The notes beneath the pieces are model-generated. The model saw nothing but the letters and a program-made list of their open reading frames with translations. It ran no database searches and was not told the DNA's origin. The translations under genes were made by a program, and so were the position numbers. A stretch of 64,000 bases of DNA. It comes from Blasia pusilla (Eukaryota). Numbering within the stretch: position 1 is the stretch's first letter; each line of letters opens with the position of its first letter. Shown piece by piece: positions 1 to 64,000 of the stretch. The stretch lies in assembly GCA_050084515.1 (NCBI GenBank), contig CM114271.1, positions 32,860,001-32,924,000 of the forward strand, written 5' to 3'.

Positions 1-2435
1 TGCGGAGGCGTGAGTGCACAATTGGTGTCCCCTATCTTGAGCGTCGATTCGCACTGCGCATTTCAATTTCCACCTTCGTAGGTCTACACACTCCGATCTT
101 CTCCGATTTGCTGGTCCGCAGTCGCTGATCTCTCCGACACAAGTCATCCGATCGCAGGCGCGCACTCCGCCTCCGCCATCCGCCATCCGCCGTGCTCAGG
201 ATCCTCGCTGCCATCGGAGAGCTCCACCGAACAGCAACAACCAAAACGCCGTTCAATAGGCGAAGAAGTTGTTGCACTAAAAATGTATGGCCTCCATGAC
301 TTCGAGTTCACAGATGAGCCGAAATAAAACGACGAGTGCGGCGCAGGGACGAAACGCAGCGGAGCAGGCCCGAATTCTTCGGAATTCTGATCTCCATCGC
401 CTCTCGAGATCAAACTGTGGAAAGCTTCGACGACCGCATTGCACATCCGGATTAGAAGAAGTCCTTCGAAGTACTGACCCTAATCTCGATCTTCTTGCCC
501 TAAATCTCCTCCTAAATCTTTCTCCCTTTAGACGGCTCATAAAGTTATGGAACCCACAACGGTTTGCACAAATGTGGACTATGACAGCTGCCCATTTTCG
601 AGGCAGTGAAGTGAGACTTCGGTTCTCCTTGGGATTCTTTTCTACGGTGTTTCAGTTTTTGTTTTCTTTCCTTAAGATCCTTCTTCCAACTTTCTCGAGA
701 TCTTTGACCGAAATGGAAGAGAAAAAGCAAATAATTTCCGACTTTCATTTGACTTGACTAAAATTTGGATATTCTAGTTCGTCAATTTTTTTCAAAACAG
801 CCTTAGACTTTTGTCGCTTTGGCTAATCTTTAGCTCTTTTCCCCTATATATAGTGAGAAAATCGGTTCTTTTCGATAATAATGTTTTCCATTTTGAGTAT
901 TTAATGCACCCATTAGTAATTCGTTTCACTTACCCCAAACTTGGTATCCCAACTTCCAAAGTAAGTCAACACTAGAGATCATATCATTTCTCCAAACAAG
1001 ACACACACACACATCGTGTTATGATGAAGTGGACGTATAGATGGGGTGGCAATATTTTGGAAAGCAAATGCAAGGCTTGGACCATTATGGAGATATGATC
1101 GTGGCAGAAAGAAAAGATGGTGAGCAGAGTTTGGAATGAGTGTTCAGAAGGACTGAGAAAATTTCAGAAGGACTGAGAAATTGTAAGTTGAATTGTGATG
1201 GTGATATGTATATTTTTTAAGAATACTGCAATAGTGTGAAGTATGGTGTGCAAATTGATTGAAATTTATTGAAAGAATAGTTTATCATTGAACCTGAACT
1301 GATGGGGCTTTCCGATATTACCGAGTATTTGACAGTGAAATAAAATATCAAATGCAAAGTATTGAAAGAAAAAAAATTTTGTAATGATGCAATTTATTAC
1401 AAGAGAACCAAAGTCTGCAAGAAAGCCTGAATGAATTTCAAGTGAACTCAAAAAATATGTGTAAGTGCAGGGAGAAATCAAAATTTTCAGGAGTTCATAG
1501 TTTAGCCTTATAGTGATAGGAAGGCAATTGAAAATCTGCAAATTTATGTTTCAATAGGCAAAGAGAGTACTCTTGTACACTGGTAAGTAGATATATAAGT
1601 ACCTGCCCGGTAGTGTATTGGCACTGTATCTCTATACTAGTGATTTCATCCTCTATAGTCACGCAACATGGATTGGATCAAAGCTAACTGGAGTGACAAC
1701 TTAGGATTATTCTCTAGTAGAGGACATATGTCCTTTGCAAAATCAGAGAATTGGTCTCATGCTTCTTTCAACTGCTTCGTAATGCACTGAACTTCAGAGT
1801 ACTGATCCTGACTATCTTTTAGAGCAGAATTTAGCAAGCTATTGAGATGTTCTATCTCATTTGACATCTTCAGAATTTGGTCTTCAAGATGCTCAACTGT
1901 TCCTGAACCATGGTGATCAACAAAGTCATATGATGAGTGATTTGTGTCATGTTGAAATGACGCAGGTTTGTCATTGTATTGAACTCCTAAAGTGGAAGCA
2001 CTAGCACGAGCTTGATGAAATGGTCCACGTCTTGACGGATGGCGAGATTGCAAACCAATCCTCTGCAAAAGAGACAACATAATTAGCACCAATATTGCAT
2101 TAATTTGAAAGAAACCATGAATGAAAGTCTGCAGAATAGAACAAGATTTATGGATTGTCAAGATGCGTGTTGAAAGTAGAGTATATGAATTGAAAAGAAT
2201 AATGATGGTTGAAATGAAAAAATGTATACAAAACGTGAATCAACTTTTGAAAGGTTGATTATAAAATACAATAAGAAACAAAATTTATAACTATGAGTAT
2301 TTCATTGCATAGTGGAGTAGTAAACTTAAAATAGTAGAAATTTTTCAATGATATGCATTGAGGTATAAAGTTTTCAAAAGTATAAGTTTGTAATGAGTGG
2401 ATGTCGCCTAGTGGCATCCTGGAAGACAATGTATG

Positions 2436-2439
<4 letters not shown>

Positions 2440-2522
<83 letters not shown>
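2440..2522. repeat. (TA)n microsatellite
   Basis: Uninterrupted TA dinucleotide run of about 41 units. Confidence 0.98.
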
Positions 2523-2525
<3 letters not shown>

Positions 2526-2939
2526 TAACTATACATAGAAAGCATATTTGATGGAAATCATCATAGTAATTCTTGAAAAGAGCAGAGTGATCACAAAATG
2601 TATGCAAAGCATATGGAAACACAAAAATTATGATCGAAATCATATTCAATCTATTGAGAATCATAATGATGTCCAGAAGTGTATGGGAATCATGTCGGAA
2701 TGAAAACATACAATAATGTTAGAATTCAGAAAAGGACAAGTAAAATAAGTAAAACATCATGAAGATTACCATAATAAAAGAGTTGCTTCTATAGTGCCAT
2801 GCTTCGAGCTTAGAGCAAGCCACACTGAACTTAGGACACTTTTGTTTGTTTGGTGATCCCGCAAGAAGGTTTGTTTCAAAGCTGTCCTTTGGGACATTGA
2901 GGATTTCTGGAAATTACTCTGAGCCCTGCGAAGTCTAGG

Positions 2940-3899
2940 CAAAACAACAGATAGTGACATGCACACTGGCGTTTCCAGGAGTTGACGACACAATGATTAC
3001 ATGGTCAAAATCAGGAAACAAGGGAGGTAGTTTAGGGTTTTCTAGATCCATAGGCAGAGGAACAAATTCAAGCAACTGCCTATCATCTTGTGCTACTCTT
3101 ATACCATCAAGAAAATGAGTTGCTTTCACAGATGTTAAGTCAAGGAGCGTGGAAATTGGAAAATGCATTTCATGTCTTAGTGTTTAGAGCTGATCCAAAC
3201 ATATTCCTCCGGAAATAAGATTGAATAGCCTTGTGGCATCCTTCCTTACTAAGGTGGATTCTTTGAAATCCGCCTTCTCTGAATCGTAAGGATTCCTTCT
3301 GGATTCCTGCAACAACAATGAATGAAGTATCTTTAGTTAGATGAAATTGTAACGAAGAGGAACTATAAATGCAAAAGAGTTTTCAGATGCAAATTTAAAG
3401 AACTTGGACTGACGCGAATCCTCATTCTGATCCATCTTTATGAATCCTGCGGAATTTGGAATCCTACACATGCCCTTGAGTAATGAAGGTCTGAATCTGA
3501 CGACCAGTGATACCATGCTCGTGAAAAGCAGACATCACACCCAAATTGTATAAATATTTCATTTGGTTGACTATGGGGCTAGTATAACGAGACCTGATAT
3601 CTTAATGTCGTTCAAAATCGTCTTGGAGAAATCCAAGTAGTGTTCAAGAACTTGAAGAGAGTATGTTAGTATAGAGAAGGTTAAATTTGAGTTCCAAGTA
3701 GAATGAAAGAAAATGAAAACAAAAAACCTTATGTGAAGATTACTGATGCAAACGGTGCAGCTATAGGTGAGGAGCTTGGGTTTGTCTCGTGCTCATATAA
3801 AGGAAGTGCACCTCCTATCTGAGAAGCTTGTACTCCAACATGAGATTGAGATGAGCTCCTTGCTGCTCTCCCCCTTGCTGATGTTGCACGAGATGCCAT
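2940..3899 (-). pseudogene. Degenerate multi-exon accessory gene of Helitron-like element H1 (unknown helical-repeat protein)
   Basis: ATG at 3899 lies just after the helicase. Exon-like blocks translate to ...PIVNQMKYLYNLGVMSAFHEHGITGRQIQTFI... (about 3440-3650) and ...ADFKESTLVRKDATRLFNLISGGICLDQL*TLRHEMHFPISTLLDLTSVKATHFLDGIRVA... (about 3030-3306). Both align by eye with 44600-45133 and 54650-54920. Confidence 0.6.
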
Positions 3900-3959
3900 T
3901 GTCACTAGTACAAGCACAATGTGAGTGAACTTAAGGACTATAAAGTGGAATTAAATACT

Positions 3960-6143
3960 CTAAAATCTTGACGTTCCAAATTACCAAGTATTCTAAGCTG
4001 ATGCCTACATTTTACTTCAGATCACATAACATACGCAAGACCAAGAGCGAAGACAGATCTGATCACTAACAAGCAATGTCCAGAAATAGTTGCACTTTGA
4101 CTCTTATGAGCTGTCATAGCATAACCAAGTACAAGTGGAAAAAAATTTAATGTATTTCTGGTTTGAGCCATACCTCAGAGTTGTAAACTTTTTCCTAGTT
4201 ATCATGATGGACTTACCACTGGATTGAATAGTTATCATTATACTAGCTACCTCATTATTGTCAAAGAAAAATTCGGTTACTGTTGCTAGGGACCCATTGG
4301 AAGCTTGTATCTTTAAATTGATGTTTGATGTCAACATCACAATTGAATGAACAGCAATGAAAGGCAATTGATGAAATGCATCATCATGTAGCCAAGTAGT
4401 GAATTCAGGTGTTGGAGGTGCATCGGATTTGACGTTGACTTTTACAATGGAAGCATCTTTGAATAGTCTTCTGAGTGCCAAAATTGAAAGCTAAAACATC
4501 CTCATAATGAGTGCACACTATAGTTGTGTCTGAGCATATAAAATCAATTGTCTCATTCTCTGAGACAAAACAACTTGATAAGCACTAATATATTTAATTT
4601 GTAGTTGGTATATTAAATTTGAGTGAGTTAAGGAAGTTCAGGTAGGAAGGGTCTTCACCATGCCTCATGGGAGTTGTAAGTTCAAAAGTCACTTAGTTTG
4701 TAAAGAATATGGATGAGCTCAAATGATAACTATTGCAAAAATCTAAGGCTTTGTGATTACAAACAGGAGGCGGTTGACATAAGTCTCCTACAAGAATAAG
4801 CAACTTATCACCAAATGGATGTAAATAACCTTGAGGGGATACTTCATTCAAACTCGTTGCTACAATCTCAAGAAATTTTGGTGTTAACATAGAGCATTCG
4901 TCCATGACTATTACTCGGGAGGCTTTAAGTCTTAGATAGTTTTAAGATGCAATATGCATGCGGGATAAATCACCCTTAAGAGGTATTGCAAATGTAGAAT
5001 GTATTGTTGTTGCATCAAGATGCAACCATACAGCAACAATATCAGTTGTGGCCGTTAGAAGTGGTGACATTTTCTTATACTTCCAAAATCTATACATGAA
5101 AGTAACAAAGTATGTCATTCCACACCCGGGAGATCCTTTTAAAAGTACAAGGCTAGATTTGCAAAATATTAATTTCTGAAATAGCTCCTTTTGCTCAATG
5201 TTAAGAGTATTGATATCAAGTTCATCTAAAGAATCAATATCTACTTGATGTAAACTTTTTTTAGTGGTACATGTTGCTGACATCATTGAAGAAATGTCCT
5301 TTTGTAGATAAGGTTCTAGAATATCTCTAACTTTTGCAAGTATTTCTGCAACATGGACTTGATTCCACAAAAAAAAAATTCATGCGATCTAACTAATTCA
5401 TATACATCATCAAATTATTCATCAAGTTCTTGTGTACGTATTCGTGAAGATATGTCCATCCTTTACCATTGCACGAATGTTGGATTCTCAACATCCACTT
5501 CTCTAAGCATCATTAATCTGATTGGCCCCCTTGTGTAAGGAGAAGCTTAGATTGATGGTTCTGACTTAGACGTCGAAGGAGTCATAGTAATATGACGTAG
5601 GTGGTTTATGGATTAGCGTTATTAGGATTATTTAATCCTGGAGCTGCAACGGTAGCGCATTCTTGTATGTCGAGTTTTATCCATGTTCAGGTTCCATCGA
5701 AGCTCTTCTGTGAGCGCACGGACGGACTAGGCCACTTTGTATCTCCAAGTCGTGTAATATGTTTTATTGATTTTCGTCACTTTATGTATTCTCACAACGA
5801 AAGCAAAGTACTTTCATCTCTAAAGTGAATATGGGAAAGAAGAACTATGTAGAAAAACTCATACCATTGATGAAAGGGGTGGAATTCAATAAATCTAACG
5901 ACGCGATTTGTTGTACATACTATATTTCCTAAATTGTCTAAAATTAAAACTTGGTTAGATTTCTTTGGGTAAGATTTCAAGAGTTCATAGTTGGACCAGT
6001 AGTGAATGAAGGTTATGTTCTCAAGACTTGCAGGTCTGTTAGAATACATTGTGATTGGATGAATGCATAGTATTGATGCATTTTTATAGAGCGAACTTCT
6101 CATGTTTGGAGGACTACAATCAGTGTAGTGGACTACATCAGAA
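3960..6143 (-). mobile_element. Helitron-like RepHel remnant H1 (linker plus PIF1-like helicase; frameshifted, Rep domain missing)
   Basis: Collinear PIF1 motifs: GSPGCGMT (Walker A-like), TIHSTFAIP, DECSM, GDLCQPPPV, SNGS, YAMTAHKSQS and GLAYVM. The segment 5792-6143 (SDVVHYTDCSPPNMRSSLYK...EFHPFH...FFYIVLL) matches the linker of the copy at 35268-35650. Confidence 0.9.
5532..5796. mobile_element. Short LTR-like insertion interrupting H1
   Basis: Breaks the RepHel reading frame and is bounded by TGTG...CACA. No target-site duplication is seen. Confidence 0.35.
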
Positions 6144-6848
6144 GAAATCCATGGTTTTATGACTAGGTTATATGACTCATATGAGTCATACTTTACATAC
6201 CACGACTAACAATGACAGATAACTACTTTAGACACAAAATCCAAGTCATATTTGTCTGACAACTAGGCTAACTAGGATGATCAACTTAGATGGACGTTGG
6301 TACATGACTCAAGATGTAATCATGAGGCCATGACTGACGCATCACTTAGATGACATGAAGTAACGATGCGTCAACACATGATATGGACTATTTGGTGTGA
6401 TGTGTCATCGATGATGTGGACTATTTATTGTGACGTGTCACTGAAGACATGGACTATGAATGTGACTCGTCGAGTCATATTTGTATATTCATGTAGTTAC
6501 CACAAATGCCTACTTTAGTCATCACAAATGTACTCGTGTGAGGAATCAATTTCATGGTAATAGTTATGACTCACGAGTCATGGAAGTTTTCCATTCATTT
6601 GAAATTCAAAACTCATCTAGTCATTTTATTCTCTTGAAATCTTGGGATTGACTCATGTACTCACTTACCATGACTTTAAGAGTAGAGTTAAATGACTACT
6701 GTAGAATGCGACACAACTAGTTTAGTCACAAAGATATGACTATGTGAGTTGCAAAAAGCATGTAGTCTTTGCAACAGGACTGAATGAGTCATAATTGAAT
6801 GACTAGATGGCACTTGAAGCTTACTACTTCATAACAAGAATCTTAGTG
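6137..6848 (+). mobile_element. CACTA-like terminal/subterminal region
   Basis: Begins catcagaagaaatccatggttttatgactagg, similar to CACTAGAAGAAAATGGTGGTTTTTACGACTAGG at 14568. It has dense ATGACT/AGTCAT subterminal motifs and a TAGTG at 6844-6848. Confidence 0.55.
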
Positions 6849-7164
6849 CACTAGTTATATCGATATGACGAGAGCTAATATCAATTTTGAATTTTTTGGA
6901 GTGTTTTTTATGCCTTTTGAATGGTGCAAGAATTAATGGATCTCAATTAGTAACATCCTTACATCCATTTATATTTTGAATGCAATCAAGCTTCAAGGGT
7001 TTTGACCATCTTTGAACTTGCTCCGTGAACTCCTAACGCCCACTTACTTTAGCCTATTAAAGGCCTTTGTTGAAGCCTGTACCAAAAAATACCCATTGAA
7101 GCCAAACATGAGGGTTGGTCACAACGGGAGGGTAATACATACCACCTGGAGTGAATCACTTCCA

Positions 7165-8464
7165 CGACTCAGCAAAAATATTTAGATATAGGAACTTTCA
7201 AAGAATGGCATCCAATACGCTGATAACATGGTAAGAGTTGAATAGACATTGAACAAAGGAATACAAACTTACACACTTGTCTATACATTCCCAGTAGTCA
7301 AAATATTGACTAGTACAATGTTTAGACTGAGTGTCATCATCTTCAACCCGCTTGACATAAGTCCGTTTGTGATAAGGTATGCAAGAAAAAATAGAGTTTA
7401 CAAGATAGATTAGTTCCACCAATATTTTGAAATGTAATGCATTGTCAAAGTGATGTTTAGAACCTGTCATGACCCTTAATCCACTCTACACAAGACTGTC
7501 AACGACCAAGGTGCAGAAGAACACAGGGTCGTGAGACAGATATACACGTCACTACTTGCAACCCTACTAGTCAAAAGCATTGGGTGCATTTATATGATGC
7601 TACATGCTACAAATTTTAGTGGGGAAAATCCAAGATAGTTTTGATTCCGATGGGTGGTCATATCAATTAAAAATGCGTTTGGAAACACGGTCAAAAAGAA
7701 CAGTTCAAGGCAGAAGGCCTGTTTCGGCTCATAAAAGACATAAATCTGTGGATAGCGGCCACAGAGGAAAGATATCTACTCTTTGATGCGCTTGGTAGGC
7801 ACTGGATTGATGGTTTGCTGAATCTACGAATGGCATGCTTAATTTTAAGCGGATAGAAGGTATTCATCAATGGTCATCTGAGTTTGCAATGCTCAATGAG
7901 GCATTCTTGACACCTAGGTATCTCTGCGGAAATGTGGGTGCCTTACCTAAATGCCACAAGTCGTAGGATGTACATTCCAATCTGTCCATAGATGGATAGC
8001 ATCTATCCAAGTATCAGATACGACTGCTCTTGCAATATATCCTTGAATTAAAACAAGAATAGTCATTGTTTGCAGTATGTCTGAAAGCACGGGCCGTCAT
8101 TACTGTCAACGCTAAGAATTGGTTAACGAATTGGTTTATTGTAGGGTATTGAGACCGGCGGGTCTGGATCTCACACTTTTTCTAGTCTACTACAAACCCT
8201 GAGAGAAATCACATCCGTCGAGGTGAATTTGGTGGAAAGTATTGTGGAACCTTGAAGGATGTGAGAATCCTCACACATTAGGATGATACATGCCCTCATA
8301 CAGTATAGTTTACCTCACAAAAATGTACCCGATATATGCCTACTTCCATAAGAAAAAGAGAACGCAGATGGAAAACCTGATATTGAAGAAGTTTCACACA
8401 CTTCGGCTTTCATGACTCCTCAATTTCTGACTTGGGATCTACGGGATCTTCTGTGTCGTCCGAC
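7165..8464 (-). pseudogene. QCR6: Cytochrome b-c1 complex subunit 6 (hinge protein) pseudogene, introns retained
   Basis: Exon 8377-8464 reads SDDTEDPVDPKSEIEES*KPKCVKLLQYQ (in-frame TGA at 8410-8412 in place of Cys; AG/GT borders). Exon 7273-7362 reads TYVKRVEDDDTQSKHCTSQYFDYWECIDKC followed by GTAAGT, and its acceptor is mutated to GG. A degenerate last exon may lie near 7165-7195. Confidence 0.88.
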
Positions 8465-10020
8465 CTGTAGATGAATGCAACGAACACACAAAGCTTGAGC
8501 TTCCAGCTGGAGAATCTCCCCCACAATAATGGATCATTGCATGGCACACTACCATCACCTAAATTGGGCCAAATCACTGCTAATTACAAATCGTATCCTA
8601 AGACCTAGTATTGAGGGGCGTGAAGTTGAAGATTGGCAGATAAAATTTGTCGTAGGACACAATTCCTAGATATTTTCCTGTCACACGAGATGGAGTGGAA
8701 CTCCCAACTCAACCGCCACAGCGCGGTGCGTTTACCAAACCACATCCTACTCGCGATCATCGCCGATGAGATCAAAGGTCTACACCACCACCGGATAAAC
8801 TGAAGCTCTCTAGTTCCCACAAGTTCAAGAGCAGCTTACTCCCTATTCTCCGTGTCTGCCTTCCCGACATCTCCTACATACGATCGACAACTCTCTCTCT
8901 CTCTCTCTCGCTCGACAAGGGAGTCCGTGAGCATGAGGATGAGAGGGGGGAAGTCGAGACGGCGGCAAAGCTGGATGTTGGGATCCGGTGCTACAAAACG
9001 GTCACTAATGAACTCCACCCAAACTGATCCACGCGAAAATGAAACACATGAGGCTATAATTACAACACCAAATCTACCCGACCCACCGAAGGAACGGCAG
9101 ACAGGCACGCAGGCAAGGCATGGCATTACACGTGAAGACCTCACTCAATCCATGCGCGCATAGCCCAAGACCTTCCATCCAGTGACGTTGCACTTCCATG
9201 ATCAGACGGATTGTTCAGAAGCAAATATTAATGCTCTCCTGCTCCGGAGCAGAAGCAGACAGAGAAGCTTCAGCTGAAGTGAAGTGACTGAAAGAATGAA
9301 CAAATGAATCTGATTGGATCCAGTACCAGCAAGCCGGAAGAACTTGTCTCTTTGTGCAAAATTAGAGACTAGAATTGTATCGTCAGTGGTAGCAGTCACA
9401 GCTACAACAACAGCACGCAGACTCGAATGTGAAATCAATCTCAAGGAACGTCTCATGCCATATCTCCTTACAAAACATGGCTATGTCAGCACCCAAGCCA
9501 CCCAACATTTCTCCCCATGCTCTGGAGGAATGCGCACAGGAAACAGACTCGTAAGGAACTCGACTCCACTCGACTAGACTCAAATCACGTTGCCAATTAA
9601 TCGAATGGCAGTCATTGCTGCAGGTGCAACAATAATTTCACGGGCTTGTGCAGACCCACCCACACCGGGAGGCAGCTCTAGATCAAGCTCGAGGATTTTG
9701 ATGGATGGACTCATGTTCAGCATGTGCGATAAAGATGTAATCAACATTCTGCCTGCATAGTGAGATCGACAAGACGATAGGGCCTCAAAAGAAGGCAACA
9801 TCAGCAACATATCCTCATAATTTCTACTGGCTCGGCCACACAAGCTAGCAGCGGATCGAAGTACGCATCCTCGGAATTGGTGATCGCCCAAGCGAAATGA
9901 TTTTTGTTTGGATGGGAAGAGATTGAGGGAGGGGAGTACATGGTGGAAGGAATTGGGGTGGCCGAATGGAGAGGCGGGTGGCGGTGAAAAATGAGTATTA
10001 TATTATTGGGGCGCATACTT

Positions 10021-10128
10021 AACTTGCTATTGGAGCGCGAAGATGGTAGCGACTCAGCCGTTGACGGGGTCGAAGAGGCGAGCCTGCGCTTCATAGCTGA
10101 TGGTGAGGACCACATCGCAGCGCTTGCC
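10021..10128 (-). pseudogene. LBD: LOB-domain (LBD/ASL class I) gene fragment
   Basis: Translates GKRCDVVLTISYEAQARLFDPVNG*VATIFALQ*QV, matching the LOB GAS-block/leucine-zipper consensus (DAVxTIxYEAQARLxDPVYGCVxxIFALQQQV). Stops at 10054-10056 and 10027-10029. Confidence 0.8.
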
Positions 10129-10489
10129 CTGGCTCTAATTTCTGCAAGTTTTCTGCAACATCGATGTTGCTATCTCAACGCCTTCATCCTCTGCTAGAAC
10201 AACCATCATACAAGCTCGGGATTCAAAACTGAAGGCACCACTCTTGCCCCTCGCACAATCTCTCTCGTCGTATTTCCCTCGATTTCTCTAGATTGTCTCA
10301 CTCTCGGATGGTAGGATTCCCAAAATTTCCACGCAGGAATTTGCAACGATAAGTCCGGCTACAAAGCCACTACAAAGCGAGTAGTTGAGAAAACACAAAT
10401 CGTTGCCACGGCAAACATCATATGCCACATCAACCGAAGACCACTCTAGTCAATGCCACGTCGGCATAGAACTATAGAAGGTGTATGTA

Positions 10490-11720
10490 CAACTAAGGGC
10501 GCTTACCTAAACACATGAGGGCTAAAGTGTAGTCATTTCTTCAAACTCCATCACTAATCCGCGGAGAAACAACCTTAACATCTTGGCCACATAGACTTGG
10601 GGAATGTTACAACTAGAAGTAGTGAATAGGCACCAGTGCGCTTTTTCACACAGAATCCAGATCTGCCGCGATATATGTGTATTCCATGGGATCACGCTGT
10701 AGGATATAAAAACATAGAAGAGATGCCCAATCGTCCGAAGCACGAGGATAACAGAACATCTCGTACATAACTCGTCTTTTACTTTGTCACTTCTTTTAGG
10801 ATAGATTAGTGAGATCTAGTAGAGCGCCTACACGAGTAGTGGAGGACAAGCTTAGGAGATCAAGAATGACTTGTTGAGGCCCCTTGAAACCCCTTCGTTT
10901 CGGCTCATTTGGAGCCATATTGAAGAACCTACTATTTGAGTATATTGTCGACTTTCTATTTTTGGTAAGTGGTCCTTCACCTCCTACATCAGGTCAAGAG
11001 CCAAGGAGGTGACTTGGGAGCATAGGTTACCATGGAGAGAGCTTGGGAGAGGGGAGGGGTATACCTCAACGAGAGAGAGCTTGAGAGCTCATTCTCTCTT
11101 TGTTGAACCTCTTGGTATGAGGCGGCGGAGCTATGGTCTTGCTTGCCTTGTGTGTGTAACCCAAGCCTCTAATTAGGAGAGTGGGTTTGGTTTTCCATTG
11201 AGAGAGACATATGAGAGTGCACACATTTGAGAGCTATGGTATTGAGAGAGATTGGATCTTATTTTACAAAGAGAGAATCAGTGAGTGAGAGAACTTCATG
11301 GGAGAGCTCGCTGATTGCTCGATGTTTGGTGTAGGTTGGGGGACCGTGTTCCCCGCTTTATGGCTCTTGGTAGTGATCACCCGAGCAAGAGCCGTGCGAG
11401 TTTGCTGCTTATTTGTACGGGAGAGTGGCACGTGAAAGCGCTGCCCAATTTTCGATACGAATTGAGTATGGGGACGGATTGCTCCATGAATGTGCTGTCG
11501 GGAGCACCATGTAGCTTGCTGATTTATGTTCTCACAGGTTTTATATTTTTTTGGAGAAATTAGCACGGAAGCGTTATCGTGTCGAGAGCCTTTCTTCGAG
11601 TAAGGGCGGGCCTTCTACCTACGGTAGACGTGGTCGATCCAAGGTGAACTCTCTAAGAAGTTCTCCTTTTTCCACACAAAATTATTATGTATATTCTCTA
11701 TTCTCTCACGACAGGTATCA
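10490..11720 (+). mobile_element. LTR-like fragment with a partial tRNA-iMet-like PBS
   Basis: Ends ...cacgaCA (11713) followed by ggtatca. The segment 10870-11180 recurs at 15738-15995 (-), 51955-52213 (-) and 57660-58030 (+). The left border is approximate. Confidence 0.5.
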
Positions 11721-11739
11721 CAAATGGAAATGCCGAGGC

Positions 11740-12829
11740 GATCACTTCTTCGTAACAACGGACCCCAAAATTTTTAACTATAAAATCCTTATAAACTACT
11801 TTACGCTTGTACACAAGGAAGATAGCACAACTACTGTTAAACCCTACTTGAGCAGGCCTATTAACCTCCATGGATCGATATATAAGGACATACAAAGTAC
11901 AATCCCATGTCCTTCCATATGTGACGATAGGAAGAATCGCCGGAGTTGGAGATTGCATGACCTAGTTCCTGAACACCTCCCCAAAGTGATAAACTAAATA
12001 GCGAGTGAATGAGTGCCTATCTACGAAGAGTACCTTGACATAGTAAGGATTGAGGAAAGGAAAGTCAGGCATAACTCGTGCTCCACCCCTATCCATGCTT
12101 GACAAACATTCTCTACTTTCATCAAGAATGGGCTTTGGCGGAATTATTCTCCCAAGAGGGGTAATCCACTCTCATTGGGAAAATAACAAGCCAAAACATT
12201 CACTATTTTAGTGTGACTAAACTACACTAAGGTGACAAGCCTCTCATCTCCACACACACACACACACACACCACACTCTAGAAATCTCTTGAAGAATAGA
12301 TCATGGTCAAGTTACTCTCCCAAGAAGGGTGATCCACTCTCATTGGAAGCAAGCAATCTCAAAGCCATACACTCAAGAGTAACACAAGAGACTAAGATAT
12401 GAAATAGAAGGTGATGAACCGTTGAAGGTGTCTCCTTTTTATATACTCACAAGGGATCCACAAGAGTACGAAATAGGGTTAATCTTATCTTGTGTCACAT
12501 GGCTTCCTCTCAAGGCTTACCCAATCACATTTTGACACAAGTAGATTACCTCTTATCTCTTTCAAAATATCCTCTTTTATCCTCTTGATATTTTCTAAAT
12601 TACCCCAACTATCCTAGCAACCAAGACTACTTTTTCTTTTCATTAAAGCAGCAACCTCACTACTTTACTTTTATAAAGTCGTCTTTTATTTATTACCTCT
12701 TTTCCTAAAGTTGGGCTTGCATAAAAAGAGGCACCATAAAAAGGTTTAAACATGAGAATTTCCTTTTCCTTAGCTAATTTACTTAAAACTAATAAAACTC
12801 TATCTAACACTTAATGAGGAAGGAGTCTA
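11740..12829 (-). mobile_element. LTR-like fragment
   Basis: The minus strand starts TGTTAGATAGAG at 12829. It has a TATA-like tatataaaa near 12440 and an internal direct repeat (12143-12180 / 12312-12348), and is non-coding. Confidence 0.4.
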
Positions 12830-12869
12830 CACACTTGCTGATTTAGTATACGACAGCGCTGCCAAATTT

Positions 12870-14567
12870 TTTGTAGGAGAAAGAAACATTGGGCTTTACG
12901 ACAGTCCCCGTAAGTATTTACTGGAATATTCAATTCAAAATAATTTTTGATAATGTCGTAGATCGTAAAGTTGTGCACGCTGTGCAATAGACATTGTGTA
13001 ATTTGGAGTTGCAAGCAAAAAGTTATGGTCAATCTTGCAAAAGTGCCATTGTTACGCAATTTTTAGGGTTAAATTCTTCAAACCCTACACCAGCCGCCGC
13101 CTCGGCGAGGGCCGTTGCCGTCATAGTCACCGTCAACGGTCCACCATCACCATCCATCGTCAGTTGCCACCGCCGCCTAGCGTTGCTCAAAGCCGCGTTC
13201 GGCCGCTGTCCACCCTTAGTTGCCATTGCCGCCATTACGGAGTGGAGGGTCTTCCACGACAACCATTGATTCTCTGACTTGCGCCACCACCACGTACTTT
13301 TTTTTTACCGCCATCATCATCGTAGTTTCGTCATTAACCAGTGATGGCAGATGACCTCCGATTATGGTGTTTGAGTTTTCATTTCATGCTGGTATGTTGT
13401 AATTGGTAGACGCTCGACGACGATCGAGTATCATGTCGTGACGCCCGTAGCTGCAATGCACCGCCGTTTTCGCGCCGTGCTGCTCGTGGCCGCACCGCAC
13501 CGTCTTGATTGCGGAGCCGCTCCTTCACTAAGGAGCACAGCGTGTGAATTTCTGATTGAGGAGGATATGCCGCCGAGTGCCACACCCCATTCCCAAGTGC
13601 CGTGTCGTTTGTAGCCATTCCGTGCCGCGAGTGCCGCATCGGACCGTTGGATCTGCACCGCGCATTGAGGAGGTCTGAGCAATGTCAGTACGAGAGGAGT
13701 ACAACTTGCTGATTTGAGGAGTTGTCTTCACAACCGAGTTGGGGTCGAGATTTGTAGTTGATGAGGAGCGACATCGACATTATTATCAGGTTATCCATTC
13801 TGATCTCTTATCCTGCACGTGTGAGGGATTTGCGGATCTTGGGAAGTTATTTAGGATATTGGGTTTTGTGCTGATGGTGATAGCATTGATGATGTATGGG
13901 TTTAGGGGACATATACCTATGTGGGATGTCCAGAGTTGAGGATGGTTTGTCGATGAGATGATAGATTAGTTGATTTGCCGGACCGCACCGCTTGGTGCCA
14001 CACATCATACGTCTCAGTGAGAGAGTGTAGATTAAGTGCCGCATGTTTAGTTTTAGTGATTGAGGGATTACTTTCAAGATTGAGAGTGATCGTGTAAGAG
14101 GGGCACGAGGGCCATCACGGTGTCCTTTCGGGATTTTGAGAGGCGAGGTAGTGGACCTGAGAGTAGCTCTGGAGGCTTCACCCGGAGTGGTGCGAGGTTT
14201 CGAGGGTCTCCACGTGAGAGACCACCTCGATCTCCTTTCGTGTCATCTTCAGATGAGAGGGAGAGTGTAGAGGAGTGTGTTAGTGATCCACCTTACACAT
14301 TGAGTGGTCCTACCAGTTGGGGTTACGAGATGGACGACAGGGGTAGAGGATCGCGTAGGTTTTTGGATGTTGTAGGCACTATAGAGCTATACAACTTCAT
14401 TGAGGAGTTTTGGAGTTGGTGTGACTCACAGCGGGCTAGGAACTCTAGAGAGTTCAACCCGTTTACAGCATGGAACAGTATGTTCTAGCATTTAGAGGGG
14501 ACGCCCATGGACAATTACCATGAGTTCTCCCACAGATATGCCCAGGAGATTGAGCCATGGCGACTCG
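12870..14567 (+). mobile_element. 5' leader and gag start of a Ty3/gypsy relative of the 35952-42917 element, truncated by a CACTA end
   Basis: MDDRGRGSRRFLDVVGTIELYNFIEEFWSWCDSQ...FNPFTAWNSMF*HLEGTPMDNYHEF aligns with the gag at 41061-41264 (MDDMGHRGMRCFSGAVGTIYLDDFIHKFDTWCD...FNPFMAWKGLFQHLEGPAMDYYMEF). The left border is approximate. Confidence 0.75.
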
Positions 14568-16595
14568 CACTAGAAGAAAATGGTGGTTTTTACGACTAGG
14601 AGTTGAATGACTGAGGTTCTTCATGACTCAAACATATGACTAGATTGTCTGGTAGTCAAATGGAAGTCATATCATACGATATAATAATAGAGTTGTAGTC
14701 ATATAACAATATGACTAAGTTATTGAGAATTCCTAGGATATGGCATAGTCATATATGAAATAACTTAGTGATTTTTTGGTCTTGTGTATAGTCATACTAA
14801 AAATTTATATGACTCACTTGTGTAAGAATAAAAAATGACTAAACATATCAAGTCATAAACCAAGTAGAAATAAGGTACACACTTAGGTGAAAAAAAACCG
14901 ATGGGGCTTCTACATTTTCATTAACCTAGTTAAGTGCTTGCTTACGTGGCAGATGACATGGCGTGCTCATGATGCATGAGAAAAAGAAGTGTCTACCGAT
15001 TGGGGGGGGGGAATGTGCGAGGGAGTGTGAGCGAGAGAACCTGATACGAGGGTAGGGCGAGCTAGGCGAAATCTCCGAGGTTAAGGCGATCAATCTAGGG
15101 GCGAGAGAAGGCGAAGGTGCAGAGAGCAGGATGGTTGAAGGCAAAGTTGAAGAGAGTATGTTGGGCACAGGCAAAGGTGATAGAGGTGGAACTAGAAGTC
15201 GCGCATCAAGAAATTGAACTTTGCATTGCAACCGGAGGTGAAGCTGCGAAGGCGCTAGAGGTGACAGAGCTGGATTGTGGTAAGGTCGCCTCATGATTGC
15301 CTCTCTTCCCACGCACCATTGTACTTGGATAGACGTGAGTCCTCGACATGCAATGCCTTCCTTCGTCCACTACGATTTAGCAACACCCCGCACGGATCGC
15401 CCTGCCAAATCTGAGCGCTCCGTCAATTGCCTTTGATTCAAAGAATGAAAGACATATACTTAAACTTGAATGAGGGATTTCTCATCTATAAATCGGACAT
15501 TCAGAGCCCAGATGCTAGCTTCCCACCCTACGCCGGCTACAACAGGATATCAAATCATGCACAACCCCGATGTGGATGCCCATTCAAAGTTTGTTGTGGA
15601 ATTGAGAAAGTCCTCGCCCTTTCACGATACATGACTGCAAGTCTACACTTTATATCAAATCATGTAAAAATGAATCACTAGTTCCTTTTCTAGTTCTGGC
15701 AGGTAAGATATGCTCATAAGATCAATTTTTCATAGGCCTCAAAGCCTCAAGGAGGACCATAACTCCTCTACCTAATGCCGAGAGGTTCAACAATGAGAGA
15801 ATGAGCTCCAAAACTCTCTCTCCTTTGGTATACCCCCTTCCCTCTCCCAAGCTCTCTCCATAGTAAGCTATACTCGTAGGTGAACTACTTGGCTCTTGAC
15901 ATGTTAAAGGAGGTCAAGGGCCAACTATACTCAAAATAGTAATTTACTCAAATTAGTAAGTTTCTCTTTATGACTGCAAATGACTTAAAACGAAGGTGAA
16001 AACTCTTTTTATTGGTCTCCTTTCGCCTCCTTGCCATCGAAGATCATCGCACTGCCCTCCAAAGAATTTGTCTCCATTCTCCACCGATCGCACTCTTGAA
16101 CTGTTGGGGTTTCTATCTGGTTTCATCTATGTGACTATAGATATCATCTTTCTGCTCTTCTGTATAGTAGGGGTAGTGGTCTTCAAAGGCTTGGCTAATC
16201 TGCCTGAAATAGGTCAGGAGTCCGCTATCCTTCCGTCTGAAAAATCTACACCAATGTAGAAACTTAGGTATGCGAATGTGGGGTCCGACTGGGCAGCAAA
16301 GTACTTGAGATTATAATATTTCCCGTAGACAGGTGTGTCAGACAATTGATGTATAACTCTTAAGATACTTCTGGGGTCCTACTGGGCAGCAAAGTACCTG
16401 AGACTATAATATTTCCCGTAAGCAAGAGTGTCGGACAATTGATGTACAACTCTTAAGATACATACGGGTGTAGAAACATAGATATTTGTAGATATGGTGT
16501 GAATGTAGATGGTGAACAATCTACATTCACACCATGTAGATTGTTCACCATGTAGATGAGGAACAATCTACATGGTGTGAATGTGACCAGTAGTG
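14568..16595 (+). mobile_element. Non-autonomous CACTA-like composite element, copy 1
   Basis: Starts CACTA, ends TAGTG and has ATGACTA/TAGTCAT subterminal repeats. It carries an LTR fragment (15738-15995), a 93-bp tandem repeat (16280-16461) and a palindromic array (16494-16583). There is no transposase and no 3-bp TSD. Confidence 0.7.
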
Positions 16596-17267
16596 TATCT
16601 CTGCTCGAAAAAGTACATCTTATATGCTACAACTTTGAAAAAATAAATCTCAAAAAAATAAATTTTAATTGTGGTTGTTTTTACTTGTTGATTAAACTAT
16701 CAATAATGGACTTACAAAGTCTTACTTTCATATTCTAGTCATAAGAGATCCGCTACAAGATTTTCCTTTTCATTGGATTTCTATTAATATATTTCTAAAT
16801 GAATATTCCCATTGCTACTATCTCATTGAATATAATTTGTGAGACCCATTCACATATCTTTAAAGTGCAAAAAAAATCCCAAAAAAGAAGAAAGAATATC
16901 TCATTATTCAATTTTGTTACTCATAAACTCCATTACTTTATGCTTGTACCAATAAGGACACATTTTCCTCTATTTGCAAACACTTTGAATTGATAATATA
17001 TATGTCTTCAAGAATGTAAAAATAATGTTGAATTTTATAAATACCTTGATAAATTAAAAAATAAACATAGAATCATTTTTCCAAGATTTTGAAGTGATTT
17101 TAAGAATCCTTACATTTTCCATGCATCAAAAGATTTAGGGGTAGGATCTCATCTTTTGAAATGGGGAAAAAGGCTTAAAAGGTGTTATTTTTTTTATCTA
17201 TCTATGATACGTAATTACAATTCGATATTGTATTTTTTTTATAAGTGTGATTGAAATGAGTTAATTA

Positions 17268-17570
17268 TCTATATTATTAATCTCTTCCCTTCACGGCCTA
17301 TATACTAGCTCTTCGAACATTTTTTTATTTCATGTGCATCGCACATGCACCTTATCTATATTATTATGGGAGAGTGTCTTCTTGATTTGCAAACATCTCT
17401 AATCTTGACATGTGGTAACTAGGCAGTAAGAAAATGTCTTACATGCTACGGGAAGTAAGAAAAAAAGTTTGAATTTATGTGCAGCATCATTAATCTTTCC
17501 CTTCACAGGCTATACATCAGCTCTTCAAACACTTTTTCATTTTGTGTGCATCGCACATGCACCTTACTAG
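17268..17570 (+). mobile_element. Tandem pair of short non-autonomous Helitrons (TC...hairpin...CTAG)
   Basis: A|TCTATATTATTA starts at 17268 and 17355. The hairpin (G/A)TGTGCATCGCACAT occurs twice. The pair ends CCTTACTAG|T at 17570, i.e. inserted between A and T. Confidence 0.8.
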
Positions 17571-20096
17571 TTGAGAGAGAGAGAGAGAGAGTGATTGATT
17601 GATTTTGGATAGGTGAGAGGAATTTATCCATGCTAACTTAAGGCAAGAGAGTCTTTTGTAAGAAAAAAACACTTATTTTTAAATTTTTCATATGAGAGGG
17701 GAGGAGAGAGAAAAATATAATTTTTAACCAAAGACGCAAAAAGAAGAAATAAATTCCTTGCAAGAAAAAAATTTTACAAGTAATTTCAAATAGGATTTGG
17801 GAAGAGAATGAACAAAACCTCATTAGCTCTCTTTCAGGATCAATGAATGAGTATCATATGTGAAATTTGTCCATGGAGCCAATTAATGCATCTTTTTTAA
17901 GACTCTACAAAGTAGAATAAAGTAGAAAAGTAGAATGAGGGGAAGGTTTTGATAATTAAATTAATCCTTTATTATAAATTTTAAAAATAATAGTAATTCA
18001 TAGATTAGATTAAAAGATTTAAATAAATCCCAATGAAATCTTTTAAAGTATACCTTGTGTATATTATCTTTTCTCATTTGGAACTTTAAAATTATTTTTA
18101 AGGATTCATGCTAAAAATTGTTACAAATTTAATTTTTAAGCTCAATTTGGAAATTTTACTATTTTTAGAATGAAAATTTAAAAAAATGGAATAATAATTA
18201 TTCTTTAAAATAAAATAAATTATATTTTGATTTTATTTTTATTCTCAAGCTTGGTTGGAAGAAATATTTAATCTTTATTTTTGGGGAAAAATCATCAAAA
18301 TAAGTGATTTTCTTATATTAATTGGAAGAAAGGAATTAAAAATTAATAAATTATTTTTCCCCAATTAATAAATGTTAAGTAATAAATACTCAAGTTAGAT
18401 GTTTGATTTAAAAACTATGTCTTCACTATTTTTTTCCTTTTTAATGTTAAAATCTATGAATTCGCCATATATCCAAAAAAATCACATTTTTATTCTCCAT
18501 ATGTTAGTCTTTTCATTTCCAAGCATATCACCTAGTGAAAAAATTTATTAGTTCTCTTGATAGAGAATCAAAAAGGGAGAGACATGAAATTTGTGGAGGT
18601 ACAAAGAGAGATTGGCCCTCATCTCTAACCCACACAAAATATTAACATTTGAACAAGAAAAAATCATTTTTATGCAACAAATTTTCTAACAAAATTTTTT
18701 TGAACATTAATCTTCTTAATTCCTAACACAATTTCCTAAGATTATATGTAGGGTGATTAACTATTTTTCAGCTTGTCTTTAAATGGAAGCCCCCTTCTAA
18801 ATCAACTATGGGAAAGTATTATATTTGTCCTTACATGCAATGGCCTAGTTACAAGAATCTCCAAGGTTTAGGGAACTTCGTCTCCTAACAAGAATGGCCA
18901 TAATTAGTCTACTTCCCAACAAGAACTCAAGGAAGGGCCCTATAAACAAATGAAACCGGGACGGATGGCTGGGAATTAAGGCAAAATGTGAGAACCTCTC
19001 AAACATTTGGTTAATATGGGGGGAAATAATGAGGGAGCCAATAATACAAAATAAGAACCAATGATAGAACACAAGGGATCAATATGAGCCCATCCATACA
19101 TGAATGGGAGGATCAATATTTTCTAGTGACCAATTTTTTTTCATGTAGTTTTTTTATGGGTGACCAATTTTAGGGTGGAAGGAAAAAATAATTATTAAAA
19201 GAATCAAAAGATATCGGTATATTTTTTACTAGTATCAAAAGACATCGTGCATTGTTGCATCATACAGGCTAAGCATCCTCGATGCTTTGCTTCTATGATT
19301 CAACTCTAATCTATATTATTATTTGAAGAGTGTCCCTTCATTTCTCTCTTATCGACACATTAACATTTTCAAAGCACCATAAAAGGCTCATTATTATTTA
19401 ATGTGGGGTAGATAATCCCTTACACGTTCTTTTTTTACCATCTATCTATCAACATGTTTGATAATTATTTTCTCTAAACATCGACTCAATAGGCCCCCTG
19501 CGACGAACACGCATCTCAATTGTCGCCCCTACTAAACAATTAGGTTAATCGCCCTCGGATTTTTCCTGTATTTCTAGATCATCCTTGAACCGGTAGTAAC
19601 AGGAAGAACAATATCTTCCCAACCAGTTCTTCTCTAGTAGAGGCAAGTGGACCAGCTTTGACGCAAGCATCACGAGATGAGGACGGGGTCCGTAAGGTGC
19701 AATTGCAAAGATTGAAGGTATGACATGACGATTGAAAATTAATGAAAACTTGCTAGATCTTATTAGTGTAGCATTTGAACATCTTGTCAGATATTTTGGA
19801 GTTGGACTAGATTGTGTTTAACACGACATTGCCTCTCTCAACTAGATTTAAGAGAGTCTATAGTATCCCCGGTTGCAAGGGTAAGCTTTTCTTGCGTAAC
19901 CCCTACACCCAACCTCACCTCGATAAGAATGTTGAACTAGAACATACCTACTCCTCGAGAAAGTAGTCGGTGTGGGGGCGACTAACCTAATTTCTTACTA
20001 GGATGGCGCATTCGTTAGAGGAGAGCGATTGAGTGGATGTTTGTTATTTTCTCTCCTCCCCCCATAGGAATAGTCCATTAAAAAGACCCCGAAAAA

Positions 20097-20320
20097 TCTA
20101 TATTATTATGGAAGAGTGCCTTCTTGATTTGCAAGCATGTCTAAGTTTGACATGTGGCACTTGGACAATTTGACATGTGGTACTTGGACGGCAAAAAAAT
20201 GCTTCACATGCTACGAGTGGCAAAGAAAATTTTAAATTTTTATGCAATATCACTCATCCCTTCCTTTCACAAATTGCATACCGACAAAAATTCTTGAAAA
20301 ACTTTTTAATGTTTCGTGCT
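20097..20320 (+). mobile_element. 3'-truncated copy of the same short Helitron family (another 5' end at 19310)
   Basis: A|TCTATATTATTATGGAAGAGTGCCTTCTTGATTTGCAAGCAT..., homologous to 17355-17550. Confidence 0.7.
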
Positions 20321-21225
20321 AATAGACATTTATTTGTATGGGACTTGCAGTACAAAAGCTCTCCGTCTTATGAACTAAAAAAAAGAAACGAGGGCCGTTG
20401 TGATTTTAACGGCCTGCGGCTTCAAATCGCGATTGCCAGGGAGAATATGTTGACTTGAGATGTCATTAGTGCCACACGACATGCTTCACACGAAACAGAT
20501 TTCTCCGCGTTGTGCATGGGACTTGAGTTCGCCGAAGCGTGCGAGTCGCACGAGTTGATGGGGCTGCCGCTCGACACACTCTCACACACAGATGGAGTTG
20601 GCCAAATGTGGGAACTTTGGTGCGATGCGGCGTTCTACATGGAACTGCCGCTCGCCGGAGTGTACAACAGGGTTAGGGGAGTTTTTTTGGAATTGTCGGG
20701 TTATTACTGGTATAATTGATATTTTCTTGGATATTATTTGTAGGTGCCGGTTGTAGCCGAAAAATTTGTAGCTTTCCAATTATTTTCAGAAAATTATTTT
20801 TCTCGTCGATTAAAATCCAATATTTTTTTTAATATTCTTCTTATTTTTGGGGTTGAATTTTTTTCTCTGCCAATTTCCGACCGAACTTTGTGAAGCTGGC
20901 CAAAAATCGGCTGTTCCTAACTCGGCCGGAATTTTTTTTCTTCACACACTCCTTATATTCTTCACAACCGTGCAATGCTCAAAAACCTGATTCCTGATAT
21001 CAAATTCTTCCCCTAAGTAGACATGCATTCTTCTAGTATGCAGTAAAAAATGCGATCCTCTAATACCAAAAAAATTAATCATCCTTAACAATAATTGAAC
21101 CTGACAGAACTCCCACCAGTTGGGAGTCAAGGTTCCTACGCCTCTTGAATACTTGGAGCCATGAGACTCCCAATATTCAAGAAGGGTCTTACTTCCTAAA
21201 ACCTAAATGATCAAAGTCTTCTAAT

Positions 21226-22700
21226 CTAGAGGGGTTTCAGTAACTTCAACTTCATCATTCGGGAAAAATATCTATCATGATTTGCAAATAGATATTTAAA
21301 ATGAGCATAATTCTTCCACAATATCACAGACTCAAACAACATCTCGTAATCAAAGGAAGGTCCTTCTAAGGCAATCCTCAAGACAACATCTAAATACTTT
21401 GTGGTCAACCTATTACGAGATTTAGTCTTACTCGTGTTTTGAATGGAAAAGGCTCTCTCATATATGGCAATACTTATACTCTGGACTCTAGTTATATTTG
21501 CCAAAATCAACAAATTAGAAAACTTACATTGTAATGAGGGACTCCAACTTACCATCTCCCACAAGTCTATGTAGTTGCGATCCTTCCATTCAATGATAGC
21601 CATCAATTTGAAAGATTGGAACTCTTGCTTAACAATCAAAGAATTGATGATAATCGGTTACGACACGCTCCGTAACGGCAATTGATTTTCCAAAAAAACC
21701 ACACAAATAATCTAAATATTTACACCCCCAACTATTCAATCCCACTTGCCGAGAAGGCATATGCAAAAGATTGAGTATTCTCATAAATCCAATCAGGATC
21801 TTATCTCGAAATCGCTCATGTAAAGATGTACCACACTTTCGACAAACCTTTTCTGAAAGAATAATGGAGCCTGTAAGTCCCTTCCAATACGATCTAGAAA
21901 CATAGCAATACTATAAAACTTGTTTCCCCTCATCTCCGACTGTAAATGACAAAGATAACCACCAGATGACCCAAAATCAAGAAGTATATGATAACATGTT
22001 TCTTCAGAGAAGGTGAAGGCATTCAAATTTTGAGTTTCCATAATAAATTTCATGATAGTATATGATAACGTGTGTCTTCTGAGAAGGTGGAGGCATTCAA
22101 GTCTTGAATTTCCATGACAAAATTCATGATAATCCTAGCTATCTCCGAATTCACAATGCTCCCTATAGTGCTAACATCCACAAACTTGCACTAAAATATC
22201 TTCCTCACATTTGCAAGCATGCAAACAAGGCCTCCAAATTTCAAAAATGGCATAACCTCTTTCGTAAGAAGTATGCACACTTAAACAATATCAACAGAAC
22301 TATTTCACAAATGCGGTTGGTGGTGGCAATGGCCAAGGCCATTGACTTCTTACCCCCATGTGCAACCCATACAACCTTGATGTGTTCATCGGACTTGGCA
22401 TAATCAGTGAAGGCTGAAACCTTACAAGTTAATTGCTCCATCTCTTTAAAAAAGATTCTACCAAGGGTTAAATCCCACTCAATCCAATCATACATTGAAC
22501 ACCATACCTCCTTCCATGCTACACAAACTTTTCCAGGTTCATCCACATTACTTCCTCACGGAGGCGACACATCTCTATCATCAGATGAACTAGACAATGC
22601 GATAATATCAACTGCACCATTGATTTGTTCCTTTCCTAGGAAGGAAGTCATTGTCTTTTGTCTCTTGTGCAATACTGGAGAGTGGACAACTATCTGGACT
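21226..22700 (-). mobile_element. hAT-superfamily (ZNF862-like) transposase remnant, internally deleted
   Basis: C-terminal dimerisation domain NLLILANITRVQSISIAIYERAFSIQNTSKTKSRNRLTTKYLDVVLRIALEGP and an N-terminal W..YDWIEW...RIFFKE TTF-finger-like block. It has stops and frameshifts and is too short to hold a full DDE core. Confidence 0.8.
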
Positions 22701-23459
22701 ACAAATTGAGAAAGAAGGGCTACCCCACAAAAATAAGCTAGAACAGAGGAGCTGCAATGAGCTTGAGAACTTCACGAGAAGAAGTAGCGGCGGCTGCGCG
22801 GTTTGGAAAGGCCCCCCCTAATGTAGGCGAGTTGCCGAGCAACAGAGCAGACTGATGCAGACTTGCTAAAGAAACAAATAAGAAATACATCCCTGCCGCC
22901 TAAGAGAACACAATCCGACAACAATGGAGGGCAGCAACCTTTCCAAGAGTCACCACTTGCCACATTGAGCGGTCCCCACCCCGATCCCTAGCAGCAACGC
23001 TACCAAGCCCACTGAAAACGACCGAGCCAAGGCTGCCAAGCAACAATGCGAGCAGCAAACTTACAGGATTGCCCATCACAACAGCAACGAGCAGAGCGCC
23101 AGGAGCGGAGCTATAGAAGATTTTGCAACAGGAGAACTGGAAGCGAGAGACAAGCACCAGAGCAATAGCACGAGACTCGACAAGAGATGAGCACTGAGCA
23201 ACAACGCAAGTGATGTCTGTGAAGGGCAGAACGGTGAGCACTAAGCCGCAAGCTTGTAGGATTCAATAGCAGCAGCAACGTTGCCGCTGGTAGGATTCAA
23301 TGGCAGCAGCAACAATGCGGAGCACTAGAATAGTGAACTCGGGGAGAGACGGACACTCAAACAGCGAGGCGAATGGCAGAAATGCGAGCGGCGAGAGCAA
23401 CGAGGCAAAGGGTTGGGAGCAGAGACTCCACAAGTGCACAACATGCGCATGAGGCTACC

Positions 23460-23851
23460 AGGGCATATGCCACTTCTACTTCCATCCGTCCAATTCAGAT
23501 CGGACAGCTCTGCTTAGTGTGCTCTAAATGGGCTTAGGGCACACATTTGAGCAGACAAGCTAGATCCAGCCGTCTTCCCCTTAGTGAATCCTGAGTCACT
23601 TATATTTTTCCGGCAACCGACACTCCAACCAGTAACCAGTTTCCCTACCTGGACGACGCTACCTTCCGACGCCTTCCTCCCAGGAAACAGTCAAATTCCG
23701 GCGTCTGGTTGGCTTGCCTGACAGTTACCGGTATCTACCGGATTTCACCCAGACCTGCTGTCGGGAATTGTTTCAAGTGCTCAGAAATTTTAGAAAACAG
23801 CCGGGCATATTTTAGAATTGGACGGATGGAAGTAGAAGTGGCATATCCCCT
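23460..23851. mobile_element. MITE-like element with 37-bp terminal inverted repeats
   Basis: AGGGCATATGCCACTTCTACTTCCATCCGTCCAATTC (23460-23496) and its reverse complement at 23815-23851, with one mismatch. No clear TSD. Confidence 0.6.
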
Positions 23852-25850
23852 TGGGCAGCTAAATTTATCTTCCTCCCGTCTGGGGGACTGGAGAACGGTA
23901 GGAGGCTGGGCAATAGGTTCCAAGTTCCCATGTAGGAATCTTCGTTCAGTAATGCGCGGAGATCTTTCTGCCTGCCGTAAGTATTGAGCTCCATCTACTC
24001 CTCTTAGATGCTTAATTTTGGTATGAATGGGCTCCTAGATGCCTAGTACTAGTATGAAAGGCTCCAAAACCATGCAAACCAATAACATTGAATTGACCAG
24101 GTGAATTCAAAAGATACTCTCACGAGTCAAAGTTTGAAAGCAACTTAACCAAGCAACTTACCCTTCGGGAGACCTAAGGCCTTAAAATCCTTTCAGCTGT
24201 GGGCAAAAAACTGACGGTTCTGTGATGCACAACTGCAAGTTTACAAGGGAATACTATCACTTTGAAATCCTTTCCACCGAGGTGTACAAATGACATCTTA
24301 AAGAAACCCCTTTCGGCCGAGGTGTACAAATGACAGCTTAAAAACACCCCAACTCCCCTACAAACCTTCCAGCTTCAGCCTGTCTCTTCCTATCAATGTC
24401 ATCCTTCATATATCTGTGAGCTAGTTCTCTCGAGAATGGGACACTTTACCTAACCTCTCTCATTAAGGATCAACATTTCTAGAATTGCACCGGTCCTAGT
24501 CAGAAAACCCAAGAACAGGGCCCCACCCTGACTTGTTACCTACACAGCATCTGCACTGTACAGTGACACCAATTGAGCATAGTAGAGTTTTGAATGCAAA
24601 AAAGCCAATATTTCATTATGTGAAATCGGACACTCCCCATAACATACTGACTTTGCAGCAAAGAACTCACCCCTACAGGATGAACCCATCCCCCAAGCAG
24701 TCCATATCTTTACTGATGGTCATTAGGCATCTTACTGAAACACTTATCCTACGTCCTTTCAGTAAGATGTGTCGTCTAAATCATAGCACTCCTCCAATAA
24801 GATTAGGTTGTAGGGTAAGGAAAGCAGGGAGATCTAGCCTGACCATAACTAACTGATTAGTCATTCAAAATCTTGCTCACTACCTGAGACTTCCTCCTGA
24901 CAGACAAGATATACATGAGGTTCAATTACCCCAAAACGAGAACTGTGCATCAGAATCGCTGGCAGTGTAACAAAGACAACGTATTCCCAAAATAACTAAG
25001 ATAATCTAACCTTTTCTTTCAGACTGCAGTACTCAAGACCTGTGTCCACCCTGGAATGTCTGTACAAAACCTCATTGAGACAAAGTTGAATGGGACACAG
25101 CCATAGCACCTGACCAAGACTTTGCTTCACTATAACACCCATCAGAACAACCAGGAACATTGGTATGAGTAAAAACTCAGGAAAGAGACCGACTCCAAGA
25201 AGTCAATTGATTTAACAACACTAAGGCAGATTGCCCACTGATCACGTCCCTTTACACTGATGTATACTCACTCTAGACTCTAGTTCTATGATGAGTTATC
25301 TTAATGCAAGGTCTCCTACATAGAAACAGCAAATCCTGCAAAACAGAGATACAGACAGCTGATCATCAAGTGAAACCTGAAATACTCCGTATACTACCTG
25401 CAACAACAACCCCATATAATAATGGAATCCACACCATTCACATTTTTTAAAACAGTTTCCTCCTCCCAATTCTGCCAGATAGAAACTAGACCTCGCCCAG
25501 AAGGAAATTTACTAAGCTTAAGGTAGTTCACAAATTCTTTAAAATTTGGGGACACCACTTGAAAGCCATACTACAAAACCTACCATGGTTGCAGATACCA
25601 AGTACATCCCAGTATAACCTTTTCCTCATTGCTAGTGGCCGCAAGCCTTCTAATACTACAGAATCAACACAGCTATGATAAACCTGGAGGATGACTTATG
25701 TCACAAATTTTAGGAATACTACTGATGATGTTAAGTCCTCCATTAAAATTGATTTGCTCCAAAAAAGCTTCCCATCAACTTAGTGAAAGAAGAAAGAACT
25801 GATAAAGCTCAAGATAAAGACACACCTAATAGTTACATCACTTGACTGAA

Positions 25851-28800
25851 TCAAGTGGTAGTCTTCCGCCGTCCAACTCTAGCAACAAATCCAGCCTTGA
25901 TTTGGGCGACAGACCGAGAGCATCCACACTGCACAGGAGAACAATTTTCTCAGCAAAACAGATGGAATTGTTCATTACAATCACCAAATCAAAGCACGAT
26001 CCTACTTGGAGTGTGACACAGAACTACATCTCCACTAATGTGGAGATGTAGTCTCGTTGCAGAAATATAGCGGAAACTTTGATGAATTCAACTAATCTTC
26101 AGACACCAGAATCAAAACACCATAGCTTACTTGTTCACAGCGAAGAAAGAATAGTCGATTCTCCTTTGTGAGAACGGTATCTGGACTCTTGCATCCATTA
26201 CACATCACATATTCATCTACAAAACCATCCAGAATTGAAAATCATTAGGGCTTCCAAATTTCTACCTTGAAATACCTACATCATTGTTGGAGACATCTGT
26301 TATCCCTAAATGGAAAAATAATCAGTTCTTCAATGACATATGCACGATACTACTCTAAAGTGGTCTCTAAAGTGGTCGTCTTTGATGTATTTTGAAATTT
26401 CTGCTTAAATTGCCATACCAAAATATGGAAAATATCCACGTCAAATTTAACATGCAATAACAGCACTCCAAAATTATTTACAAGACATTTGTTTTCCCTG
26501 CAGTTTTAAGGCTGTTCGGAATCTTTGGGCTGACTCCAGTCCATTCAGTGTGCTGAAGCCAGGATATTTAGGGCTCCAGACATCAATCCAAATCGAAGCA
26601 CAATAAGCTCAACCGGCAAAAGGACATATAACAACAATCCTATCGAACTGTGGACTTCAGTACCAGAAAGAGGTTACAGACATGCTCTTGGGCAACCAAA
26701 GTAGACAGCAATGACTACGTCAGAGACTTACTGACATATCGTCGCAAAATACCCTCAAAATTCTTAGGAGCAAAACGACCCTTGACCACCAGACGCTGCT
26801 GCCCGTCGAGGGACCCACTAGTTCCCAACTCAGCCAGCAAGAAAGCCATCACGTGCTCAGGTTGCCGATGCATGCTGATCAATATCAAAATGAATGGTTA
26901 CCAAAAAATTGAATTGATGATAAAAGAGTGAAACAAAACCACAAGATGCTGGGAGATAACATCAGTCACATAGGAAAAACATCAAGTACATGGATAACTT
27001 TGACCATATTCTTACGTCTTGCACAGGTCCATGAAGTTCACAAAGACGGTCTTCTTGGTTCCTTCCCTGAGAACCTGTGGGGGCCTCATGATAGTTCGTC
27101 TTTTCTCTCCAGCCAACTCTGGATTGTTTTCACGTAGAATATTGAAAACCCTGCCTAGTAGCTGGACACACGAGCAGCAAAGAGCATTGAGAACTTAATC
27201 AAGTAAATAAGTACAGGTATAGCATTTTGGTCATCATGAAGCAATTGGTTGACTATGCATGAAGCAACATGACTAGACAGAAGAGTGCTGCCTATGATGT
27301 TCCAAGTACAACAACAGTTACCAATTCTGACCTCTTCGTAATTGTAATCTCGATCTGTGCCTTCCCAGGGAAAGCGAGCTTCAAGAATAATGCCCTCGGC
27401 TTCTTCATCATCTTCATCATCCTCATCTTCTGCCACTTCCACACCTTGACACCCACCCATTTCCATGTAAGCCCAACAGGCGTCACTAAAAACTATAGGA
27501 ATTGGACAAATCAGACATTCAATTTCTCCCAATAGACTGACCATTTGTTTCTGCCGTTGCATCCCCGTTTTCTTCCTCAAACTCGCCCTCAACCTGTCAG
27601 ACAAAATATGGTTGCTTCAATACAATGTGGACACAATCTGAAACACTGGATTGCCAATACTAACATCCACATGGCTGTTTGGATAACAGCCATGGTGATG
27701 GCTGTTATCAATCTTCCTCTCAATGGCGGATCTAAGAACCTCATCCATCATCCTCAACAGGAATACTGTTTCTGCATCGCTCTTCCTCCTTATGGAGGAG
27801 TCATAAACCCAACACCTCAACCTTGGCACCCACCTCCAGGTGGTACAGCAATTCATCTGAGGGAGTTCATGTTAATACAGAGAGAGAGAGAGACTGTACT
27901 CATTAAGTAGTGCCTGTCGTAGCCTTGTGACCATAGACCCCCTGGCCTGGTTGGACCGTGCTTAGAGACTGTATTCATTAAGTAGTGCCTGTTGTAGCCT
28001 TACGACTATAGACCCCACGCCTTGGTTGGACGGTGCTTGAGACTGGGATGGGTGTAGAGAGAGGAACAAGTGAAGGAGGTCCCATATGAGAGGAGGGAGA
28101 CACTTTCATCTAGTGTGAGTGCTGACCAAACAACGTGTTGGTGCAGAGCTTCCACGTATCAACCAGGAAACTCTTCACCACACCATCTACTTTACCTGAT
28201 TGGGATCCTCAATAGACATTACTTACCAGTGAAGCAGCTTTGGGCAATGAATCAAGGCGACTGAATGTGTTGAACTATTCTGGTGTTACCAGCTTAGCAA
28301 TATCAGCATATGCTCTTGCTCTGTGTGTTGTGATTTAGCACAGGAGACCAAGTAATTACAAGAGGTTTCATCCCCATTGTCACACAAGGCGCAAGAGTTT
28401 AGTTGTGTTCCCAACCCGCTTTTCTTATGGTTCAAGGGGATTGCCCCCATCCTGAACTTGGACTTGAGCCGGGTTCCCAAGCAAGGGGTTCCCCACAAAT
28501 AGTTCTTCAGTTCTGCATTCTCAGGATATACCATCAAAAGAGAGAGGTCAGACGTTTTCATGGCTTCCTCCGTGCTGTTTTGCTGTGAGCGTTTGCACAC
28601 TGCTTTGGTTATGGTATCCAAAAATGCTTTCTCACCTTGCTCCCACAGTTCAGGCCCTGCTGGGAGCTTGGATGCTTGCACAATCTCTTGAACCTTTTTC
28701 GTCCAAGATTTGGCCTGCCTTACGGGTCTTCTTTGGGTCCAAGTTTTCCCCATCACCTCTTTAGGATAGCAATGGGAGTCCATTGTCTCCAGCTACATCC

Positions 28801-29425
28801 GCCATTTCAACTTGGCGATGTCACGTCTATCCTCCAAGGGTTCCTTCCACACCAAGTTCTGATCTCATACCAACTCGGGCTATTCGTGAGGAAGTTAACA
28901 TAATACCCCGAAACGCCTTCAGCTGCACAGCTTCAAGCTTTTCCCCTTGTTTAGAGAGAGAGAGAGACAACTCATTAAGTAGTGCCTGTCGTAGCCTTGC
29001 GTCCGTAGACCCCACGCCCTAGTTGAATGGAGGGAGGGAGAGAGTAAAGTAGATTTCTAGTCCATGGGAAGCCTGTCTAGCTTGTGGGACCCCTTCCACT
29101 AACGTGATATTCATGTCGCATCCAACAGGCACCTTCACATCTAGATTTCTGTTCCGAGTTACCACTGAGGAGATTTGGTTGTTTTTTTGGTTTTGTTTTT
29201 TAATTGAAGGTCTGGAATTTCTTTTTATCCAGATTTATAATCATGGCACACACTTGAAAGGGCCACAAGGCGTTTTCTCTCAAACATGGACCATCCATGC
29301 CCTAGGTAGGGGACACCACTGCCCTGGGGTTGAGACCGCCCCCCACTGTCCAAGGGGAGAGTTGAACCCCGGACCTCTTTAAGAGGACCTTATGTCGGTT
29401 CAGCTGGCCTCTTGGTCATCTACTG

Positions 29426-29472
<47 letters not shown>

Positions 29473-29637
29473 ACTCATTAAGTAGTGCCTGTCATAGCCT
29501 TGCGACCATAGACCCTGCGCCCAGAGAGAGAGAGAGACTACTCATTGAGTAGTACACCTGTCGTAGCCCTGGGACCTTAGACCCCACGCCATCGTTGAAC
29601 GGTGCTTGAGACTGGGATGAGTGTATATGTTTATATT

Positions 29638-29673
<36 letters not shown>

Positions 29674-31252
29674 TCCAAATTCTTAACCTGGGAGCACTGG
29701 CAGTTTACACACCTACACACCAAGGAATATAAAGTGTTCTCTCTCTATCGAGCATGGGTATTGTAATATCTTGCAGGAGATTACATTAAACCAGTTCAGC
29801 TACACCACTTAGCCTTCTTCCGCCAGGGAGACAGGAAGGGAGAGAGAGTATCCGTCCTCTTATGTGGTGCTTCTTCCTCTCTTTGGTCCATACGGATCAC
29901 CAACTTCGACTAGCGCATGAGGTGCACGATCATGACAATCACAAGGCTACAGCATTCACTACTTAAGTAATGCAAAAATGAAGTATTGCAAATCGTGTGA
30001 TGTGGGAATGCAACCTCCGGTCACTACATCATCAACTGTGCGAAATTCACAACACAAAGAATAACAGCCTATGTTCAAAGTACACAACTGGAATCCCAAT
30101 CAGGTAAGTACGTAATGTCGTAAAGAAATTTTGGTTAATACCTGGAAGCTCCGTACCAACTCTCTATGGGCAGCACTCACACTACACGAGAATCTCTCTT
30201 CCTCTCATGTGGGTACCTTCTTCACTTCTTCTGTGTGAAACTCTCTGGCACCGTCCAACCAGGGACTCCTAGGTTGGACGGTGCCAGAGAGTTTCACACA
30301 GATCAATGGTCGCATGGCCGCGACAGCGACTGTTTAGGGAGAGCAGTCTCTCTTTGTTTGCATCGAGGACGCAACCAAAGAGAATCAACAAAACTCAAAG
30401 CTCCTTAATGAAGAAGCTGGCTGAAATTCATGTTCAGAACAGAGCGATCCCTTAACTCACGATAAGACCAGGACGGGAATGCAACCGAAGTCCTATACCT
30501 TACATGATGGGAGTAACAATCTCGGTCACTACTTCGTCACCTGTGTGAAATCTACGACACCACGAGTGACTCTCTGAGTGAAATTGCTTACGTGCCAGTA
30601 CCATACGTTCGTAAAACTCGGCAGCCTAGATTCACTGCCACAAGCTGCTGCACAGTTATGTAGCGTACTTAGGGGATCCCAATCAGCTGAGGTAGAGAGT
30701 GTTGGAAAGCGTTTTTGGCGGATACTGGACGCTCCGCACCAACACTATATGTGGAAAACGCCTAGACTATCTGACCTCCGGTTCTCTCCTGAGGTACTTT
30801 CTACGATTCTTCATTCCCCTGCGCACCCATCCCAGTCTATAGGACTCTCTGCGCGGGATCTATGGTCGTAGGGCTGCGAAACGCATTCACATACTTCTTC
30901 ATGAACTCACTAACTTACAGGTTTCTTCTTCTTCTTCTTCTTCATGCCAGCGAAAGATGGGTCCACCCCATCGCCCGTTGTAGAGGCCAGGGACATGCTA
31001 TCGACTTTCGCCGCTACCTTGTCGACGGCTTCCAGGTCTTCCTCCTCATGCACGCGAGGTTTCTTCTTCTTCTTTTTCTTCGTAGGGTCAAAGGGATGAA
31101 TCTGTCGAGCAACCACAACATCCATCGAAACCGTCACCAAAGCACCGACAGCCGAAAAACAAAAACACCGAATTCTGCCACATCCTTACCTCCCCGGGCG
31201 CCGCTTCTTCCTTCACTTCCGTAGCCACCTCCTCGCGACCCTCGTCCGCCAT
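25851..31252 (-). CDS. EIF2S2: Eukaryotic translation initiation factor 2 subunit beta (about 287 aa, 8 exons)
   Basis: Exons: 31190-31252, 30919-31101, 27542-27593, 27332-27444, 27016-27161, 26732-26874, 26131-26216, 25851-25928. All introns are GT-AG and phase-compatible (864 nt including TGA). The protein has two poly-Lys boxes, the eIF2B/5 domain ([17 protein letters not shown]...[34 protein letters not shown]) and a C2-C2 zinc finger (CNGC...CEQC). The exon 4 acceptor is the least certain junction. Confidence 0.96.
27879..28951 (-). mobile_element. 5'-truncated non-LTR retrotransposon (RTE/RTEX-like C-terminus, 3' UTR and (TC)n tail) in eIF2-beta intron 2
   Basis: Translates [14 protein letters not shown]...RSELGVE...AKLKW, then [10 protein letters not shown]...[18 protein letters not shown] (degenerate CCHC). 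Its 3' end reads ...GGCTACGACAGGCACTACTTAATGAGTACAG(TC)n and is tandemly duplicated. Confidence 0.75.
28953..29025 (-). repeat. Short 3'-end copy of the same LINE
   Basis: (GA)n followed by CTCATTAAGTAGTGCCTGTCGTAGCCTTGCG on the + strand. Confidence 0.8.
29230..29420 (-). mobile_element. Possible tRNA-derived SINE
   Basis: The minus strand has a tRNA-like arm followed by the B-box GGTTCAACTC (about 29359-29368) and an A-rich end. The A-box is weak. Confidence 0.4.
29428..29669 (-). repeat. Two more LINE 3'-end copies interleaved with (GA)n/(TC)n tracts
   Basis: (GA)n 29428-29468, unit, (GA)n 29523-29537, unit, (GA)n 29641-29669. Confidence 0.85.
29985..30352 (+). mobile_element. Opposite-orientation diverged copy of the same LINE 3' region
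   Basis: Translates [21 protein letters not shown] (C-x2-C-x8-H-x4-C, one frameshift). DNA is similar to the reverse complement of 28040-28220 and ends ...GCAGTCTCTCT. An older related copy lies at about 29850-29965. Confidence 0.7.
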
Positions 31253-31254
31253 CT

Positions 31255-31318
31255 TGCACGCCTTGAGAAGAGCTCGATTGATCAACTGCACGCCTTGTGA
31301 AGAGCTCGATTGATCAAT
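31255..31318. repeat. 32-bp tandem duplication immediately upstream of the eIF2-beta ATG
   Basis: TGCACGCCTTG(A/T)GAAGAGCTCGATTGATCAA(C/T) twice. Confidence 0.95.
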
Positions 31319-31417
31319 TGATCGTTACGGCCCCTGGTTAAAGGCCGTATTGTGCGGACGCACCAGGTTGCTTGGACGTCTGTAGGCAATGACCAATGAA
31401 AATATGTATAACCTGTC

Positions 31418-31429
31418 TAGGGTTAGGGT
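31418..31429 (-). promoter_or_regulatory. Telo-box-like motif in the eIF2-beta promoter
   Basis: ACCCTAACCCTA on the minus strand, about 170 bp upstream of the ATG. Telo-boxes are typical of plant translation-machinery promoters. Confidence 0.35.
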
Positions 31430-33045
31430 ATTCGCTCACTCACCTAAAGTCTGTACGTGTTGCGCCTTACGGGGATCAGTTTATATCATGTAGACACATG
31501 TAGCCGTCGTTTAGATTTCATGTATCTTCCCCTTTTTTAGGAGACTCCATGGTTGTACTGCAACCTAACTCCTTAAGCAATTCGATGAAGGTCTATCATT
31601 CCCACCGGATACGGTTTTCATGTTCAATGCCGCCTCCGTTTTGCAATGGATCATCCTGAATTGTATTCATGACCTTTGTATTGTAGTATCATGTCTTGGT
31701 TGGACACTGGTATATTAAAGTCACATGTATGCCATGATTCTTTTATCAAATTTTCAATTGTCTTTAACATATCCCACCCTAAATTTTATGTGGCATGGTT
31801 GTCTTCATTGTATGACTTACTCCGTGTAGGTCAATCATACATTTATGCCTTAATTTTATAGGTATTCCGGATTCAGCTATATCGTATTCGTGTCATTATC
31901 GCTTCCTAATGGAATCGGAGCCAACTCTCTTCCTCAATACAAAGTTTTCATCGGAGCATTGTCATAACGGATCAATCTGAGTTTAATATCTCTAGTATAT
32001 TCCTAGAATAGTGATTTTTTATCATCTCGAACTTGCCAACCACAACTTTGGCATGACTTGTGTTTTCATAAGCTTCGTATTCATCTGTTTCTATTTTAGG
32101 TTGTTTGACGCCACCACAAAGCTCAACGATACTAGCTCATTAAAATCCCCATCACCGTCTACCATTTTTTGTTTGTCACCATAAGCGTTTTCATTGAACA
32201 TCGCTTTCAAGTGATTCCAACATTGTACTTACTAAAGGTCAACTAATCTGCATTCATCCTTAATTCCCCCCCATTGATTATGGTGCCTTTTTTCCCACTC
32301 GATCTTAGTAAATTTAGTTGGACACATGATTTTTGTTTCCTTTTCCTCACATATTCATCAATAGTCATAAGCTACTCGACAAAGGAGCAACAACATCGAC
32401 GCAAGCTTCATTATGCGTGGTAGGTGGATTTCCTATATTCAGTTTATGTGCTTTCATGATCTTTGACTTAGCACCATTACAGACTTCATATTTTGCCATC
32501 TGAGTACCTAATGAGTACCTAACCATTATTGGTCATTTTGGTTGCTTTGCTTAGCGTCAACTAGTGATTGCTTGCACAAGTATTTCACTCTGTAATTTAC
32601 TATATAATGCTAAAAGATTCTTCATTTCATTCCGAACTCTGTTTGCTTTGCTCATCACATGCGCAGCTCCACTGTTAGGTTTAGACTTCTCTGGATCGTG
32701 TTTCAGCATTCCGTTTTGCTGGAGCAGCCGATCCAACGATACTTCATTGTGAAATAGAAGAATCTCACATTTGTGACAGTTCTATCGACACACTATCCAC
32801 ACGAGTTTCATTCACAACTTCTTTCATAGTATGTAGATTTCCGACTAAAGCATTTGTTATTTTGGTAATTTTCTTGAATATCTATTCATGTCATGCTTTT
32901 CAAAACACTAGTTACAATCTTGGTTAAAGATGTGCATAGTAGTCTCACAGTGCTATTGTGTTTTGTCTGGATGACATGGTTGAATTTGTTGCAATCCTTC
33001 TGCCACATTTGAAGGTATTCATTGTGATTGAAGGTATGCCCAGAC

Positions 33046-34607
33046 ATCCGCCATCGAATTTAGCAAAACAAATTAGGCGAGAAAACAAAATACGGCAGAG
33101 ATTGCCCACCGCACACATGAAAACTTTACAAAGGAGACCAAACTCGCCCTTTTGGTTTAATGCTAGCTGCTTCTTAGAACTTTGGAAGTCACTATGTAAT
33201 TCTTTCTTTGCAGATAGGCAATGTTGTGGTTTTTGCAGATCTATACGTTTAGGCATCTCCTCATGTGTGAAATTTAACAAAATTTCTACACATACTTATC
33301 CACCATATGCACTGGGCAACGCTTTTGTGTTGAAATACATTATACCAAAGCCAAGCTTCCACTACGAATGCAATAGGTGCAAAACTGGTAGTCACATGTA
33401 TGCTTTTAATGTTTATATGACACCTACTTATATGCATGACATTTTGTCTTGTAATCCCCTGTATTTACAGTTACTTTCGATTGTCGACTCCCGAGTTGGC
33501 ATAACATCTAAATATAACGGGTTCCATAATGGATTTTTCAGTGTGGATTCATTGTTGGATAGCCCTCTAGTACATTGGAATATGGTTACATATCAATGTG
33601 ATAATGAAACCGCTATCTATTGTCAGATAAGCATCATTATGCTAGTAAATATGCATGTGAATGCTCTTTTCAAGGACTATTTGACACTCATAGAACTACC
33701 GAGTCCCACTTGTGGACTCGTTATCTTGCCTTCACAATCAATAGACAAAATTTTGAAGGCATCTCATGAGAAAGGTTTGTAACCCATACTATGAACATAG
33801 ATCCATACAGGGAATTAAATATCATTCAGGATGTTCAGTATTCAATTCATATAAGGAAAAAAAAATCAGGGGATATTTTTTACAGTGGTAGTATGTACCG
33901 TAGACAATGCTCATCACTACGCACTAGCCTTATTACACGGTTCACTGGTTTATCTGAGGATAGCGGACTGACTCTCAAGACAAGCATGTTTCCTTTTTTA
34001 TTTCCTTACTTGCGTGGCTTCTACAAAGGCGGAGTTTCCTTTGCAGAGTAATTTAAGAGTAGAGCTAATCAACTATTTATGTCTTTACCCTATATAAACC
34101 ATACATGCTTTTGATGTATAAATTCAAGCAGTCCATTGTTGTTGCAACATCAACTAGATCTTGTATTTTGAACCAAAAAATGGACACATTGCGTATTGCT
34201 AATCCATACATGTCCGAGGATGAACTACATGAAAGCCTAGCAAAGCATTCAATTAGTCCACAAATTTTAGGTAGTCCAGGTTGGCACAGTCGCCACTTGA
34301 AGGACCTCAAGGCAATGGTCAATAAGTGGGGCACGCCTAATTTTTTCCTAGCGTTAACATCTGATGAAATTTCAGACATAAGGTGGCATGTATTTTCCCA
34401 TCTTGAATCACTACCAATCAAAATGAACCCTCTGTTCATATGGAAGGATGTGCTAGTAGAGTGTGCAGTTTTATTTCATGTTAGGTTGCTTTCTTTTCTA
34501 AAATCTGCCATTTTTTATGGGCCAAAATTTTGGGTGAAGTCTTGCATTATGTAATCAGATATGAACTACAAGGTCGTGGTAGTCTGCACAGCCACATTAT
34601 TCTTTGG
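33046..34607 (+). mobile_element. Helitron-like RepHel H2, N-terminus and Rep motifs 1-2
   Basis: Cys-rich N-terminus, MFPFLFPY, GSPGWH...NKWGTPNFFLALTSDE (motif 1) and YVIRYELQGRGSLHSHIILW (HUH motif 2, 34548-34607). Confidence 0.9.
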
Positions 34608-35186
34608 TGTAGATGAAGGGCCCGACCCTCTTTTTCCAAAGGGGGGGGGGTTATTGGAGAACCCCAGAAGTACCAGTAAGGGGGAAGATCTCCGAGAGTG
34701 CTTGGAACCCAAACCCCACTTTGGGCGCCGCGGGGTGGCTCAAGGGCATGGAACGGAACGCGAGTTTGGGGGTTGGGTTGGAAAACCTGTACCAAATCCA
34801 TTGAGGCGATTTTAGACATTCCTTTTGGATTCCACTCCGCGACTCAATTACTTGGGTCTCGGTTTGGAACTCACCTGAGGGCCGTTGAACAGTTGGGATT
34901 GCTAGGTGCGCAAGTGCCGTTTCAGATCCTTGGACTAACCAGAAAGTCTGTTCCAAGTCTTGAAGGACTTGCCATGTTTTGGAAACTAGGAACTAAGGAA
35001 GGTTGAGCTTGATGAGACGCCAAGTTGAGGACTCGGTGGGTTGGAACGCTGGTTGGCCCATACCCGACTAACGAGAGTGCGTGTTTGGATGCAAATTGGC
35101 GAAGAGTTCGTGACCTACTGAACGTACGCTTCCGCAACACTAAAGATTGACGTTCAAGGAGAGTAGGGGCGCGACACCTTGGTACA
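34608..35186. other. Unidentified GC-richer insertion replacing the Rep motif 3 region of H2
   Basis: Homology to H3 stops after HIILW and resumes at LNIDIETTLHLGLEGLEDIQ. The segment is bounded by TG...CA without a TSD. Confidence 0.5.
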
Positions 35187-35950
35187 CTAAATATTGATAT
35201 AGAGACTACATTACACCTTGGATTAGAAGGTTTAGAAGATATACAATTAAAATTAGTATCCGGCGCAGTGTTGAATAGATTTCTATGTTCAACAGAAGGA
35301 ATACTTGCATCTTTGCAAATTCCAATTATAAGTCGTTATGATTCAGTTACTTATATAGACTCCAGACCACCTTCTAGAAGAACATCTTTGTATAAAAAGT
35401 CTTCATTAGTTTGTATACATCATGTCCAAATTAACTGCCATTGGCTAGGTATATTGTCACAGATAATATTCATAGAATATTGGCAAAACTATAATATAGT
35501 CAAGGATGAGAAAATCCAGATGTGATTTCATTGGTATAGTTTTTGTTGGTAATTTTGTATGTAAATCATCAAAACTGATGCGCTTTACATAGTACATTCC
35601 CATTCACCATTTAGATGAATTTGTCTACAACTTGCTTCTTTCTGTGGTATTGTTTAGATATAAATCAGCTGGTAACAAACACTAGACTTATTTACATGAA
35701 TGCATTCATAGACTTCTAATAGTTTCTATTGATGATATCCATGATCTAATTAGTACTTATGCAACCAAAAATATATGGAGAGTTATACAAGCTATAGGAA
35801 CCATCTCCAAATTGGATCTTTTACTTCACGAAGCTTTATAGACACAATCAGGTTTGTTTCAAACTAATGGATATGCATCATTATGTCAATATTATAAAGT
35901 AGTTTCTGTCAGTAAATCAATTGATACATTTAGTCCATCGGTTTGCTTTG
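35187..35950 (+). mobile_element. Helitron-like RepHel H2, Rep-helicase linker
   Basis: LNIDIETTLHLGLEGLEDIQ...YDSVTYIDSRPPSRRTSLYK...EYWQNY...IDTFSPS, homologous to the H1 and H3 linkers. Confidence 0.8.
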
Positions 35951-35951
35951 T

Positions 35952-36568
35952 TGTCGTGCGATACATATCGCTACACAACATACATTGCTGGTCACATCTA
36001 GACCACACAACACCGATCTTCCCCACACACGGGTCGATCCACACATGTACAAAAATCAACTCATACATATACATGGAGATCACAAAACAAAAATAAAGAG
36101 CAGTAAAAATGGCACACCTGGCCTAAAACTCCACTCCTCAATCGACATCGGCATATCGAGTCTCGTCCACCTTGTGCTCTCAAGGAATCCGGACGCTAGC
36201 ATCCTAGTCCTATCTCACACACATACAAGAGAGATGCTCCAACGGCCCAACATGAGAAAGATGGCTTAGGAAAGCCATTTTCCTCTATTATATAGGGTTG
36301 ACAAGAGCCAAAAGGCTCTTCCCCTAAAAATAGCCCTCCCCTTGGTAACCTACGCACACAGGTTACCAAGGGCGGGTGACTTGGTCAACAAGTCATCCGG
36401 TTGTGGAAGACCTAAACATGAAAGTTATTAAAAACGACGCTCCTGACACCATGAACCTATCCTCAACCTCATCCGACATAGTGGGACAAAGTTACACTCA
36501 AGATAGTCCGTTGGCTCCTACGCCCTATCCAAGATAGATCTCAGCCCATCAGCTACTCAGACGTGACA
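35952..36568 (-). repeat. Complete LTR-like unit (B+A), TGTC...GACA
   Basis: The minus strand begins TGTCACG and ends CACGACA. It has TATATAA near 36290 and the hairpin CCCTTGGTAACC/GGTTACCAAGGG at 36339-36372. Confidence 0.85.
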
Positions 36569-36570
36569 GC

Positions 36571-36704
36571 TGTTGTGCGCATACATATCGCTACACAACA
36601 TACATCGCTGATCACATCTACACCACACAACATCGATCTTCCCCACACACGGGTCGATCCACACATATACAAAAATCAACTCATACATATACATGGAGAT
36701 CACA
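36571..36704 (-). repeat. Second copy (A') of the distal LTR segment
   Basis: Near-identical to 35952-36084. Confidence 0.92.
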
Positions 36705-36784
36705 CAATCGCCTCCCTAGCTGGCAGTTGGATCCCCCCAACTCCACATAGAAAATATCACATCTCTATGACATGACCTACTACC

Positions 36785-38060
36785 CTATACACATCTCGGA
36801 CATATCCATCGTCCCGTGGGAACCATATCAAGAGGGGGGGTCAGACATGACATATGTCACCCTCGAGAACAACCATCACATACCAACATGGTGGCTGCAC
36901 CCCTCGCAGATCCGCACAACATACACCTCAAGCCTGCAGGTACCATTGCCAAGCTGGATCCACCGTCTCATCTATGTTCGAAAGATGACATGTCGCACAG
37001 TTGCGCACATGATCCTTCCAAACCATACCATCCTGTCCCTCCAACATAAGGACTCCGGTTGGTAATACCTCGCGCACACGTAGGATCGTGCGCCCTACAG
37101 TGACATCTAGCGTCGTGGGTGCCATCTGCTGTAAATACACGTAATCTCTAGGATGAAACCTCCTAAGCCCTGGACGAGAACCTCCTCCACGAATGGTCGT
37201 GTACCTCAATGTATCTCTATGTTGGGCAATAGCTAAGTTCTCAAAGGCCATAGGCATAACTCTACGAAAAACCTCCGCCCTCTGAGAACATGCTTGTCAA
37301 GATCTAACATCTCCGCCATGTCACGTCGAATCGCTGCAGGTAAATCTGGCTCTCTCCCAAAGAGCAAAAAGTACGGTGAAAATGAAGCAAAAAATGCCTG
37401 CCGACTAAAGCGATAACCCATAGCCAACCATGGCAACTGTAGGTCCCACTCCCTCAACTGTCCTCGTTGCAAGCCATACTTGCGCAATCCTCTCTTCACC
37501 GTTTGTACCACTCTCTCCACCAACCCATCCACCTCAGGATGATCTCTGGACATGGTGCGGTGATCTATCAGCGCCTAATCACACAAGGCTTGAAACTCTC
37601 CCCTGAACTCGGTACCTTGGTCAGTCAACACCTCCGCATATGCACCAAAGTGACTAAGCACACCATCTAGAAATGCATAAGCCGTTCCCTTGCTCGTCTT
37701 GTCTGGTAGTGCCACCAACTCTATCCACTTGGAGAAATACTCCACCATGACCAACACGTACCTATGATGACGCCCCGTCAATGGCAAAAGTCCCGCAAAG
37801 TCTAAACTCCACCGATAATCTAAACCCATAATCGGCAAAGGATGTAACTGCGCAATGGGAGCATCGAAGGATGCTCCCACTCTGTCACATACCATATATC
37901 TGGCCACAAACAGCTGTATCCCAGTATGCATGTCGTGGCACCAATACAGAACCTGGAGTAAGTTGTAAGTACGCTTTACTCCAAAATGTCCCAACTCCTT
38001 ATGGGCATGTCGTAGTACACGTGCTCGTTGGGAAGGATGAGGTACCACTCGTATCCTACC
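36785..38060 (-). pseudogene. DDE integrase with C-terminal PHD finger (degenerate)
   Basis: HHCC-like HAHKELGH...YMVC; catalytic WSLDFAG, LTDQGTEF and GLVERVVQT; then CMLCGSARGAATMLVCDGCSRG*HMSCLTPPLDMVPTGRWICPRC (36788-36925). Confidence 0.9.
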
Positions 38061-38288
38061 ATCTCCCCATACCCAATAAATGTGAGTCCCCTCCCACCTG
38101 AACCTCCTGGCTCTCTATAGGATCCGATCCCGCTCCCTTTCACTTATTGTACTCACTATGACGCCAGTGCGCAAGAACTCCATAACCTCCACGTCGTCAT
38201 GGATATCACGACCACTTGTCACCTCCTCACTAACCTCCGGATCGAAAGACTCATCATCCAACCCCACCATTGGAGTCATCACCTGTGG

Positions 38289-39700
38289 CTAACCTGCCAT
38301 AGTCAACCAACAAAGATAGGCAGATGCATGCCAACCGGGCACCATCTCCTCATCACTCTCTCCGTGCCATCGAGCTACTGTGTCGTCTCTCTGACTCGGA
38401 CATGGGTTACGACTCAACCCATCCGCATCTTGGTTCAGCCGACCTAGCCTATGAACCACCTCAAACTTACACTCCTGTAGTAATAGAGCCCACCTAGCAA
38501 GCTTTCCTGTGAGCTTGTCGGACTCCATCAACCACCTCAACGGCTGATGATCAGTGATAAGTGTGAAAGGGTTGTCGAATAAATAGCACCTGAAATATGC
38601 CACGTCCCACACTGTAGCCAAGCACTCTCCCTCGTAGGAGCTCTACTTTGCCTCTGCAATGTTGTTCGATCGGCTCGCGTAAGCCACAACGAACTCCCTC
38701 TCCTCGTCATCCCTCTGAGTAAGCACTGCTCCTAGACCCAACATGCTCCAATCCGTATGTAACTGGAATGGGCGACCCCTAACCGGTCTTTGTAACATGG
38801 ATGAGGACGTCAACATGTCCTTGAGCTCCTGAAATGCTCGCTCATGATCATCTCCCCACAACCAAACCTATTCAAGTCTCGTCAATAAGGTGAAAGACTT
38901 TGCGATCGCACTAAACCCTTGACATACCGGCGATATAAGTTTGCCAGTCCAAGAAATGCTCGGACTCAACTTACATCTAGAGGGCATGGAATCTGCGCAA
39001 TAGCCTCTATCTTTTTCTGCTGAATGCCTAACCCACTCGCGTATATGGTGTGTCCCAAGTACTCAATCTGCTCCTGAAAGAATCTGCACTTGCTTGGATG
39101 TAACTTCAGTTCATGTAACTGCAATCGCCGAAACACCTCCTCCAAGTGTCGCTCATGCTCCTCAACCATGGATCTGAAGATAAGAATATCATCTATGTAA
39201 CATCGTACAAAATCCAAGCTATCCAGAATCCTATCCATCACTTTGTGAAACTCTACAGGCGCGTTCTTCAACCCAAATGGTAAGAACCGCCACTGATACA
39301 AGCAATCTCTCCCGAACCAATCTATCCCCCATAATGATGTCTTCTCCCCGTCCTCCAACCTGATAGGAAGCTGATGATAGCCAGCACGGAGATCTAAAGT
39401 ACTGAAGATCTTTGCATGCCCTACCGCATCAAAGATCTCCTCAGGAATAGGCATGACGTACCGATCTGACCTCGTCTGTCGGTTGATAGGACGGTAATAT
39501 CCACACATCTGCCTATCCATCCAATTTCCATACATATCCTTCTTCGTCGGCATGATTGTGGCAGATGCATACTCCCCATGTGATAACTCCACAAGTCCTG
39601 CCTCCAACAAGTCCTGACTCCTACTCTGAATCAAGGCTCGCTCCATATCAGAATACTTGTAGGGTCGACGAAAGATCGGCGTATCACTAGCCAACCTCAA
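38289..39700 (-). pseudogene. Reverse transcriptase and RNase H (frameshifted)
   Basis: FSTLDLRAGYHQL, LPFGLKNAP and YIDDILI (RT); FQLHTDWS, VVAYASR and ITDHQPLRWL (RNase H). Confidence 0.95.
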
Positions 39701-39884
39701 TCCGTATACCGGGACCCTTCAACCTACCCAAGTCTCTCATACTGAAGGCAAAGTAAATGACATGCCCTCTCATAAACCCTTAAACTCGCCGTTGCTCTCC
39801 TCCTATCAACTTGAGACCTATCACAAGCTCCCAAGTCTCCATCGTGACCTCACTAGGAGAGGATGCAACCTCCGGCTTTGGTTG

Positions 39885-41264
39885 CTATGTAGCAACCCTA
39901 GCCACCTCCGCAATAGCCACTCTACTTTGACCTCCTACACCATGCTCTGCATCCGAAAAATGAACATGTGCTACTCTAGCCGCCTTCGCACTCTCTGCTC
40001 GAACGACGCCTCTCGCAGCACCCCGAGTCACCACTGCAGCTGACTCAACCAGGGATGCACTACACATAAATCCCATATTGGCGAGATCTTCACCTGAGTC
40101 ATGGTAACAGGTAGAAGGTGGAATCACACTAGCTGCTCGCAACTCCGTGCCTTCCCTAAGCTCCATCATCATCATGGCAGCAATCCTCTGCTCCAACTGT
40201 TCGATGCGTGAGAGAAGTGTCGGCTCTAGTGCTTCTGCTCCATCTCCTCTGGCAGGTGGTAGTCCTCTACCACCACGTCCAGGAATGACTCCCCGACCTC
40301 CTCTAGGACGACCGCCCCCAGGCCCTCGGCCTACCTCTGGACGTGCCCTTTGGCGAAGGTCAAAACATCTATCCATAGTGTGACCATATCTATGCCAATA
40401 GTCACATTGGTGCTGTGGTGGGGCCATCCTCTGTGGCTCCTGAGCAATCGGAGGCGTTGGTGGTCCTCTCCCATGCTGTGGGCAGACTCTCTGCCTATGG
40501 GCTCCTCCACACGTCCAACAAGACCACATCGGTCCCTGCTGGGTAACATATGTAGGTACGAGTCGTTGCCTCATAGGCTCACGGTACCTCAAATACCACC
40601 TTCAATGTGGGCGGTGTTGTGTGAATCAGGACCGCATCTCGGACACTCTTCCGTAGTTCTCGGTCCTAAACCCCGTACCAATACTGGACTGATTGCGCCT
40701 CTGTCACTCCATACGTAGCAATGATCAGCCTCCTCATGCGTGTAAATGCCTCTCTCAGACTCTCACCCGATCGTCGCTGAAAATCCTATAGACTCTTCAG
40801 CTTGTCGGTGCGTACGCCCTGGTAACTCCTCCCCAACTCTCGGAAGAACTCCACTGTGGGGATGAAGCTGGGTGGCCCTCTACCACCAGAGGTCTCTGCC
40901 ACATTGCCTGTCTCACTGCCCTCCTCTCCATCTAGTCATCGGGCTGATGGTGTGGGTCTCTCTCCTCTCACAATCCCATCATATGCCTCGCGACTTCTAG
41001 TGGACACATACCCGGAGCCCAATACATCCTCCAGGCATCGATCTCTATTGAATATAGTGATCAAAACTCCATGTAGTAATCCATCGCAGGACCCTCCAAG
41101 TGCTGGAACAACCCCTTCCATGCCATGAAAGGGTTGAACCGTGCCGGGGTCCATATCTCCTGGAAGTCGCACCACGTATCGAACTTATGGATAAAATCAT
41201 CTAAGTAGATGGTGCCCACTGCACCCGAGAAACAACGCATGCCTCGATGGCCCATGTCGTCCAT
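39885..41264 (-). pseudogene. gag (degenerate) with zinc knuckles
   Basis: Capsid-like FSG...DDFIHKFD, knuckles CWTCGGAHRQRVC and CDYWHRYGHTMDRC, and an RGG-rich tract. Confidence 0.8.
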
Positions 41265-42436
41265 CTCCTTCTAAGTACTACTGTCTCTGTCTACGATCTC
41301 GTCACCAGACCCAGTGTCTAGTGATGACAATCCAACCACGGATGGATGTCGAGGTAACTCCTCATTGGTAACCCCTCAGTGTCTCACTCCTCTTTGTGTC
41401 ACACCACTACTACTGCTTGCACTACCTCGTTCTTCCGAAACCTGGAAGAACGCCGTGATGACAAACCCTGTCTCACCCGCTTAAGCACTCAGACTCACCG
41501 AGAGTCTCCCACACGCCTCACTAGCTCACCTATGCTAACATCAATCCCGTGATGACATACCCGGCCTCATGTACACTCAACACTCAGGCTCACCATGAGC
41601 CTCCCAACTGACTCACCTAACCTAGCGACACTCTCTCGGGTCATACACGCGACCCCTACTCAGCAACCGCCGTATATCCACCAACATGCTACACATGAAC
41701 AAAATCTACACTCGTCACCATTACCGCACCCACCTAGCACCAGCTACTACCCGATACCCAGCACTCTCAATCACACACGACAAGTGCGGGAAAAGGGACT
41801 CGAATGGGTAACTTGATCACTCCCTCCAACCTGCTGCACCGGCAACATGCACTCCCCCAGGTGACACGACAACCTCTGCAACACAACACTCTCCTCTACC
41901 AACACGTCGATCCTCCCGTCAATAGATGCGGACAACCCGTCGGCATCATGCGCACTGCCCCTCCATCGTCAACTCTCGCAACGCCCTGTCGTGCCCAAAA
42001 ACATCATGTCACGCAAACCTCTCCGTCCATTCCCACACGCGGCATGTAACCTGACTCACCCTAGTCGGATCCTAACCATGTCTTCCCTTCCGACTACGTC
42101 CGACTTTACCACGTCTCTCCCGCCAACTATGACACCATGTCGAACTGCGCTGCCACATTCAGCCCCTGCAACTCCACCACATCCACTCGCACTTGGTAGC
42201 CTTGTCACCACGATGACAAGGCTACCAGGGGGGGGGCGCTCCCTACTATTGTCCCCAATCAATCCGCACCAGCAAAATTTGAGAAAAATGGACAGCGCTT
42301 CCGCCCACGGCCTTCCGAACATAAAATTGACAAATACGACGCCAACCAACGTCTCCACGGGCTCCCGACCAAGGCAACTCGCTTGCCTACCTGCAAACAA
42401 CGAATTCCCACTAGCCCCTTGACATCTTTCTCATGT

Positions 42437-42917
42437 AAAAATAAAGAGTAGTCAAAATGGCACACCCGGCCTAAAACTCCACTCCTCAATCTACATCGGC
42501 ATATCGAGTCTCCTCCACCCTGTGCTATCAAGGAATTATGACGCTAGCATCCTAGTCCTATCTCACACACATACAAGAGAGGTGTTCCAACGGCCCAACA
42601 TGAGAAAGATGGCTTAGGAAAGCCATTTTCCTCTCTTATATAGGGTTAGGAAGAGCCAAAAGGCTCTTCCGCTAAAAATAGCCCACTCCTTGGTAACCCT
42701 ACGCGCACAGGTTACCAAGGGTGGGTGACTTGGTCAACAAGTCATCCGGTTGTGGAAGACCTCAACATGAAAGTTATCAGAAACGACGTTCCTGACATAA
42801 TCAACCTATCCTCAACCTCATCCGACATAGTGAGACAAAGTTACACTCAAGATAGTCCGTTGGCTCTTACGCCCTATCTACGATAGATCTCAGCCTATCA
42901 GCTACTCAGATGTGATA
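42437..42917 (-). repeat. 5' terminal repeat (B' only)
   Basis: Roughly 90-95% identical by eye to 36089-36568. It lacks the A segment, and the terminal TG reads TA. Confidence 0.92.
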
Positions 42918-44153
42918 TTCTTCCTTTTGTTTAGGAAACCACATCTTGGTCTACACTTGATAAGTGGAGCACTTGGAACAGGAAAGTCTTACTTCACGGC
43001 AGATTTCTGGAAAAAGAGAGGATTGACAATTACGCTAGTTACAACGATAGGGGTTGTTGCAGTGAGGCTTAATCCTCTCGCTACTACTCTACACTCAGCA
43101 TTCAATATTCTAGTAAAGGGTGATTTGCCATATCTATCATCCACTTTTGATACCTTTCTTCGCATTAAGTCCACACATATTATAATTATTGATGAATGCT
43201 CAATGATGATACCGAAGTTGCCACAAATAGTAGCAATACGTCTAAATGATGTATCGCCCACGTCTAGTCTAAACCCATTTGAGACCAAAGTAGTCATCGT
43301 CCTTGGAGACCTATGTCAACTTCCACCAGTTTGTAGTCACTCTTCTGTCAATTGCTACAAAAGATGCCACATATCATCATCTCCATTATGGGGCATTGTT
43401 ACAAAGTATGATTTGACAACACCATGAGGCATGCTTCGAGTTATGATGTTACATTTGTATATTCCTGAACAACATCCGTAATAGGCTACCCTCATAAGTT
43501 AATAAAGATTTTTGATTGAATGAATGCATAGTAACATCAAATCAAGCCTTAAATCTTATTAATGAGGAGACTATAGTGATATGCTCATAGAGGGTGGACG
43601 TTAAGTTGTTTAACGGTATATGTTGAAGGCATTTTTTTTGGGAGGCTAGTATTATTTATGTTTCAGTGGATTCTGATGCTTCTGATATAGCCATTATACA
43701 ACATTGACTTGATGAAGATATTTTCCATCAGATCCCTTTTTTGGCAATAGGATGTGAGGTGGTATTAACAACAAATCTAAGTGTTAGTATTGAAGCTGCA
43801 AATGGATGCATTGGTGTTGTTAAAGAGATTTTGTTGCATAGTGGCACTATCATGAGTATTGTTCCAATGGAAATTTGGTAAAAGTAAATAGATCAGTTTT
43901 TTAGTTTATGTATACAAAGGACATAGCACGATTCTATAAAAGGACATTCCCAACTATGCTACCTTATGCAATTACAGCACATAAGTCGCAAGGGAGCATA
44001 ATTATTGGCAGGTGCCTTGTAGTGTTGAAAAGTGCATTCACATATAGATTAACATATGTTATGCTATCAAGAGTTTCGTGCAAGGCTAACATGAGAATTT
44101 TAGGAAAGCTAGCACCAACTGGTTTTTTAGTTCATGGTCAACTCTCTAATTAA
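42918..44153 (+). mobile_element. Helitron-like RepHel H2, PIF1-like helicase
   Basis: SGALGTGKS, TLHSAF, IIIDECSM, GDLCQLPPV, ANGCIG, YAITAHKSQG and LTYVMLSRV. Confidence 0.93.
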
Positions 44154-44202
44154 CTTCTTTGAAAAACAACATAACTACACTTTTCCGTTTCCAGATTTTA
44201 GC

Positions 44203-45133
44203 AATGGGCAACAACACGAAGTCACCTGCACGTCCGTTGTATTTTTCTGATGATGAACAAAGTCGTATTCCAATTTCAAATATGTATGGAGCTGATGGGT
44301 TGTGTCAGAATGGAAAATTTAGTACCAAAAGCACTCCAACTTCTACAATTGAAATCCAGGCTGGTACAATGCAACACCTCTCGGCCAATGTGAGGAAATC
44401 ATCAATAGTAGTGTCTTCATCATCACAAGTGAACACTTTTGAATTATTCACACCACTTATTTATGGCTACAGTGCAACCTGTTATACGTTTTAACCTCTA
44501 TGCATGATTTATGTAGAGCCCAACACTCAATGGTGAGTTTGCCAAGTTACTATTATAGGAAATTTCCAAAGACACATAGCGAGTACATGTTGTTTACCCT
44601 CATCCATCTCTGTTACAAATGAGGTATGCTAATAACACGGGCATTCTCCCTCAAATATGGCAGGATGGAATTACAAAAAGAGGTATATTCAAAATGATTG
44701 ATGATAGGAAATCATGGGACGTACTGTTCAAAGAAGAAAAAAATGCACCACTAGCAACAGATATAGATCAAAACTTTATTATTTTATCATTTTTGTTGTA
44801 TGTATTTCCCTAGCAATCTTGTTTATCATTCACTCATTTCTTACAAATGTTTAAAAGGAGGCTTTGATGATGAAAGTCATTCAATTCAACGACCATAAAC
44901 TAACCAAGGCCCAAGCAGCAAAAGAGCTAAGTTCAGTAATATGCAGCATTCGCCTTCCTCAATTAATAGATTTAAGGCATACATTTGTAGTACCAATGGA
45001 CGTAATTGTAGACTTGAGACTAGGTCAAGCATTGATATTGATCAAACAAATGCATGAAGCAAAGAAGAAGGGTTTACTTTTGAATGTACAGCCTGATGTA
45101 CAACCTAGCAATGTTATTAACTTGGATGATTAA
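44203..45133 (+). pseudogene. Multi-exon accessory gene of H2 (best-preserved copy)
   Basis: ATG about 50 bp after the helicase stop. Blocks read YPHPSLLQMRYANNTGILPQIWQDGITKRGIFKMI and ALMMKVIQFNDHKLTKAQAAKELSSVICSIRLPQLIDLRHTFVVPMDVIVDLRLGQALILIKQM, homologous to the H1 and H3 copies. Confidence 0.65.
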
Positions 45134-47271
45134 GAAGATCTTGATCCAGAGGTTAAAGTATAATCAGCACCAAGGTCCGTTGGCGCATCAACAACCTTCC
45201 TATCACCAACAAAGAGGTAGAGAGAGATGTAGTTCCAACATCTCTCATTTAGTTTTTTGAATCTTATTATAAAAACAGACCTGTGCGCCACTATTTCGAT
45301 AAATTATTGATACTATGAGTGGTCAGGTTATCTTTGCTTATCAGTTTCAAGTCGTGTCGTTATTTATAAGATTCATTTTCAATTCAGAGAATTATGGTCT
45401 CTATCCTCGATCAGTTTTAGTTTGCCCACGTAATTAGCAAGAGACAAATTTAGTTAGGAACATCTAATTCTTCTTAATTTAGACAAGTAACATAATGTTA
45501 AGGTATTTTCGATATCGTATCTCTCACTCGTCAGTTGGCAACACTTCATTACTACTATGATTAGTCAAGGATTAATACCGTTCACTTTGAGATAATCCAT
45601 CGATATTAATGGTTCAGATTTGAAATTCTTGGATTTGTACTTTGTCATCATTTCAATCGGTGTATTATATGAATGCTTATCCGTATTTATTTCACTTGTC
45701 GACATCTGCTCGTTCTAAATTTTGCAAAATGTCATGAGTCTGTCATATATGCGTTTCTCACCCGTCAATTAATGCCGATTGAATCCAATCCGTTCAAAAA
45801 TCAGTCGCAACCCTAATTTGTTGTATTTAAGCCTCAGCTCGGCTCTCTGTTGGACTCATTACACTTTTCGCATTGTTTCTATTTGGTGTATGCCCCGCTT
45901 TTCGTTCCCGACTATTTATCTTGCAATCTACCTAGCATTTTGTGTTGGATGGAATCTTCCAACTCCCAGGTTCTTTCCTTTGCATTTTCATTGACTGTGT
46001 TTAGTTTGAAGTTCACAAGTTGTTCCGTTATTAGCATCAGCCTTCTTGTTCATTTCAAAAAATTGGCATGTTCATTAATGATTCATGAAATTATGCAAAG
46101 TCTTGGAGACAAAAATGCAACTGCATCTAAAAAAAAATGTCTTTACAACATCCAACAATCGAATACTTCGCAATTAGAGGCAGTTGAATTGAGTCGCCCT
46201 GCATCGCCTACCACAAGTCTGAATAAGAGACATTGGAAGTCGGATCCTGAGCTCACACAAAGGAGCTTAGTCTTAATATGCAAAAAATTGAGATGAGTCG
46301 AGACGAATTTGATAGACTTGCGGTAGACATCATTGAAATTGACAATGGCTCTCAAAGCACTTCCATCCATGGATTCAGACTTGTCTATCGCTCTTAAGGA
46401 ATTGATAAGACAATTAGGCTTCGACAATAAGTAGCTTACGATTCATCAAACTACACCAATTAGACCTAAAGACAACACATATGTGCAATGCAAACATATT
46501 TGTGCCAACAAATATTTTTATGTCGTGTTAGCTTAGGCGTATCCACCTTTGGTCGATTCAATGATGCAGCTTCGGGTAATTAGCGACCATTTTGGTGACA
46601 AATACTTAGAGTCAACATTTTTGTGAACCTGTAAAGTTTATGTCCAACATCCTGACTATTTCTTCTTTTCATGCATTTGGAAAATGCGTAGAGCTTTATG
46701 TATCATTTTCATTCCGCTGTAGATGAATTTACAGCCCCTAAGTCTATATTTTGATCACAACTCATATGATTGACAACCAAAAGTTCTTATGTTTGAATGA
46801 CACTTACAGTTATTGCACTCGTTTGTTCTTGTCATTTTTGAATCTTTGATTGTTGATTGGTGGTGCATACATTTATAGCACGGCTTTTTTGTTACTCTGA
46901 CCGTGAGACTCATGTTAGTTGCTTTTATGTATATATGTTTTGAATGTTCGCTCCACTCTGGTTCACTCGTAACAGTAGTTGTTCATTTACTACTTAACAG
47001 ATTTCTGCATTTGTTCAATATAATCCTTGTATATCCATGCCATTCTCCATTTTGTCTCTACGCTGCTATATTCTTCTACATGTTCGAACATGTATCGCCT
47101 TCTTCCTCCTCACCTCGGGATAACACAATGTTACTACCTTGATTAGGTTCTACTATAGGCATTGATAGAACTCTTGATACGTTCCCTTAGAATAGTTGGC
47201 CCACATCCTCGATTGGTACCATCGGGTGCTCATTATCTACCTCCTCATAAAAAATAGGTGTTGGAATGTAA

Positions 47272-47395
47272 ACATATGCATCACTCGAAACTTGTACAAC
47301 TCCAATTCGCTCAGAATTTGTAGGCATGTGCTCATATGCACTTGAAACTTGTACAACTTCAATTCGCTCAGGATTTATAAGCATAAGCTCATATG
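47272..47395. repeat. Tandem duplication of about 60 bp
   Basis: CATATGCA...GAAACTTGTACAACT(C/T)CAATTCGCTCAG... twice. Confidence 0.8.
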
Positions 47396-48299
47396 TTTCT
47401 TCATCAAGAGGAATATACGACTCACCATCACTACCTTGCCTCCTCATTTTTTAAATCGTTGGCTCCTACAATTCTCCGCCATGACCTGCAAAATTCCAAA
47501 AAATCATTACATTAAAAGAATTTCACATATAAAAAAAAACAACATAAGAGAGTTTTCAACGTTTTTTTCAACATGAGTATAGGTCCACAAAAAAAAAACT
47601 CTCTTGGCTAATTTCGCTCATTGCTATATTAACCATTTCAATCAAGATGAGGAGAAAGAGTATCCAACATTACATCTCCAACTTCATTACTATCACAATT
47701 ATTATCGATATCCCTATATTCCCTATCAAACATATCACCGACATGCCATCCCTCTAAATCATATAGAGACACGGAACGATACTCTACATCGTCATGTTCT
47801 TCGAGACCAAGGCATACTTCTATGGAGTTTTTTCATTACTATTAAGATTTCCCACAACTTCATGGCGTCTTCCTAATTCCCTAACTTCCTCAACCTCATT
47901 TAAAACATTAGGATGAGGGGACAAAGTAGGCTCCACATGAAATAATTTTATTTTTCTTTGCAAGCAAGACAAAGAAAAATTATGCTCCTCATCTCTCTCT
48001 ACCACATATTCAGGACTCCCAATATCTATAGTTGTATTTGCAATTAAGTGCCTATTGCATCTCAATGAGAGACTTGACATGACACCAATTGCACCATGCG
48101 ATTGTCAGCAATGAAAAAATATTATCAAATTTTCCATAAGACTTCAACCAAGATAAAAATTCAGCCATAATTAGAAAGTAAAACTATAGCAAATTATTAC
48201 ATAAAACCTAACAAAATGATACCAATCACAAATTATTCCCACCCTCTTTCAAAGCATGTCGCTTGGAAACTAAGGACCCTATTATCGAACCCGCTAGAG

Positions 48300-48535
48300 T
48301 AAGTAAAATGGAGGCTACACATGCTAGTGTGACTGAAATTAAGACTATGCGAGTAAAATGGAGACTAAAGGGTAAGTAAAACGGAGTATAAAGATCTTGG
48401 TAAGGTTGTTAAGAGTGAGCGTGTAAAATGGAGGCCTAAACCACCAACATGCCTACGAGGCCTAAACCACCAAAGCCCCTAGCAAGGTTTTTGACAGTGA
48501 ATGCGTAGAATGGAGGCCTAAACCACCAACATGCT
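48300..48535. repeat. Array of short direct repeats (TAAAATGGAGGC / GAGGCCTAAACCACCAA)
   Basis: About six imperfect copies, resembling transposon subterminal repeats. Confidence 0.7.
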
Positions 48536-49117
48536 TGGGCATGCGCTAATCTAGCTTGGCCATAAAATTTCACTCTTGTGCATGAACTTGCAAAACATGT
48601 GGAAACTAGTCCGCGCCATGCCCAATACCTCCTCCTCCGCGTCTGAATTCGTACCCATGACCTGTAGGATGGCACTTGACTATCGTAGCCAACCATCCAA
48701 GACCTTCGCTTTGTCCTAGAAGGGTTGTAATGGGTAAATAGTAACCCATATGGAGAGCGTGAACGAGATGGGAGAGATTGTGCGCAACTTTGTAGAACTA
48801 GAGGATGTGAGAGGCTGGAACTCTAATAAAACATTGATCAAGGAAGATTCGGTTTGGTCACCTTGAGTTTAATCCTTATCGTGTAGGGTACAAATTTTTC
48901 CTTTATTTCAATCATTGTACTATATACATATTCTGCTGAATTTTTCTTTTTTATCTATTTATCTACAAACCCTACATAGATGGCATTATCAAAAGCTAAC
49001 AACCCATTCATATGGGCATTTTGTTGTCTGGTCCGGCTTAAAATTGCATAATTGTTCTCTCTGTATGTGATACACCCTCTATTGGCTCATCAATTGTTAT
49101 GTGTGCGTATGAAATGT

Positions 49118-49875
49118 AGGGAACTTTACAAGCCTTTATTGCGGTAGTACGACCACTGCGTACATGATCCTTACACCACGATTGAGTGGTCACCACATGA
49201 ATACTACATGGATTCAGCGGTAGCAATAGCTGCTCATGGCAAGCAGATCAGTGCAAAAGTATAATACAATTCAGACTCGACCACGGATTCTTGTATCCAA
49301 CTCCACACTAGACAGTTGAAAACTGCACGGGTATTTCCCTGGTCGAAAGCACGCATCAGGAGCTTGTTGGAAACCATTGGCCGGTGGTAAGAAATATAAG
49401 GCAAGAGAGATGGTGAGCTCAATGGGCATTGAATAGAGGTGCGCGTAGGAGCCGCTACGAAAATAGAGTCTAAGCAACGGCTCTATTGGTAGTAACTCCC
49501 CTACATTCATGAGTAATATCTGAAATGAAATGAAGGGAACTTCACAAACCTTGATTGTGGTAGTACGACCACAACGTACTCGGATCCTTACACCGCAATT
49601 CAGTGGTCACCAAATGAAGACTATATGGAATCAGTGGTAGCAATAGTTACTGATGGTATATGAATCAATGCAAACTTAGAGTACAATTCACACTCAATCA
49701 CAATTTCTTTTGTCCAACTGTATAGTAAGTAGTTGAAAACTACACTAGTGTTTATTTATTGTGCAAAGGCACGCGATAGGACCTTGTTTGAAGCTATTGG
49801 ATGATGGCAATAAATCAGAGGTAGGGGAGACGATGAGCTCAATGGGCCTTGAGCAAAGATGCGTGTGGGAGTCGT
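49118..49875. repeat. Diverged tandem duplication, period about 415 bp
   Basis: 49118-49460 aligns with 49534-49875 (AGGGAACTT...GTAGTACGACCAC...GATCCTTACACC...GAGCTCAATGGGC). Confidence 0.85.
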
Positions 49876-50569
49876 GTGAGTGTTTTATTGATAGAAGAGA
49901 AAAAGAGATGAGAGGGAGCCATTTTCTTAACGCAAATATAGAATATGAACGCTACAAGAATATTAGTTGTGGGCTCCAAATTTCAACCTCCCACTTGCAT
50001 ATTGGATGGTAAGATTCAAAATTCGACGTGGCAATGATTGTGACAACATGAGATTCTGGCTGCACATAAGACCTTGCAAATTTGAATCTTCCTCCCCCAC
50101 TACTCAATCTTCCTCCAACTTTTGAATCTTCCTCCCTAGTCATAGTGGCCCACCTCTTCAAGTGGAGGGAGAGTACAAATTATTTACCTACACTCGAAGG
50201 CAAAGATCAAAATAGGCCCAAATCAGAAGCAGATTTGATTCTAGCAAAAAAAATCCCTTACGATACCTTTTAAAATCCCTTATGGTACTTTTTAAATCGA
50301 ATGTTTCACTTCTTTTGGAATCTCATCTTCTTCTTCTATCCCATTTTACTAGCCCCCCCTATGTTTGGTTAATAGTATAGATGTACAACCCAAATTACTC
50401 TGACCTATTTACGACCAACGTTGTAGAGAGGCTCACCATCGTCTTTGCATATTCCCTATTGTTGGATATGATATGGAAGAGACAAAACCTAGTGCAACAT
50501 GATCGCCTAGAGTGGCACTGGTTGCGTGAAGTATACTTGGGGTTGAAGGGTGTGGGACCGCGTAGGGAC

Positions 50570-52817
50570 CGCGTAGGTTTTTGGATGTTGTAGGCACTAT
50601 AGAGCTATACAACTTCATTGAGGAGTTTTGGAGTTGGTGTGACTCACAGCGGGCTAGGAACTCTAGAGAGTTCAACCCGTTTACAGCATGGAACAGTATG
50701 TTCTAGCATTTAGAGGGGACGCCCATGGACAATTACCATGAGTTCTCCCACAGATATGCCCAGGAGATTGAGCCATGGCGACTCGCACTAGAAGAAAATG
50801 GTGGTTTTTACGACTAGGAGTTGAATGACTGAGGTTCTTCATGACTCAAACATATGACTAGATTGTCTGGTAGTCAAATGGAAGTCATATCATACGATAT
50901 AATAATAGAGTTGTAGTCATATAACAATATGACTAAGTTATTGAGAATTCCTAGGATATGGCATAGTCATATATGAAATAACTTAGTGATTTTTTGGTCT
51001 TGTGTATAGTCATACTAAAAATTTATATGACTCACTTGTGTAAGAATAAAAAATGACTAAACATATCAAGTCATAAACCAAGTAGAAATAAGGTACACAC
51101 TTAGGTGAAAAAAAACCGATGGGGCTTCTACATTTTCATTAACCTAGTTAAGTGCTTGCTTACGTGGCAGATGACATGGCGTGCTCATGATGCATGAGAA
51201 AAAGAAGTGTCTACCGATTGGGGGGAGATGTGCGAGGGAGTGTGAGCGAGAGAACCTGATACGAGGGTAGGGCGAGCTAGGCGAAATCTCCGAGGTTAAG
51301 GCGATCAATCTAGGGCGCGAGAGAAGGCGAAGGTGCAGAGAGCAGGATGGTTGAAGGCAAAGTTGAAGAGAGTATGTTGGGCACAGGCAAAGGTGATAGA
51401 GGTGGAACTAGAAGTCGCGCATCAAGAAATTGAACTTTGCATTGCAACCGGAGGTGAAGCTGCGAAGGCGCTAGAGGTGACAGAGCTGGATTGTGGTAAG
51501 GTCGCCTCATGATTGCCTCTCTTCCCACGCACCATTGTACTTGGATAGACGTGAGTCCTCGACATGCAATGCCTTCCTTCGTCCACTACGATTTAGCAAC
51601 ACCCCGCACGGATCGCCCTGCCAAATCTGAGCGCTCCGTCAATTGCCTTTGATTCAAAGAATGAAAGACATATACTTAAACTTGAATGAGGGATTTCTCA
51701 TCTATAAATCGGACATTCAGAGCCCAGATGCTAGCTTCCCACCCTACGCCGGCTACAACAGGATATCAAATCATGCACAACCCCGATGTGGATGCCCATT
51801 CAAAGTTTGTTGTGGAATTGAGAAAGTCCTCGCCCTTTCACGATACATGACTGCAAGTCTACACTTTATATCAAATCATGTAAAAATGAATCACTAGTTC
51901 CTTTTCTAGTTCTGGCAGGTAAGATATGCTCATATGATCAATTTTTCATAGGCCTCAAAGCCTCAAGGAGGACCATAACTCCTCTACCTAATGCCGAGAG
52001 GTTCAACAATGAGAGAATGAGCTCCAAAACTCTCTCTCCTTTGGTATACCCCCTTCCCTCTCCCAAGCTCTCTCCATAGTAAGCTATACTCGTAGGTGAA
52101 CTACTTGGCTCTTGACATGTTAAAGGAGGTCAAGGGCCAACTATACTCAAAATAGTAATTTACTCAAATTAGTAAGTTTCTCTTTATGACTGCAAATGAC
52201 TTAAAACGAAGGTGAAACCTACTCTTTTTTATTGGTCTAGTTTCGCCTCCTTGCCATCGAAGATCATCGCACTGCCCTCCAAAGAATTTGTCTCCATTCT
52301 CCACCGATCGCACTCTTGAACTGTTGGGGTTTCTATCTGGTTTCGTCTATGTGACTATAGATATCATCTTTCTGCTCTTCTGTATAGTAGGGGTAGTGGT
52401 CTTCAAAGGCTTGGCTAATCTGCCTGAAATAGGTCAGGAGTCCGCTATCCTTCCGTCTGAAAAATCTACACCAATGTAGAAACTTAGGTATGCGAATGTG
52501 GGGTCCGACTGGGCAGCAAAGTACTTGAGATTATAATATTTCCCGTAGACAGGTGTGTCAGACAATTGATGTATAACTCTTAAGATACTTCTGGGGTCCT
52601 ACTGGGCAGCAAAGTACCTGAGACTATAATATTTCCCGTAAGCAAGAGTGTCGGACAATTGATGTACAACTCTTAAGATACATACGGGTGTAGAAACATA
52701 GATATTTGTAGATATGGTGTGAATGTAGATGGTGAACAATCTACATTCACACCATGTAGATTGTTCACCATGTAGATGAGGAACAATCTACATGGTGTGA
52801 ATGTGACCAGTAGTGTA
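50570..52817 (+). repeat. Near-identical duplicate of 14352-16597 (gag fragment plus CACTA-like composite copy 2 at 50786-52815)
   Basis: Only a handful of substitutions and small indels are visible across about 2.25 kb. The 84-aa ORFs at 15427 and 51643 are identical. Confidence 0.97.
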
Positions 52818-54350
52818 GCACATCCAAAGATGATCATGAGGAATTGTTTTCCTCCTTCACAAAATATGCCTTAAGTTAAAATGTTTCTTCTAATTTTAGT
52901 TGGCATCGGGGCCATATATGCTACTTGAAAGGAATGGTTGTTGCTTGGGGTATGTATTGTTTTTTCGTAACATTTACTCATGATGAATTGTCATAGAGTC
53001 GTTGGATAAAGATAGGGGATTTGGAGGGTCTACTTAAGCAAATTAATCCATCTAGGGATTGGAAGATGCTCTTGGAGAGTGTGCACTCTTATTCCACTTA
53101 TCGCTTAAGGAGTTTTTACAATAATTTATCCTTCTTGGACTTCCGTTATGTCATTTGTTACAAACTCCAAGGTAGGGATAGTATGCATAATCACATTATA
53201 CTATGGTATGAAAATGGTTCAATCCCAACAATTATATCTATAGATATGTTGTTATGTTCCAACCATCTATGGTTATAATTAAAATAATTTTTAAGGTTTG
53301 AGATCAATATTTTTGAATCAATATTATTTGACTATACTATACATAAGGAACTACAAATTTGCAAAACAAGAGCATGTTCAAAGTTAGAAAAATCATAAAC
53401 ACTAAAATTTGCAAATTATGCTTCTCATCTGAATCGAGCATGCAGCTTGAGCCCATCTTAGATCCAATTTTGAATAAATATACATACTTCAAACTTGGAT
53501 GGGAGAGTATCAATATCGTACCTTATCATCCTCTACTACTTCTTCTTTAGGGGCGCGTATGAACATGCAAGGGCTAACAAGCGCCGATTGGTCTTTCTGA
53601 CTTATTTAGTATGCAAAAAAATGCGAGACTATTTGAGCTCTTAATATTGGTATTGAATATGCTACACATCTTGGTCTTGAAGGGCTGGATGAGATCCAAA
53701 TCAATTTTGTTTTTAGTGCTAGGGCTAAATAGATATGTATCACAAACATACGTTGCTTTATTGATCCACTATAATTTCCAACCCTCCTTGTAGATGGTAT
53801 ACTTTATATATCAAGTCATTTAAGGTTTGTCTCTACCTATACAAATTTGTAGTCATCGATCAACAAGCTTATCTCACGTGTCTTTTATGGACTATTCGAA
53901 TAACTACAGGGTCAATAAAAATTAAATGAAATGAAATCTACAAATTCTCATTTTATTGACATGGATTCAATTAGAACATATGTATATAAGACTTAAAGAT
54001 TAGTTTGTTTCATTTCTTTTATCCCATTCCATCACACCAATGGATTCTTCTACAATGTCCTATTATGATCCAAAAACTTTCATATTGAGACAACAATATT
54101 ATCTTTATCATCTCCCATATTGACATTTTAACATAAATGTGTCCGTAGGAGATTGATTACATAACAACATAACATGTAGAATATTGAGTAAGATATCAAA
54201 GATTCTCACTCCATATGTGGAAAACAAGACTCTTTCAATTGTCCATAAAGACATTGCTACTAGACCCATGAAGAAAATACCTACTCAAGCTCTTATTAAC
54301 AACACATCATTTCATCCACCAAGCTTCACTCCTCAACAATTTGAGTCTTT
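52818..54350 (+). mobile_element. Helitron-like RepHel remnant H3 (Rep plus linker; helicase deleted)
   Basis: WHRGHICYLKGMVVAWGMYCFFVTFTHDE (motif 1), YVICYKLQGRDSMHNHIILW (HUH), NIVPYHPLLLLL*GARMNMQ, a degenerate motif 3 near 53596-53620, and LNIGIEYATHLGLEGLDEIQ. Confidence 0.85.
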
Positions 54351-54920
54351 TTCCTCTTATGGAAAAGTACGTTTTATTTACATATACTTACACGTGAACC
54401 TTAAACATATGAATCCAAAATTAACAACTTTATGGGAGGATATTGACAACGACATGGAATAGATGACGTATGTTCAAATTTATATATGAAGCGAAACGTT
54501 TGACTAAGAACTTCAAAGTTGTTTATAACACCCCACCAATATCATGTAGTACATTCTCCTTTTAAATTCACTTAAGAATTATGATTTTGAAACCATGTGA
54601 TGTTAATTTATGAGTTTATGTTGTTTATTTATAAGTGTGCAAAAAAGAGCTTTGATGTTAAAATCAATAGAATTTGATCCTTCAAAGTTAACCAAGAGAG
54701 CAACGACAACATAATCGATTGGTATTCCAGGAGGAAAAAGACTTCCCCAACTTATTGAACTCATACCCCTTCTAGTCCCTCTAGGGATAATTATTGTTTT
54801 GACATCTCCATACGCTACGATTTTGATTCAAAAAACAAATCAGGCAAGTTGATATGGTATGCTACCTAACATTCAGCGTAATTCAACCCCAAAAACAATC
54901 ATTAATCTCGATGATTTAGA
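54350..54920 (+). pseudogene. Accessory gene remnant of H3
   Basis: RALMLKSIEFDPSKLTKRATTT*SIGIPGGKRLPQLIEL...VPLGIIIVLTSPYATILIQKTNQA...MLPNIQ...IINLDD aligns with 44858-45130. Confidence 0.65.
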
Positions 54921-56359
54921 AGATATCGATGTTCTCCATAATAATGCTTCTACACATAATGTAGGGGCTACTTCTCTGTACATTTTTCTATTACTAGCAA
55001 AGAGATAGAGGGACATTTAAACTATAAAATATAAAACTATATAGATTTATCCTATACCATCCTTACCCTTTGTGAAACATTCTCTTTTTTTAGACCGTTA
55101 GATTGAATCATAACATACTTACCCTCATGTGTCATAATCACGGATTAGTTGCCATTTGTCCATTGTATCCCTTTCCCTCTTTCTCTCCTACATCCATATA
55201 ATGAACATATTTTCACACTTATGTCTCATCATAACTATTGAGATGTATATCGTTAGTTGTTGTAGTAGTGAGATTATTATCATTACTTTGATATAATCTT
55301 GCATATTGCACTACATTTGCATTCACCTGATACATTTTTTATTGAATTAACGTGTTCTCATGGTACTACTTAATGTAGGTATTCCAATATGATAGTGAGA
55401 TTAGAAACATTTAAGTCTTGCAACTTGAGCACCAACTTGAAACAGCATATATAAGTAATTACAATCAAATCAAGGAACATGAAGCTTACATGCACCATCA
55501 ACAAGGATTCCTCCGGGTTGCTATCTTCTTCATTACGTGTATAGAATAATTATGCAATGATAAATATGCAATCTTAGCTTTAGTTACATTTTGTAAGTAT
55601 TGGTTTCACTTATATTGCTGATATGATACAAAATATAAGTAGATAATAGCGTCATTTTATATAGAGCATCGAATAATCTTTTTGATCTATATTTTTTTGC
55701 GGATTGGATCTTTTTACCATTATTCCCAGCCACCACGTGCATTGATTTTGATTGGATTCTACTGATGTTTCATTTCTCCTTTAATGATGTAAAGATGAAC
55801 AAACATTATTACATATATCAATTTCCAAACCGTCATCCTCACATTGTAAAGATCATTCCATACTCCAAACAAATTAGATATAGATATAAAAAAAAATCAA
55901 AATTTTCATTAAAAAAAACATTCTCTATTATTCTTCATGCAATCGCTATGTTATTTACATCACATCATTTAACTGCACGTTCTATAATAGATGAATTTGT
56001 GATCAATTCACTAGTTTACAACCCGATAACAAGTCTTATTAAACTAAGTTTATGTCAATGAAACTTGAGGGCCCTAATGTCCTTTTATTTAATTAAAAAC
56101 AACCCAAACCAATATACAAAACTTTTTATACAACCCTAGCATTACCGCTCATACAGGAAGAACCATAATAGAATCAACCACATGTCGTGATTTTGAGGGC
56201 CTCCGTGATGAAAATATATATTTATCAAATGACAATCCAAACGGTGATTTAATGGTTTGAGATATCAAGAGAATTTTCCATTAAATTTTTTGAAGTGATA
56301 GCAATATATGAAACCAACATGCGGCCCTTTGATAAATGGGATGGGAGAGAACAAGAAGT

Positions 56360-56548
56360 TATAGTTCGTAATACGGGCACCACTAGTTTTTATACTAGGA
56401 GAGGAGAGAAGAGGAGATAATACGAGGGAGGGGCACCACTAGTTTGTATACATGAGAGAATAGCCTAAAGGAGATAAGAGAATACAAGGGAGGGGGGTTT
56501 TTGCAAGAAAGAGAGAGAAGATGCGCGATATACACACCACCACTAGTG
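56360..56548 (+). mobile_element. Three stacked Helitron-like 3' ends (CACCACTAG|T)
   Basis: CACCACTAGT near 56379, 56434 and 56539. The first is preceded by the hairpin GTTCGTAATACGGGC. Confidence 0.5.
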
Positions 56549-57639
56549 TATATACGAGATATACACACTATCAAGGGAGAGAATACCGCACCGAGGAAGA
56601 ATAGGACTAATGGAATGGACTGAGAAATAATATGATAGATGGGACGTAATTGGTAGGAGGTTGTCGCGTGATATGTGTTAAAAGTCACACAAATATCATT
56701 AAATACACGAATTTAACTCACACAAATCCATAATCAGCATAAATATAAAACCTTCATTTGGTAGACAATAATCACACGAACCAAAGTAACTTGCCTAACC
56801 GAGATGCAAAATAATACATACATGTAGTGGCTATAATGGTATTTTCAACGAACTTTCAACCTAAAAATTAGTTGAAAATGGTAAAGCCTATTTAAGGCAG
56901 ATAGATGTGCAATGGCTGAGTTAAGATTCCTCCTATTATTTTGAAGTTTATAAGAATGAAGATACTTGCCATGAAATTTGTAGGGATAATGAGATTATAT
57001 TAATGCACACATACCACAAATTTGTCACCCAAAGGATGAAATGAAATCTTTTTGATGAAAGTCTATAATAATAATCAAATTTTAATTAGAATATATTATT
57101 TCCAAGTAGCATTTTGCCTACAAATTTGTGGGGTTTGCAAGATATAAGCACTTAATGAAAATCCTATGTGTTACAAAGATCTGCACACACATATTCACCA
57201 CAGAGTTTCATATCTAGTAGATTTCGTGTGGAGAAGGATATAACATATTTTTTCAATAAAATGATTTTATCATAAAGCAAAATTTTGTATAATGATTTTA
57301 TAGCTTGATAAGTTATGATTATTTGCCATGAAATTTTGCAGAGCGATAGCTTTGCGAACATCTAAGTCTCTAGAGGAAGCTCACGAATCAATTCTTGATC
57401 GTAGGTCTAAGGAGAAAAATATCTCATTATGATCTACTAAAGTCATAACCTATACTAGCTAGGAGCAAGATTAGGAAGAGCGATGGAATTATTCGTGGAA
57501 CTAATGACAGTTAAGACAAACATATGGATTTAGACTAACCTTGTATGAAAAAGGATATAGATACTTTTGAGGATAAGGGTCAGCAAAGTATAATGTCTTT
57601 ACATGATACATCGATGAGTTTTAGTAAAGTGTCTTCGAG

Positions 57640-58030
57640 GACATTGGAGGATAGCTTCAAGAGGTTGAGGATTACCCTGTAAGGCCCTGACTAACTTGAG
57701 AGATCAAGTTTCCCAATCGTTTGGACTCATTTGGAGATGTATAGAAAAACTTACTAATTTGGTTAATTTATCGATATGAGTAAAATTTACTCTCCAATTG
57801 GAGAAGTGGCCCTTAACCCCCTGTATTGCAATGGTCAAGGGCTAAAGAGGTGACTTATTAGCATAGATTATCATGGATAGAGCTTGAGAGAGGGAAAGGG
57901 GTATATCCAAGGAGAGAGAGTATTAGAGCTCATTCTCTATTTTTTAAACCTCTTGGCATGAGGTGAGAAAGTTATGGCCGTCATTGCCTTGTCAGTAATC
58001 CAAGCCTCTCATAAGGAGAGTGGATTTGGT
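57640..58030 (+). repeat. LTR-derived dispersed repeat (same family as 10870-11180)
   Basis: Shared GGTCAAG.GC.AA.GAGGTGACTT...GAGAGCTCATTCTCT...CCAAGCCTCT..TAGGAGAGTGG. Confidence 0.75.
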
Positions 58031-61000
58031 TTGACATAAAAGAGATGAAGTTGTGTGCACATTGATCTACTTTTTGAGTATTGATAATTTATGAAAGATT
58101 TTGGTATACGATCGTCTCAATGTCTAGATGTAATGAGTGAGTATGATACCTTGTGTGTTATGTGAGTATACAATGACAAAAATATATAAATTTTTAGCGA
58201 TATGTATACATACGACATATTGTAATGTTCTAAACTTTTTTTTTTCATATGCTATATTGTTCCGTCGTGATATTCACTACTTTCAAAGGTATTTATTTGT
58301 TTTAAGAAAGGTTGATTAAGACCAAGATGAACTTCAAATAACTTGTGTATTAAAATTAATCAATAGTGGCCAAACGCTAATGAGATTTTGAAATATTGGC
58401 AGCAATATCAACACTTTGAGAATGACAATTTCCCAACACATCATAAAAAAACTAATTTTTTGTTGTTTGTATTTTACTTTCAAACTTGTATTAGAAGATA
58501 AGCAATTATTTGAAGAAAACAATGGAGGGGACTTTCAATTTTCTTTATGATTTCCGAAAACAAATCAATCCTACATCTATGAACAATCAACCTAAAAATC
58601 AAAAATCTTATTCTTTTATATCAATTTTTATCCATTTATGTTATTTTTTCAATCCTCCTTCCGTATACATATTATGATTTCCAAAATCTGAAATAATCCC
58701 TTTATGCACCCTAAGCTTTCAATCTTCTTCTCTACCTCACAATTTCTTATGCAAAATGCAAAGTGCGTGCTCGCAATATATCGTTAGCAATACAATATTT
58801 CCCCTCCCCTAAACAAAGTTATGTAAATCTAAAAGTATCACGCTTGTAGTACACAATAGTTATGACAAATGAGGGTTTTGTCTCATTGGCCTTAGGGACA
58901 AAATTTGGGATTGTTCAATAAATATAATCCCTTATTGTGTGTTGGAGATTGGATACGAGGGGGATGTTAGTTTATAATGTCATTTTGGTTATAATAACTT
59001 ATTGGGTAACACTTAATTGGAGTAGGGGGTTTGACAAGGGTATAACTTAAGAAAAAATTAATTCTACGTCATCCCATGTAACTATTGAGGGAAGAAGACA
59101 AGGTTTCTTTTTGTAATAAGCATAAATCAGATTCATAGTACAAACATTACACGAATATGATTCTTAAAAACATGTGTGCCTTATTTAGATGGTCCAATTT
59201 ATTTTAGTTGGAATCTACACATGCAATAGCATGCATGTAAGCTCAAATCCTTTGGGTTACAACTCTATATGGCTACTATGGAGTCTCAAGAAGGGATTAG
59301 GGCCCATGGTTGAGCTTTGTGTTAGGACAACAATGATACTTTAAGCATGATACCTCACTACATATCTCATTAGGGTTATTAGTATAGGTCATATCCAACA
59401 TAAAAAGTGTCATCATTCTCTTTCCAAATTTAGAATTCTTATATTTCAAATTATATGTTTCTAATAATTTATTTATTTTTGCCATACAGGTGATTTATTA
59501 TAAGAGTATGGAGTTTGGAAGTTTAATGACGTGATTGAGATGCCTTAACATAACACCTCTTAAGGGCAGATTCTGATAGGAGATTTTGGGATCATGTATA
59601 TGAAATTGATCAAAAAATTAGTTTGTAAAAATTATACATCATGCTCAATTGCAAGTCTCTTGAAATATTTGACATGGTACCCAAGGATTTTCTTTGGCAT
59701 TTGGCATTTTGTAACCTAATATGTAGATATGTTGTCACCATAAATATCTCATAAACTTGACTTGTCTCCCTTGAAACCAATATGCGATCATTAACTAGCA
59801 ATATGTTTATGCAATGCACATAGACTAAAATGATAGTGGGATTAATAGATCCTAAACTCAAGTTGAATGGAATCTGCAAAAATATATGTATAATCTTTTC
59901 TTGGGGGTTCTTTACGATCCTTGCAAGTTTACTTTTACTATTTTGTTCACTTTGTCTAATCCATCAATATACACATGTTTGATGTCTTATACACATAATT
60001 AATTTTTTCTTACCCCCCTCAACTCTAGTTCCTATGTCATTTTTTCCATGCATTATGCAACCAAGATGACCATCTTGCCACGATGTAATTAAGGCATAGA
60101 GAAATACAAACTAAGATTTTGATTATCTATAGTATAATGTGAGGAGGGGGATGCTACTTTGTTTAGAATCTCCCCTCCTGAAGAAGTGAAGCCCTCCTTT
60201 AAACAAAAGGCTCCTTCTAAAATAGCAAGAATATTCGTTTCAACACTTGCTTCGATAACAATGGAATTTATTTTTTTAAACTTTCTTCAACAATAGTGGA
60301 TTTTTTAAAATGTCGGGACACCTGTAATTGTAACAATGCACATGTTTTGTCATCCAAACACATTTGTCTAACTTTTGAAGATAGTAATGGATGAGTTATT
60401 GATAAAACGGGGAAAGAGGAGCCACATATGCGCTTTGCTTATATACGGTGGAACTCTCAAAGAGCCGAGAAGATTTATTGTTGAGCTACCAAAAGCCTTC
60501 CTACAGAGCTAGAAAGAGTTCGGATGAATTGTTGTGAGTTTGCTACCAAATGAATAGGAGGTGGATTTTTTATCAAACCTAGGGTGAAGTTTTCATGAGG
60601 TTGATGATCGGGATAAAAAACTCGATTGAATTATCTTTATGAAATTATCGTGTTATATATATTTAGTCCGATTCCTTGTGCAATTCATACGTAGAGTTTT
60701 ATGTCTATGAGCTCGTGTTCCTTCTTTGCTCGTTACGGGAGCTTGCCTCATTAGGATGTAGTGTTTTTTACTCTAGACGAATATCGCAATGATTTGAGCT
60801 TGGATGGAATGATAATTGTCAAAAATTGAGAATTGTCTTTATTTTATGAGAGTATGCCATCCATAGCTTGGATCTCGTTCTTAATTGGTGGTGTGGCTCA
60901 CAAATCGGATTGTATGTGAATCGTGTTGGATTAATTCATAATTCTCGATTCTTAATAATTTGTTGGTGATCTTAGACCACATCAGACAAAACTTGTTACC

Positions 61001-63300
61001 TATCTTAATGCTTGAACGGGATTAGATTACGAAGATCGTTGGTACTTGGCAAACCAAAGTAGATATGGAATATGTAGAGGTAGAAAATGTTTATATTGGA
61101 ACTCGAACAACTCTAAAACCAATTAGTGTTATGATTTGATCCGATAGAGAAACCGAAAGTATTTATAGTGAAACATTTCACTTGGTTTGCCAAAAAATAT
61201 ACGCAATGTTATCCCAAATTTTCCCACTCAATTGTCATATTGCTCTTAAAAATCCTTTCCAATTGTTTTTTATTAGGCCTCAAACTCGGTAAATAACCCT
61301 TTCCATACTATATTCGATATTTTGAAACCAACGATGATAGTTGGTTGCTTGAATCGGGATGAGTAGTAGTCCATATTTCATTCGTGCAACACAAACATCA
61401 ACTAGAGTATAAATATAAAAAAATACATATATGTAAGAAAAGGGTAAAATATGATTACATAGTTTAGAAACGTACATTGGAGATGGTAAGACCATAATCC
61501 TAGAATTTGGAATGGCATAAGCTTGACAAAGTTCCATGCTTGGCTTGCCAAACTATTTTTTTTATAAATCATTGATACAAAATTAAGACCATATAAAAAG
61601 CATAAAACAAGAGAGTATGTGACGCATACCTTATATTAGCTTGAGTATGAAAGTCATCAATAGTCAAAGCCTCAACTTCTTCTTCATGAAGCAGATTCGT
61701 GAACATATATTTGACATTCATTGACATCACAATATTTTTGATATCAATGAATGACCTTTTCTCATTTCCCTTCGATGGTTCCTCTTGAGTTTTACGCATC
61801 TCGTGGAAATATCAATCATTCTACAATAAGATCTATGGCCAATGGTTTGAAATATAAACGAAGAAAACAAAATGAGATAACCATTTTTATAAAATCTTAT
61901 ACATGAAATTTTATCCACAAATGTTATATTCTAAATACAAATTATGATTATATGTAATTTAAGATATTTATAAAAAAATAGAATGGAAAATTCACTCTAA
62001 TGGATAACGAGACTCAACCGTAATCATTTCACTTCAATCTGCGGAGCCAATTGTATGATCATCATTCAATTCCTACGACCCATAATCGTACAATCGCGGA
62101 TAGATGAAAGGCTGGACGTTACACGCTCTAAGGAAGGGATGCAATAAATGTGTGGAACCTTGTATATCGTTATCCCTTGTCATGTCCAACAAATTAGAGT
62201 GAAATAGAATGATGATCAACAATAGGTGAACTTAAAATTCCAGATGTTTTCTCATGATAGCTACAAATGTCATCATTTATTGGTGGGTTTATTTGTCATT
62301 TGGAGCATTATTCCCATCTTCAAAAATTGTTTATGGAACAAAGCGAAGGCGTGAAGAATTATTTCCATTAAAAAAATTTGTTGATGGACATAGTATGGAT
62401 TTGATATTCATATCACTTCCATCATGTTAAGATTTAGAGACAATCCCTGTTTTGTTCATCTAGAGGGATGTAGAACTCACCATTGCTATATTTTATCTTA
62501 TTTGCACTCATGTGAAATTAACCTTTGGTATCATGTGCAATCTATGTAATATTTATGATAAAATATATATTTAAAATCAATAAAAGAGTGTATTCAATGT
62601 ATCAAAAAATTTATACAAATATGTTAATATCAAGTCCTTTACGTAGTAGTAGTGGTATATATATATATAGAAATTAAATAACATTCCAATACTAAGAGAA
62701 TTTTTCCCCGTGGGTTCATATTTGGATCAAAAATATTTGTCAAACATGCACATGTTAATAAATTAGCATTTACTTTAAAATAATCCTATTCATGTTTATA
62801 ATAATAATCCAATCCCTCGGAGAATGTTCTTCGAGTGAATTATGAGATTTTTGAGCTTGCCGTGTAATGCATTTGTGTCACTCACTATAGTCCATCCCAC
62901 CTTCCAATAAGTCGGTCACTACATCCCTTGAGTCCCCTCATCTAATGAAACATAACTTTTTCGCTCATTAGTCTCATAAACAAATCCAAGATTTGTGAGT
63001 TCGTCACACTTGATTATTTTTCCGAAGTAAATACGATCCCCCGAAGAAGCCATGAGAGAAACGTCTTTAGACTGATCATGGTCTTGTCATAAAACACTTG
63101 AACAACAACCTTGAGATTATTATGCACACTCATCAACAACAATTCTTTTCTTTCTTGTCTTATGGCCCAAAAAGGAATTATCCACTACCTCGATTCTAAT
63201 TGGGTGATTTTTAGAAAACTATAAACAAGAAAATTTGAGATTATTCACTGGCTATGCAGAAGGAATAGTCGTTGTATCTTGGCGAATTGCCCGGAGATGA

Positions 63301-63487
63301 AGTACTAGAGCACGAAAAAGTCTCTACCCAAAATTTTACTAGTATGCTTATCAAAATTGTGTCATTTTTTATAGGTTTAGGGTTGTAATGATATGATGGA
63401 GTACTAGAGCACGAAAAGGTCTCTACCCAAAATTGTACTAGTATGCTTATCAAAATTGTGTCACTTTTTATAGGTTTAGGGTTGTAT
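63301..63487. repeat. Tandem duplication, period 99 bp
   Basis: AGTACTAGAGCACGAAAA...TTTATAGGTTTAGGGTTGTA twice. Confidence 0.92.
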
Positions 63488-64000
63488 TTATATCATAGCG
63501 GAAATACATGTACAACACTTCAAATTTTGGTGACGTAAAAATACTTCACAAAGTTCAACAATGATCGAGCATTGGAGTTTGCGCATGTCTCTTGCAAGAA
63601 AGATTGTGATGGAGCCTTCCTACAAAATTGCAAAAGGTCATGCTCGGGTTCATCCTTCGGACTTCCCCACATTTATAGTGTGCGGAGTTTAATAGGATCT
63701 CTGACCGAAAAGAGATCGAGAACCGATGATATCGGATGAGCCGATGGAACATGAAGAATCGTCGGGAAGAAAATATTCAAACTTTGAAATTCCATTGGCC
63801 TGAACAATGCATAAGATTTTTTTAACCGAACTAAGAAGGAGTTTGTGAGTTTGTGACCAAATTGAGAGGGAATTGTTGGCTAATGATAATGGTTCATCCA
63901 ATTATGTCGCCGCATTCAATCTGATTGCCTCCACTTGTGATTGCACCTTCTTCAATTCCTTTAAGTCCCCCCCCTTATTTAGTTCCTTCGACACCACTCT

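What the first reader, a model, noticed from the sequence alone, without database searches (positions are those of the whole stretch)
44203..45133. Conserved unannotated accessory gene downstream of RepHel in all three divergent Helitron-like elements
Seen: H1 (3899-2940, minus), H2 (44203-45133) and H3 (54350-54920) carry homologous peptides in the same position and orientation. H2 QFNDHKLTKAQAAKELSSVICSIRLPQLIDLRHTFVVPMDVIVDLRLGQALILIKQM, H1 DFKESTLVRKDATRLFNLISGGICLDQL*TLRHEMHFPISTLLDLTSVKATHFLDGI and H3 EFDPSKLTKRATTT*SIGIPGGKRLPQLIEL...VPLGIIIVLTSPYATILIQKT align, as do H2 QMRYANNTG...GITKRGIFKMI and H1 QMKYLYNLG...GITGRQIQTFI. The protein appears to have three tandem copies of a motif like P/AT-x-x-Q-x-x-x-L...(L/I)T-x-x-x-A-x-x-x-I. 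Inference: protein-level conservation despite high DNA divergence points to an element-encoded functional gene rather than recent cargo. The motif recalls the small helical module of DUF3072 and of the C-termini of some helicases and ssDNA-annealing proteins, so it could be a DNA-binding partner occupying the slot where other Helitrons carry RPA or an endonuclease.
Basis: partly seen in the sequence, partly recalled or inferred. Interest (0 to 1): 0.75.

Follow-up and report, generated by a model that had tools for sequence, protein, structure and literature searches.

The report
Orphan accessory gene of Helitron transposons
A family of dead rolling-circle transposons consistently carries, right behind its transposase, a second gene for a small all-helical protein of no known family that was kept under selection while the elements were active, so it probably helped them move or evade the host.

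Summary
Confirmed, with corrections. H2 carries a gene of three coding exons (ATG 44204, stop 45232), starting 50 bp after the RepHel stop. H1 has the same layout; H3 keeps only exon 3, having lost its helicase. The genome holds at least 150 decayed copies, probably several hundred. Linkage holds both ways: 78 of 100 gene-picked loci have the helicase upstream; 28 of 30 helicase-picked loci with an intact helicase end have the gene. Divergent copies show purifying selection like the helicase's (dN/dS 0.07-0.16). Splice sites and a C-terminal SPxKR motif are conserved. Only 18 of 1.84 billion proteins match; the named ones are from the liverwort Riccia sorocarpa, one model fused to a helicase fragment. 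No Pfam, PHROG, NCBIfam or PDB family fits, and DUF3072 was not hit. AlphaFold gives three helix-loop-helix units (pLDDT 84), but a three-fold sequence repeat is only partly supported, and fold matches (LEM/SAP/Rho-N, Redβ C-terminal domain) are sub-threshold. RepHel has the Helentron/Helitron2 signature but no endonuclease. Best reading: a nuclear, non-catalytic transposition cofactor (0.5); rival: an anti-silencing regulator (0.25). No expression was seen. The scan had not noted this family elsewhere.

The parts
34069..35670 (+). H2 RepHel, Rep (HUH) part, decayed; motif 2 reads RGSLH
   Evidence: PF14214 E 3.6e-7; matches to H1 and H3 Rep pieces
36089..42915 (.). LTR-like insertion splitting H2 RepHel (479-bp direct repeats at 36089-36566 and 42437-42915); internal domains not tested
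   Evidence: blastn self-comparison, 92.7% identity
42948..44153 (+). H2 RepHel, Pif1 helicase part, ending in TAA at 44151-44153; no endonuclease follows
   Evidence: PF05970 E 9.6e-15
44170..44194 (+). 3' splice-acceptor-like signal (pyrimidine tract plus CAG) just before the accessory ATG
   Evidence: YAG within 14 nt of the ATG in 37 of 69 copies against 20 of 138 control windows
44204..44428 (+). H2 accessory gene, coding exon 1 (ATG; variable, Ser/Thr-rich, probably disordered)
   Evidence: conserved ATG and GT donor at 44429 in the copy alignment
44517..44760 (+). H2 accessory gene, exon 2 (leading helix plus module 1); two stops; the donor behind it is mutated to AT
   Evidence: profile E 6.6e-29; donor GT in 62 of 78 copies
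44847..45232 (+). H2 accessory gene, exon 3 (modules 2 and 3, linker, C-terminal SPxKR motif); acceptor mutated to AA; premature stops
   Evidence: profile E 4.3e-32
45233..47078 (+). H2 3' region shared with a relative; no ORF shared between subfamilies found; terminus not defined
   Evidence: 72-78% identity to L130/L131; tblastx of 8 flanks gave no cross-subfamily match
3940..6154 (-). H1 RepHel, Rep C-terminal part and helicase, decayed
   Evidence: tblastn to H2; helicase profile E 1e-33
2830..3899 (-). H1 accessory gene (ATG at 3899; exon 2 core 3613-3437; exon 3 core 3276-3046; SP motif at 2856; end approximate)
52838..54465 (+). H3 Rep remnants, followed by a deletion of most of the helicase, exon 1 and most of exon 2
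54470..55020 (+). H3 accessory gene remnant (end of exon 2, intron 2, exon 3)
   Evidence: profile E 8.4e-17 at 54652-54891

Best explanation
SHOWN: this is a second gene of a Helitron-like (HLE2-type) family. It has three coding exons, starts about 40-70 bp after the RepHel stop, was inherited with RepHel across deeply diverged subfamilies, and was under purifying selection while they were active (confidence about 0.93). PREDICTED: the protein (about 250-300 aa) has a variable N-terminus, a compact all-helical core of three helix-loop-helix units, and a tail ending in SPxKR(K). INFERRED: its mRNA is spliced from an upstream exon inside or before RepHel, because a splice acceptor precedes the ATG and the gap is too small for a promoter. 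The SPxKR tail is a nuclear import signal next to a proline-directed kinase site (motif meanings recalled). The protein is a non-catalytic cofactor of transposition: its helix-extension-helix-like units tether RepHel to the element's DNA intermediates or to the host's single-strand-binding and replication proteins, the job that Helitron-borne RPA is thought to do in other families. The confidence figure below is for this cofactor role.
For: Linkage: exon 2 upstream of exon 3 in 92 of 100 unique loci and the helicase end upstream on the same strand in 78 of 100. In reverse, the gene is in 29 of 35 helicase-picked loci and 28 of the 30 that keep the helicase end. Selection: dN/dS 0.16 and 0.07 at dS 0.9 and 2.6, against 0.23 and 0.17 for the helicase; codon-position identity 0.55/0.70/0.36. 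Co-divergence: Spearman 0.75, 0 of 2000 permutations, 42 copies. Splice sites, with the exon 2-3 junction present in P0002 and P0007. SPx[KR][KRQ] in 46 of 77 copies against 0 of 77 control windows. Riccia model P0020 starts with a helicase segment (E 8e-5). Model pLDDT 83.6, pTM 0.72. Matches to module 3 include Rho N-terminal domain (Z 4.2, rmsd 2.5, 39 residues), Redβ C-terminal domain (Z 4.1, rmsd 3.0, 47) and emerin LEM (Z 3.7, rmsd 1.6, 36); the only two entries listed are both the Redβ domain.
Against: No fold match reaches Z 5 among 48,161 chains, unrelated helical proteins score the same, and only module 3 was effectively tested. Foldseek found nothing at E <= 0.001. The core is not basic. 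Modules 1-2 and 1-3 show no sequence similarity. Essentially no RNA reads fell on the accessory gene of the copy tested. No upstream donor common to all subfamilies was found. Selection and linkage fit a regulatory role equally well.
Confidence: 0.5

Rival explanations
1. It is a regulator or anti-silencing factor in the manner of VANC of VANDAL elements or TnpA of En/Spm. It would bind element sequences or host chromatin proteins and keep the element expressed, without taking part in the strand-transfer reaction.
For: Separate nuclear-looking gene with a variable disordered N-terminus and a conserved helical core; it diverges somewhat faster than the helicase end (mean protein distance 0.53 against 0.43). 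One internally deleted copy keeps the 5' segment and the gene but no RepHel (L083). LEM/SAP-type chromatin modules are among the weak fold matches. VANC as an anti-silencing factor is described in passages of 10.1101/2024.04.02.587720.
Against: No similarity to VANC, MAIL1 or TnpA domains in Pfam scans; tight co-divergence with RepHel fits a physical partner at least as well.
Confidence: 0.25
2. It is not a separate protein but an alternative C-terminal extension of RepHel, joined in frame by splicing from a donor inside the helicase to the acceptor before the ATG.
For: Conserved acceptor before the ATG. One clade has a candidate donor about 290 nt upstream, with G at the third base in 26 of 36 Lys/Arg codons against 27 of 64 elsewhere. 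The Riccia gene model P0020 joins a helicase segment to the gene.
Against: The ATG is conserved, and the AG-to-ATG distance differs in phase between subfamilies (read by eye). The candidate donor is missing from the H2 clade and would remove helicase motifs V-VI. Copies are not independent. P0020 is an automatic model.
Confidence: 0.1
3. It is a captured host gene carried as a passenger, with no role for the element.
For: Helitrons are known to capture genes (PMC11417382 section 22); the gene has ordinary introns.
Against: Passenger DNA would not show dN/dS 0.07-0.16 between subfamilies. No host gene family appeared among 1.84 billion representatives, only 18 hits, and the ten looked up are clusters of 1-4 members. 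Retention in 28 of 30 elements with an intact helicase end.
Confidence: 0.07

Closest known systems
HLE2 group (Helentron / Helitron2), endonuclease-less RepHel
   Same: Rep plus Pif1 helicase in one ORF of about 4 kb; Ser in Rep motif 2 in 7 of 9 copies and in H2, Leu in none, the Helentron signature given in PMC4067079 (passages).
   Different: No AP endonuclease after the helicase; no RPA, OTU or DUF6570 hit in the frames scanned; a downstream three-exon gene of no Pfam family. PMC4067079 describes Helitron2 as single-ORF. Termini were not resolved.
Plant Helitron RPA gene (PHRPA; Mothra family)
   Same: A separate gene stably carried with RepHel; in HLE1, RPA is enriched downstream of RepHel (PMC11417382 section 22). 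A RepHel-less element keeping the accessory gene exists here too (L083), as for the Mothra mother element (PMC4683698 abstract).
   Different: RPA is a beta-barrel OB fold (recalled), whereas this protein is predicted all-helical with no RPA hit. PHRPA is reported only from monocots and dicots.
Helix-extension-helix modules (LEM, SAP, Rho N-terminal) and the lambda Redβ C-terminal domain
   Same: Module 3 superposes on 35-48 residues at Z 3.3-4.2. The Redβ domain binds lambda Exo and the SSB tail (PMC6393309 abstract), a plausible functional model.
   Different: Scores lie in the chance range for small helical units; there is no sequence support; here three units pack into one domain. The grouping of LEM, SAP and Rho-N as one fold class is recalled.
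Second genes of cut-and-paste transposons (VANC, En/Spm TnpA, Harbinger Myb-like protein)
   Same: Element-encoded, non-catalytic, nuclear companion of the transposase; En/Spm makes TnpA by alternative splicing (recalled).
   Different: No sequence or fold similarity found; a different transposon class.

Membership tests
Helitron-like element (HLE) | Rep HUH domain and Pif1 helicase in one RepHel frame | tested here: met
   PF14214 and PF05970; collinear over about 4 kb in L189
Helitron-like element (HLE) | Dispersed multicopy family | tested here: met
   150 of 150 scored helicase candidates match at E <= 1e-10, out of 1108 candidates
HLE2 (Helentron/Helitron2) | Ser between G and the His pair in Rep motif 2 | tested here: met
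   S in 7 of 9 loci showing the motif (others I, G) and in H2; criterion from PMC4067079 passages
HLE2 (Helentron/Helitron2) | Asymmetric or subterminal inverted repeats, hairpins, TT insertion site | tested here: inconclusive
   Pairwise boundaries were blurred by insertions and deletions; a shared 5' segment occurs at 8 places but is not shown to be the terminus
HLE2 (Helentron/Helitron2) | Phylogenetic placement of RepHel among reference elements | not tested
   No reference RepHel was retrieved (one search found none among longer proteins)
Helentron (strict) | AP endonuclease fused after the helicase | tested here: not met
   The helicase frame stops within 10 codons of the model end in most of 63 copies
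Canonical Helitron (HLE1) | Leu in Rep motif 2 | tested here: not met
   0 of 9 loci
Helitron RPA gene | RPA/OB-fold domain | tested here: not met
   No Pfam RPA hit; the model has no strand of 3 or more residues
DUF3072 (PF11272) | Pfam score over the curated cut-off | tested here: not met
   No hit for 38 fragments at E <= 10 or for P0002, P0003, P0007, P0011, P0020 at E <= 0.5; the genome-wide family search was uninformative because its controls were silent
HEH fold class (LEM/SAP/Rho-N) or Redβ C-terminal domain | Structural match clearly above background | tested here: inconclusive
   Z 3.3-4.2 for module 3 only, tied with unrelated helical chains
HEH fold class (LEM/SAP/Rho-N) or Redβ C-terminal domain | Nucleic-acid or partner binding | not testable with these tools
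   Needs binding assays

The most novel reading that the evidence does not exclude
These HLE2 elements make two products from one transcription unit: RepHel, and, by splicing out part or all of RepHel, a cell-cycle-gated nuclear adaptor. Its three Redβ-C-terminal-domain-like or HEH-like units would bring RepHel together with the host's single-strand-binding and replication machinery. That would be a non-RPA solution to the same need, possibly of prokaryotic mobile-element origin, and the first dedicated non-catalytic partner of a rolling-circle transposase in eukaryotes.
Probability: 0.15. Interest if true: 0.8.

Novelty: new variant of a known kind. Interest (0 to 1): 0.55.

Why it matters
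Catalogues of Helitron accessory genes rest on Pfam hits (method in PMC11417382 passages), so an intron-split orphan family like this is invisible to them. It shows a conserved, selected second gene that is neither RPA, OTU nor endonuclease, in an HLE2-type family of at least two genomes. The function of Helitron accessory genes is undetermined (PMC8788227 passage). A small, well-folding protein with an exact gene model makes the question testable: what do rolling-circle transposons need besides RepHel? The importance is limited by the narrow known range, the absence of an active copy and the lack of functional evidence.

Tried and rejected
Family scans gave no match over a curated cut-off and no consistent hit: Pfam, PHROGs, NCBIfam. 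PDB sequence searches gave nothing for A1 and only a designed repeat protein for A2 (E 0.0011), rejected as a repeat artefact. Phage tblastn found no match. Word-index protein searches found nothing for P0001, only P0002 itself for A2, and no long relative of a RepHel piece; these are low-sensitivity searches. ESM Atlas hits were unnamed or LRR clusters at 0.88-0.91 and DUF6590 clusters at 0.85-0.86, within the chance range. A metagenome scan with P0002 gave 117 pattern matches, none confirmed. Fold searches with the intron-containing model and Foldseek with the spliced model gave nothing significant; no listed family stands above background. Repeat tests: hhalign controls reached the observed score in 80, 96 and 9 of 100 shuffles; the profile test gave 271, 491 and 6 of 1000, and a helicase control window reached 11.2 against 13.2 for the best pair. 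No RNA holder was listed for L186. The search for one upstream donor shared by all subfamilies failed. Element termini could not be fixed. No complex model of the protein with the helicase was obtained, so binding stays open. Selection was measured only between present-day copies, so it is not assigned to individual branches. Literature searches that found no description of this gene: (open-licence PMC and bioRxiv only). HELIANO Supplementary Table S11 and Repbase were not seen and could bear on novelty.

Full report
OBSERVATION. The exon-3 frames of H1, H2 and H3 align better than all 2000 shuffles in each pair, although H1-H3 only narrowly (42 against 40). The upstream ORFs are RepHel: PF14214 and PF05970. 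H2's RepHel is split by a 6.8-kb LTR-like insertion. H3 has lost most of its helicase, exon 1 and most of exon 2 by deletion, so 'same position in all three' holds for H1 and H2 only. All three copies carry premature stops.

COPY NUMBER AND LINKAGE. The window lies in a 390-Mb eukaryotic assembly. H2 exon 3 matches 127 of 150 scored places (511 candidates). Two more divergent queries each match 150 of 150 scored places (836 and 948 candidates). From 110 fetched loci I dropped 9 duplicates and one locus with an inverted exon 3 (L047), leaving 100. Exon 2 lies upstream in 92 of 100 and the helicase C-terminus on the same strand in 78 of 100 by profile (77 by tblastn). For the reverse test I took every fourth hit from a helicase search: 37 ranks, of which two were already held (both carry the gene) and 35 were fetched. 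The gene lies downstream in 29 of 35, and in 28 of the 30 that still have the helicase end.

GENE STRUCTURE. Alignments of copies show an ATG roughly 40-70 bp after the RepHel stop, a variable exon 1, and two short introns. Among 78 copies, the intron-1 acceptor is AG in 51, the intron-2 donor GT in 62 and the intron-2 acceptor AG in 37; AA and AT, as expected from decay, are the commonest alternatives. In H2: exon 1 44204-44428, exon 2 44517-44760, exon 3 44847-45232. The exon 2-3 junction is present in the JGI protein P0002 and the Riccia model P0007, and several unnamed fragments break at the same place. A further acceptor-like signal precedes the ATG: YAG within 14 nt in 37 of 69 copies against 20 of 138 control windows, a rate like that of the true acceptors. 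The mRNA therefore probably has an upstream exon inside or before RepHel (inference). No donor common to all subfamilies was found. One clade has a candidate about 290 nt upstream, absent from the H2 clade. The frame ends in SPx[KR][KRQ] in 46 of 77 copies against 0 of 77 control windows, and a looser form is in 6 of 10 external proteins checked; reading this as a nuclear import signal and kinase site is recalled knowledge.

SELECTION. For 61 copies over 155 codons, dN/dS falls from 0.57 among the closest 15 pairs to 0.39, 0.16 and 0.07 with distance, until dS saturates. The helicase end behaves alike (0.49, 0.51, 0.23, 0.17, 0.12; 63 copies). The four closest accessory pairs have synonymous-to-replacement counts near 1:3 to 1:4, about what neutral decay gives (my inference). 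Identity by codon position is 0.55/0.70/0.36 in exon 3. Pairs are not independent and binning by total distance is crude, but the pattern is that of dead copies of formerly selected genes: 43 of 65 exon-2 and 49 of 92 exon-3 frames have stops. Protein distances of gene and helicase end correlate (Spearman 0.75, 0 of 2000 permutations, 42 copies; same nearest neighbour in 17 of 42).

RELATIVES ELSEWHERE. A profile search of 1.84 billion representatives gave 18 hits at E <= 0.001. I looked up 10 of the 18: three are hypothetical proteins of the liverwort Riccia sorocarpa; seven come from JGI (1, 'hypothetical protein'), ENA (1) and Logan (5) with no organism given. A cluster mate, P0020, begins with a segment matching the H2 helicase (13 of 26 identical, E 8e-5), so the linkage holds in at least one other genome. 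I had no genomic context for the others. No Pfam, PHROG, NCBIfam, PDB or phage match was found.

STRUCTURE. AlphaFold on spliced P0002 with 43 aligned rows gives pLDDT 83.6 (core above 90) and pTM 0.72, with helix pairs at 19-27/41-62, 69-77/89-99 and 105-114/127-142 and a low-confidence tail. Three similarly spaced units are thus predicted, but sequence tests support a repeat only for units 2 and 3 (6 of 1000 shuffles), not for unit 1 (271 and 491 of 1000); hhalign found none. No solved chain reaches Z 5 (48,161 compared). The list covers only unit 3 and includes TAF1 (Z 4.6), Rho N-terminal domain (4.2), Redβ C-terminal domain (4.1), emerin LEM (3.7) and MANF SAP (3.5) among unrelated helical chains. 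Of 159 Foldseek-ranked chains re-aligned, three reached Z 2, and both entries listed are the Redβ domain. These are leads only. The proteins are not basic (pI 5.4-6.1; median core charge +2), which weighs against a simple DNA-coating role.

EXPRESSION. Three RNA runs under the same species label (about 6-12% of each read) were laid on the copy with the best-preserved gene at 82% likeness. They gave 43, 111 and 81 reads, none above 95% alike, with depth at most 0.22 over the accessory gene and no joints. Reads touching RepHel trace to another copy that is itself broken by stops and frameshifts, so this is probably read-through. This test sees only one subfamily.

ELEMENT CLASS. Rep motif 2 has Ser in 7 of 9 loci and in H2, Leu in none, the Helentron signature in PMC4067079 (passages). 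There is no endonuclease after the helicase. The element is best filed as an endonuclease-less HLE2-type Helitron; termini and tree placement remain open.

MECHANISM. Shown: an element-borne, spliced, selected gene. Predicted: a compact three-unit helical core. Inferred: a nuclear, non-catalytic cofactor that links RepHel to DNA intermediates or to host single-strand-binding proteins (0.5), by position and retention comparable to Helitron RPA genes and by weak likeness to HEH and Redβ adaptor modules. Rivals: anti-silencing regulator (0.25), spliced RepHel extension (0.1), passenger host gene (0.07).

LITERATURE SEEN. PMC11417382: passages and sections 22-23, supplements not seen; it lists 20 Pfam-defined extra domains, and none of those named in the text fits. 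PMC4067079, PMC8788227, PMC10288648, PMC5148889 and bioRxiv 10.1101/2024.04.02.587720: passages. PMC4683698 and PMC6393309: abstracts and outlines. Searches listed no paper describing this gene; subscription journals and Repbase were not covered. The scan's own notes hold nothing like the sequence or on this genome, and one unrelated orphan in the same slot of an arthropod Helitron.

VERDICT. A real and apparently undescribed accessory gene family of Helitron-like elements: a new variant of a known kind. Function is inferred, not shown. Interest 0.55.

Noticed in passing
window 14343-16597 and 50562-52817: Two 2.26-kb direct copies, 99.3% identical, of a young retroelement-like segment.
   Followed up: no
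L083 (G000 C2, about 30.735 Mb): Internally deleted element that keeps the 5' segment and most of the accessory gene but has no RepHel, like the Mothra mother element.
   Followed up: partly
L047 1145-9744 and L183 605-9170: An 8.6-kb pair, 98.3% identical, on different contigs, both with exon 3 inverted; a recent duplication of a defective copy by an unknown route.
   Followed up: partly
L200 (G000 C2, 45.137-45.140 Mb): A decayed RepHel copy whose helicase region is represented in all three RNA runs at low depth; probably read-through.
   Followed up: partly
L031 4558-5505 and L082 1021-1971: Intron 2 is in frame and stop-free in this subfamily, giving 316-317-codon open frames across exon 2, intron and exon 3.
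   Followed up: no
L189 8560-8730 and 7 other places in G000: A conserved non-coding segment about 3 kb upstream of RepHel, near the 5' end but not shown to be the terminus.
   Followed up: partly
P0005 (Riccia sorocarpa model): An endonuclease/exonuclease/phosphatase-type protein fused to a truncated accessory sequence, probably a gene model spanning a LINE and a Helitron copy.
   Followed up: no
L186 2000-3000: A PHD-finger-like Cys pattern in a retroelement-like insert upstream of the Rep, seen by eye in the translation.
   Followed up: no
window 27878-30745: A cluster of short dispersed direct and inverted repeats, 75-88% identical.
   Followed up: no
L189 6716-7783: RNA reads on both strands, under 95% alike, over an insert in the 5' region; probably another repeat family.
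   Followed up: no
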